Shown here in pieces: positions 1 through 46,708 of a DNA stretch of 46,708 nucleotides. Location: contig CAZWNS010000003.1 in the NCBI GenBank assembly GCA_964635245.1, forward strand, positions 29,457-76,164. Reading direction: 5' to 3'. Numbering within the stretch: position 1 is the first letter of the stretch; every line of letters starts with the position of its first letter. The notes under the pieces are model-generated. The model had not been told where the DNA came from. It saw only the letters and a list, made by a program, of their open reading frames with translations, and did not search any database. Origin of the DNA: an uncultured Spirochaetaceae bacterium (GTDB lineage Bacteria > Spirochaetota > Spirochaetia > DSM-27196 > PWMO01). Position numbers and translations under genes: made by a program.

Positions 1-1471
1 CAGGTGCGGCGGGCTCGGCGTGGTCCTCCGCCCGTGCCCCCTGCGGTGGGTGGAGGGGTGCGAAGCGGGCCTCGTAGTCGGCACTCGCACCGCCCATCGC
101 CCGCGCGAAAACGGAGTTGAAGAACGAGATCAGCTCCGGCGCGCTTCGATAGTTGAAGGGGAGCTCGAGCGCGTCCCCGCCGGCCGCCGCAAGCTCCTCG
201 GAAAGCCTCTTGAACACGCTCACGTCGGCGCCGCGAAAGCGATAGATGGACTGTTTCTCATCACCTACGAAAAAGAGCTTCTGCGGATCGAGCTGCGCCG
301 CGCCGACCGTGCCGTCGCGCTCCGGCGAAGCGCCGGAACGCAGCGAGAGCAGATACAGAAGCTCCTTCTGCAGGTCGTTGTTGTCCTGGAACTCGTCGAT
401 CATGATGTAGCGAAAGCGGCGGATGTAGTACTCGCGCAGCGAGGGATCACTCTTGAGAAGGTCGACGGCGAGCTCCATCACATCCCGGTAGGAGAGCAGG
501 CCGCGGCGACGTTTCTCCGCGCGCACCTGCTCCTCGAAGGCTCCCACGAGCCGGTAGAGCTCGGCAAGGTCGTCGCGCACGAGAAACGTATCAACGAGCT
601 TCGTGATCTCCCCCGTGAGCCGCCGTATTTCGTCGACGCAGGACTTGTAGGTCTCGACGGCATCGGGCTTGCCGGCTCCGGTGCGCTTGCTGATGAGCGA
701 TGCCGCAGCCGTCAACCCGTCCAGTCCCTCCGGCGGTCGATCCGTCTGCGCCGGAGCCCAGCCGGGCTCGAGGGACACGCCGGCGAGCGCCTCCTGCGCC
801 GCGGCGATCGCCCTCGACGACGGTTCCAGCGACATAAGCGTACCCGACACCGCATCGAGCTCCGCGAGGCGCCGGCGGTACAGGTTCCCCAGCTCCCGCA
901 TCTGGGCCGAGAGCCAGGCCGCGGGATTCTGCTCCCTCGAAACGAGGACGTAATCTCGTGCGAGCATCGCGAAGCCGTTGCTGCGAACCGCATCGAAGCC
1001 GTTGAGCGCGATGAAACGGGCGAGCACCGGATTGTGCCGGTTGTCGAGCAGGAAGGCGAGCGCGGCGTCTTCGGAGAGTCGATGGATTTCATCCTCGTCG
1101 ACACGAAAGCTCGTCGGCACCCCGAAGCGCGTGCACCCGTTTCGGGCGATCTGTCCACAGAAGCTGTCGACGGTGGAGATCCGGGCCGTCTCGAATCGTC
1201 CGAGCTGCTCGGCGACAAAGGGAACGTGGCGATAGTCGCTGAGGCCGCGAAAGATACGCTCGTGCATCTCCGCGGCTGCCTTCCGGGTGAAGGTTAGCGT
1301 GAGGATGCGATCGACCGGCACCTGCTCATCGAGCACCAGGCGCAGGTAGCGCTCGGAGAGCACGCGCGTCTTGCCGGAGCCCGCGCCCGCCGTCACGACC
1401 GCGTTTCGCCGTGAGTCAACCGCCTTCCGCTGTCTCTCATCGAGCGTAACTCTGCGATGCGCCACCGACAT
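1..1471 (-). CDS. addA: UvrD/AddA-family ATP-dependent helicase(-nuclease), N-terminal part; runs off window start
   Basis: Not in the ORF track (truncated). Manual translation from ATG at 1471 gives MSVAHRRVTLDERQRKAVDSRRNAVVTAGAGSGKTRVLSERYL...ILTLTFTRKAAAEM (Q motif, Walker A, motif Ia); later IMIDEFQD (Walker B) and VGDEKQSIYRFRGADV (motif III). Starts 2 bp after the addB-like stop. Confidence 0.9.
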   Translation of the reverse strand, partial: MSVAHRRVTLDERQRKAVDSRRNAVVTAGAGSGKTRVLSERYLRLVLDEQVPVDRILTLTFTRKAAAEMHERIFRGLSDYRHVPFVAEQLGRFETARISTVDSFCGQIARNGCTRFGVPTSFRVDEDEIHRLSEDAALAFLLDNRHNPVLARFIALNGFDAVRSNGFAMLARDYVLVSREQNPAAWLSAQMRELGNLYRRRLAELDAVSGTLMSLEPSSRAIAAAQEALAGVSLEPGWAPAQTDRPPEGLDGLTAAASLISKRTGAGKPDAVETYKSCVDEIRRLTGEITKLVDTFLVRDDLAELYRLVGAFEEQVRAEKRRRGLLSYRDVMELAVDLLKSDPSLREYYIRRFRYIMIDEFQDNNDLQKELLYLLSLRSGASPERDGTVGAAQLDPQKLFFVGDEKQSIYRFRGADVSVFKRLSEELAAAGGDALELPFNYRSAPELISFFNSVFARAMGGASADYEARFAPLHPPQGARAEDHAEPAAP

Positions 1472-1473
1472 AC

Positions 1474-4206
1474 CTACCCCGTCACGAATCTCGCCCGGCA
1501 GATGCCGGGGAAGGAACAGGACTCACATCCACCGCGCAGGTCGGGAAAGCGAAAATCCCCCCGCCTGAGCCCGTCGAGCATGGCGACCGCAGCCAGCCGT
1601 GCCGCCTGCCGGGAGGCGTCGAGGGCCTCCTCATCGAGGACGGCCTTCTCACCCCCGCCGAAGACCGCAAGATAACGTGCCTTCTCCACGGAATAGAGGT
1701 AGAGCCCCGCAACGTTCCGGCCGAGCCGGGAGAGAATCTCGGCGTAGAGGGGCAGCTGGAGCTCCTCCGGCTGCGTCGGGTCGGCGGGGTCGACCCGGAA
1801 CGCCTTCTGTGTGGGGAGGCGGCTCTTCTTGTAATCGATAACCGCCGCACCGGCCGGGCCGGCCATCCGCCGGTCCATGAATCCGCCGAGCACCACATCC
1901 TCTTCGAAATCAACCCACTCGTAGCGCTCGAGGACTTCGATCCGCCATCCATCGAAGCGCCGCGCGTCTTCCTCGATGAGCGCATGCATGCTCTCTTCGA
2001 GCCTGACCCGCAGCGCCACGACCTCCGCCGGAGAGAGGGAGGTCCGCCGTATCGCCCATTCCTCGGTAACCTCGGTCGCCGTCGGCGCGACCCACCGGTG
2101 GTAGAGCTCGGCATCCTCGCGGCGAAACACCCCTGAATGCTCGAGAATTCGCTCGAACAGTCGCTCGAAGCCCCGGTGGTACGTCCGCCCGGCATCGGCG
2201 GCCGCGCGGGCGCCACGCGTATAGGCATCGGGATCGAGGCGCAGGAGTGTTCCGAGCAGATACCCGAAGGGACAGTGGCGATAGCTTCGCACGTCGCTCG
2301 GGGAGAGTCGAATCCGCCCCTCCTCGGTGTGCCGTGAGGCGCGCAGGCGGACGCGAAGGGCGTCGTCGTCGACGGCGGTCTGCGACCAGTCGGGCAGGCG
2401 CGCTCCGAACCCCGTGGCGCTCATGTGGGAGAGCCCGCTCAGCTGCTGCTCGTACACCCGGGCAGGGGGCGACTCATCACCGGTAACGTACTCACGCTCG
2501 GCGTCGAAGGGGTCCGCCGCGGCTTCGCCCCGACGGATTGCCTGCACAAGGCCCCGCTCGGCGAACCAGCTCGGCGGCAGATCGGGGCCGGAGAAGCTCT
2601 CCCGCGAGTAGCTTGCCGCCACCGTCCGGCCGGAAACCGCGTATGCCGCCGCATAGTCGTCGGAGAGATCAATGTCGGTGAGGCCGAGGCGCTCCTTCTC
2701 GTCGTCGCGCAGGAAGGCGTACGGGGAATGCAGGAACCGCATGCGGGAGTGCGAGGCGTTCACCAGGAAGTGGTACCGCGGCTCGATACCCGCGGCAACG
2801 CGGTAGGGGTAGATCGCGACCCCGGGTGCGGGATCGCGAGGCACGTACACCCGCGATCTGAGCGCCCGCAGCCACGCGTCGAACGGCCGGCGGGGATTCA
2901 ACCCGAAGCGCTCGGATGCGTCGATGAGATCCGCGAGCTCCTCGAGACAGCTCTGAAATACCGGCAACTGCGTCGGGCTCCACGCCGCGGTGTCGAGAAA
3001 GACACCAAAGAACTTGTAGAGCACACCGCGAAGCCGGCCGAACGAGTCGGCATCGGCGAGGGCGCGGGTCTGAGCCCGTAACCGACGGTAGAGCTCGCGC
3101 TCCGCGTGGTAGTTCTCCCCCCCGAGCGCCGGGAGCCACACATCCCGTTCCACCCCGTCTTCGCGGTAGCTTCTCAGGCAACCCCGCTCGATTCCGAGCC
3201 GGATCACCCGTCTCATAGCTGCCGGATCGGTCCACGGCACCGCGTGATCGAGAAGCAGAGCCTGCATCGCCTCGAGGCCGTAGCCCGCCCGCGGGAGGGC
3301 GTGCAGGTTTTCGAACAGGCGCCCGGCCGGATAGGAGGTCAGCGGTCGGCCGGCCCGCACGCCGGTCGGAATGCTACGCCTGCGGCAGGCGTCCTCGAGG
3401 TACGTGAGGAAGGCGTCGGTTCCGCAGACCGTAATCGCAATCTCGCGCGGAGCCACCCCGTCGTCGAGAAGGGTCTCGAGGTGGGCGCAGAGGTCGCGGA
3501 TTTCCGCGCGCGAAGTCTCGTACTCCCGCATCACCGGACCGGCCGGCGGATTCACCCGCTCACCGTCGGCGCCGGCCGCCGCAGCCCCCGCCTCCTCGGC
3601 GGTGACGCCGAGGAGGCGGACCGCCTGATGGTCGCGAAGCGCCGGCTCGAACTCGGCGAAGTCGGTGATGAGCCGCGGATGGAAGATCACGTACTGCCGC
3701 CGTCCGGGCTCGAAGCGCTGCACCTCCCAGGCGGGCTCGAAGAGCCCGTGCGAATCGAGAAAGCGCCGATATCTGCGGGAGAGCTCCCGCACATCGGCCC
3801 GGAGGCCGGACTCGAGTCCCTCGTAGACTTCCGCGGCGGTGAGCGCGGCCAGGGTCGGCAGGAGAGATTCGATGTCCGACGCGAAGCCGTCGGCCTCCGT
3901 AGCGTAACGGGGATCGACGACGCGCGAGAGGAACGGGCTATCGGCGTTTTCAGCAATCAGGGCATCGGCGAAGAGCATGCGGGTCGCTCGATTCACCGGA
4001 GCGAGCTCCGCCCGCTCCTGCAGAACCTGTTCCTTGAAGGTGTCCCATGAGACAAATCGATCGGCGCGCACCGCGCGGGTCGCGCTCCGGCGGGCGGTCT
4101 CATCGCGCCAGAAGGCGGCGGCGACCTCCGAAGGGAACACGAAGATCACCTCGGGTCGGGGGAGGTCCGCTTCGATTGTCGGGAATATGGACCGGGTCGC
4201 CGCCAT
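1474..4206 (-). CDS. addB: AddB-like PD-(D/E)XK nuclease subunit with Fe-S cluster cysteines
   Basis: C-terminal LSPSD..YRHCPF, GFMDRR..VIDYKK, QLPLY and CESCSFPGICR motifs; paired with addA. Start trimmed to ATG 4206 (MAATRS), because the longer ORF overlaps an opposite-strand gene. Confidence 0.8.
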   Translation of the reverse strand: MAATRSIFPTIEADLPRPEVIFVFPSEVAAAFWRDETARRSATRAVRADRFVSWDTFKEQVLQERAELAPVNRATRMLFADALIAENADSPFLSRVVDPRYATEADGFASDIESLLPTLAALTAAEVYEGLESGLRADVRELSRRYRRFLDSHGLFEPAWEVQRFEPGRRQYVIFHPRLITDFAEFEPALRDHQAVRLLGVTAEEAGAAAAGADGERVNPPAGPVMREYETSRAEIRDLCAHLETLLDDGVAPREIAITVCGTDAFLTYLEDACRRRSIPTGVRAGRPLTSYPAGRLFENLHALPRAGYGLEAMQALLLDHAVPWTDPAAMRRVIRLGIERGCLRSYREDGVERDVWLPALGGENYHAERELYRRLRAQTRALADADSFGRLRGVLYKFFGVFLDTAAWSPTQLPVFQSCLEELADLIDASERFGLNPRRPFDAWLRALRSRVYVPRDPAPGVAIYPYRVAAGIEPRYHFLVNASHSRMRFLHSPYAFLRDDEKERLGLTDIDLSDDYAAAYAVSGRTVAASYSRESFSGPDLPPSWFAERGLVQAIRRGEAAADPFDAEREYVTGDESPPARVYEQQLSGLSHMSATGFGARLPDWSQTAVDDDALRVRLRASRHTEEGRIRLSPSDVRSYRHCPFGYLLGTLLRLDPDAYTRGARAAADAGRTYHRGFERLFERILEHSGVFRREDAELYHRWVAPTATEVTEEWAIRRTSLSPAEVVALRVRLEESMHALIEEDARRFDGWRIEVLERYEWVDFEEDVVLGGFMDRRMAGPAGAAVIDYKKSRLPTQKAFRVDPADPTQPEELQLPLYAEILSRLGRNVAGLYLYSVEKARYLAVFGGGEKAVLDEEALDASRQAARLAAVAMLDGLRRGDFRFPDLRGGCESCSFPGICRARFVTG

Positions 4207-4266
4207 GAAAATGCGTAATCGAGCATAGCCTTTCTTCCGAAACATGAGAATAGGGAGGATGCCACA

Positions 4267-4494
4267 GTGACCAACATGCGACGCAAGAAACACTACAGGG
4301 TGAAGGGCATCGCCGGAGTGGAGACCTACCTCGAACTCATGCGCGAGGAACCCGAAGGGTACCGCATTCTGATCCGAACCTACTCCGAGCACGGATCGGT
4401 GAGGGAATCGGAGGAGTTCATCAGCTTTCACCTCTTCGACGCCTGCGTGCGCACCGGCTACCTCACCGAATGCCGCGAGGCCGTGCCGGCGTAG
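4267..4494 (+). CDS. small hypothetical protein (75 aa)
   Basis: GGAGG 8 nt upstream of GTG; fills the gap between addB and the tRNA; protein-like composition. Confidence 0.7.
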   Translation: MTNMRRKKHYRVKGIAGVETYLELMREEPEGYRILIRTYSEHGSVRESEEFISFHLFDACVRTGYLTECREAVPA

Positions 4495-4525
4495 ACCACC
4501 TGCGGACTCCGACCGTCCCGGCAAC

Positions 4526-4555
4526 TTGACAATCAACACGCTTTGCGAATACTAT
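4526..4555 (+). promoter_or_regulatory. sigma70-type promoter for tRNA-Ala
   Basis: TTGACA (4526-4531)-N18-TACTAT (4550-4555), 15 nt before the tRNA. Confidence 0.7.
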
Positions 4556-4570
4556 CTGTTCACGATCCGT

Positions 4571-4644
4571 GGGGGTGTAGCTCAGTTGGCTAGAGTACCT
4601 GAATGGCATTCAGGGGGTCACGGGTTCGAATCCCGTCACCTCCA
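4571..4644 (+). tRNA. tRNA-Ala(GGC)
   Basis: Acceptor stem GGGGGTG/CACCTCC with the G3:U70 Ala identity pair; anticodon arm CCTGA-ATGGCAT-TCAGG; T-loop GGTTCGAATCC; discriminator A; CCA not encoded. Confidence 0.97.
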
Positions 4645-4673
4645 AGACCCACTTTTCGCGTGCTGATACGTTC

Positions 4674-6335
4674 ATGGCGGACAACTTCGATCAGACAGGC
4701 GAACCCAACTTCGACGAAACGGATGTCTCCGAACTCCTCCCGGTCGAGGAGGACACTCATGAAGGTCCCATGAGCGATGCGGGCGATGTGCCCGATTTCT
4801 CCGAGCTCTTCGAGGAGGCGGAGTCCAAGACATCCCGGTCCTCGACGGACGTGGCTCCGAATACCGAGCGCGAGTCCTTTCGGGTCCCCGAGAAGCTTCA
4901 TGAACAGCCCAAGCCTTATTTCAACGACAAGAAGTTCTACCAGAAGGTCCTCACCGGAGAGGGGGAGCCGGCCAAGCGGTTGCACGCTCAGCTCGGCGCC
5001 TTTCTGAACGCGGCGGACTCCAAAGAGCGCTCCACCTACCGGGTTCGACTCATTACCGCGTTCTGGGAGGTTGCGACAAGCATCGCCGGTAAGATCAACT
5101 CCGGCCTCCCCGAGCCGAAGATCATCTTCCTGCGCTTCGCCGCATTGCTGCCGACCATCATCTCGCCCGAGCAGCGGAACATGATTTCGAGCGTCATCTT
5201 CGAGAATAAGACCGGCGAACCGATTCACTACGTGGACGAGTGGCTGACGGAGGTCTCCCGCGGACGGATAAACCCCTCCGCCGTCGACGAGACGAAGGCG
5301 GCCAGGAAGGACGACGCGAACCGCGTCAATGCCGCACTCGAAAAGACGCGAGGAAAGTATCAGAGCCAGATAACGGTCATCCGCAATCGCATCAGCGAGA
5401 TCGAGGAGCAGGAAGGATTGTTGCGCGACCGCGCGGACCTCGTCTCCCGCCACGCACCGGCCGCGGGCTTCGACGATCTGAGCGCACCGTACAACGAGGA
5501 ACAGAGGGCCGCGCTCGGCGATATGACCACGATTCTGCGTAAGCTCGGAACCCTCAACAAGGACCTTGCAAGGGAATATCAGGAGCTCGACACGATATCC
5601 GAGCAGCTGGAGAACCTCGAGGGAAAGGAGTCCGACACCGCCGCCGTCGATACAAAAACGGTCGTCGCCGAAATGCGAACGATCCGACAGATGGCAAAGC
5701 TGTGCGTGGGCCGACAGGGGAACCATTTCCCGGTCCTCATGAAGCACTACCTGAAGGGCGGATTCGCGGACATCGGTGTCCGGGAGAACGTCATCAAGAT
5801 ACTTGCCGATGTCGAGTACCTCGATCCGGGGATCTTCGAGCGGACCTTCAAACGGCAGACAAACCGCATCGTGCCGAACATCATCCTCATCCCCTGCTAC
5901 GGGGACCAGGGCGTGTGCTGGGAACCCTTCGAGCGGTTCAACCGCGCCACGAGCCGTGCGCGCGTGGCCATTCCCATGTATCCGAAAGATCTGCGCACCG
6001 CGATCATCGCTGCGGTCGGCGACCTCCGCTGGCAGGTCGCCAAGGAAAAGGCGCAGCACTACTGGATGGAAGAGGGACTCACCGGATGGTACTACCAGTG
6101 GTTCGCCGAGCGGAAGATGAAAGGCGACGTGAAGGACGCCTTCGTTCAGGATTACATTCTGTGGATCACCCGTGAGAGCGAGGGCACGCAGAAACTCGAT
6201 CGTGAAGTCCGGGACATCTTCTGGCGCTACATACCCTTTCCGCAGGACGTCAAGGAAAAGCTCAAGAATCGGGGCTTCGTCTACACCGAGCTTTACAAGA
6301 AGGACAAGAACCGGGCGATGTCCGACGGCTATTAG
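4674..6335 (+). CDS. conserved hypothetical protein (553 aa; acidic N-terminus, central coiled coil, aromatic-rich C-terminal domain)
   Basis: Long ORF with typical codon bias, 29 nt downstream of the tRNA; no catalytic motif recognised. Confidence 0.8.
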   Translation: MADNFDQTGEPNFDETDVSELLPVEEDTHEGPMSDAGDVPDFSELFEEAESKTSRSSTDVAPNTERESFRVPEKLHEQPKPYFNDKKFYQKVLTGEGEPAKRLHAQLGAFLNAADSKERSTYRVRLITAFWEVATSIAGKINSGLPEPKIIFLRFAALLPTIISPEQRNMISSVIFENKTGEPIHYVDEWLTEVSRGRINPSAVDETKAARKDDANRVNAALEKTRGKYQSQITVIRNRISEIEEQEGLLRDRADLVSRHAPAAGFDDLSAPYNEEQRAALGDMTTILRKLGTLNKDLAREYQELDTISEQLENLEGKESDTAAVDTKTVVAEMRTIRQMAKLCVGRQGNHFPVLMKHYLKGGFADIGVRENVIKILADVEYLDPGIFERTFKRQTNRIVPNIILIPCYGDQGVCWEPFERFNRATSRARVAIPMYPKDLRTAIIAAVGDLRWQVAKEKAQHYWMEEGLTGWYYQWFAERKMKGDVKDAFVQDYILWITRESEGTQKLDREVRDIFWRYIPFPQDVKEKLKNRGFVYTELYKKDKNRAMSDGY

Positions 6336-6394
6336 TGTCACCCTGCCTGTATTCGCCGTCGGATAGGTGACGCCTATCCAACGCGGGCGGCGGG

Positions 6395-6667
6395 CTACCG
6401 CCGCGGGAAGATCGGACCGAAGTACTTCTCGAGATCGTATTTCTGCGATAGCCGGCGCACAAACCGATGGTAGATCACGTAGGTGGCCACGATCGAGAGG
6501 ACGAACAGGACCATCAGGATGTAGACCCCGATATTGGCCGGAATCAGGGGGGCCAGAAACCTGCCGAAAATTACGAAGAGCACCAGGAACAGCACCATCA
6601 TGATGATGATGTTTGCGACGGTCGCCCCGATGACGAATAGCACCGTGTTCACTCGTTTGTTCATCAT
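6395..6667 (-). CDS. small two-TM membrane protein coupled to lspA
   Basis: MMNKRVNTVLFVIGAT...; ATGA overlap with the lspA stop; two hydrophobic helices. Confidence 0.75.
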   Translation of the reverse strand: MMNKRVNTVLFVIGATVANIIIMMVLFLVLFVIFGRFLAPLIPANIGVYILMVLFVLSIVATYVIYHRFVRRLSQKYDLEKYFGPIFPRR

Positions 6668-7188
6668 TCCTCCCGCGTCTCGGCAACGAGCACGCTGATC
6701 ACCAGCAGCGTCCCGCACACGACCACGCTCGCATCGGCGACGTTGAATGTGGGCCACCGCTCGAGACCGAAGAGACCGTAGAACTTCACGTCCACGAAAT
6801 CGACCACACCCTCGGGCCGGAACACTCGGTCGATGAGGTTTCCGACTCCACCCCCGACGATGCCCGCGATGGACCAGCGCTCGAGCGCCGTGAACCGTTC
6901 GCCGTTGCGAAAATAGTAGACGAGAAGCCCCACTATCACCACAACGGGAAACAGGATGAAGGCCACGCGGCGGATCGCCACCGGCAGGGTCGCGCCGAGA
7001 CTGAACGCGATACCGGGGTTGCGCGCATGGATAAGCCGCAACACGTCACCAAAGACCTCGATATAGAAGCCACGCTCATACACGGGCTCGATATAGGCGA
7101 CGATCACCTGCTTGGTGATCTGATCGAGAATGACGATGGCAAGGGTCAGCAGAAACGGTACGAGCAGGTACCGGCCGGTTTGCGTCAC
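6664..7188 (-). CDS. lspA: lipoprotein signal peptidase II
   Basis: DQITK, NPGIAFS, GGGVGNLIDR, VVDF, FNVAD motifs. Confidence 0.96.
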   Translation of the reverse strand: MTQTGRYLLVPFLLTLAIVILDQITKQVIVAYIEPVYERGFYIEVFGDVLRLIHARNPGIAFSLGATLPVAIRRVAFILFPVVVIVGLLVYYFRNGERFTALERWSIAGIVGGGVGNLIDRVFRPEGVVDFVDVKFYGLFGLERWPTFNVADASVVVCGTLLVISVLVAETREE

Positions 7189-7198
7189 GATGTTTCCT

Positions 7199-7960
7199 TC
7201 AGAGTCCGGTGGGTACGTCCACGAATGTGGTCTCGAGACCGAGCTCGGCGGACAGGAGCTCTGCGACCGCTTTCACTCCCCAGACTTCGGTGTTGTAATG
7301 GCCGCCGAAGATCACGTTCGTGCCCGCCTCGAGCGCCTCATGGTAGATGGTGTGGGACGCGTCTCCGGTCACGTAGAGATCGATCTTTTTCGCGATAGCC
7401 TCGCTCACTAACCTGGGGGCTCCCCCCGAGACGCACGCCACCGACCGCACCTTCTCCGGCCCGAAGGGAAGCACCGAGAGGACTTCCTGCCGACCGCCGA
7501 ACAGCGAGTCGCAGACCGCCCCCACGTCTGCAGGCTCGGGCAGCACCCCCGATACTCCGATCGGCGATCCGTGATAGGAACCGAACGGACGGACCTGCTG
7601 CAGTCCCAGCTGCCTCGCCATGCGGGCGTTGTTTCCCAGCGACGGGTGCATGTCGAGGGGAAGGTGGGCGGCATAGAGCGCAAGATCCTGCTCGATGAGG
7701 AAGCGGATGCGCTCGTAATGGGCGCCCGCGACGGCCGACTCGTGCCCCCAGAACAGGCCGTGATGCACGAACAGCACGTCTGCACCCCACTCCGTCGCGC
7801 GACGGAAGCTCTCCATGCAGGCATCCACCGCCACGGCAACCCTGGATACGCGGGTCTCACGCCGCTGAACCTGAATCCCGTTCAGCGAAGGATCCTCGCC
7901 GCGCATCGCGTCGATGGACAACGTCGATCGAAGATACCGATCGAGATCGCTCAGTTGCAT
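7199..7960 (-). CDS. Nif3-like dinuclear metal-centre protein
   Basis: NGIQV, VHHGLFW, YAAHLPLDMHPSLGNN, GHYNTE motifs; start set at ATG 7960. Confidence 0.92.
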   Translation of the reverse strand: MQLSDLDRYLRSTLSIDAMRGEDPSLNGIQVQRRETRVSRVAVAVDACMESFRRATEWGADVLFVHHGLFWGHESAVAGAHYERIRFLIEQDLALYAAHLPLDMHPSLGNNARMARQLGLQQVRPFGSYHGSPIGVSGVLPEPADVGAVCDSLFGGRQEVLSVLPFGPEKVRSVACVSGGAPRLVSEAIAKKIDLYVTGDASHTIYHEALEAGTNVIFGGHYNTEVWGVKAVAELLSAELGLETTFVDVPTGL

Positions 7961-8075
7961 TTCGCCATTATAGCCGTCGGGCCGCATTTTTCAAGGCGGG
8001 ACGGCCCCTGCACATGCCGGCGTCTGCAGGGCGGGTTGTTTTCGACGGCCGCTGATACTATCTTATGCGCGGACC

Positions 8076-10529
8076 ATGGCAAAAAAGCTCCATCAGACAC
8101 AAACGCTTCAGGCGTCGAGCAACGATGCGCCGATTGCAACATATGCCGAGAAAGAGCTCTCCTTCGACGCCGTGCGCTTCGGCATAACGGCCGAAGAGAT
8201 ATCGCGACTTGATGCCGGAGCGCAGACATTCGACGTTATCGGCCAGCCGCGGGCGCTCGAGGCGCTGCATATGGGCCTCGAAATGCAGAGCAAGGGCTAC
8301 AACGTCTTCGTCACGGGCATGCCCGGCACGGGCAAGCGCACCGCCGTCACCAAGATCATCGAGGCCTATCGTGACGACCTCTCGCGCCTGCAGGATATCG
8401 CCTTCGTATACAACTTCCGGAACCCCGATCGCCCGAGGGTGCTCTACTTCGCCCCCGGCGAGAGCCGCGTATTTCGCCAGGCGCTTATCGATGTCGTCGC
8501 CGGGGTCCGACGCCGCCTCATGATACTCTCGGACAGCCACAACTTCAAACGCAAGCGCGATCGCCTCGTGACCCAGGCCGAGGGCCAGGCAAACGCCGCA
8601 TTGCGTGAGTTCGAGGGAAAGCTCGAGCAGGAAGGCTTCAATATCGTTCAGCGGCGCGGGGAGGAAACCGAGGAGACCGACCTTGCCCCCATCTACGAGG
8701 GCGAGACCACCAGCTTCGAGGATCTCCAGCAACGGGTGAAGCTCGGCGAGCTCGACGACGACTCCTGGCACCGCATGCGCGAAAAGTACTATCGCTACCT
8801 CGACGAGCTCAACCAGATCTTCCAGCGTCTCGACTCCCAGCGCGACCAGGTCGAGAACAGCCTGCGGGACCTTCGCGTGCGGGAGGTCTCCCCCGAGCTC
8901 GACAAAGACATTCGCCGGCTCAAGCAGGAATACCCCGATGAGCGCATCACCGCATATCTCGACGATCTGCGGGAGGACATCCTGCGCCATCTCGACTGGT
9001 TCACCGGTTTCGACGATGAGGAGCAGGGGGACCCGTCGGACTTCGAGCGCTACCAGATAAACATCGTCGTCGATCACGGCGATACCACGCGCGCTCCGGT
9101 GGTCTACGAGACCAACCCCGACTATCATCGTCTCTTCGGCACGCAGGAGTACGCCCAGGAATCCGGCGGTGAGATCAAGAGCGGCTTCATGTACCTCAGA
9201 GCCGGCGCGATGCTGCAGGCATCCGGCGGCTTTCTCATCCTGCGCGGCGACGATCTTCTGACGCAGGAGGAGCTGTGGAACACCCTCAAACGGGCACTCG
9301 ACACGGGCACGACCGAGGTGCGCTCCGCCTCGGGGAGCACCCCCGTTCCGTCGGGGTTCCTCAAACCCGAGCCGGTAAAGATCTCGGTAAAGGTGATTAT
9401 CCTCGGCAGCGAGCACCTCTACGACATGCTGTACAATCACGACGAGGAGTTCGGAAAACTCTTTAAGGTACCCGCCGAGTTCGACGCATCCATGCCGCGC
9501 AACGACCGAACCACCCGGGAGTACATCAGCTTCATCCGTCTGATCGAGACCGAGGAGAAGCTGCTCCCCGCCGCCAGCGATGCTGTGGCCGCGGTCGTTG
9601 AGTACGGCGTGCGCATGTCGGAGTTCCGGGACCGGCTGAGCACGAGATTCTCTCTGGTTGCAGACCTCCTGCGAGAGGCGAACTACTGGGCTCGCAAAGC
9701 ATCCCGCGCGGAGATAGACCGCGAGGCCGTGGAACAGGCAATCGCCAAACGGATGTACTTCTCGAACCTGCCGGAAGAGAAGATCGATGATCAGATTATG
9801 TCCGGCGAGCTCCTCATATCGGTACAGAACAGTGCCGTGGGACGGATCAACGGCCTGGCCATTGTGGACCGGGGGTACTACTCCTTCGCGCGCCCCATTC
9901 TCATCACCGCGCGCACGGCGCCGGGGGAGGCCGGTATCGTCAATATCGAGCGCGAGGCCGGCCTATCCGGGGAGATTCACGACAAAGGCGTCTACATCCT
10001 CGAGGGATTTCTCCATTCCAAGTACGCCCGCACCTTCCCGCTTTCGATACACGCGAGCGTGGCCTTCGAGCAGTCCTACGTCGAGGTCGACGGCGACTCC
10101 GCCTCCTCCCCCGAAGTCTACGTGCTGCTTTCGGCCGTCGCCGAGGTACCGCTGCGGCAGGACATTGCGGTGACTGGATCGGTGAATCAAATGGGGGAGA
10201 TACAGCCGGTCGGCGGCATCAGCGAGAAGATCGAGGGCTTTTTCGAAGTGTGCAGGAAGGTCGGCCTTACCGGTCGCCAGGGCATCGTCATACCCCGCCA
10301 GAACCGCCCGAATCTCGTCCTCTCCCGCGAGGTGCAGAATGCGGTCGAGAGAGGGGATTTTCACGTCTACTCCATCGAGACCATCGACGAGGGCATGGAG
10401 ATCCTCACCGGCCTTCCCGCCGGCCGCCCCACTCAGGACGGGGGTTTCGAGCCCGGCAGCATAAACGCCCGGGTCACACGGCGGCTGCGGGAGATGGCGC
10501 AGCAGGTCAAGAGCTTCGGCGACAAGTAG
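8076..10529 (+). CDS. Lon-like (S16, LonC/AAA_32-type) protease
   Basis: IGQPRA, Walker A GMPGTGK, long coiled-coil insertion, C-terminal VDGDSAS (catalytic Ser), TGSVNQMG..QPVGG..EKIEGF (catalytic Lys). Confidence 0.9.
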   Translation: MAKKLHQTQTLQASSNDAPIATYAEKELSFDAVRFGITAEEISRLDAGAQTFDVIGQPRALEALHMGLEMQSKGYNVFVTGMPGTGKRTAVTKIIEAYRDDLSRLQDIAFVYNFRNPDRPRVLYFAPGESRVFRQALIDVVAGVRRRLMILSDSHNFKRKRDRLVTQAEGQANAALREFEGKLEQEGFNIVQRRGEETEETDLAPIYEGETTSFEDLQQRVKLGELDDDSWHRMREKYYRYLDELNQIFQRLDSQRDQVENSLRDLRVREVSPELDKDIRRLKQEYPDERITAYLDDLREDILRHLDWFTGFDDEEQGDPSDFERYQINIVVDHGDTTRAPVVYETNPDYHRLFGTQEYAQESGGEIKSGFMYLRAGAMLQASGGFLILRGDDLLTQEELWNTLKRALDTGTTEVRSASGSTPVPSGFLKPEPVKISVKVIILGSEHLYDMLYNHDEEFGKLFKVPAEFDASMPRNDRTTREYISFIRLIETEEKLLPAASDAVAAVVEYGVRMSEFRDRLSTRFSLVADLLREANYWARKASRAEIDREAVEQAIAKRMYFSNLPEEKIDDQIMSGELLISVQNSAVGRINGLAIVDRGYYSFARPILITARTAPGEAGIVNIEREAGLSGEIHDKGVYILEGFLHSKYARTFPLSIHASVAFEQSYVEVDGDSASSPEVYVLLSAVAEVPLRQDIAVTGSVNQMGEIQPVGGISEKIEGFFEVCRKVGLTGRQGIVIPRQNRPNLVLSREVQNAVERGDFHVYSIETIDEGMEILTGLPAGRPTQDGGFEPGSINARVTRRLREMAQQVKSFGDK

Positions 10530-10557
10530 GCCGCAACCTCGGCGCCTGCTTGCTTTC

Positions 10558-10585
10558 TTGACATTGATAGATTGACTCATATACT
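10558..10585 (+). promoter_or_regulatory. sigma70-type promoter for the HDOD gene
   Basis: TTGACA-N16-TATACT. Confidence 0.65.
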
Positions 10586-10621
10586 TGAAATCAAGAGAAA
10601 CCGCCGCCGGAGTGTTGCAGC

Positions 10622-12148
10622 ATGCCCCAGAAAGCCGATGAAGAGAAAGTTCTCAAGGCAGCCCGCAGTTCGATTCCCCTCACCGTAAAGTCCTACACCC
10701 TTCCGCGAGAAACCGAAGAGTACCTCGAGCAGATCCTCTTTCTCTTCCTCAAGGAGATGGGGCAGGAACAGCTCAAGGACGCCCTCTCCTACTGCCTGCG
10801 GGAGATCGCGGTCAACGCAAAAAAGGCGAATACCAAGCGGGTGTATTTTCGCGAGCGCGGCCTCGACATCCTCGATGAGCAGGATTATCAGGAGGGCATG
10901 CGGCAGTTCAAGCAGGACACCCTCGAGAACATCTCCCACTATCTTCAGTTGCAGAAGGAGGAGGGCCTCTACGTTAAGATCGTCTTTCACGCACGCGGTC
11001 GCGTTCTGCATCTCTACGTGATCAACAACACGATGATCACCAAGAAGGAGCAGATCCGCGTATATGACCGCATCGCCCGGTCACGGGCGTTCAACAGCCT
11101 CGAGGAGGCGCTGACGACGGTGCTCGACGATTCGGAAGGCGCCGGACTCGGCATCGTCATCCTCGTGCTCATGCTCAAGAAGATCGGCCTCGACGAGGAT
11201 GCGTTCGATATCGACGCGCGGGATGGAGAGACGGTCGCCCGGGTGAGTATTCCGATGTCGCAGGTTCGTCTCGAGAGCCTCGACATGATCTCTCAACGTA
11301 TCGTGTCGGAGATCGAAGCTCTGCCGCGGTTCCCCGAGAACATTGTCGCATTGCAGAAGACGATCGAGGATCCGAACTCGGAGATCGCCGAGATCGCGCG
11401 ACAGGTCAGTACCGACCCGTCGCTCACCGCCGACCTCCTGAAGCTGGTGAACTCCGCCCAGTTCATGCTGCCGAAGAAAGTCGACAACATCGTCGAGGCG
11501 GTGAAGATGGTCGGAATGCGGGGCCTTCGCAACCTCCTGTTCTTCCACGGGACGCAGAAGATACTCGGCAACGAGACGGCCGAGACCAAGCGACTGTGGG
11601 AGCATTCCTACCGCACGGCGTTTTACGCCTACCAGCTTGCCCGCAGCGTGACGCGCAAAAAGGAAATTCTCGACGACGTCTATGTCGGGGGCATCCTTCA
11701 TGACATGGGGAAGATCATCTTCTCCTCGGTCCACCCCGAGCTCATCGAAAAGATACACGGGTTCTGTCGCGAGAAGGGCATACACGAGGAGATCTTCGAG
11801 GACCTCGCGGCCGGGCTCAACCATTCGGAGATCGGAGCGATGATCGCCGAAAAATGGAACTTCCCGGAGGCGCTCGTCGCCGCGATCAAGTATCACCACA
11901 CCCCCACCACCGCGCCGATGGAGTTTCGCGACGTGGTGTTCACCGTGTACCTTGCCAACGGCCTTACCCACTACGGTGAAAAGGCACTCGGCATAGACCA
12001 GCTCGAGCCTGCCGTGCTGAAATACTTCAATGTCGGCGGCGAAGCCCAGCTCGGCCAGATCGAGCAGAAGCTCGATACGATGTTCGAGAAGGCGAACGCC
12101 CGTATGTACGACAGGGTGAGCTCCGGGAGCGCAAGCCAGAGCGCGTGA
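10622..12148 (+). CDS. HDOD-domain signalling protein with N-terminal GHKL/HATPase-like domain
   Basis: LPRFP..DPSLTADLLKLVNSA, LWEHS, LHDMGK, HSEIGAMIAEKWNFP..IKYHH (HDOD); N-terminal REIAVNA and GAGLGI boxes. Confidence 0.88.
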   Translation: MPQKADEEKVLKAARSSIPLTVKSYTLPRETEEYLEQILFLFLKEMGQEQLKDALSYCLREIAVNAKKANTKRVYFRERGLDILDEQDYQEGMRQFKQDTLENISHYLQLQKEEGLYVKIVFHARGRVLHLYVINNTMITKKEQIRVYDRIARSRAFNSLEEALTTVLDDSEGAGLGIVILVLMLKKIGLDEDAFDIDARDGETVARVSIPMSQVRLESLDMISQRIVSEIEALPRFPENIVALQKTIEDPNSEIAEIARQVSTDPSLTADLLKLVNSAQFMLPKKVDNIVEAVKMVGMRGLRNLLFFHGTQKILGNETAETKRLWEHSYRTAFYAYQLARSVTRKKEILDDVYVGGILHDMGKIIFSSVHPELIEKIHGFCREKGIHEEIFEDLAAGLNHSEIGAMIAEKWNFPEALVAAIKYHHTPTTAPMEFRDVVFTVYLANGLTHYGEKALGIDQLEPAVLKYFNVGGEAQLGQIEQKLDTMFEKANARMYDRVSSGSASQSA

Positions 12149-12259
12149 GGGCACATCATGGCATCACGAGCCGTCGGTCCCGCGGCGGTCAATCCGGCTT
12201 GACACCGCACCGGTTATATAGTAATTTCCGTATGTAATTCAGCACATACGGAGAGACTG

Positions 12260-12493
12260 ATGGCCATAAAGATCTACACGACACCTACGTGCTCCCATTG
12301 CAACGCCGCAAAGAAGTACTTTCGAGAGAACCGCATTTCCTTTACCGAGTACAACGTTGCCCGCGACATGCGCCGTGCCGATGAAATGGTAAAGAAATCC
12401 GGTCAGATGGGTGTTCCGGTGATCGACGTCAATGGTAAAGTGATCGTAGGGTTCAACAGAGCGGAGCTCGAGCGAGCACTCAAGAGGATATGA
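12260..12493 (+). CDS. glutaredoxin-like protein (YruB/NrdH type)
   Basis: YTTPTCSHC, GQMGVPVIDVNG..IVGF; TTGACA upstream at 12199. Confidence 0.92.
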   Translation: MAIKIYTTPTCSHCNAAKKYFRENRISFTEYNVARDMRRADEMVKKSGQMGVPVIDVNGKVIVGFNRAELERALKRI

Positions 12494-12494
12494 T

Positions 12495-12917
12495 ATGGCG
12501 ACGCACCACACCAAAGTCACTCATCGCGAAGGGCTGTCATTCGACGGCGAGCTCGCGGGACACAAGATCCCGCTCGACGCGGATGCGTCGGTCGGCGGTA
12601 CCGATTACGGCCCGACGCCCAAGCCTCTGCTGCTGACCTCTCTTGCCGGATGCACGGGCATGGACGTGGCCGCGATACTCGACAAGATGCAGATGCCGTA
12701 CGACAGCTTCGAGGTGCAGGTTGAGGGGGATACGACCGAGAGTCATCCGAAGACCTACAGCGCTATCCGTCTCCGGTACGTCTTCACCGGCGCCGCCCTC
12801 GACGAGGCAAAGATCGACAAGGCGGTCAGGCTGTCGCAGGAGAAATACTGCGGAGTCTCCGCGATGCTCAAGCAGGTGTCGCAGGTCGACTACGATATCG
12901 TCCTGAACCCGCAGTAG
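12495..12917 (+). CDS. OsmC/YhfA-family protein
   Basis: GPTPKPLLLTSLAGCTGMDV and LSQEKYCGVSAML with two conserved Cys. Confidence 0.92.
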   Translation: MATHHTKVTHREGLSFDGELAGHKIPLDADASVGGTDYGPTPKPLLLTSLAGCTGMDVAAILDKMQMPYDSFEVQVEGDTTESHPKTYSAIRLRYVFTGAALDEAKIDKAVRLSQEKYCGVSAMLKQVSQVDYDIVLNPQ

Positions 12918-12957
12918 CCCGCGCTCTTCTCCAGGGGCGGGTGGCGGCCGTCCGGTG

Positions 12958-13746
12958 TTACGCACTCCACCACGCGTAGGCGAGGATGCCGAAGGCCACC
13001 GACACGTTGAGCGAGCCCTTCGCCCCCGCCGTCGGTATACTCACCCGGCCCGCCGACTGCTCGGCAAGGGCGAGCGCGGCCGGAGAGACCCCGAGCTCCT
13101 CCGATCCGAGCACAACCATTCCCGGCTCCGGCAAACTCACCTCGCCGAGAAGTCGTCCGCCGGTCTCGAGAGCAAAGACCGGCGGCGCCACGCCGGCGGC
13201 GCCACGCGCTTCTTCGAGCGAACAGACCCGCCACGGTATGACCGCGGCGGCGCCCATTGACGAGCGCGCGGCGCGCGGGTGATCCGGCCGGGGCGTGTCG
13301 GGGGAGAGGTACACCGCGCGCACGCCGAAGGACTCGGCGGTCCGAAAGACGGCGCCGACGTTGTACGGTGACCTGAGATCCTCGAGGTACACGAAGAACT
13401 CACGCACACGCCGTGCCCCTCGATCGAGGCCGCCGTCGTGGGGCAACAGCAGATCCCATTCCGCCGGCTCGCGCCCGAGCTCGGCGAGCAGGGCGTTTCG
13501 AAGCGCGTCGACGGCACGACAGGGCTCCCGCGACGGCTCGCGCACTCCGCTCGCGAGCCGCGCCGCCTCGCGCAGTCTATCGCCGAGGCGCTCGTCATCG
13601 CGAAGAAGCCGCGCCAACTCCCGCAGATACCGCAGGTCCACGCGACCATTCACGACACATTCGCGCTGCAGCGCTTCGAGGAGATGCACGGTCTTTCTCA
13701 GGCGGGTCTTGCGGGGAAGGGACTGAAGCTTGCGGATCGTGATCAT
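12958..13746 (-). CDS. TrmH/SpoU-family RNA methyltransferase
   Basis: LEDLRSPYNVGAVFRTAE, VLGSEELGVS, SLNVSVAFGI SPOUT motifs. Confidence 0.92.
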   Translation of the reverse strand: MITIRKLQSLPRKTRLRKTVHLLEALQRECVVNGRVDLRYLRELARLLRDDERLGDRLREAARLASGVREPSREPCRAVDALRNALLAELGREPAEWDLLLPHDGGLDRGARRVREFFVYLEDLRSPYNVGAVFRTAESFGVRAVYLSPDTPRPDHPRAARSSMGAAAVIPWRVCSLEEARGAAGVAPPVFALETGGRLLGEVSLPEPGMVVLGSEELGVSPAALALAEQSAGRVSIPTAGAKGSLNVSVAFGILAYAWWSA

Positions 13747-13785
13747 GGTCTCCCGGGTGGCCGTCGTCGGCGGCCCGCGTTGCGA

Positions 13786-14940
13786 CTACATCGCCTGCTT
13801 CAGGAGATCGTAGAGGTCCTGGCGGGAGAAGGCAACCGCCGCATGGCCGACCATCTGAAAGCCGGCGGCGATCTCCGCGACCTCGACCATGTCGTCCAGG
13901 CGCAGGTCGAAATCCTGCAGCCGCGCCGGCAGAGACAGCTTACCGATGAGCCGTCGGGTTACGGTCGATGCCTGATTTGCATCGTCCTGATTGCTGATGC
14001 CGGGGATGTCCTCGCCGAAAGCCCGTGCGATTTTCGCAACCTTCTCCGGGCGTACGCCCGCATGATAATCGAGCACGTGCGGCAACAGCGCGGTGGCAAG
14101 CCAGGATTTGGGGATCCCGAAACGGCTGTTCATGGCGTACGCAAGCGCGCCGCCTGCGCCCTGGCTGCTTATGGAGAGACCGACCGCCGCGAGCAGCCCG
14201 GCCTCCGTCGCCCGTTCGCGGGGACCGACGCTGTCGCCGCTTCGCAGAAGATCGTCGACCGCTTCCTTGACGGTGTCGATTGCCCGGAGAAACAGCGTGT
14301 CGGAGAGGAACGCGCTGCGCTTCGACAGATACCCTTCCACCGAAGCAAGGAGAATATCCATCATCGTCGAAGCCGCATACTTGGTTGAAAGAGACATTGC
14401 CAGCTTCGGATCGTACAGCACCGAGCGTGCCACCGAGCTGTCGACGTCGATCGGCGTCGCGGTCCTGCTTTCCGCTTCGGTGATGAAGAATCGGCTCTTG
14501 AACATGAAGTGATCACGGAAACTCGTCGGCACCTCGATGAAGGGGAGCGCCGCCTCGGCCGGACGCTCTCCCTCGAGGAGACGATAGAGCGAGTTTCCGC
14601 CCGCCGCGCCGATCGCCGTCGCGCGGGCTGCGGCAAGCACGCGCATGCCTCCGAGGCCGATGACCACCTGCGTCTTGCTCGCGCGCGCGACGGAGATGAG
14701 CTCGGAGATGGTTGCGCTCGTGGTACGGAGGGGCAGATCGGCGTAGGTGATCAGATTGACGTCGCGTCGGCCACAAAGATCCTCGACCCGGCGCACCACG
14801 CCCTGCTCGCGCTGCACGGGCTCGGAAACGAGGAGCGCGCGGCTCCCGAACCGCGCGGCGGCCTGGGCCACGCGGTTCACCGCATCGTTTCCGAAGATGA
14901 CGGAAGCAGGAAGTTCAAAGACGAAGTCGTTCATTGGCAT
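13786..14940 (-). CDS. iron-containing alcohol dehydrogenase-fold protein (metal ligands degenerate)
   Basis: FELPASVIFG, IGLGG, IEVPT, YDPKL, EGYLS landmarks of the Fe-ADH family; His ligands absent (see findings). Start 14940 or 14934. Confidence 0.8.
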   Translation of the reverse strand: MPMNDFVFELPASVIFGNDAVNRVAQAAARFGSRALLVSEPVQREQGVVRRVEDLCGRRDVNLITYADLPLRTTSATISELISVARASKTQVVIGLGGMRVLAAARATAIGAAGGNSLYRLLEGERPAEAALPFIEVPTSFRDHFMFKSRFFITEAESRTATPIDVDSSVARSVLYDPKLAMSLSTKYAASTMMDILLASVEGYLSKRSAFLSDTLFLRAIDTVKEAVDDLLRSGDSVGPRERATEAGLLAAVGLSISSQGAGGALAYAMNSRFGIPKSWLATALLPHVLDYHAGVRPEKVAKIARAFGEDIPGISNQDDANQASTVTRRLIGKLSLPARLQDFDLRLDDMVEVAEIAAGFQMVGHAAVAFSRQDLYDLLKQAM

Positions 14941-14948
14941 GTGAGCAC

Positions 14949-14987
14949 AAAAAAAGCACAGACGCGGTACGGCCATCTGCGCTTTTT
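14949..14987 (-). terminator. intrinsic terminator downstream of flgM
   Basis: Minus strand GCGCAGAT-loop-GTCTGTGC followed by T7; A/T tracts on both sides. Confidence 0.65.
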
Positions 14988-15011
14988 CACTCGAAAGCTT
15001 CCTTTGCCCTC

Positions 15012-15296
15012 TTAGATGTCGAGCATATCCATGATTCGGTCGGCAACCGTATCGATCACCTTATCGTCGATGTAGTTCGGATCCTGCAGCTTTGACTTGA
15101 CCTCGGCAACCCGGTCCGCGCGCACGTCGTCGGTGGCCTTGACTTCCTCGCCGACGCGATACACCTCGGCCTTCATGCGAGCCTCGTCGGAAAAGGATAC
15201 GGAGTCCTTCCCCTCGGTACGCTTCTGCTGTTCGGCTTTGCCCGGTTGGTTGAGTTTGTGAATTGGATCAATTGGACCGAGTGGCTCAATGGTCAT
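15012..15296 (-). CDS. flgM: anti-sigma28 factor FlgM
   Basis: DSVSFSDEAR and VRADRVAEVKSKL...YID...VADRIM pattern; 94 aa. Confidence 0.88.
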   Translation of the reverse strand: MTIEPLGPIDPIHKLNQPGKAEQQKRTEGKDSVSFSDEARMKAEVYRVGEEVKATDDVRADRVAEVKSKLQDPNYIDDKVIDTVADRIMDMLDI

Positions 15297-15323
15297 TACA
15301 GAACCTTCCCTTCACCACTTATC

Positions 15324-15350
15324 ATATCGACACGCTCATGGTCAATATTA
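15324..15350 (-). promoter_or_regulatory. sigma28 (FliA)-like promoter upstream of flgM
   Basis: Minus strand TAAT-N15-GTCGATAT versus consensus TAAA-N15-GCCGATAA. Confidence 0.55.
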
Positions 15351-16028
15351 AACCTTTTTGCGAGGTGCGACAAGAACCGTCACCTCCCCCTTCACCTGTG
15401 CACGCCTCGAGAGGATCTCCGCCACCTCCCGCGCCGGTCCCTCGAGATACTCTTCGTGCACCTTCGTCATCTCCCGTCCGAGCAGCAGGCGCCTGTCGGG
15501 CTCGAGCGACGCCATATCCTCGAGCAGCTTCACCGTCCGGTAGGGCGACTCGTACAGCACGAACGCGTCGCCGGCATCGAGCAGTTCCTGCAGCCGCCGC
15601 CGGCGGCGCCCGCCCTTCGGCGAGAGGAAGCCCTCGAACCGCACGCCCTTCCCCGGATAGCCGGCCACGCTCACGATTGCGCCCAGCGCCGACACGCCGG
15701 GTATGGGGCGCACCGGAAAGCCCGCCGCTCTCACTTTCGAGACCAGCACCGCTCCCGGGTCACTCAATCCAGGGGTTCCGGCGTCGCTCACGTAGGCCGC
15801 CGTCTGTCCCGACTGAAGCCGCTCAATACATGTATCGGCCACCCTGGCTTCATTTTGAGCCCTGCAGCTCGCGAGTTCAGCGTGAATATCGAAATGTGAG
15901 AGAAGCTTGCGCGTGCGGCGGGTATCCTCGGCGAGAATGAAGTCGACCTCCCGCAGCGTTCGAACCGCCCGGTAGGTCATATCCTCGAGGTTACCGATCG
16001 GCGTGGCAACGATGTAGAGCCCGTCCAT
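15348..16028 (-). CDS. rsmI: 16S rRNA (cytidine1402-2'-O)-methyltransferase
   Basis: LYIVATPIGNLEDMTYRA, AEDTR, VSDAGTPGLSDPG, YESPYR, REMTKVHEE. Confidence 0.96.
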   Translation of the reverse strand: MDGLYIVATPIGNLEDMTYRAVRTLREVDFILAEDTRRTRKLLSHFDIHAELASCRAQNEARVADTCIERLQSGQTAAYVSDAGTPGLSDPGAVLVSKVRAAGFPVRPIPGVSALGAIVSVAGYPGKGVRFEGFLSPKGGRRRRRLQELLDAGDAFVLYESPYRTVKLLEDMASLEPDRRLLLGREMTKVHEEYLEGPAREVAEILSRRAQVKGEVTVLVAPRKKV

Positions 16029-16115
16029 GCGGTCCACTATACCCTCCCGGGCCGGAATTCGCTATGATGGGGTCGATATCGGAAACGGAGGCGCAGCATC
16101 TATACCCTCGTTCTC

Positions 16116-16604
16116 GTGGTACTTGCAGCAATCGTCGGCTATCTCGTCTATACCATTGTCAAGCTGCGGGATTCGGACTACTCGGTTCTCGCCAATCGGA
16201 TGGCGACGCGCAGCCGCAAGTCCTTCGAGGTGCTGAAGCCCTGCCCTATCTGCAACACGATGCTGCGCCGCGGTGAGCGGCTCCACACCGTTGTCTACAC
16301 CGCAGGCGGCCGGGCACAAAGCCGTCGGGCGCAGGGCGACGCGGGTTCCCGGGCCGCGGATAGCCGGGCCGCGGGTTCCCGGGCCGCGGATAGCCGGGAC
16401 GAAGACACGCTGACGCACATCTTCGGGTGCCCGTACTGTTACCCGCCCGATGACGAGCACCCGCGCTACTGCCCGGTGTGCGAGCGCAAACTCCGACCCG
16501 ACGATTACGTTATCGCGCGGATGTTCAACCGCGCCCCGCGCAGCCATGTTCACGTGCTCGGCTGCACGCAGTGCCGTGGCCCCGGGAGCCGGGCGCGCCG
16601 ATAA
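16116..16604 (+). CDS. membrane-anchored multi-CxxC (zinc-finger-like) hypothetical protein
   Basis: N-terminal TM helix; CPIC, CPYC, CPVC and HxxGCxxC motifs; true start may lie upstream (16098). Confidence 0.75.
   Translation: MVLAAIVGYLVYTIVKLRDSDYSVLANRMATRSRKSFEVLKPCPICNTMLRRGERLHTVVYTAGGRAQSRRAQGDAGSRAADSRAAGSRAADSRDEDTLTHIFGCPYCYPPDDEHPRYCPVCERKLRPDDYVIARMFNRAPRSHVHVLGCTQCRGPGSRARR
16341..16400 (+). repeat. in-frame tandem repeat, 30 bp x2 (15-bp subunit x4)
   Basis: gcgggttcccgggccgcggatagccgggcc followed by the same unit ending in ac; encodes AGSRA-ADSRA-AGSRA-ADSRD. Confidence 0.9.
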
Positions 16605-16697
16605 CGGCTCCCGGCGCGCCGATAACGCAGGGCCACCGCGACGCGGCACTTCAACGTGAGGCACCTCCCGTGGTATGTTCCCGATCAGGAGTGAGCT

Positions 16698-17045
16698 ATG
16701 CCTGAAGAAACCCTGTTCGACCAGATCCTCGCCGGAAGCGTACCTTCGGAAGCCGTCTACGAGGACGACGACGTATACGCCTTCAGAGACATCAACCCCC
16801 AGGCTCCCGTTCACGTTCTCGTGATCCCGAAGAAGAAGCTCGAGAGCTTCGCCGACATCCGCAGCGCCGACGCCGACGCGGTCGGAGCCTTCATGAAGGG
16901 CATCTCGCGTGTGGCAGCAGAGCTCGGGCTCGAAGAGAAGGGATACCGGGTGGTGTTCAACACCGGTCCCGAGGCACAGCAGTCGGTGCTGTACCTGCAT
17001 GCCCACATCCTCGGCGGCCGTCAGATGAGCTGGCCCCCGGGCTGA
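16698..17045 (+). CDS. HIT-family (HINT/HinT-like) nucleotide-binding protein
   Basis: AFRDINPQAPVHVLVIPK, GYRVVFNTG..AQQSV.YLHAHILGGR; AGGAG RBS. Confidence 0.93.
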   Translation: MPEETLFDQILAGSVPSEAVYEDDDVYAFRDINPQAPVHVLVIPKKKLESFADIRSADADAVGAFMKGISRVAAELGLEEKGYRVVFNTGPEAQQSVLYLHAHILGGRQMSWPPG

Positions 17046-17056
17046 CCCGGCCCGCC

Positions 17057-17107
17057 CCGCCCGCCGCCCGGGCCGACCCCGGCTGCCGCCCGCCGCCCGG
17101 GCCGACC
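17057..17107. repeat. 22-bp direct repeat x2 (29-bp period)
   Basis: ccgcccgccgcccgggccgacc at 17057-17078 and 17086-17107. Confidence 0.85.
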
Positions 17108-17148
17108 TGCGGTTGAATGCCCCGTGCGGGCATGGTAGATTCGGCCCC

Positions 17149-18954
17149 ATGGAGACACTGAGAAGAACCGTCACCTGCGGCGATCTACGTCGTTCCGACG
17201 CGGACCGCGAGGTGGTGCTCAACGGGTGGGTGCACCGCTCCCGCGACCACGGAGGCGTCCACTTCATCAATATGCGCGACCGCTACGGCATTACGCAGGT
17301 GGTGGTGGACGAGGACTCCGCGAAGGAGCTGCGCGACACCGCAAGCGAGCTCAAGCACGAGTACTGCATCGCCGTGCGCGGCACCGTGCGCGCCCGCCCG
17401 GACGACATGGTGAATGCCGAGATGCCGACCGGTGAGATCGAGGTCAAGGCGGAGGAGATCCGCGTGCTGTCGACCTCCCGCACCCTTCCCTTCATGGTTG
17501 ATGAGGCGAGCGAGGCGCGCGATGAGCTGCGGCAGAAGTACCGCTACCTCGACCTGCGATCCTTCGCGATGCAGCGAAAGATGCGCCTGCGACACGACGT
17601 GGCGTTCCGGGTGCGTGAGTACCTCTACAGTCGGGATTTCTACGAGATCGAGACACCGACGCTCATCAAATCCACCCCGGAGGGCGCACGCGACTTTCTC
17701 GTACCCTCGCGGCTGCATCAGGGAAAGTTTTACGCACTTCCGCAATCACCTCAGCTCTTCAAGCAGATCATCATGGTCTCGGGCTTCGACCGCTATTTTC
17801 AGCTTGCCCACTGCTTCCGCGACGAGGACGCCCGCGGCGACCGTCAGCCCGAGCACACCCAGATCGATATCGAAATGAGCTTCGTCAACAAGGACGACGT
17901 CTTCGAGGTCGTTGAGGGGATGCTCGCGCACGTGTTCGAGCACACCCTCGACGTGAAGGTCGAGACTCCCTTTCGCCGGATCTCCTACGCGGATGCGATG
18001 AACCGCTTCGGCACCGACAAGCCGGATCTGCGATTCGATCTCGAGCTCGCCGACTTCTCCGCGCGCGCGGCCGCGAGCGACTTCAAGGTCTTCAGGAGCG
18101 TTGTGGCCGAGGGCGGCGTGGTGAAGGCCCTGGTCGCCGAAGGCTGCGGAGAGTTCTCCCGTAAACAGATCGACGAGCTCGAGTCGGCGGCGAAGACCTA
18201 CGGCGCGAGGGGACTTGCGTGGACCAGGGTCACGGAAGCCGACGGCGCATCCGCCTTCGACGGGGGCATCGGCAAGTTCTTTGCCGAGGACGCCGCCGAC
18301 ATTGCCGGAGAGCTCGGAGCGAAACCGGGTGACCTCCTGCTCTTCGTGGCCGACGGCTGGAAGACCGCCTGCACCGCGCTCGGCGCGGTGCGGACCCGCC
18401 TCGGGCGGATCCGCGGGCTTGCCGACCCCGAGAGCTTTTCCTTCGCATGGATCGTCGACTTCCCGCTCTTCGAATGGAACGAGGAAGAGGGGAAATGGGA
18501 ACCCGCGCATCACATGTTCACCATGCCGCAGGAGCAGTTTCTCGACACGATGGAGCAGGACCCCGGCGCCGTCCTCGGCGATCTGTACGACCTCGTCTGC
18601 AACGGGCTCGAGCTCGCGTCGGGCTCGATCAGAATTCACGATCCGGCGCTGCAGGAACGCATCTTTTCCATCGTCGGGTTCTCCCGCGAGGAAGCGAAGC
18701 GGCGCTTCGGCTTTCTCCTCGAAGCCTTCGAGTACGGTCCGCCGCCGCACGGAGGCATCGCCCCGGGGCTCGACCGCCTGGTTATGCTCATGGCCGGTGA
18801 ACACACCATCCGTGAGGTCATCGCCTTTCCCAAAAACTCGGTGGGAATCTCACCGATGGACGATTCTCCCTCAGAGGTCGACCCCGAACAGCTCGACGAG
18901 CTCGGCCTCCGGCTCAAGCCCGAGGTAGCCGCAGAGCTCGATTCCAGGAAGTGA
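17149..18954 (+). CDS. aspS: aspartate--tRNA ligase
   Basis: RDHGG OB-fold, YRYLDLR, TPEGARDFLVP, LPQSPQLFKQ, FRDED, GAD insertion, PPHGGIAPGLDR. Confidence 0.97.
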   Translation: METLRRTVTCGDLRRSDADREVVLNGWVHRSRDHGGVHFINMRDRYGITQVVVDEDSAKELRDTASELKHEYCIAVRGTVRARPDDMVNAEMPTGEIEVKAEEIRVLSTSRTLPFMVDEASEARDELRQKYRYLDLRSFAMQRKMRLRHDVAFRVREYLYSRDFYEIETPTLIKSTPEGARDFLVPSRLHQGKFYALPQSPQLFKQIIMVSGFDRYFQLAHCFRDEDARGDRQPEHTQIDIEMSFVNKDDVFEVVEGMLAHVFEHTLDVKVETPFRRISYADAMNRFGTDKPDLRFDLELADFSARAAASDFKVFRSVVAEGGVVKALVAEGCGEFSRKQIDELESAAKTYGARGLAWTRVTEADGASAFDGGIGKFFAEDAADIAGELGAKPGDLLLFVADGWKTACTALGAVRTRLGRIRGLADPESFSFAWIVDFPLFEWNEEEGKWEPAHHMFTMPQEQFLDTMEQDPGAVLGDLYDLVCNGLELASGSIRIHDPALQERIFSIVGFSREEAKRRFGFLLEAFEYGPPPHGGIAPGLDRLVMLMAGEHTIREVIAFPKNSVGISPMDDSPSEVDPEQLDELGLRLKPEVAAELDSRK

Positions 18955-18962
18955 GGAACCTT

Positions 18963-20141
18963 ATGTTTCGTGTACAGACGTTCAACAACATCGCCCCCAG
19001 AGGTCTTGCCGTGTTCGACGACGGAGACTACCGCGTGGGCGACGAGCAGAGCGATCCGGATGCAATCCTCCTGCGGAGCCACAAACTCCACGACATGGAG
19101 TTCAATTCCAACCTCAAGGCAATCGCGCGCGCCGGCGCGGGCGTCAACAATATTCCGGTCGAAGAGTGCACCAATCGCGGTATCGTGGTGTTCAATACGC
19201 CCGGCGCCAACGCCAACAGCGTCAAGGAGCTCGTGCTCAGCGGGCTTCTCCTCTCCTCGCGGCGTATTCATCAGGGCCTCTCCTGGGTCGACGGCCTCGA
19301 CCCCGAAGCCGACGACGTGGCAAAGGTCGTCGAGAAGAAGAAGAGTGAGTTTGCAGGCCCGGAAATCTACGACAAGACCCTCGGCGTCATCGGTCTCGGT
19401 GCGATCGGCGTGCTCGTCTCCAACGCAGCGGCGGCGCTCGGCATGAACGTGGTCGGCTTCGATCCCTTCATCTCGGTGGAATCCGCGTGGGGCCTGTCAC
19501 GAGCCGTCCGCCGCGCGCGGAGCCTCGAGGCCCTGCTCGCTGAATCCGATTACGTAACCATCCACGTTCCGTTGAACGGCGATACCCGGAACTTCATCGA
19601 CCGGGAGAAGATCTTCGGCATGAAGAAGGGTGCCCGGCTGCTCAACTTCGCCCGCGGCGGACTCGTCGACAACAGCGCCCTTCTCGAGGCGATCGATCGG
19701 GATATCATCTCCTACTACGTGACCGATTTCCCCGAAGCGGAGATCATCGGCAACGATCGCGTCCTCGCCATTCCGCATCTCGGAGCCTCGACTCCCGAGG
19801 CGGAGGAAAACTGCGCGGTCATGGCGGCCCAACAGCTGCGCGAGTTTCTCGAGTACGGAAACGTGGTGAACTCGGTGAACTTCCCCGAGTGCCGGATGCC
19901 GGCCCGCAACTACGATCGGCTGCTTATTGCCAACCGCAACATCCCGAACATGGTCGGACAGGTGACGAAAATCCTCGCCGACGCGAAGATCAACATCCTC
20001 GATCTTGTGAATCACCACAAAGACGATGTCGCGTACAACATCATCGATGTTGACGGCAAGCTCAGTGAGGAGACCGTGCCGGCGATTCGGAACATAGAGG
20101 GCATCATCATGGTGCGTCACCTTGAGCTCGCCGGACGTTGA
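18963..20141 (+). CDS. serA: D-3-phosphoglycerate dehydrogenase family protein with C-terminal ACT domain
   Basis: ARAGAGVNNI, NTPGANANSVKE, GLGAIG, LNFARG, PHLGASTPEAEENCA, NRNIPNMVGQ; GAGGA RBS before ATG 18963. Confidence 0.85.
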   Translation: MFRVQTFNNIAPRGLAVFDDGDYRVGDEQSDPDAILLRSHKLHDMEFNSNLKAIARAGAGVNNIPVEECTNRGIVVFNTPGANANSVKELVLSGLLLSSRRIHQGLSWVDGLDPEADDVAKVVEKKKSEFAGPEIYDKTLGVIGLGAIGVLVSNAAAALGMNVVGFDPFISVESAWGLSRAVRRARSLEALLAESDYVTIHVPLNGDTRNFIDREKIFGMKKGARLLNFARGGLVDNSALLEAIDRDIISYYVTDFPEAEIIGNDRVLAIPHLGASTPEAEENCAVMAAQQLREFLEYGNVVNSVNFPECRMPARNYDRLLIANRNIPNMVGQVTKILADAKINILDLVNHHKDDVAYNIIDVDGKLSEETVPAIRNIEGIIMVRHLELAGR

Positions 20142-20187
20142 CGCCGGTCCGCCGAAGATGCATCTTCGAATTGTGAAAAGGACGTAT

Positions 20188-21216
20188 ATGAGACGCTATC
20201 TCACGATCGCCGCAACGGTTCTCTCGGCTGTGGTGATCTTCGCGGGCTGTGCCGGGGAATACGCGGACCTCGAGGACGGGTTATATGCCGAGCTCGAGAC
20301 GAGCAGGGGCCCGATCGTAATCGAGCTCTCCTACGAAGAGGCGCCGATGACGGTAACGAACTTCGTGGGTCTCTCCGAGGGGACCATCGAGTCCAGCGCA
20401 CCCGACGGGGAGCCCTTCTACGACGGGCTGTCCTTCCACCGCGTGGTCGAGGACTTCGTCGTGCAGACCGGCGATCCGAAGGGCGACGGTTCCGGCGGTC
20501 CCGGCTACCGCTTTCCCAACGAAATCCACGACTCCCTGTCCCACGGCTCCGCCGGCGTCGTGTCGATGGCAAACAGTGGCCCCGACACCAACGGCAGCCA
20601 GTTCTTCATTACCAGGAGCGCGGCCCCGTGGCTCGACGGCCGCTACTCGGTCTTCGGCGAGGTTGTCGAGGGTCAGGACGTCGTCGATTCGATTGAAGAG
20701 GGCGACACGCTCGAAACGGTGAAGATCATCCGCCGGGGCGACGCGGCAGCAGACTTCGAGACGGACCAGGCCGCCTTCGACAAGCGGCTCGCCGAGCTTC
20801 GCGAAGAACGCCGTGAGGGTCGGCGGCGTACGGTCGCCCAGCAGCTCTCCTACGTCGAGAGGAACTGGCCGGACGCGGAAGACGCCGGAGACGGCATGCG
20901 CTACATCGTCGAGGAGGAGGGCTCGGGCCCCTCTCCCGAAGCAGGCGACACGGTCGCCGTCCATTACACCGGCTACCTGCTCAACGGCATGCCCTTTGAA
21001 TCCACCCGTGAGCGGGAAGAACCCGTGGAGTTCATCCTCGGCGAAGAGAGCATCATCGAGGGTTGGGAGCGCACGCTGCTCGACATGCGCGTCGGCGGGA
21101 AGCGCAGGGCCATTATCCCGCCGAACCTCGCCTACGGCTCCCGCGGCGCCCGAGATATCATTCCGCCCAACTCCTTCATCGTGCTGGACGTCGAGCTCGT
21201 CGAAATCCGGGAGTAA
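20188..21216 (+). CDS. lipoprotein peptidyl-prolyl isomerase, cyclophilin + FKBP fusion
   Basis: Lipobox FAGC; FHRVVEDFVVQTGDP, SMANSGPDTNGSQFFIT (cyclophilin); VHYTGYL, IEGWE, IPPNLAYG, IPPNS (FKBP). Confidence 0.92.
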   Translation: MRRYLTIAATVLSAVVIFAGCAGEYADLEDGLYAELETSRGPIVIELSYEEAPMTVTNFVGLSEGTIESSAPDGEPFYDGLSFHRVVEDFVVQTGDPKGDGSGGPGYRFPNEIHDSLSHGSAGVVSMANSGPDTNGSQFFITRSAAPWLDGRYSVFGEVVEGQDVVDSIEEGDTLETVKIIRRGDAAADFETDQAAFDKRLAELREERREGRRRTVAQQLSYVERNWPDAEDAGDGMRYIVEEEGSGPSPEAGDTVAVHYTGYLLNGMPFESTREREEPVEFILGEESIIEGWERTLLDMRVGGKRRAIIPPNLAYGSRGARDIIPPNSFIVLDVELVEIRE

Positions 21217-21230
21217 CCGGTCCATCGCCC

Positions 21231-22622
21231 ATGGCGCGAAGCAAAACCGTCTATCGATGCACCTCCTGCGATCACCGGGAACCGAAGTGGCTCGGCCGCT
21301 GTCCGCAGTGCGGCGAGTGGAACACCCTCGTGGAGGAGCAGCGGGCGCCCGGCGGCCGCCGGGCGCAGAGCGCCGGCGACGGCGGCGCGGCGGGGGGCCG
21401 GGAGCGCGACCGGCGTGCCCGCGTCGAATCGATCGCCGGGGCCCCGACCGATGAGGCCCCGCGCCTCGAGACCGGGATAGGAGAGCTCGATCGCGTACTC
21501 GGCGGCGGGGTGGTGCCCGGGGCGTCGGTGCTGCTCGGGGGGGAGCCCGGCATCGGGAAGTCGACGCTCATGCTGCAGGCCGCCGCCGCGCTCGCCACCC
21601 GTCGGGTACTCTACGTCTCCGGCGAGGAATCGGCGCGGCAACTCCGCCTGCGCGCCGAGCGCCTCGGGGCGACCGCGGACATCGACCTCCTGTGCGACGG
21701 TGATACCGCCTCCATTACCCGGGCCCTCGATGAGCGCTCGCCGGAGCTCGTCGTGGTAGACTCCGTGCAGTCGATGCACTCCGCGGAGGCCGGGCCCTAT
21801 CCGGGCACCGTAAACCAGATCAAGTATTCGACGTACGAGATCCTCGACTGGGTTCGCGCCCACGACGCGGCGGTGTTCTTTGTTGCGCACGTGACGAAAG
21901 AGGGCTCCATCGCCGGCCCGAAGGTCATCGAGCACATGGTCGACACCGTGCTCTATTTCGAACACGCGGAGGAGCACCTGCGCGTGCTGCGCGCGAGCAA
22001 GAACCGCTTCGGCTCGACCGACGAGATCGGGCTCTTCGCCATGGAGGGACGGGGTTTGCGCGAGGTCACCGATCCTGCCTCCGTCTTTCTCGTGCAACGG
22101 GAGGGCTCGCTTCCCGCGGGGGTCGTGGTGGCTCCCGTCTACGAGGGAAGCCGCATCCTGCTCGTGGAGCTACAGGCACTGACCGTGCCGGCCAAAGGCG
22201 GGGTCTCACGGACCTTTTCCGACCGTATCGACTCACGCCGCATCTCACGGGTCGCCGCGGTCCTCGAGAAGCATCTCGGCGTCAGCTTCTCGGACCAGGA
22301 CATCTACGTGAACGTCGCCGGCGGCATCAGGATCGCAGAGGTGGGCGTGGAGCTCCCCCTTGCCCTCGCCCTCTATTCCGCGCGGACCGGGATGTCGGTG
22401 CCGACTGCGACCACGGTCACCGGCGAGATAAGCCTCGCCGGCGAGATTCGACCCGTCGCGCAGCTTCGCCGCCGGCTCCGCACCGCGCGTGAGATGGGCT
22501 ACGAGCGGCTCGTCGGGCCGCGACGGGTGCGAGAGGGGGAGGCGCCCGACGAGGGCTGGGTCCGCGTGGACACGGTGAGCGACTGCATCAAGGCGGTGTT
22601 CGGGGCCGGCGGACGGGGGTGA
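21231..22622 (+). CDS. radA: DNA repair protein RadA/Sms
   Basis: CTSC..KWLGRCPQCGEWNT zinc finger, GEPGIGKSTL, KNRFG, Lon-like C-terminus. Confidence 0.96.
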   Translation: MARSKTVYRCTSCDHREPKWLGRCPQCGEWNTLVEEQRAPGGRRAQSAGDGGAAGGRERDRRARVESIAGAPTDEAPRLETGIGELDRVLGGGVVPGASVLLGGEPGIGKSTLMLQAAAALATRRVLYVSGEESARQLRLRAERLGATADIDLLCDGDTASITRALDERSPELVVVDSVQSMHSAEAGPYPGTVNQIKYSTYEILDWVRAHDAAVFFVAHVTKEGSIAGPKVIEHMVDTVLYFEHAEEHLRVLRASKNRFGSTDEIGLFAMEGRGLREVTDPASVFLVQREGSLPAGVVVAPVYEGSRILLVELQALTVPAKGGVSRTFSDRIDSRRISRVAAVLEKHLGVSFSDQDIYVNVAGGIRIAEVGVELPLALALYSARTGMSVPTATTVTGEISLAGEIRPVAQLRRRLRTAREMGYERLVGPRRVREGEAPDEGWVRVDTVSDCIKAVFGAGGRG

Positions 22623-22636
22623 CGGCCGCGCCGCCC

Positions 22637-23833
22637 TCAGACACTCCCGGGAAACAGAAACGGAAACGCGACGAAGGTGCCGACGGCGCTTCCGATACTC
22701 GATAAGAAGAACACCAGCAGCACGTGGGTCACGCGGTTCCGGAAGAAGCCCCGCACCGAGAGGATGTCCTGCTGGAGGTTTTCGAAATCGAGGACCCGCG
22801 GTTTGCGCAGTACCGCTTCGAGCAAGCCGGTAACGATCCCCACGCCGATCGTCGGATTCATCGACGTAATCGGTGCTGCCACAAAGGAGGCGATGACGGT
22901 CGCGGGGTGGGCCAGCGCGATGAGCGCACCGATCGCCGAAAGCGTACCGTTCACGAGGACCCAGCGCATGAACAGCTCGAGGCCGCCCTGCCAGCCCGAC
23001 TGCACGAAACCCCAGCCGATAAGACCCAGGACGAGGGCCGGAATCACGTAGGGGAGGGCACGCGTTATCGCCTTCTTCGGCGGAATCGTCTCGAGCTCCT
23101 CGAGAGAGCGCGTGGACTCCTCACCCCGCTCCAGGCGATGGAGATGCTCCACGATTCCGTTCACGTGTCCCGCGCCGACGACGGCTACGATGTTGGTCTC
23201 CGCTTGCTCGAAGATGCGCGTTGCCAGGTACTGGTCGCGCTCGTCGATCAGGACGGCCTTTGCCGAGGGCAGGAAGTCCGCGAGCTCCTCCATCATCCCC
23301 TGCAGCGCGCTTTTCTGTTTGAGCTCCTCGATCTCCTCGCCGGATAGCTCCTCCCGCGTAAACAGGGAACTCAGCAAGGCGGCAAGCATCTTGTTCTTGC
23401 CCCACAGCCCGGTGTCGGCCCACGCGCGGCGCAGCGTCACCTGGATGTCGCGGTCACAGAGGGCGACCGGGATGTCGCGCGCTTCGGCGGCACGAACGGC
23501 CTCGCGCATCTCCTCGCCCGGCTTGATGCCGAGCTCCTCGCCGATGCGCCGCTGGAAGGACTGCAACACGAGGTTGCCGAGCAGCAGGAAGCCCTTGCGC
23601 TCTTTAATGACGCGGTAAATGTTGAGGTTCGACCAGTCCTGTCCCTCGGTCATTGCCTTGAACCGCGCCTGGTCGATTTCCACGCAGACCCGTTCGGGGG
23701 CGAGCTCGCGTATAGCCTCGGCGACGTCTTTCACGCTCTCCCGGGAGACGTGGGCGGTGCCGATGAGCGTAATGTGCTTACCGGCGACCTCGACGGTCGT
23801 CCGGGCGTCGTGTGTCTGCACTGATTCGTCCAC
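22637..23833 (-). CDS. TraB/PrgY/GumN-family protein with C-terminal membrane region
   Basis: IGTAHVS, VCVE, PGEEM, DRDI..TLRRAW, LIDERD, VVGAGH plus C-terminal TMs. Confidence 0.9.
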   Translation of the reverse strand: MDESVQTHDARTTVEVAGKHITLIGTAHVSRESVKDVAEAIRELAPERVCVEIDQARFKAMTEGQDWSNLNIYRVIKERKGFLLLGNLVLQSFQRRIGEELGIKPGEEMREAVRAAEARDIPVALCDRDIQVTLRRAWADTGLWGKNKMLAALLSSLFTREELSGEEIEELKQKSALQGMMEELADFLPSAKAVLIDERDQYLATRIFEQAETNIVAVVGAGHVNGIVEHLHRLERGEESTRSLEELETIPPKKAITRALPYVIPALVLGLIGWGFVQSGWQGGLELFMRWVLVNGTLSAIGALIALAHPATVIASFVAAPITSMNPTIGVGIVTGLLEAVLRKPRVLDFENLQQDILSVRGFFRNRVTHVLLVFFLSSIGSAVGTFVAFPFLFPGSV

Positions 23834-23840
23834 TGTAGAT

Positions 23841-24797
23841 TCAGCCCTTCCCCATTGCGGTCAGGAATCGCTTGCGCAGCACCTCTTCGCCGGGGAAGAG
23901 ATCTCGCGGTATGCTCCCGCCTCCCATGTGCACGTGGCCGCCGCCGGAACCGATGTCCTTGAGCGCCTTCTTTATGATGACGTCCGTGGGACGCGAATTG
24001 TCTTCACTTCGTACCGAGATCCGGTACTCCTCGCGCTCCGGCTCGAGCACGACCACGAAGTGAATCTCCCGAAGGCCGAGAAAGAAATCAGCCACGAGGG
24101 CCATGACCTCGGGTGTGCATTCCTTCGTAACGGGCACGAAGCAGAAGTCGTTCGCCACTATACACGCATTGATGGCTTCCCGAAAGACCGAGAGGTCCGC
24201 GAGGGAGAGCGAGTTCTTCAACAGCCTGCTTCCCGTCTGCCAGTCGCCGGCGAAGAACAGCGAGGAGAATGCCTCGAGGTCGACGGGAGCAACGCCGCGC
24301 GTCATGAAGGCCGTGTCCATCATCAGCCCGATAAGCAGCCCGGTCGCGACGTTCGGTTCCATCTCCGTTGTCGAGATCTTGTAGTACTCGTAGAGGATGG
24401 TCGAACAGGCGCCCACGTGCGGGCGAATGTCGAAGTACTTGCAGGTCGGCTCGGTCGGCGGAACGTGATGGTCGATGACGCCGACGACTTCGCCCGGCAC
24501 ACCGCGGATGTTTGTGTTCCCGACGAACCCGTCGACGATGATGATCTGCGTATCGTCGTCCAGTCCGGCCTGGCCGCAGGCAGTGATGGGAATTTCGAGG
24601 ATACGGATCATCTCGGCAAGTGATGCGCTCTGTATCTCGCCCCCGTAACAGAGCCTGGACGGAATGTGGTTGGCGGCGAGCAGGCGAGAGAGGGCGTACG
24701 CGGTACCGACCGCATCGTGATCGGGGAAGTCGTGAGCCTGGATCGCAACGTCACGCTCGGGGTCGATCTGCGCGATGAGCTCCTGTATGCCCTTCAT
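23841..24797 (-). CDS. DHH/DHHA1-family phosphoesterase
   Basis: HDFPDHDA, IIVD, IDHH, GLMMDT, SVRS, GGGH. Confidence 0.9.
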   Translation of the reverse strand: MKGIQELIAQIDPERDVAIQAHDFPDHDAVGTAYALSRLLAANHIPSRLCYGGEIQSASLAEMIRILEIPITACGQAGLDDDTQIIIVDGFVGNTNIRGVPGEVVGVIDHHVPPTEPTCKYFDIRPHVGACSTILYEYYKISTTEMEPNVATGLLIGLMMDTAFMTRGVAPVDLEAFSSLFFAGDWQTGSRLLKNSLSLADLSVFREAINACIVANDFCFVPVTKECTPEVMALVADFFLGLREIHFVVVLEPEREEYRISVRSEDNSRPTDVIIKKALKDIGSGGGHVHMGGGSIPRDLFPGEEVLRKRFLTAMGKG

Positions 24798-24800
24798 CGG

Positions 24801-26186
24801 CTAATCATTGCCTTCGAGCTTCCGCGCCGCGAGTCGCTTCTCGATCACCGCCGGACCTCCCTGGTCTTCCACCTCCACGTACATCGTGTGCGCCAGCCGT
24901 GTACGTCCCTGGAGCTCGTACAGTGCACCGAGGTGAAACATCAGTTGTGCCTTCAGGACGGCGTCGTCGCTTCGCTCGATCTTGCGCAGCAGCGAGCTGT
25001 CGCCCTGAGGGGTCAGGTAATAGCGCGCCATCTCATAGTACAACGTGTCACGCGGTATATCGCCGAGTACGGATTCGATGTAGTCCCGTGCGGCATCGTC
25101 ACGCCCCGCCTGCCGGTAGGCAAGCGCGGTCAGAAGCGGATAGTTGTAGCTCTCCGCCTCCCGCTCGAAGGCCTTTCGAAACATTTCCGCGGCGGTATCC
25201 CAGTCTTCCTGCATGAACGCGTACATCGCGTAGGGAGCGTATCCGGGGTGATAGTCCGGACGAAGTTCCAGAGCGCGCTTGTAGTCCCGGTATGCCGCCT
25301 CCCTGTCTTCGAGACTGTCCTCGACGCGGGCGCGCTCGACATAGCCCATGAACATCTCGGGCATCATCTCGATCGTCGTCGTGAAATCCTCATGCGCGCC
25401 CTCGAGCCTGCCGAGCTCGACCCGTACGCGGCCTCTGTCGAAGTAATTCCAGGGATAGTCCGGCGCGAGCTCGATGGCGCGGCTCAGGTCGTCTTCCGCT
25501 CCCTCGAGCTCGTACTCGGCGATGCGCGCGCGGCTGCGGTCGACGTAGGCGAAGGGATACTCCGGTTCCTGCTCGATGGCGCGACTCAGCGTTTCCTCAG
25601 CCTGTGCGGGCTCGTCGGTGCGCAGGTATACGTTTCCGAGACCGACCAGCGCGACGAAGTTTTCCTCGTCCGCGGCGAGTCCACGCTCGAAGGCCTCGCG
25701 CGCCCGGCTATAGCTCTCCTGCTCGAGATAGAGCTCACCGAGTGCCGCGTGCGCGGGTGCATGCCCCTCGTGCTGCGAGACGACCTGCTGCAGAAGAGAC
25801 TCCTTGCGGTCGTTCTCACCCTTCGCGCCGGCGATAAGCGATTTCTGGTAGAGGGCATCGGGGTGATCGGGGTTGTCGGCGAGAATCTCGTCGAGGACGC
25901 GTTCGGCGTCATCGAGTCGACCGGCAGAGATCATAAGGTTCGCAAGCAGCAGAGCGGTTTCGGGGCGATCAGGGTCGCGGAGTCGCGCCTCCTCGTAGGC
26001 GGCAATGGCCGCCTGCGGGTCGCCGGAAGAGACGGCGAGGCTGATGCTTTCGTAGGCATCAAGCTCGCCTTCCGCTTCCTCGGGGGGCGGCGCTTCCTCG
26101 GGCGAACGCTCCGGTCCGGTAGCACAGGAGGCCACAAGCAAAACGAGTACGGTAATCGTGAGTAGCCATCGGTGTCGTCGCTTCAT
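24801..26186 (-). CDS. TPR-repeat lipoprotein
   Basis: Signal peptide with lipobox LVASC; about 9 TPR-like units (e.g. RAIELAPDYPWNYFDRG). Confidence 0.88.
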   Translation of the reverse strand: MKRRHRWLLTITVLVLLVASCATGPERSPEEAPPPEEAEGELDAYESISLAVSSGDPQAAIAAYEEARLRDPDRPETALLLANLMISAGRLDDAERVLDEILADNPDHPDALYQKSLIAGAKGENDRKESLLQQVVSQHEGHAPAHAALGELYLEQESYSRAREAFERGLAADEENFVALVGLGNVYLRTDEPAQAEETLSRAIEQEPEYPFAYVDRSRARIAEYELEGAEDDLSRAIELAPDYPWNYFDRGRVRVELGRLEGAHEDFTTTIEMMPEMFMGYVERARVEDSLEDREAAYRDYKRALELRPDYHPGYAPYAMYAFMQEDWDTAAEMFRKAFEREAESYNYPLLTALAYRQAGRDDAARDYIESVLGDIPRDTLYYEMARYYLTPQGDSSLLRKIERSDDAVLKAQLMFHLGALYELQGRTRLAHTMYVEVEDQGGPAVIEKRLAARKLEGND

Positions 26187-26244
26187 TGGTACGTGTGCCC
26201 ATAATAGCGATACGTTCCGGACTTTGACAAGGACGCTGCCATTG

Positions 26245-26273
26245 TTGCATGGACCGGTGCCTGCTGCTACAAT
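26245..26273 (+). promoter_or_regulatory. sigma70-type promoter (extended -10)
   Basis: TTGCAT-N17-TACAAT with TG upstream, 9 nt before ATG 26283. Confidence 0.6.
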
Positions 26274-26282
26274 CCGCGCATA

Positions 26283-28121
26283 ATGAAAAGTCGGCTCCGG
26301 GGCGCGTTCGTTCTGATCCCCGCGGTGTACGCGGGCGTGATTCTACTCCTGCTCTTTCTTCAGTTTTCAGACGGTCAGCGCTTCTACGAGTCAACAAACG
26401 GGTTGACCCTCGAGGGCCGCATGACACCGACCGTGGAACGGGAGAGCAGCACGATCTCCTACGTGCGCGTCTCCTACAACGGTATCGCCTTCGAGTTCAA
26501 CGACGAGGCGTCCCTCCTGCTCCGAAGCGAGAACGATGAGACGCGCATGCTCGCCCCCCGATCCTATTCCAGTACCGACTCCGGGTTCCGCATCCGGTTC
26601 GAGGATGACGCGACGCTCGCGTTCGACGTTGCGGACGCCGACGAAGGGGAGCTGCGCGTACACCCTGAGCTTCCGGACACGCTCGGCACGACTGAGTCGA
26701 TCAGCTTCCCGACGGCCACCACCGCGGGCGCGGTATTGCAGCAGTCTGCACTCCCGGGCATCTATCCGGTGCGCTTTGAGTCCCGGACATATCACCTCGC
26801 CCCGCCGCCCCGGGCGGAGCTCGACGCCCGGAACAATCTGCTCGAGTTCTCCATCGATGCGGAAACCCGCACGGTGCGCTACCTGCGGGCCGAGACCGAG
26901 CAGCAGGAGGTGTTCGGCACCTGGTTCTCCGACGACCGGATGTGGATTCCCTCCGATGAGTACCAACGTACCGTCGACGCGTTCATCGACGACGCCTACC
27001 GCGGCTGGACCGACACGCGGCTGAACGCCGGCAGCGGCACCTGGGATAGGCGATCGGGCTCGCCGGCGTTCTCCGAGTCGATCCTTACCGCGACCCTTGC
27101 CGAGGCCTGGCAACGTGATGAGTACACCCGGGTCTTCACCGACATGCGCAGGGCGGCGGATCGGCATCCGGACCGGGTCTCGCTGCTCTCCGCTCCCTTC
27201 CTCGGGAACCTCGACGATATACGCGAGCAGTATCTCGAAGCCGACGAGACCCGGACCGAGCGGCTGCTCGAGCTGGCGAGAAACCGCGATCCGGAGCTCT
27301 TCCGCACACCGGACCTGGCGCAGTTTGCCGTCGACCGTGGCAGCGAGGAGCTCTACCGGGCCGTGCTCACCGCCGCGGAGGAGATCGACTACCTGGAGAC
27401 GACCATCGAGCAGGCAATCGGAATGCTCCGCAACTACTACCTTGCCGACTTCCCGAACGAGGAGAGCCGCGACGCGTTCAGCCGCTTCTCCTCGATTGTC
27501 GAGGAGCGGCTGTTGCCCAACCTCTACCGCTCCGAGGAGGAGGGCTTCTTTCTCCAAAGCGCGCCCGGACGTGTGGAAGTCTTCCAGTCGGTAGTTGCGG
27601 GACGCGTACTGCAGGAGGCGGGCGCCGAGCGGGAGGATCGACGGCTCGTGTCGGTCGGTCGCCGGCTGGTGAGCTCGAGCCTCGGGCTGGCCGACGAAGA
27701 CGGCTTTCTGCCGGCGGTTCTCTATGCGGGCGCCGAGGGGTTCGAAGGCACGGAGGGCACGATCGGTCCCGAGCGCGTGTACGCGCTGCTGAGCAGCAAT
27801 CCCTCATATCCCGCCCGGATCTCTCTCGCCGAAGAAGTCGGGCCCGGCACCTGGATACAGACTGTGGCCGACTTCGCCGAAATCGAAATCGAGCCCGACC
27901 GGTACCGGTTCGTCGTCGAGTATCCGCGGGAGCGAACCCACTACATCATCATGCAGGGTCTTGCCCCGTTCTCCGAAATGGAGCTGTTCGGCCGGCAATG
28001 GCGAACTGATCCGGCCTTCGAGTCATATGTCAAGGGTCGGCACTACAACCGCGACACCGAAACCCTGATGATCAAGTACACCGACGACTCGGTGCGGGGC
28101 GAAATCATCCTCGAGTACTGA
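26283..28121 (+). CDS. hypothetical membrane-anchored exported protein (612 aa)
   Basis: N-terminal TM/signal; long acidic ORF with coding-like bias; no motif recognised. Confidence 0.78.
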   Translation: MKSRLRGAFVLIPAVYAGVILLLLFLQFSDGQRFYESTNGLTLEGRMTPTVERESSTISYVRVSYNGIAFEFNDEASLLLRSENDETRMLAPRSYSSTDSGFRIRFEDDATLAFDVADADEGELRVHPELPDTLGTTESISFPTATTAGAVLQQSALPGIYPVRFESRTYHLAPPPRAELDARNNLLEFSIDAETRTVRYLRAETEQQEVFGTWFSDDRMWIPSDEYQRTVDAFIDDAYRGWTDTRLNAGSGTWDRRSGSPAFSESILTATLAEAWQRDEYTRVFTDMRRAADRHPDRVSLLSAPFLGNLDDIREQYLEADETRTERLLELARNRDPELFRTPDLAQFAVDRGSEELYRAVLTAAEEIDYLETTIEQAIGMLRNYYLADFPNEESRDAFSRFSSIVEERLLPNLYRSEEEGFFLQSAPGRVEVFQSVVAGRVLQEAGAEREDRRLVSVGRRLVSSSLGLADEDGFLPAVLYAGAEGFEGTEGTIGPERVYALLSSNPSYPARISLAEEVGPGTWIQTVADFAEIEIEPDRYRFVVEYPRERTHYIIMQGLAPFSEMELFGRQWRTDPAFESYVKGRHYNRDTETLMIKYTDDSVRGEIILEY

Positions 28122-28135
28122 AAGAGCAGACGCAC

Positions 28136-28867
28136 ATGACCCACCACGCACATACCCGTAAGTTCCTGAAGCTCAGCCGCCCGGCGATGTTCTACTTTCT
28201 CCGTCACGGAGAGAGTGAGGGCAACCGCAGCAAAACCATACAGGGCCACGAGGACTTTCCGCTCTCCGAGCTCGGGCGCGAGCACGCCCGGGCGGCGGGC
28301 GAATGGTTTGCCGGCCGGGGCATCGATCTGCTCTACAGCTCTCCCCTCAAGCGGGCGCGGGAAACCGCGGATATCGTGCACAGGGAGTCGGGCTGCGGCG
28401 CACCGGTGGAATCGCGTGACCTCATGGAGCTCGACACCGGGATGTTCTCCGGCTACACGTTCGAGCAGGTGGCCGAGGAGTTTCCGGAGGCGGCCCAGGT
28501 GTTTCGCGTCGAAAGCTGGGAGTCCGTCCCCGGCGCCGAGCCCATCTCATCGCTCTACGCACGGGCCGAGCGACACTGGAACCGTATCATTTCGGACGCA
28601 AACGCGGGACATGAGGTCATTGTCAGCGTTACCCACGGGGGTCTTCTGCAGTGGATTATGAAATCTACGCTGGGCGATGACTCTCAGCGGTGGATGCCGC
28701 TCATCAAGGCACGAAACTGTGCGGTCTTTCTGCTGACCGTCCGTCCCGTGAACTACGACCCCGAGAAGCCCGTCGGCAGGGATCCGGCCGACGGGTACTT
28801 CGCCGAGTGGACCCTCGTGAATCACCTTCCCTACCGCGACAAATACGCGCCGACGGGCTCACGTTGA
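28136..28867 (+). CDS. histidine phosphatase (phosphoglycerate mutase-like) family protein
   Basis: RHGES, SSPLKRARETA, ELDTG, VTHGG. Confidence 0.9.
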   Translation: MTHHAHTRKFLKLSRPAMFYFLRHGESEGNRSKTIQGHEDFPLSELGREHARAAGEWFAGRGIDLLYSSPLKRARETADIVHRESGCGAPVESRDLMELDTGMFSGYTFEQVAEEFPEAAQVFRVESWESVPGAEPISSLYARAERHWNRIISDANAGHEVIVSVTHGGLLQWIMKSTLGDDSQRWMPLIKARNCAVFLLTVRPVNYDPEKPVGRDPADGYFAEWTLVNHLPYRDKYAPTGSR

Positions 28868-28904
28868 GCGCGCCGGCAACGCACCCGCTGCCGCACTCAC
28901 CGGA

Positions 28905-30806
28905 TCATCCGATGAGTTCCCGCACGGCTTGTCGGATCGACCCGGAGTCGATTCCGTGGTGGAACACATGCTCCTCCAGTCCGCCGTGGCCGGGCTCGGT
29001 TACCCCGAGGTGCCGGTAGGTCGGGGTGAGCCCCCGCTCGAGGAGCCAGGTCCCAAACCTCGAGCCGAGACCTGTCTGGAAGTGCTGGCTCTCCACCACC
29101 AGGACAAAGCCCGTCTTGCCGATCATCCGGATCGTATCTTCGTCGACAACATTGAGGGTCGGCTTGTTGATGAGCCCGACGTCTACGCCGTCCTTTCGCA
29201 GTCGATCCACGGCGTCCACGGCCCGATAGAGAAGCTCGCCGTAGGTCACCACGTATCCGGCGGTGCCTTCACGGATGACATCATCCCTGTCCGGGGTGAA
29301 GCGGTAGTTCTCGTCGTAGACCTTCGTGCCGTCTTCCTTGAGCACGTAGGGAACGGTTGAGCGCGTGGAGAAGACGAAGCGGATTCCCGAATCGTTGAAC
29401 ACTCTCTTCACCACTGCCCGGAGGTGGTTGGGATCGGCGGGGAAGTAGAGGCGCGTCTGCTTGGGGAAGTTCAGCGGGCCGTTGTCGGCAAAAAAGATGT
29501 TGGTCCCGTAGTGGCACGTATTGTCGGCCATATAGTCCACACCGGCGTGGGAGAAGTGACACAGGACGTTACTCTCGTTGAGCCGGGCCATGGTAAGCTC
29601 CGAGACGATCATCTCGAGAAAAGCCGAGAAGGTGGAAAACACGCCCTGTTTTCCCTCCTCGAATCCGAAGCCGGCGGCAACCGAGAAGTTCCCGCGCTCC
29701 ATGACACCGCCCTTCGTGTATACCTCCGGGTGCTCCTTCCCGATGACGTTCAGCCCCGTCGAGCCTTCGAGATCACTGTCGATGACCATGACCTTCTCGA
29801 CCCGTTCCTTCTCGGGCATCTCATCGAGGATCTCGTTCATGACTGCACCGAAGGTTTTGCGATTACTTCCCTTGTCCTCCGAGACGCCGATGTAGCTGAG
29901 ATTCGGCTTCGGCTTCTCGACACCCTTGAGGTAGTCGGCCGCCTTCTTCCGACCCCGCTTCTCGAGGTAGGCGATCGCCGCGTCCACGGGAACGACGTCG
30001 TGGCCGGCGTGCTTGCCCTCGATTTCGGGGATTCCCGGAGCCATGACCCTGGTATTCACGACCGCGGAGGGCCCGTCGTAGGTGAGGGCGCCGTGGATAC
30101 GCGCGTAGAGGCTTTCCCGGTTCTCCCCGTCGCCTGAGTCGACCTTCATGCCGTGCCCGCCGAGGGTCCGGGCCAGATCAAAGCCCGGGAGGTACTCTTT
30201 CGGGTGACCGGCGATGGTGACGTTGTTGTCGTCGATGAGCACTGAAACCTTCAGATTATGGGCGACGGCATGACGGGCGGCTTCAGCGTCGTTTCCTTCC
30301 TGCTGGGATCCGTCGCTCCCGAAGAGCACCACATGCTTGTCCGGATTCGCCCTGGCAACCCCGTTGACATAGGGGAACATGTGTCCGAGCCGGCCCGAGC
30401 TGAACTTGATGCCCAGGGACCGGTCGAGCTCGGGGTGTCCGTACAGGCCTTCGTCGGCGGCCCGGTAGTGGTAGAGCTTCTCCAACGGCATTTCGCCGTT
30501 CATGGCCGCGAGGGCGTACTGAATCGCCACGCGGTGTCCCGCCTCGTCGAAAGCGACGGGGACAACCTTTCCCGTGCCGCGCATGAACCCTTCGGCAATC
30601 AGAACCTCCGGGACGATGTTGTAGGGACCGCCGGTGTGCCCGGAGAGTCCCTTCCCGGCGGCAATTGCAGTATAGAAGACGATCAGGTCGCGAAAGAGGG
30701 CGATGTTCTCTTCGAGCTGCTGCTTCTTCGCGTCGCTGAGCTTTCTTTCGTCGAACGTGAACGAAAGCGGTTTGTAGCCGGATACATCAATGGGAAAATC
30801 TGCCAT
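28905..30806 (-). CDS. transketolase-like ThDP-dependent enzyme (single chain)
   Basis: GHTGG, YGHPE, SSGRLG, SDGSQQEG...DDNN ThDP motif, SDLEGST, GVMERG, STFSAF, SHAG; AGGAGG RBS. Confidence 0.85.
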   Translation of the reverse strand: MADFPIDVSGYKPLSFTFDERKLSDAKKQQLEENIALFRDLIVFYTAIAAGKGLSGHTGGPYNIVPEVLIAEGFMRGTGKVVPVAFDEAGHRVAIQYALAAMNGEMPLEKLYHYRAADEGLYGHPELDRSLGIKFSSGRLGHMFPYVNGVARANPDKHVVLFGSDGSQQEGNDAEAARHAVAHNLKVSVLIDDNNVTIAGHPKEYLPGFDLARTLGGHGMKVDSGDGENRESLYARIHGALTYDGPSAVVNTRVMAPGIPEIEGKHAGHDVVPVDAAIAYLEKRGRKKAADYLKGVEKPKPNLSYIGVSEDKGSNRKTFGAVMNEILDEMPEKERVEKVMVIDSDLEGSTGLNVIGKEHPEVYTKGGVMERGNFSVAAGFGFEEGKQGVFSTFSAFLEMIVSELTMARLNESNVLCHFSHAGVDYMADNTCHYGTNIFFADNGPLNFPKQTRLYFPADPNHLRAVVKRVFNDSGIRFVFSTRSTVPYVLKEDGTKVYDENYRFTPDRDDVIREGTAGYVVTYGELLYRAVDAVDRLRKDGVDVGLINKPTLNVVDEDTIRMIGKTGFVLVVESQHFQTGLGSRFGTWLLERGLTPTYRHLGVTEPGHGGLEEHVFHHGIDSGSIRQAVRELIG

Positions 30807-30864
30807 ATGTCCTCCTGAGGTTTCAGCCTACCGCAAAAGCTGGACGATAGAAAAGTGTCGTCAC

Positions 30865-31497
30865 TCAACGCATATCCCGCGCGAGGCGCGCGCCAAGCTC
30901 ATCGAGAATCTCCGTGACCTCTATCTCCGAGGCCCGAAGGAGGACCAGCACATGGTAGAGGAGGTCGGCCGATTCGGCAACGATCTCTCCCCGTTCACGT
31001 GCGAGGATGAGCTCCACCGCCTCCTCCCCGGTCTTCTTGCGGATCTTGTCGACGCCGCTTTCGAACAGATGGGTCGTATACGAGCCTGCCGGAAGGCTGC
31101 GCTGGCGCTCGCGCACGAGCTCGTAGAGACGGGTGAGCACCGCCTCGCGCTCCGCGGCGGCCCCGGTCGCTCGGGTCAGCGGCCGATCGCCGGGACTCCC
31201 GGGCGCGCTCTCGGCGGCGCTGTCGACGGGGCTCCCGGCTGCTCCGGCCTGCGTCGCGCCGCCCGCCGTGCCGCCCGCCCCTTCACGGCGGGGCTGCTCC
31301 ACCAGAGCGCGATACCATCGACCCTCGTCGGCGATGGAGAGCAGCCGGTACGCCGGCGCATGCGGCAACAGGCGCCCCGTCTCCGGGTTGAGCGTCCACA
31401 ATTGACCCTGCTCGAGGCTCTTTCTATAGCCTTTCTCGTCTACGAGGGCGGCCTCGAGCACCTCTCCGTCCCGCGTCGCGATAACAAGCGGTCTCAC
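30865..31497 (-). CDS. hisE: phosphoribosyl-ATP pyrophosphatase HisE with degenerate HisI-like N-terminus
   Basis: SYTTHLF..G..KIRKKTGEEAVELILA, ESADLLYH; overlaps the hisA stop. Confidence 0.85.
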   Translation of the reverse strand: MRPLVIATRDGEVLEAALVDEKGYRKSLEQGQLWTLNPETGRLLPHAPAYRLLSIADEGRWYRALVEQPRREGAGGTAGGATQAGAAGSPVDSAAESAPGSPGDRPLTRATGAAAEREAVLTRLYELVRERQRSLPAGSYTTHLFESGVDKIRKKTGEEAVELILARERGEIVAESADLLYHVLVLLRASEIEVTEILDELGARLARDMR

Positions 31498-32240
31498 TAC
31501 CAGTCGGCTCCTTCCTCACCCTGGAACGTCGCAATGAGAGATTCGAGGTTCACCGTACCCTCGTAGAGCGCCTTCCCCACAATCACGCCGCGCACGCCCT
31601 GATGGGCCTGCTCGGCCACCGCCTTGACGTCGGCCTCCGCCCCGATTCCGCCGGACAGTACCACCGGCAGGCCGGATGCCTCGGCCATGAGATTGGTGCG
31701 CTCGATGTCGGGACCCGCGAGCGTGCCGTCACGCTCGATATCGGTGTAGACGACGCTCGAAGCTCCGACCGCGGCCGCCTGCCGGGCGAGCTCGGTATCC
31801 TGAATGCGCGTCTTCTGTTCCCATCCGGACACGTAGACCAGGCCGTCGCGGGCGTCGATACCGGCCACGAACACGTTCCCGTAGTGAGCGCTCCAGCCTT
31901 CCACGATCTGCGGTTTCTTCGCGAAGGTCGTTCCGAGCACCAGTCGGTCGATCCCGAGATCGAGGAGCTCCTCGACATCGTCATCGGTGCGGATGCCGCC
32001 GCCGAGCTCGATCACACAGCCGACCGCTTTGCGGATTTTCCGTATCTTCTTACGGTTCGTCGCCTTATCGCCGTGCGCCGCATCGAGGTCAACGATGTGA
32101 ATCCGTCGCGCGCCCGCCTGCTCGAACTCCCGGGCTACCGCCACGGGATCGCGCTCGTAGAACGTCGCCTCGTCGTAATCGCCCTGGTTCAACCGCACGC
32201 ATTGCCCTCGGAGCAGATCAATGGCTGGGATGATGATCAT
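31497..32240 (-). CDS. hisA: ProFAR isomerase
   Basis: IIPAIDLLRGQCVRLNQGDY, HIVDLDAA, GGGIR, TDIERDGTLAGP, GKALYEG. Confidence 0.95.
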   Translation of the reverse strand: MIIIPAIDLLRGQCVRLNQGDYDEATFYERDPVAVAREFEQAGARRIHIVDLDAAHGDKATNRKKIRKIRKAVGCVIELGGGIRTDDDVEELLDLGIDRLVLGTTFAKKPQIVEGWSAHYGNVFVAGIDARDGLVYVSGWEQKTRIQDTELARQAAAVGASSVVYTDIERDGTLAGPDIERTNLMAEASGLPVVLSGGIGAEADVKAVAEQAHQGVRGVIVGKALYEGTVNLESLIATFQGEEGADW

Positions 32241-32381
32241 CTTCAGATTCCTCACTCAAGCGGACCGGATGTTGAGATCTATCATACGAAAAAGCCGCGG
32301 ATTTTTGTAGTGATCGTGCGGCGGGCGCGGCCGCCGGTGACGGTAGCGCAGCCGGGCAGCGCCGGCCGCCGGTGACGCCGA

Positions 32382-33668
32382 CTACATCCCCGGCGCCGGC
32401 GTCTCGGGCACGATCTCCGTTTCCCGCTTCGTGCGCATCAGGATCAATCCCCCGATGAGAAACAGGGCAAGCACGGTCAGCACCCCGAAGCGTTCCTCGC
32501 CGGTCATCCAGGTCACGGTGCCGACGAGGAAGGGGCCGACGATGGACGAGAACTTGCCGACGATGTTGTAGAACCCGAAGAACTCCGAAGACGTGCGTTT
32601 GGGCACGAGCTTTCCGAAGTACGAGCGGCTCAGCGCCTGTATGCCTCCCTGCGAGGAGGCAACCAAAATCGCGACGAGCCAGAAGACCCGTGTACGCGTT
32701 ACCATGTCTTCGAAGGACGGCATCAGGAAGGCGAGCACCGCGACGACGCTGTAGACGAAAATGCCGACGAATATCATGCGCCGACCGGTGAATGCCTTCG
32801 CGAGCCGGCCGTAGAGAATGGCGAAGGGAAAGGCGGTGATCTGAATCACCAGCAGCACCAGGATCAGCGTGGTCTGGTCGATGCCCATGGACACGGCGAT
32901 GGGTGTCGCCATGCGGATAACGGTGTTCACCCCCTCGATGTAGAAGAAGTAGGCGGCCAGAAACACGAAGATGTTGCGGTATCGGCTCATGTCACGAAAG
33001 GTGTCACGCAACCGCGCAAAGCTGTCGCGAACGGGCGTGGGAGAAGGCTCGACGGCGTAATGCTGCTTCACGTTCCGCAGCATGGGAATCGAAAACAGCG
33101 CCCACCAGACCGCGGTCATGAGGAAGGAGAGGCGGTAGACCGCTTCCTGCGACGCGAAACCGAGCGCTTCGTAGTTGAGGATCATGACGATGGTTATCAC
33201 GAAGGGGATGGTGCTGCCGCCGATATAGCCGAAGCCGAAGCCGGCCGCCGATACGCGGTCCATGCGCTCGTTGGTGGTCACGTCGACGAGAAACGCGTCG
33301 TAGAACAGATTCGCACCGCTGAACCCGACCACCGAGAGCGCATAAATCATGATGGCGAAGAGCCACTGCCCCTCCCCGATGAAGAACATCGCCACCGTGG
33401 TGCCCACACCGACGGTAAGGAAGAAGGAGAAGAACCTCTTCTTGCGGCTTCGGTAGTCGGCGATCGTACCGAGAATCGGGGCCAGAATCGCGACGAAGAG
33501 ACTCGCCGCGCTGTTGCCGTAGGCCCAGGTCGCAAGGTAGGTCGCCTCGCTCGTAACCGTCTGGTAAAAGAGGGGGAAGATTGCCGTGGTGATAATGATG
33601 CTGTAGGCCGAGTTCGCCCAGTCGTAGAGGATCCAGCTGCGTTCTTCGCGCGTCGGTTTCAGGTACAT
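32382..33668 (-). CDS. MFS transporter (UMF1/ATG22-like)
   Basis: SWILYDWANSAY, FYDAFL, GFGYIGG, QALSRSYF, FFGFYNIVGKF; about 12 TMs. Confidence 0.9.
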   Translation of the reverse strand: MYLKPTREERSWILYDWANSAYSIIITTAIFPLFYQTVTSEATYLATWAYGNSAASLFVAILAPILGTIADYRSRKKRFFSFFLTVGVGTTVAMFFIGEGQWLFAIMIYALSVVGFSGANLFYDAFLVDVTTNERMDRVSAAGFGFGYIGGSTIPFVITIVMILNYEALGFASQEAVYRLSFLMTAVWWALFSIPMLRNVKQHYAVEPSPTPVRDSFARLRDTFRDMSRYRNIFVFLAAYFFYIEGVNTVIRMATPIAVSMGIDQTTLILVLLVIQITAFPFAILYGRLAKAFTGRRMIFVGIFVYSVVAVLAFLMPSFEDMVTRTRVFWLVAILVASSQGGIQALSRSYFGKLVPKRTSSEFFGFYNIVGKFSSIVGPFLVGTVTWMTGEERFGVLTVLALFLIGGLILMRTKRETEIVPETPAPGM

Positions 33669-33790
33669 GCCCCCTCCTTCTCACCGCCTCGAGGCTACCC
33701 TATTCCGGCCGTGCAGGTACAGAGGGGCCGGCTCCGGTGGGCCCGCTACAGTGGACAGTACGGCGGCCGCGCGGTTATCTTAACGCCTAC

Positions 33791-34885
33791 ATGGACGCCC
33801 TCGCCCGACTCGAATCCTCCGGCATCAGATACTATCTTGTTTCCTTTTCGGCGCTCGACCGCTACTTCGGTCACACTCCCGGAGACAACATCTACGTGGC
33901 CGTCGACGGCACGCTGATCGATCTCGCAAAGAGCCTGGGCGAGCTCGAGTACCCGGGTCTCGAGGACTGGGATGCGGCGAGCCGTTGGGGCGAGGGCATG
34001 GTCTACTATCGCTGTCTGCAGGACGAGCACCAGCCGCGCCGGCTCACCTTTGCAATCATGGACTTCCTCTACGACCCGGCGACCGACACGTTCTTCGACC
34101 CGAACGATGCCTACCGTGAGCTACGCGGCAAGGCCGTACCGAGGAGCGCCCCCGGCCGACCCGCCCTCGATGTCGTGCTCGACGCTGCGGTGCTGAGCTC
34201 TCGCTACGGCTACGAAATCGCCGGTACCGACCTCCCGGAGCTCGGTCACCTCGACGCCGTGCCGGAGGCCGTACAGCGACGGCTCCTCGTCGATCTTCTC
34301 GGCTCGCGGAGTCCCACGCGCGGGCTGCAGTTGCTCCACGATACCGGCGTCGTGCAGCGGATCTGGCCGGAACTTGCCCCGATGAACGAAACCTCGCACT
34401 CGAAGGAGCATCATCCGGAGGGCAATGTGTGGGAACACTCCATCGAAACCCTGCGCTACCGCAAGACCCCCGACCTGGTCTTGAGTCTCGGCCTGCTCTT
34501 TCACGACAGCGGAAAACCGCTGGCCACACGGACGCGGGATCGTGTGTTCGACGGCCACGCGGAGATCGGCGCGGACCTCGCGCGCCGTGTTCTTCGCCGG
34601 CTGGGCTTTTCATCGGAGCTGGTCTCCGATGTCGCGTGGCTCGTCACCAATCATATGTTTCCCGGCGCCCTGCACCGCCTTCCGCCCCATCGCACCGACA
34701 GGCTCATGCGCTCGCAACTCTTCCCCGTGTTGCTCGAGCTCTACCGCTGCGACCTGAGTTCCACCTTTCGCGGCCCCGACGGGTACTACCGCGCCTGCCG
34801 TATCTATCGCTCATTTCTCAAGAACACCTCCAACCCCTTTCGGGACGCCGCCGGCAAGAAGCTGGTCAGACTGTACGTGGAATAG
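33791..34885 (+). CDS. HD-domain protein with degenerate CCA/poly(A) polymerase-like N-terminus
   Basis: HHPEGNVWEHS, LFHDSGKP, GHAEIG, NHM; the N-terminus follows the class II NTase layout without the catalytic Asp residues. Confidence 0.8.
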   Translation: MDALARLESSGIRYYLVSFSALDRYFGHTPGDNIYVAVDGTLIDLAKSLGELEYPGLEDWDAASRWGEGMVYYRCLQDEHQPRRLTFAIMDFLYDPATDTFFDPNDAYRELRGKAVPRSAPGRPALDVVLDAAVLSSRYGYEIAGTDLPELGHLDAVPEAVQRRLLVDLLGSRSPTRGLQLLHDTGVVQRIWPELAPMNETSHSKEHHPEGNVWEHSIETLRYRKTPDLVLSLGLLFHDSGKPLATRTRDRVFDGHAEIGADLARRVLRRLGFSSELVSDVAWLVTNHMFPGALHRLPPHRTDRLMRSQLFPVLLELYRCDLSSTFRGPDGYYRACRIYRSFLKNTSNPFRDAAGKKLVRLYVE

Positions 34886-34922
34886 CCCGCGGAGGCCCCG
34901 CGGGAGATACACCGCAGGCGGC

Positions 34923-36239
34923 CTACTCGCGGAACGTGTCGAGCAGAAAGGCTTTGAGGGCCTCCGGGGTGTTTCGCATCACCGTCGCCTTCTTCTCGAG
35001 CCCGAGCACCCGCTCGAGTCGCTCCGGGATGTCGGGACGCATACCGGTAGCCTCCTCCACCACCTCGCCGAACTTCGCCGGGTGGGCGGTTCCGAGCGTG
35101 ATCACCTTGCCCACCGTCGGATAGCGGTTGGCGACGAAACGCTGGGCCGCGCGCACGCCCGCGGCCGTATGCGGGTCGAGGAAGACGTTCTCGGTAAGCC
35201 GGAAGTGGCCGATGGTTTCGAGTGTCTCCTCGTCGCTCACGACCTCACCCCATATCATGGCGGCCATCACTTCCACGTCGTCGGCGAAGATGGTCTTCAG
35301 GCGCTCGAAATTGCTGGGGTCACCGACGTCCATGGCGTTCGAGAGCGTACGGATGGAGCTGCGAGGGGAATAGGTACCGGTCTTCAGGTACTCGGGCACG
35401 ACGTCGTTTGCATTGGTGGCGGCAATGAAGCCGGTGACCGGCAGGCCCCACTTCCAGGCGAGCACACCGGCGGTAAGGTTACCGAAGTTTCCGCTGGGCA
35501 CACAGAAGAAGAACTCGCCGGGCACCTCCGGCTTGAGTCTGCTGAAGGCGTATACGTAGTAGAACGCCTGCGGAATGAGTCGCCCGAGATTGATCGAGTT
35601 GGCGGAGGTCAGGTGCAGCGCCTCGGCGAGCTCGGGATCGAGAAAGGCCTGCTTGACCATGCGCTGACAGTCGTCGAATGAGCCCTTCACCTCGAGGGCG
35701 TGGATATTGCCGCCGAGCGTGGTGAGCTGCTTCTCCTGCAGCGGGCTGACACGTCCCGAGGGGTACAGCACCACCACGTCGATGTTGCTCCTACCGTAGA
35801 AGGCATGGGCGACGGCGCTTCCGGTGTCGCCGGAGGTTGCCGTGAGGATCACCGCGCGACCGTCCTCACCGGCGAGAAACTCTTCCATGACCGAAGCGAG
35901 ATAGGAAGCGCCGTAGTCCTTGAACGCGCATGAAGGCCCGTGAAAGAGCTCGAGAAGGTAGATATCCTCGGTGAGCCGATTCAACTCGGGCCGGAAGGGA
36001 AACGCCCGCGTTACAACACGATCGACCTGCTCGTCGGAGAGCTCCTCCGGAAACAGGGCGCAGGTGATCGTCTGCGCGATTTCATTGAAGCTCGTCTCCG
36101 GGGTCATGCCGAGGAACTCGCTGCGCAGATCCACATCGGCCGCCGGGTGAAACAGACCGCCGTCTGGTGCGAGGCCGCGAAATACTGCCTCGCGAAAGGA
36201 GACGAGATGCCTGGTGTCTCGCGTGCTATAGAACTGCAT
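34923..36239 (-). CDS. thrC: threonine synthase
   Basis: YSTR, GLAPDGGL, LELFHGPSCAFKD (PLP Lys), ATSGDTG, SANSIN, VPSGNFGN, TAHPAKF. Confidence 0.96.
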   Translation of the reverse strand: MQFYSTRDTRHLVSFREAVFRGLAPDGGLFHPAADVDLRSEFLGMTPETSFNEIAQTITCALFPEELSDEQVDRVVTRAFPFRPELNRLTEDIYLLELFHGPSCAFKDYGASYLASVMEEFLAGEDGRAVILTATSGDTGSAVAHAFYGRSNIDVVVLYPSGRVSPLQEKQLTTLGGNIHALEVKGSFDDCQRMVKQAFLDPELAEALHLTSANSINLGRLIPQAFYYVYAFSRLKPEVPGEFFFCVPSGNFGNLTAGVLAWKWGLPVTGFIAATNANDVVPEYLKTGTYSPRSSIRTLSNAMDVGDPSNFERLKTIFADDVEVMAAMIWGEVVSDEETLETIGHFRLTENVFLDPHTAAGVRAAQRFVANRYPTVGKVITLGTAHPAKFGEVVEEATGMRPDIPERLERVLGLEKKATVMRNTPEALKAFLLDTFRE

Positions 36240-36355
36240 AGAATTCCTTGTAGAGGGTGATACTGACCTCATTATGTGAAATTCGTGTGTGATATGGCAA
36301 GGCGCCGCCGATCGCTGTAGCGAAAACGGCCGAAGCCGGGTATCATAAGCCACCG

Positions 36356-37606
36356 ATGGCCTCCCGGACGCACTACGTGCTACTGGTCTCCATCATCGCC
36401 GTCACGCTGGCCGGCTGCGCCCACATGTCCCCGGAGCCCTCAGGCCCGGAGCCGGAAGATGATGGGGGCGCCGTTGCGGCCGAGCCGCCCGAGGAAGAGC
36501 CGGCGGCCGCCGAAGACCCGCAAGACGCCGAGCCCCCGGCGGAGAGCACGCCGGAGCCCGCCGATTTGGTGGCTGCGGCGCTGGACGTGTCCCCGGCCGG
36601 CACCCATCCCATTCGAATGAACACCGACTATCTTGCCGTCACCGTCGATTTCGACGCCAACGGGCGCACGGATGTCGCTCTCCTCACGGTCGGCGCCGAC
36701 GCCGGAGAGACACCGCCCGACTTCGCGGAGCTGTCCGCACGCGGACGTCTCTCGGGCGAGAGTGCCGCCGTGTCGGAGTTCTTCTTCGAGATCTACCTCA
36801 ACCGGCCGGATGGTCTCGTTCTCTTCGAGACGCGCCGGATCGGCCGCTTTCCCGTCCTCGAGGGCATGTCCGCCGTAGAGCTCAACACGGAAGGAGAGCT
36901 GCCGCGAGCGGTGTCGGTCCACTTCCAGGATGAGATCGGTCGTAAAGAGGTATGGCTCGTGGCCGGCCGCGACGGATTCTCGGATTTCGTTCTCGAGCGA
37001 ACTCCGGTCATCAAGTCCTCCGCGGTGGATATCGACGAAGACGGCATCATCGACGTGCTCAAAGCACAGACCGCCTTCGAGGAGGGGCGCGGGTACGAGA
37101 CGTTTCTCACCTGGTACCGCTGGAACGGCCGGAGCTACGCGCCGCATGCCACCGCGAATATCGTGCGGAACCTCAACAACTTTCTTCGCACCCTCGAAGG
37201 CCACCTCGTCTCAGGCCGATACGCCCGCTTTCTGCGAAGTGCGGCACCCGAGGCGGAAACGACTTCCGCCGGCGCCTCGGAGGCGACCCTCTACCGAAGC
37301 ATTGCCGAGCTCTTCGCGCCCGATGTGGAGGCCCTGGAGCCGCCCGAGATCGCCGGCGGCGGTGGAATCGACGAGGCGGAGTCCCCGGCACCCCTCGACG
37401 AGATCCTCGCGGAGTACGAGATCGCCGGAGTTGCCTTCCCGGACTTTCTCGAGAATCCGTTCCCGTCCCCCGGAGAGCGCACCACGACCCTTGCCCCGCT
37501 GCGAATCGATGTCCGGGACGGCGGCACGTTCTTCTATCGCACTCTGATCGTCATGAACAGCAATCCCTTCGAGGAGCGGCAGTTCCGCCTCAGCTCACCG
37601 CCGTAG
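36356..37606 (+). CDS. hypothetical lipoprotein with DxDxDG-type Ca-binding motifs
   Basis: Lipobox LAGC; Pro/Glu-rich tether; VDFDANGRTD and VDIDEDGIID motifs. Confidence 0.78.
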   Translation: MASRTHYVLLVSIIAVTLAGCAHMSPEPSGPEPEDDGGAVAAEPPEEEPAAAEDPQDAEPPAESTPEPADLVAAALDVSPAGTHPIRMNTDYLAVTVDFDANGRTDVALLTVGADAGETPPDFAELSARGRLSGESAAVSEFFFEIYLNRPDGLVLFETRRIGRFPVLEGMSAVELNTEGELPRAVSVHFQDEIGRKEVWLVAGRDGFSDFVLERTPVIKSSAVDIDEDGIIDVLKAQTAFEEGRGYETFLTWYRWNGRSYAPHATANIVRNLNNFLRTLEGHLVSGRYARFLRSAAPEAETTSAGASEATLYRSIAELFAPDVEALEPPEIAGGGGIDEAESPAPLDEILAEYEIAGVAFPDFLENPFPSPGERTTTLAPLRIDVRDGGTFFYRTLIVMNSNPFEERQFRLSSPP

Positions 37607-37666
37607 CCCGGTGGTTGCCGCGGCCGCTGTGTTGACAGCGCCGTCGCTTTTCGACAAGGTTGGCCC

Positions 37667-38959
37667 ATGTTCAAATACGTAGTGGAGGGCGGCCATCCCA
37701 TCCGCGGAACCGTTCGCGCGAGCGGCAACAAGAACGCCGCGCTGCCCTGCATCGCCGCTACTCTTCTCACCGACGAGCCGGTCGTGTTGAGCAACGTGCC
37801 CGACATCGAAGATGTGCAGGTCATGCTGCGGATTCTCGGTCGCCTCGGATCTACCGTCGAACGGCGAAAACACGGCGAGTTTCTCATTACGACGAGCAAT
37901 ATCATCACCAGCGCTGTTCCGGTGGAAGAAGCGAAACGGGTGCGAGCCTCCATCCTGCTCGCGGGCCCGATGCTCGCCCGCACGGGGAAGGTGCTCCTTC
38001 CTCCGCCGGGCGGCGACGTCATCGGGCGGCGGAGACTCGATACCCATTTCATCGCCCTTTCCGCACTCGGCGCCCGCGTGGAGTTGGACGGACTGTTCAC
38101 GCTTTCCTCGAACAAGCTTATCGGGACCGAGATCTTCCTCGACGAGGCGTCGGTGACTGCGACGGAGAACGCGATCATGGCCGCCGTGCTCGCCGACGGA
38201 GAGACCGTCATCGAGAACGCCGCCTCGGAGCCTCACATTCAGGACCTCTGCAACATGCTCAATGCGATGGGGGCGAAGATTCGCGGCATCGGCTCGAATA
38301 TCCTTCGTATCGAAGGCGTCACCAGACTCCACGGCACCGAGTTCACCATCGGGGCGGACTACATGGAGGTGGGTTCCTTCATCGGCCTCGCAGCGGTAAC
38401 CCGCGGCGAAGTGGTCGTGGAAGATGCCGCCCCCGAACATCTCAAGATGACGCGCATCGGCTTCGGTAAGCTCGGCATACACTGGGAACGCGACGGCTCG
38501 AGCATCCGGGTGCCGGGCGGCCAGGCGCTGCGGGTTGTGCCGGATATGGGCGGAATGATTCCGAAAATCGACGACGCTCCATGGCCCGGCTTCCCGCCCG
38601 ATCTGGTCAGCATCACCCTGGTGGTCGCGACGCAGGTCGAGGGAACCATCCTCATCCATGAGAAGATGTTCGAATCCCGGATGTTCTTCGTCGACAAGCT
38701 CATCGGCATGGGCGCTCGCATCGTGCTCTGCGACCCGCATCGGGCCGTGGTCAGCGGCCCCGCCCGTTTGTCGGGATCGAACCTGACGTCTCCCGACGTG
38801 CGTGCCGGTATGGCCATGGTCCTGGCAGCGCTCTGCGCGGAGGGGCAGAGTACCATCCAGAACGTGTACCAGATAGAGCGCGGCTACGAGCACCTCGTCG
38901 AGCGTCTGCAGCAGCTCGGTGCGCGGATCGACCGCGCGCCGCTTTCCGATCCCGACTGA
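37667..38959 (+). CDS. murA: UDP-N-acetylglucosamine 1-carboxyvinyltransferase (Asp-type active site)
   Basis: [65 protein letters not shown]. Asp replaces the canonical Cys (PGGC), a variant known to be fosfomycin-insensitive. Confidence 0.95.
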
Positions 38960-38989
38960 GGCGCCGCGTCGGGTACCGCGCCGATTCGG

Positions 38990-39829
38990 CTACGGCTCCT
39001 CCCCGAGCTCCCCCATCAGCTGCTCGTAGGCCTCGCGGATGCGGAGAAAGGCCTCCTCCGCCTGTTCGCGCTGATGCGCCTCCAGCACCCTCGTGCCGTC
39101 GGGATGGAACTCCGCTGCAAGCCGACGGTAGGCAGCTCGCACCTGTGCACGGTCGGCATCCTGCGGTACGCCGAGCAACATGCAGGCGCGCTCGTCGAGC
39201 TCACCCTCGTGCCGCGCGGCGTCGGCTACGAGCCGCGCGTCGGCGCCGAGACATCGCGCAATGTCGTCGGCGATCCGCCGGGCGCAGGGGCCGACATCCC
39301 GCGCGACCCGTCCGGCGAGCCAGGCCACCTCCGCCCGTTCGTTATGGGTCAGCCGCCCGGCGAGAAGCCGGAGAAACGGCTCCGCGTTGTCGGCGTCTGC
39401 ATCGGCGCGGGCCCTCACCTCCTCCCCCGCGATGTCGATGAGGCGACGTCGGCGGGCACTGGTCGCGTAACGGTCGTACAGATAGTCCCGGACGACGGAT
39501 ATGGCCGCATCCGTGCCGTGTCCCCGGCCACAGCGTGCCGCCCCGGTCAGCAGCACGAGGATGCCCAGGGCGGGGGCTACCGGCTCCAGCTCGGGCGAAA
39601 CGGCGGCGGTACGAACAAAGCGCCGCGTAAGGCGTCGCATCAGATGAGTCCACAGGAGCTCGTCCACGAGGTGACCGACGACGACTCCGAACACCATCCC
39701 GAACACCCCGGCGCTCAGCCCGATGCCGCCTCCGATGATCTTCCCCCACGGGAGATTCAGCCAGGGAATGTGCTCGATATCGAAGCGCGACGGTGACATG
39801 CCGCGCCCCGTGAACGGGGGAAGCTTCAT
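38990..39829 (-). CDS. DjlA-like co-chaperone (N-terminal TM, C-terminal J domain)
   Basis: WGKIIGGGIG..GHLVD N-terminus; VRAAYRRLAAEFHPD...F..IREAYE J domain. Confidence 0.82.
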   Translation of the reverse strand: MKLPPFTGRGMSPSRFDIEHIPWLNLPWGKIIGGGIGLSAGVFGMVFGVVVGHLVDELLWTHLMRRLTRRFVRTAAVSPELEPVAPALGILVLLTGAARCGRGHGTDAAISVVRDYLYDRYATSARRRRLIDIAGEEVRARADADADNAEPFLRLLAGRLTHNERAEVAWLAGRVARDVGPCARRIADDIARCLGADARLVADAARHEGELDERACMLLGVPQDADRAQVRAAYRRLAAEFHPDGTRVLEAHQREQAEEAFLRIREAYEQLMGELGEEP

Positions 39830-41532
39830 GACGATGACTGCCCGGCAAGCAGGGCCAGAGATACGAGCAGGAGCAGCGCCTGTATAAGCACCGTCGCGAT
39901 GATAAGCGGTGTAAGACCGCCGAGGGGGACGACGGCACCGAGAAACACGCGATGGAGATAGTGGTAGAGGGTGGTTACGATAGACAGAACAAACGGAATC
40001 GCGGGAAGCACCACCCATACGAGGATCGGCGGCCGGGCGATGTAGCGGGTGCGCCACGCCCAGGCGGCGGCGACGGCAAAGAATGAGAGGATGACGAAGC
40101 TGAAGGGCCTGACCAGACGCATGGCGAGCGCGAGTCGCACACCGGCGACACTGTAGCCGAGCTCCGGGAAGAAATCCTCCATCATCATCAGCTCGGCCAC
40201 GCTCACCCCGGAGAAGCGCGGCCCGGTATGGCGCAAGGCATGAAGCTCACGGGCGCTCCGCCTCACCTCGAGGTAGGGCGGCTCGTCGCCGTCGGACGCC
40301 CGCACGCTGTAGCTGGGCCGATGGACGACACGGCCGGAGCCGCGCTCCACCGCCTGCAGCACGAGGCGTCCGTCCCGCAGCTTCGCATACGGAGCCTGCA
40401 CCTGCCGACGAATCTCGCCGTCCTCCTCGACATCCATCACTTCCACGTCGCGGGCGTAGGTTCCCTCCCTGCCGCCGGCAAGAGTCCCGATCGAGACGAA
40501 GCGGAGATCGCCTGCGACATCCCCGCCGGAGACGGTGAACAGAATATCATTCGAACCGGGAAGGCGCATGTTCCGTTCGATTTCATCGGTGAAGAACGCA
40601 ATCTCGCGCAATCGGTCTTCGACCTCCGACAGGTAGCGCTGCACGTCCCGGTCGCGAGGAATCTCCTCCTCGAGCTCGGAGAAGATCCGGTGGGCAGTGA
40701 AAACCTCACCGTTGTCCATCGCTTGATACGCATCACGCTTTCGCATGTAGAGGGCCCGCTCGCGCTCGTCCAGATTCGAGAGCTCGGGGGAGGTCATGCG
40801 CCGGTTTGCCTCGCGCACAATGTCCTGAGCCTCCGGGCGCCCGGGGTCCAGCTCCAGCGCCAGCTGCGCCCAGTAGTGGGCGGAGATGAAGTCGTCTTCC
40901 GCCAGCGCCTCCCTCGCTCGCACGACCAGCTCGGCTTCATTTTGGTTGAGAACCTGCTGTGCCGCGGCGGACGTCTCGGGGGCGCGCTGTTCCTCCGCGG
41001 CAGTCTCGGCACGCTTCTTCCGGGCTTCCGCGAGCTGGTTTTCGACCTCCGCGTCCGAGGGGACGATGGCCAGATACGCCTCATACTCGGTGACCGCCTG
41101 CGCCCAGGCTTCACGCTCATACGCCTCGTCGCCGTGGTTGAGGAAGCTCTCCGCCAGCCGGCTCCGGTGCTCGGCGTCGGCTCGGATACCGGCGAGCATC
41201 GGCGCCGCCAGTCCGGCGGCTGCCGTGTAGAGGACGGCCGTCACGATCACGACGACAAGCACGGGTCGGACCAGCGCAAAGAAGGAGAGGCTCGTCCGCG
41301 AGCGGGCGGTACGCACCAGAAGCGAGAATGCAAGGATGACGGCCGTCAGCTGTATCGGAATGAGTCGGTCGATGAACAGATACAGTCCGTTGGAAACGGT
41401 CCACCTGCGCTGGAAGACCCTTAACACTTCACCGGTCGGGAAATCGTGCAGCGAATACGCCAGGAGCGCACCCAGTGCGAGGAGATACACCACGAGCGTG
41501 GTGAGAATGAGGATGCGCGCGCTCCTATGCAC
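39826..41532 (-). CDS. LptG/LptF-like membrane protein with TPR insertion
   Basis: 3 TM + TPR-like helices + beta-rich segment + 3 TM; RLVRPFSFVILSFFAV resembles the LptF/G TM4 motif (inference). Confidence 0.6.
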   Translation of the reverse strand: MHRSARILILTTLVVYLLALGALLAYSLHDFPTGEVLRVFQRRWTVSNGLYLFIDRLIPIQLTAVILAFSLLVRTARSRTSLSFFALVRPVLVVVIVTAVLYTAAAGLAAPMLAGIRADAEHRSRLAESFLNHGDEAYEREAWAQAVTEYEAYLAIVPSDAEVENQLAEARKKRAETAAEEQRAPETSAAAQQVLNQNEAELVVRAREALAEDDFISAHYWAQLALELDPGRPEAQDIVREANRRMTSPELSNLDERERALYMRKRDAYQAMDNGEVFTAHRIFSELEEEIPRDRDVQRYLSEVEDRLREIAFFTDEIERNMRLPGSNDILFTVSGGDVAGDLRFVSIGTLAGGREGTYARDVEVMDVEEDGEIRRQVQAPYAKLRDGRLVLQAVERGSGRVVHRPSYSVRASDGDEPPYLEVRRSARELHALRHTGPRFSGVSVAELMMMEDFFPELGYSVAGVRLALAMRLVRPFSFVILSFFAVAAAWAWRTRYIARPPILVWVVLPAIPFVLSIVTTLYHYLHRVFLGAVVPLGGLTPLIIATVLIQALLLLVSLALLAGQSSS

Positions 41533-42496
41533 TGCCGACCTCTCTGTTCCACTGCGTGAAGGAGGGCATCAGAATCAGGACCAGCAGCAGGATGAGCGCA
41601 ACCGCCGCGAAGCCGCCGGGGAGGAGATAATCGAGATAGGCCGCCGGAACGACGGCGGCTGCGAACTCCCGCACGCCCTCGCGCTCCACGAGCGAAAAGG
41701 CCGCAAACGTCAACCGCACCATGCCGAGGACGAGAATGATGTTGAGCAACGGCCAGCGCGTCGATCGCACGATGGTCCACAGGCTCGTCATGAGAAGCGC
41801 GAGCGCCCAGGCAAGAAACAGGAAATCGCGGCTCATGGGACTGTAGCGGCCCTCGAAGGCAGTCGCGGCATTCGACACATCGGCGAGCGTGCCGGACACC
41901 TCGGGAGGCGGTTCAAACGCCTGCCGGTAGGCGTTGCCCACCTCGTTCGCGGGAATACGAAGCCCGAGGCCGCGCAGATCCAACTCGGCCGTAGACGGGT
42001 CCAGTACGACCTCATCCTCCACACCGAGCCTGGGGACCCGCCCCGCGTCATGGTAAACGACCGAGGTCAACGTGTATCCGGAGCGATCGAACGCGTAGAA
42101 ATCCAGCGTATCGCTGCGATAGAGCACCCCTGCCTCGAACTTCATGCCGGGGCGCTTCTCGGGGGCGGAGACAACATCGTCAAGACGACGGACTCCGGCA
42201 GCCCCGAAGGTAATGCTCAGGCCGGTCACCACGAGCACGGCAATCAGGCCCGCGTGCCGCAGATGCGGCAACCGTAACAGGCTGAAGAGGCTCACCAGTG
42301 CTGCGACGAAGACGGCGGGAAGGAAGCTCGGACGTATCGCCTGCACCAGCCAGTATGCCAATACGCGACCGGCGGGGGTCTCGGAGGGAGTATGATACGT
42401 CACCCAACGTATGGCCACGATGCCGGCGACAAGGAGAACCAGGACTGTCGCGAACGACAACATGAACCGCACAACGAGGCGTACGATTTCCTTCAC
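41525..42496 (-). CDS. LptF/LptG-like membrane protein
   Basis: 3 TM + soluble domain + 3 TM; overlaps the next gene; GTG 42496 chosen because TTGCAA-N17-TACGAT lies just upstream. Confidence 0.55.
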   Translation of the reverse strand: MKEIVRLVVRFMLSFATVLVLLVAGIVAIRWVTYHTPSETPAGRVLAYWLVQAIRPSFLPAVFVAALVSLFSLLRLPHLRHAGLIAVLVVTGLSITFGAAGVRRLDDVVSAPEKRPGMKFEAGVLYRSDTLDFYAFDRSGYTLTSVVYHDAGRVPRLGVEDEVVLDPSTAELDLRGLGLRIPANEVGNAYRQAFEPPPEVSGTLADVSNAATAFEGRYSPMSRDFLFLAWALALLMTSLWTIVRSTRWPLLNIILVLGMVRLTFAAFSLVEREGVREFAAAVVPAAYLDYLLPGGFAAVALILLLVLILMPSFTQWNREVGSA

Positions 42497-42593
42497 TTCG
42501 GCGAATCGTAGCACGGCCCCTTTCTCATTGCAACCGAAACACGCGGCCGAGACGCGAGGCGAACCACATCACCCATGGCCCGGAAGGACCGAA

Positions 42594-42838
42594 TCGCGCA
42601 CAATTTATCCACAATCACTTGGGGCCGATGTGTCTGAATTTTCAGACAGCGCGAGCCGCCCCCGGCACTCACGGATTTCTCAAATTTCGCTAACATTCAC
42701 ATATCTGTATACGGTATATACAGTTATGTGACAAATCGGTATGGAAGGCTCGAATCGCATGCGGCTGCACGGGTCCACAGCCCCGAGCCCCACCGCACTC
42801 AATCCGGGAAGTGCGAATATTTCCACAATTTATCCACA
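42594..42838. other. DnaA-box cluster (oriC/DARS/datA-like)
   Basis: TTATCCACA at 42605-42613 and 42830-42838; near-consensus ATTTCCACA 42819-42827, TTTGTCACA (minus) 42727-42735 and ACATTCACA 42693-42701; AT-enriched non-coding gap. Confidence 0.65.
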
Positions 42839-42851
42839 AGCACCTATTCTC

Positions 42852-43493
42852 TTATGTTTCAAGAGAATAGCCATGACCGTACACGGCGCGGAGAGGGTCG
42901 GCCGCTCCGCCGGCGGGAAGGACCTCGCGAAGTCGCAGGCGCAGCCGCGAGACGTAGACGTCTACGAGCCGTGAGCTGCCCCCGTCGGTACCCCACAGGG
43001 CGTAGAACAGCGCCTCTCGGGACACCGGTTCCCCGGCGCGCCGGATGAGGAGCTCGAGTACGGTCCGCTCCGCCGCCGTGATCCCGGTGCGCCCCGCCGC
43101 GCTCACCAGGCGGTCGTGCTCGAGGCGAACCTCCATGCCGCCGACGGAGAAGGCAAGGGGCCGGGCGAATCTCTCGAGGCGGAACTCGAGCTCGTTCCCC
43201 TCCCAGGGCGTCTTCAGGAAGTCGGCGCAGCCGCGGAGCACGCAGCCGGGAAGGAGCTGCGCCGCGCCATAGGCGACGTAGGCCGGCGACGGGCGCGTCT
43301 CGAGGAGACACTCCCCGCACCGCTCCGCCGGCAGGAGCACGACATCGGCCTCCGGCGGGATGCGGCAGCTGAGACCGGTACTCAGGCTCCACGACAGGCG
43401 CTGAGCGATACGATTGCGAACGCGCTCGGTCACGAGGGGATCAGCCGGGATGAGATGCACGCGAAGCGGTCCGTTACTGCCGCTTCTGCTCAT
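42852..43493 (-). CDS. OmpR/PhoB-type winged-helix regulator with degenerate receiver domain
   Basis: ITAAERTVLELL...VSREAL..ALWG...VDVYVSRLR...AVYGHGY wHTH; GCADFLKTPW receiver remnant. Confidence 0.82.
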   Translation of the reverse strand: MSRSGSNGPLRVHLIPADPLVTERVRNRIAQRLSWSLSTGLSCRIPPEADVVLLPAERCGECLLETRPSPAYVAYGAAQLLPGCVLRGCADFLKTPWEGNELEFRLERFARPLAFSVGGMEVRLEHDRLVSAAGRTGITAAERTVLELLIRRAGEPVSREALFYALWGTDGGSSRLVDVYVSRLRLRLREVLPAGGAADPLRAVYGHGYSLET

Positions 43494-44232
43494 CCTCGCG
43501 CAACCGTCGTTTCAGCTCCTCGATGGACTCCTCGCCGGCATCCGACCCGGTCTTGTGCTCGATCTCGAGCCGCTTCTTGAAGTCGGAGAGCAGGGAGTCG
43601 CCGTCGGAGGCCGTTCCCTCGAGCTTTCGGAACCTGTCCTCGAGCTCGTCCTTGCTCGAGGTACCCTCGAGCTCCTCCATGGCCTCATTCTGAGCCTCGA
43701 GCTCGTCCATCTTTTCGGTCATCCGATCGAAGGCTTCGAAGGCCGACGTGTCGTTCATGCCGCCGATGGTTTCGCTCAGCTTCTTCTGGGTCTCCACCCG
43801 GCGGGCACGGGCTACAAGAAGATTCCGCTTTCGCTGAGCCTCCTCGAGCTTCTGCTGAAGCGCACGGAGTGCCACCTTCAGCTTCTCCACCGAGTCGTGC
43901 TGCTGCGCACGCTGCTTCTCGTACTCCTCGGCGTAGCGATCGAGCTCCTGCTTGCGAAGCAGGGCTTCCTTGGCAAGCTCGTCCTCACCCGCCCGTACCG
44001 CGGTTTCCGCCCTCCGCTCCCATTGCGCGGACTGCGCCCGCGTCTGATTGATCTGCCGCTCGAGCTTCTTCTCATCGGCAATTGCGGAAGCGACACTCTT
44101 CTTGGATTCGATGAGTTGCCGGTTCATGTCGTCGATGACCTGCTCGAGCATCTTTTCCGGGTTCTCCGCTCGATTGATCATCTCGTTGAGATTTGACTTG
44201 ATGAGCCGCCTGAAGCGGTCGAATATGCCCAC
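43474..44232 (-). CDS. pspA: phage shock protein A (PspA/IM30 family)
   Basis: MGIFDRFRRLIKSNLN..AENPEKML.Q.I.DM, GEDELAKEAL, AFEAFDRMTEK; AAGGAGG RBS. Confidence 0.92.
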   Translation of the reverse strand: MGIFDRFRRLIKSNLNEMINRAENPEKMLEQVIDDMNRQLIESKKSVASAIADEKKLERQINQTRAQSAQWERRAETAVRAGEDELAKEALLRKQELDRYAEEYEKQRAQQHDSVEKLKVALRALQQKLEEAQRKRNLLVARARRVETQKKLSETIGGMNDTSAFEAFDRMTEKMDELEAQNEAMEELEGTSSKDELEDRFRKLEGTASDGDSLLSDFKKRLEIEHKTGSDAGEESIEELKRRLREDEQKRQ

Positions 44233-44386
44233 GGAAGGCCTCCTTCGCGGCGAACGCGGTTACAATACACGGTTTCCCTGTTTCCCTGCGGACCGGGTTC
44301 CCTACCGGCTAGGAAAGCGCCGACGCGGCAGTTCGTCAAGACCGCAGAGGTACTATTCGATGTCGGAGAGTCCGGTACGATCGTCG

Positions 44387-44938
44387 TCAGCCGAGAAAGA
44401 CCTGACCGGAGTTGTCGATAGCGAGGATGGTCTTACACTCCGAGCACCGGAATCTTCCGGCTTTGGTCGCTTTCAGCTTCTTCGAGCAGATCGGGCACTT
44501 GAAGATCTTCGGAAAGACCTCGGACTCGGTAGACACCCCGCCCTTCTTGAAGAACTCTACCGCCTCATCGAGGTTGTCTTTGATATTGAAGAACTGCGAA
44601 AACCCGAGCAGCTGGAATACCTCGTAGACCTTCGGCTGTATCTCGAGGAGGACAAGGTCGCCGCCCCGGGGCTTGACCGCCTTGAGAAAAGCCGTAAAGG
44701 ACCCGATGCCCGTGCTCGATACGTAATTCAGCCCGCTACAGTGAAAGATCAGCTTCGTGTAACCGGCTTCGACGGCGCGATTGACGCGTTTCTGAAAGAA
44801 ATTCGAATTGTACGTGTCGATATACCCGGTGAGATACAGGACAAGGCAGCCGTCGACCGCCTCGATCTTCTGAAGCCTGATCTTGAGGCTTTCGTCCTTT
44901 TCCTCATCGAAACCAGGAACGATCTCGTTGTTGCTCAT
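44387..44938 (-). CDS. STAS anti-sigma-factor antagonist with C-terminal zinc ribbon
   Basis: GYIDTYNS, LNYVSSTGIG (phospho-Ser motif), VFQLLGF; C-terminal CPIC..GRFRCSEC. Confidence 0.9.
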   Translation of the reverse strand: MSNNEIVPGFDEEKDESLKIRLQKIEAVDGCLVLYLTGYIDTYNSNFFQKRVNRAVEAGYTKLIFHCSGLNYVSSTGIGSFTAFLKAVKPRGGDLVLLEIQPKVYEVFQLLGFSQFFNIKDNLDEAVEFFKKGGVSTESEVFPKIFKCPICSKKLKATKAGRFRCSECKTILAIDNSGQVFLG

Positions 44939-45038
44939 AGCTCCCCTTTTACAGAGACAGATGCAGGCCCGCGATTTTTAGATGAGCGCATCGCCCTTAT
45001 GGTATGTGTCAGCACGGCCTTTGTCAAACCTCGAACCG

Positions 45039-45761
45039 TCATCCCAGTCCACCATCGATCGGCACGATAGCGCCGGTCATGCTTTTGTTCCGCCGATTCA
45101 GCAGGACGCCCGCCGTCTCGGCTACCTCCGTCGGATCTATCATACGCCCGCCCGGAGCGGCCCTCACCGCGCGCGCGCGGTCCGCATCGTCGTAGTACTC
45201 GGTGTCGACGTATCCGGGACACAGCGCGTTGATGCAAATATCGTAGCTCCTCGTCTGCCGTGCGACCGATTTGACCACGGTGCCGAGGCCGGTCTTCGCC
45301 GCGGCGTATGCCGCGATGGTCTCGAAACCCCGAATCCGATCGGTTCGTGTACCGCCGAACAGCAGTATGCGGCCGAAGTTCCGCTCCTTCATGGCCGGCA
45401 GGCATCTGCCGACCGCGGCCGACGGCATAACGAGGTTGAGCTCCGCCATCCGCCGCCAGGCCTCGGTATCGGTCTCCACCACGGGCGCCCGGATCATCGG
45501 ACCGAAGGATACGACCAGAATGTCCACCGGCAGGAGTGCATCGATCTCCTCTATTATGTCTTCGGCACACTCGATCGTTCGGATTACTGCGTGTGCGCTC
45601 GCGCCACGGGAACGGATGTCGTCGAGCAGCCGGTCGACGCGCTCGTCGTACACGTGCCCGTGAACGACGATCTCCAGTCCCGGTTCCGCGAGCACCCGGG
45701 CGATCTCACGCCCGATTCCACCCGTCGCGCCGATCACCAGAGCACGAAGCGTTCCCATCAT
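45039..45761 (-). CDS. short-chain dehydrogenase/reductase
   Basis: GATGGIG, YAAAK, INALCPGYVDT, TGAIVPIDGG. Confidence 0.9.
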   Translation of the reverse strand: MMGTLRALVIGATGGIGREIARVLAEPGLEIVVHGHVYDERVDRLLDDIRSRGASAHAVIRTIECAEDIIEEIDALLPVDILVVSFGPMIRAPVVETDTEAWRRMAELNLVMPSAAVGRCLPAMKERNFGRILLFGGTRTDRIRGFETIAAYAAAKTGLGTVVKSVARQTRSYDICINALCPGYVDTEYYDDADRARAVRAAPGGRMIDPTEVAETAGVLLNRRNKSMTGAIVPIDGGLG

Positions 45762-45869
45762 CGCCCCAATATATCACGAAACGCGCGGGAATCCCGGCGA
45801 AGTCGATGTCTCGAGACAAAACGCGGCGCTGCTGCTATAATCCGGCTCAAACGGACCGGGAGCAGTGAT

Positions 45870-46349
45870 ATGAGAAACGTAGTGACGGCGGCTCTGATGT
45901 TCGTGCTCACGGCAGGTGCCGCGTTCGGCGTCGACCTGTCGGACTTCGACGCCGTGGTGGCCTTTGATGAGTCGCTGAAATCACTGGCGCTCAGCGTCCG
46001 CGACGGCACGGATCCCGTTCCCGACGGGCGCCTGCTCATGCTCGACGGGGTAGTCTCCTCAATCGAGGTACTCGATCCGGAGGAAGCGAGCTTCAGCGCA
46101 CGGATCGAGCTCGTCACGGGCGAGTGGCAGGGACTCGAGAGGGTAGCGCTGTACAGCGCGTACGTGGATATCGCGGGACCGGAGTTCTTTTCGCGGATAC
46201 CCTCCCGCCGCAATCGATCCGACTCACCCGATACAATAGCCGCAAACGAGCCGGTGCTCGTCGTCGGACGTTTTGAGGGCGTAACCCCCGATCTCGACGG
46301 GACGCCCGTTCCGGTCGTCCGGGGGCTGTACATTCGCGCCCTCCCCTAG
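45870..46349 (+). CDS. hypothetical secreted protein (159 aa)
   Basis: Signal peptide MRNVVTAALMFVLTAGAAFG; TGcTATAAT promoter upstream; 3' part of the 44982-46349 ORF. Confidence 0.75.
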   Translation: MRNVVTAALMFVLTAGAAFGVDLSDFDAVVAFDESLKSLALSVRDGTDPVPDGRLLMLDGVVSSIEVLDPEEASFSARIELVTGEWQGLERVALYSAYVDIAGPEFFSRIPSRRNRSDSPDTIAANEPVLVVGRFEGVTPDLDGTPVPVVRGLYIRALP

Positions 46350-46358
46350 CCCGCGCGC

Positions 46359-46708
46359 CTATACGAATATCACGTCGGAGACCCGGATCATGGTGCCGTC
46401 GGCCACGAGCGCGGCGCGCTCGATGAGGTTGCGCAGCTCCCGGATATTGCCGGGCCACGAATATGCGCGCAGGGCGTCGAGCGCCGCATCGGTGAATCCG
46501 CTCGGTCCGGTTCCGCCGTTTGCCCCGAGAAACGCGTGCGCGAGGATGCCGATGTCTTCGGAACGCTCGCGAAGCGGCGCAAGCTCGATCGAGAGGATGT
46601 TCAGCCGATAGTAGAGATCCGTCCGAAATCGACCGGCCTGAACGTCGTCGCGCAGAGGACGGTTGGATGCAGCCATCACGCGTACGTCGATCTGTCGCTC
46701 GATGCTGC
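46359..46708 (-). CDS. sigma54-dependent transcriptional activator, C-terminal part (5' end outside window)
   Basis: DVRVMAASNR, GRFRTDLYYRLN, PLRER, WPGNIRELRNLIERA. Confidence 0.9.
   Translation of the reverse strand, partial: SIERQIDVRVMAASNRPLRDDVQAGRFRTDLYYRLNILSIELAPLRERSEDIGILAHAFLGANGGTGPSGFTDAALDALRAYSWPGNIRELRNLIERAALVADGTMIRVSDVIFV

Follow-up and report, generated by a model that had tools for sequence, protein, structure and literature searches.

The window analysed here, a 46,708-nucleotide stretch of DNA from an uncultured Spirochaetaceae bacterium, contains a 337-bp intergenic gap between a regulator gene and the first gene of a membrane-protein operon. On the regulator side, pspA (PspA/IM30; 43474..44232, minus strand) overlaps by 20 bp the gene for an atypical OmpR/PhoB-family regulator (42852..43493, minus strand; 213 aa, with a winged-helix DNA-binding domain at residues 138-211); given this overlap, the two genes are probably co-transcribed. 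Downstream of the gap, the first gene (41525..42514, minus strand) starts with GTG. Its 329-aa product, a membrane protein belonging to a Spirochaetota family, returned no Pfam match and has a structural lead to the LptF/LptG permeases. The second gene of this operon (39826..41532, minus strand) overlaps the first by 8 bp; the C-terminal half of its 568-aa product carries an LptF/LptG permease domain. We considered paralogy between the two downstream membrane proteins and rejected it (best BLASTP E = 1.5). With the 329-aa protein as the query, three related Spirochaetaceae contigs (L001-L003) were recovered, giving a comparison set of four genomes, three of which are close to each other. The order STAS-pspA-regulator-gap-permeases is kept in all loci reaching that far, with the regulator-gap adjacency retained in all three relatives and the pspA-regulator order the same in L001-L003.

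The first-pass annotation described this gap as the largest and most AT-rich of the window and read it as a cluster of DnaA boxes. The size claim is not strictly true, as its 337 bp compare with 346 bp (12149-12494) and 328 bp (6336-6663) for two other gaps on crude gene calls; the AT-richness holds at the 80-bp scale (42676-42755, 35% GC) and at the 300-bp scale, whereas at 150 bp the GC content is only the second-lowest. Two copies of the 16-mer CACAATTTATCCACAA are present at 42599-42614 and 42824-42839, exactly as that annotation had reported, and a repeat search widens them to a 20-nt repeat with 95% identity. Each copy carries a perfect TTATCCACA DnaA box (42605-42613 and 42830-42838), lying 91-99 bp and 316-324 bp, respectively, upstream of the GTG start of the downstream gene. 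These are the only two perfect boxes in the window, against a shuffle mean of 0.06, and none of 100 shuffles reached two. The proposed tandem of a weak box, 2 bp and a perfect box is present at the right copy, where ATTTCCACA (42819-42827) has two mismatches, whereas the left second box, TCGCGCACA, has four.

Beyond this core, box counts across the whole window are at chance (4 versus 2.55 expected at ≤1 mismatch; 48 versus 45.3 expected at ≤2 mismatches), with the gap itself holding two and three boxes at these respective thresholds. At ≤3 mismatches, the AT-rich gap is enriched, with 12 boxes versus 3.76 expected, a count reached by none of 912 other 337-bp windows; three of the 12—the two perfect boxes and the 2-mismatch box—fall at alignment columns with a box in all four genomes, and these two strong boxes and one weak box spread over 235 bp. 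Three further near-consensus boxes suggested earlier (42693, 42727 on the minus strand and 42771) did not hold up: each has three mismatches and none is conserved. The description of the perfect pair as an orphan one, away from any dnaA gene, is accurate, and the 42 window ORFs scanned gave no Bac_DnaA, DnaN, GidA or ParA/ParB family match.

Conservation in relatives, which had been proposed as a check, was borne out. Both perfect boxes are kept in all three relatives at a spacing of 224 bp, compared with 225 bp in the window, while the leader downstream varies 12-19 bp in length. In all four genomes the boxes sit within invariant runs, of 24 bp on the left and of 13 and 15 bp on the right, where the sole interruption is an A/G column at 42829; in the flanking genes, whose proteins are 71-77% identical in the three relatives, only 99 of 232 four-fold codon sites are invariant. 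This pattern of sequence conservation speaks for a functional cis element.

The right conserved block (42814..42842, minus strand) reads TGC-TTGTGGA-TAA(A/G)-TTGTGGA-AATATTCG and includes an 18-bp site at 42822-42839, 13 bp from the end of the regulator gene. Its left counterpart (42591..42614, minus strand; 77-100 bp upstream of the GTG start at 42514) reads TTGTGGA-TAAA-TTGTGCG-CGATTC, with the 18-bp site at 42597-42614. Between them, a central conserved AT-rich block (42667..42757) comprises the invariant runs TACCGATTTG, ATAACTG and GAAATTTGAGA, encloses the lowest-GC 80 bp of the window, and could serve the downstream operon as a promoter or as a region where proteins bind. Promoter scans of the window and relatives recovered no conserved consensus sigma-70 promoter in this block; one sigma-70-like match lies on the plus strand of the window, inside a window-specific palindrome, with none in any of the three relatives, and by-eye inspection for sigma-54, sigma-28 and ECF-type motifs revealed nothing conserved. 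That near-perfect palindrome (42697..42731; 35 bp, 15-nt arms 93% complementary, 5-nt spacer) lies in the central block and is confined to the window genome, the aligned arms of L001-L003 not being complementary. A conserved inverted repeat (42630..42649) has a TGTCT-N8-AGACA core, formed by the 12-bp invariant run CTGTCTGAAAAT plus AGACA, with 8-bp arms TGTCTGAA/TTCAGACA and a 2-nt spacer in the window, and a dimeric factor probably binds it.

At the downstream edge, a leader/ribosome-binding block (42515..42540, minus strand) consists of GTTTCGGTTGCAATGAG and then, immediately ahead of the GTG, a GGAGG-type Shine-Dalgarno sequence, and includes a 17-bp invariant run at 42524-42540. For this leader, the alifold consensus includes anti-Shine-Dalgarno pairing with a single compensatory change; the pairing recurs in the single-sequence minimum-free-energy fold of only two of the four genomes, with insignificant z-scores. 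At the opposite edge, the T-rich run reported after the right pair is present and overlaps both the stop codon of the regulator gene (42852-42854) and a perfect 10-bp hairpin (42844..42870, minus strand) at the end of this coding gene. We considered this hairpin as a terminator and rejected it, because it is imperfect in the relatives and lacks a T-run.

The DnaA reading of the first-pass annotation is right about the boxes themselves; it overlooked a 7-bp/4-bp direct repeat and the neighboring OmpR/PhoB-type regulator gene. Both sites consist of a 7-bp unit repeated in direct orientation after 4 bp, TTGTGGA-TAAA-TTGTGGA on the right (7/7 + 4 + 7/7 match to the unit) and TTGTGGA-TAAA-TTGTGCG on the left (7/7 + 4 + 5/7), where the second unit retains TTGTG. 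Free of mismatches, TTGTG-N6-TTGTG is confined to these two sites within the window and 47 kb of the related loci. Such sites have the layout of OmpR/PhoB operators, namely 6-7-bp direct repeats, a 4-5-bp spacer and a 10-11-bp period. Mycobacterium tuberculosis PhoP is described as binding head-to-tail to 7-bp direct repeats with a strict 4-bp spacer, like PhoB and KdpE, at natural sites that often have one degenerate half (PMC4832192). The perfect DnaA box arises at both sites because the half-site TGTGGA runs into the spacer TAA. Together, the direct repeat and the adjoining OmpR/PhoB-type gene make an explanation without DnaA at least as good.

The regulator itself, on domain matches and its predicted model, is of the atypical OmpR/PhoB type. 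Its C-terminus matches Pfam Trans_reg_C (PF00486; residues 138-211, E = 9.6e-15), and its PDB sequence matches include RegX3, PcoR, OmpR and PhoB. The AlphaFold model (pLDDT 86) combines a (beta-alpha)5 N-terminal domain in the receiver strand-helix order with a winged helix. Among PDB entries, Foldseek matches it best to full-length OmpR/PhoB regulators, including the atypical RitR, CosR and HP1043, with alignments spanning 222-237 columns. A Pfam Response_reg match was not obtained at E ≤ 0.001. The beta-3 strand (residues 51-55) ends in an invariant Pro55, and no acidic residue near this end, a position inferred from secondary structure, is conserved across the 18 sequences compared; lacking a conserved phospho-acceptor Asp there, the regulator qualifies as an atypical family member. 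The recognition-helix stretch LVDVYVSRLR hardly varies among 18 family members that share 54-77% identity with the query, and the protein carries conserved cysteines. The family is small: 19 clusters were found, and the three for which a taxon was given are all Spirochaetes.

Our preferred reading, to which we assign a probability of about 0.42, is that the gap is the conserved control region of the LptF/G-like permease operon and is bound by the adjoining regulator, a prediction drawn from sequence. The gap between the pspA-regulator operon and the co-directional LptF/LptG-like permease operon would then act as a transcription-control region, with the two 18-bp sites serving as operators for head-to-tail dimers of an atypical, phosphorylation-independent OmpR/PhoB-type regulator. 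Placed 225 bp apart, they bracket the AT-rich conserved block, the likely position of the promoter, together with the conserved inverted repeat, which would serve another factor. When occupied by the presumed binding protein, the sites would turn expression of the permease operon on or off or adjust its level, the direction of regulation being equally conjectural, and a possible trigger is the envelope or redox state, which may be sensed through the conserved cysteines of the regulator.

Some features of the locus sit less easily with binding by the regulator. It leaves the 9/9 match to the DnaA R box, found twice and with the spacer TAA in 8/8 instances, as a coincidence that we estimate to be rare; the sole variable position of the right core (A/G, 42829) is a base in neither 9-mer box; and a strong box followed after 2 bp by a weaker one is a normal layout for DnaA. 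Neither the DNA preceding the regulator's own operon nor the rest of about 94 kb yielded another copy of the motif, and an autoregulatory copy was found upstream of neither pspA nor the STAS gene. A search for a conserved -10/-35 promoter at a sensible distance from either site was likewise negative.

A close rival, which we regard as a serious possibility although well short of even odds, is that DnaA binds the two R boxes outside an origin, either to control transcription of the LptF/G-like operon or to form a small DnaA reservoir, with the regulator gene adjacent by chance. DnaA would bind the perfect boxes with high affinity and be recruited to the weaker box 2 bp away, perhaps looping around the AT-rich block, for which the conserved 224/225-bp spacing would be suitable. 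The excess of perfect consensus boxes over the 0.06 expected and their retention in 3/3 relatives speak for this, as does the same-orientation array layout of strong box, 2 bp and weaker box. Escherichia coli low-affinity DnaA arrays are described as spaced by 2 bp (PMC6727663), and a similar tandem is seen in predicted spirochaete origins, that of Spirochaeta thermophila having two TGTGGAAAA boxes 2 bp apart (PMC8287927); a DoriC-based table in the latter source scores Spirochaetaceae origins with the standard E. coli box. DnaA is reported to act as a transcription factor at non-origin sites of Bacillus subtilis (PMC2533591) and to bind leader and promoter DNA in Borrelia (PMC9879097), and the pattern expected of a DnaA-regulated promoter or leader, consensus boxes upstream of the GTG start, recurs here in all three relatives.

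DnaA recognition nevertheless leaves unexplained why the left second box is invariant despite its four mismatches, along with the non-consensus bases that follow, and the T ahead of all four half-sites extends the unit to 7 bp, outside the 9-mer. An OmpR/PhoB-type gene, moreover, directly adjoins a textbook OmpR/PhoB-type repeat, and LPS-transport-like permeases are not known as a typical DnaA regulon. Boxes are also far sparser than in the B. subtilis regions that DnaA binds stably, which are reported to have 4-10 boxes within about 45-100 bp (PMC2533591). A datA/DBC-type titration site does not fit, because such sites depend on high local box density (PMC2533591), and the density here—two perfect boxes 225 bp apart with one 2-mismatch neighbor—is too low.

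It is also conceivable, if improbable, that both proteins share the sites, with the operator of the regulator embedding the R box and the two proteins competing or cooperating; a clade-specific, cysteine-bearing, phosphorylation-independent regulator would then meet DnaA at two phased sites 225 bp apart. The evidence for each of the two leading readings would apply together, the sites fitting both recognition layouts perfectly, and response regulators acting at DnaA-bound DNA have precedents, such as the atypical HP1021, which is reported to bind the oriC2 region of Helicobacter pylori (PMC8266642). These precedents are at origins rather than promoters, however, and sharing requires two binding events, both hypothetical. 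Our literature search for the R-box string together with a response regulator returned only the Leonard review and primer coincidences, and one on spirochaete origins yielded nothing of use. If DnaA also binds, the locus would represent initiator-regulator cross-talk away from the origin, at a promoter; were the sites indeed shared, expression of the LptF/G-like permeases would be coupled to replication or to the DnaA-ATP state.

The gap is unlikely to be a chromosome replication origin, as the first-pass annotation had proposed. That idea takes it as a displaced oriC, away from dnaA, in which DnaA at the flanking boxes opens the AT-rich central block, and we give it very little weight. The perfect conserved boxes do stand on either side of the most AT-rich 80 bp of the window, in a 225-bp module strictly conserved in length, but the AT-rich block is at least 57 bp from either box and on the wrong side of the right site. 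Only two boxes in the gap have ≤1 mismatch, where the usual box-cluster threshold for an origin is three or more; the oriC of Borrelia is likewise said to hold only two hypothesised boxes (PMC9879097). A published unwinding-module rule combines a box (≤2 mismatches), a spacer of 0-16 bp and at least three DnaA-trios (NAN, consensus 3'-GAT-5') (PMC8287927). Applied permissively, it finds at the right site a box, a 7-bp spacer and three NAN trios, none of them GAT, and at the left site a single trio. Such a result is not clearly above chance: 12.8% of random positions show three trios with no GAT, a share that rises to 28.5% where GC content is low. The putative trios, besides, overlap a stop codon, and GC-rich coding DNA follows them. 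In the same source, the predicted origins of S. africana and Sphaerochaeta globosa have 9 and 8 trios near the record start, unlike the gap.

Strand composition argues in the same direction. Cumulative GC skew drops steadily through the window, including 43-46 kb, and total skew left and right of the gap is -0.017/-0.040 in the window, -0.023/-0.032 in L001 and -0.014/-0.016 in L002, the latter two contigs extending 8-10 kb beyond the gap. GC3 skew on the coding strand, pooled over three genomes, is -0.084 for minus-strand and -0.168 for plus-strand genes on the left, and -0.051 (bootstrap 95% -0.102 to -0.001, 21 genes) and -0.121 (5 genes), respectively, on the right. Skew polarity thus does not switch across the gap in the window, L001 or L002, within a rightward reach of only 4-10 kb, and genes are co-directional on both sides. 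Neither dnaA nor dnaN occurs among the 42 window ORFs, and both are likewise absent from the 20 ORFs scanned in L001 and L002, which cover about 10 kb to either side; no other origin-marker genes lie nearby.

We give equally little credence to a small RNA gene, a structured leader or a mobile-element relic bounded by 16-20-bp direct repeats: the segment is indeed a palindrome-rich 225 bp bounded by 20-nt direct repeats, and its variable GC-rich stretches can fold into hairpins, but their z-scores (-0.74, -0.09, +1.06 and -3.42) are insignificant in three of the four genomes, the exception being L003 (z = -3.4), and the presence of the module in the same place in 4/4 genomes argues against recent insertion. 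An RNA element was rejected as a candidate, with no Rfam match in the gap at the gathering score or at E ≤ 1 and a weak RNAalifold covariation term (-2.8 of -57.2 kcal/mol), as was a plasmid-type origin or mobile DNA, with no blastn match in 72,556 plasmid records.

The locus calls for caution in origin prediction, as a tandem-repeat operator can include DnaA boxes that are perfect, conserved and next to AT-rich DNA; here, a local skew test sufficed to argue against an origin at the gap. Under the preferred reading, control of the permease operon by the adjoining regulator, the gap provides a concrete cis-regulatory module. It also offers a candidate operator for a family of atypical OmpR/PhoB regulators that is small, uncharacterised and associated with pspA and with envelope permeases of the LptF/G-like kind in uncultivated Spirochaetaceae.

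Compared with known systems, the gap resembles an oriC with a basal unwinding system in its tandem boxes 2 bp apart, its nearby AT-rich stretch, and, on the permissive rule only, the right-site combination of a box, a spacer of ≤16 bp and three NAN trios. It differs in having no GAT-type trio array, skew switch or dnaA/dnaN linkage, and in that the stronger box is proximal rather than distal to the putative trios, which lie in the 3' end of a gene. With non-origin DnaA sites (B. subtilis clusters, E. coli datA and DARS, and DnaA-regulated promoters) it shares perfect TTATCCACA boxes in intergenic DNA away from dnaA. Some B. subtilis clusters are also conserved among relatives, as here, although they pack 4-10 boxes into about 45-100 bp, compared with two strong boxes and one weak box over 235 bp (PMC2533591); datA and DARS are functionally defined and not recognisable here from sequence.

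The regulator model has the two-domain OmpR/PhoB fold of the atypical regulators HP1043, HP1021, ChxR, CosR and RitR and lacks, as they do, a conserved acidic residue where beta-3 ends, while its conserved cysteines recall the redox-sensing RitR and HP1021; its sequence identity to RitR, CosR, HP1043 and the like is just 14-16%. Relative to OmpR/PhoB operators such as the pho box and the PhoP site TCACAGC-N4-TCACAGC, the sites here are distinct in that the half-site and the spacer together form a perfect DnaA R box, that the regulator has neither a phospho-acceptor Asp nor an evident partner kinase, and that two sites stand 225 bp apart rather than one at the -35 region. Common to both are two 7-bp direct repeats with 4 bp between them and an 11-bp period, and the resemblance extends to the pairing of one perfect site with one whose second half is degenerate, and to the winged-helix regulator gene, the candidate cognate, that adjoins the site.

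Comparison of the window with three related Spirochaetaceae contigs led us to read the non-coding gap at 42515-42851 (337 bp) as a conserved regulatory module and not a replication origin, with a probability of roughly 0.9; this value, like the grading of every other reading here, is a rough judgement and was not computed. Both genes flanking the gap lie on the minus strand of the window, whose GC content is 63.4%. To the right is the gene of a 213-aa OmpR/PhoB-type protein, hereafter the regulator (42852-43493, minus strand; stop codon 42852-42854), which shares 20 bp with pspA (43474-44232, minus strand). On the left side, the gene of a 329-aa membrane protein has its GTG start at 42514 (minus strand) and is overlapped by the following 568-aa gene on the same strand, whose LptF/LptG permease domain is a weak match (Pfam/NCBIfam). 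The 329-aa protein had no match in Pfam or NCBIfam and groups with Spirochaetota membrane-protein clusters in the ESM Atlas; structurally it points to an LptF/LptG cluster (TM 0.57/0.52), which we treat only as a lead. Upstream of pspA, 44387-44938 (minus strand) encodes a STAS-domain protein of the anti-sigma-factor antagonist type with a zinc-ribbon-like C-terminal tail. Elsewhere, one ORF (20122-21216, plus strand) joins cyclophilin-type and FKBP-type peptidyl-prolyl isomerase domains, and a 100-nt "tRNA-???" with a four-base anticodon, called by ARAGORN at 16507-16606 (minus strand), overlaps a called ORF, finds no Rfam support at the gathering score and is probably a false positive. The left end holds an AddA/AddB-type helicase-nuclease pair, and the window also encodes a LonB/LonC-like AAA protease (2-4539 and 8076-10529); both are ordinary housekeeping context and fit a chromosome, not a plasmid.

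The relatives were sought by a genome scan with the 329-aa protein as query, in which 187 pattern matches yielded three confirmed loci, all on uncultured Spirochaetaceae or Spirochaetes contigs with 71–72% protein identity and none from the window's own genome. They keep the gene order STAS protein, pspA, regulator gene, gap and two permease-like genes. Conservation in relatives, a check that the first-pass annotation had proposed, held in all three: each locus carries exactly two perfect DnaA boxes (the consensus 9-mer, or R box), 224 bp apart versus 225 bp in the window, and over the 6–21 kb of each locus further boxes at ≤1 mismatch are nearly absent. Aligning the gap across the four genomes gives 362 columns, of which 202 are invariant and fall into blocks. 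Invariant runs cover 24 bp at the left site (42591-42614), 13 and 15 bp on either side of one A/G column at the right site (42814-42842), 12 bp of an inverted repeat (42638-42649) and 17 bp ahead of the ribosome-binding site (42524-42540), with several more in a central AT-rich block (about 42667-42757). Since just 99 of the 232 four-fold degenerate sites of the two flanking genes, our neutral yardstick, are invariant, these blocks are under selection. Between the two sites the length varies by 1 bp among genomes; indels do occur in the leader, downstream of the left site, and gap length as a whole varies by 12–19 bp. The 225-bp module (42591-42842, versus the leader at 42515-42590) is nearly fixed in length even though about 85 bp of GC-rich sequence within it vary freely, a pattern that, judged from alignment, suggests a helical-phase constraint.

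The inverted repeat, with its TGTCT-N8-AGACA core (42630-42649), lies 17 bp from the left site and is kept in 4/4 genomes (read by eye at 8419-8438 in L001, 9854-9873 in L002 and 2357-2376 in L003); we know of no operator that matches it. In the window genome only, the central block contains a 35-bp near-perfect palindrome (42697-42731; 15-nt arms, 93% complementary), whose columns are partly conserved in the three relatives without palindromic pairing. The central block of the relatives also bears a third box-like element, GCYGGATAA (about 8335-8343 in L001; same column in L002 and L003), in the same orientation and with 2–3 mismatches to the R box; at this column the window reads GTCACATAA.

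The first-pass annotation had described an orphan DnaA-box cluster built on a 16-mer occurring twice. The duplication is real (42599-42614 and 42824-42839) and extends to a 20-nt repeat with 95% identity. Both perfect boxes of the window fall in the gap, against 0.06 expected (0/100 shuffles reach 2); shuffles give 2.55 expected for the 4 boxes at ≤1 mismatch and 45.3 for the 48 at ≤2 mismatches, three of which are inside the gap (42605, 42819 and 42830). Allowing ≤3 mismatches gives 12 boxes in the gap, where the window average predicts 3.76 and 0 of 912 other 337-bp windows reach 12, although part of this excess is compositional because the gap is AT-rich. The three further boxes annotated as near-consensus have 3 mismatches each, and the left "weak box" of the tandem pair has 4. 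Because these are poor matches, and just 3 of the 12 boxes stand at columns with a box in all four genomes, the cluster shrinks to the two perfect boxes and one 2-mismatch neighbour.

Both operons run along the minus strand, on which the right site (42822-42839) reads TTGTGGA-TAAA-TTGTGGA, with a TAAG spacer in relatives, and the left site (42597-42614) reads TTGTGGA-TAAA-TTGTGCG; both are 7-bp direct repeats with a 4-bp spacer. Without mismatch, TTGTG-N6-TTGTG occurs in the window only at these two sites, and in each relative locus only at the corresponding two places; at ≤1 mismatch the window holds 3 against 0.60 expected, and when the repeat is built from the 6-bp unit, the rest of the window has no place below 3 mismatches. 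In the adjoining regulator, Pfam places a Trans_reg_C winged helix at residues 138-211 (E = 9.6e-15), and sequence matches to PDB and NCBIfam response regulators start near residue 88. A search at E ≤ 1e-5 gave a small family of 19 clusters; adding the query to 17 of them, and leaving out the window's own shorter record and a 177-aa partial, gave an alignment of 18 sequences. The AlphaFold model from this alignment (pLDDT 86.1) has a receiver-like (beta-alpha)5 N-domain and, after it, a winged helix, and its top Foldseek matches in PDB are the full-length OmpR/PhoB regulators PrrA, KdpE, VanR, RpaA and PhoP, with the atypical RitR, CosR and HP1043 also among the matches. In the 18 sequences the last residue of beta-3 is an invariant proline, and no acidic residue is conserved next to it; since Pfam also found no Response_reg domain, we class the modelled protein as an atypical, probably phosphorylation-independent OmpR/PhoB regulator. 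Its N-domain carries conserved cysteines: Cys84 does not vary, at least 90% of the aligned sequences have Cys59 and Cys89, and a CxxC-like pair, Cys59/Cys62, is located at the would-be phospho-acceptor region. By analogy with RitR or HP1021, the cysteines suggest redox or metal sensing.

Both recognition models, for DnaA and for the regulator, fit the site core. Our tentative preference, held at somewhat less than even odds, is that the two sites are operators of the regulator. In its favour, an OmpR/PhoB-type gene directly adjoins a textbook OmpR/PhoB-type repeat, and we judge the chance of such a gene adjoining a random intergenic site at about 1%. A conserved T precedes all four half-sites, giving a 7-bp repeat unit, and the left "second box" is invariant with TTGTG kept, despite its 4 mismatches to the DnaA consensus. 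Envelope permeases beside pspA would make a functionally sensible target for an envelope-linked regulator, and the recognition-helix stretch is nearly invariant throughout the family, as expected if the operator is also conserved. That DnaA instead binds here at a non-origin site is a close, only somewhat less likely rival: the R box is matched at 9/9 positions twice, the TAA spacer is identical in 8/8 instances, the sole variable core position belongs to neither 9-mer, a strong box followed 2 bp later by a weaker one is described as normal for DnaA (PMC6727663), and tandem TGTGGAAAA boxes are seen in the predicted S. thermophila origin (entry in PMC8287927), but the adjoining gene, the 7-bp unit, the invariant left half and the envelope target all speak for the regulator. 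A titration-type cluster (datA), as initially suggested, fits poorly, since box density is far below that of the stably bound B. subtilis regions described in sections of PMC2533591. Use of the sites by both proteins is unlikely, and some other explanation is no more likely.

At a replication origin, skew polarity should invert. Cumulative GC skew falls steadily over the whole window, including the 4 kb right of the gap, and total skew in window orientation was −0.017 left and −0.040 right of the gap in the window, −0.023 and −0.032 in L001, and −0.014 and −0.016 in L002. Third-codon-position skew, taken by gene strand to remove the gene-orientation effect and pooled over these three genomes, was −0.084 (23 minus-strand genes) and −0.168 (24 plus-strand genes) to the left, and −0.051 (21 minus-strand genes; bootstrap 95% interval −0.102 to −0.001) and −0.121 (5 plus-strand genes) to the right, these counts not being independent as the genomes share orthologous genes. 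Neither measure showed a polarity switch across the gap in the three genomes, over a rightward reach of 4–10 kb. Under the basal unwinding search rule (box ≤2 mismatches, spacer 0–16 bp, ≥3 NAN trios; PMC8287927, section 13), the left site has one DnaA-trio, and the right site has a 7-bp spacer and exactly three trios with no GAT, a level that 12.8% of random and 28.5% of low-GC positions also reach; its putative trios overlap the regulator stop codon, and GC-rich coding DNA comes after them. The supplementary table of that study scores Spirochaetaceae with the standard box, and its entries predict, not from experiments, 9 trios in Spirochaeta africana and 8 in Sphaerochaeta globosa (record coordinates about 1.6 kb). 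Low box number alone is weak evidence against an origin in spirochaetes, because the Borrelia oriC reportedly has just two hypothesised boxes (passage in PMC9879097). The proposed oriC is nevertheless very improbable, given equal skew polarity on both sides, co-directional genes through the gap and, as first noted for the window, no match to the origin-marker families DnaA, DnaN, GidA or ParAB among its 42 ORFs, nor among 20 ORFs of L001 and L002.

On the regulator-operator reading, the arrangement lends itself to a simple mechanism. The two tandem-repeat sites are conserved, point the same way and stand 224–225 bp apart; between them are the conserved AT-rich block and inverted repeat, and a conserved ribosome-binding block follows downstream. 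Dimers of the regulator would sit on both sites, with the AT-rich block carrying the permease-operon promoter and the fixed spacing allowing the two complexes to act jointly on it; a second factor may bind the inverted repeat, and the regulator cysteines could modulate DNA binding. Promoter position is the weakest link, because no conserved sigma-70 consensus promoter was found in the gap of the window and three relatives. A close parallel is M. tuberculosis PhoP, itself OmpR/PhoB-type, which binds as a head-to-tail dimer, as PhoB and KdpE do, to 7-bp direct repeats whose spacer is strictly 4 bp, and whose natural sites often have one degenerate half (PMC4832192). The gap sites share this layout of 7-bp repeats and a 4-bp spacer.
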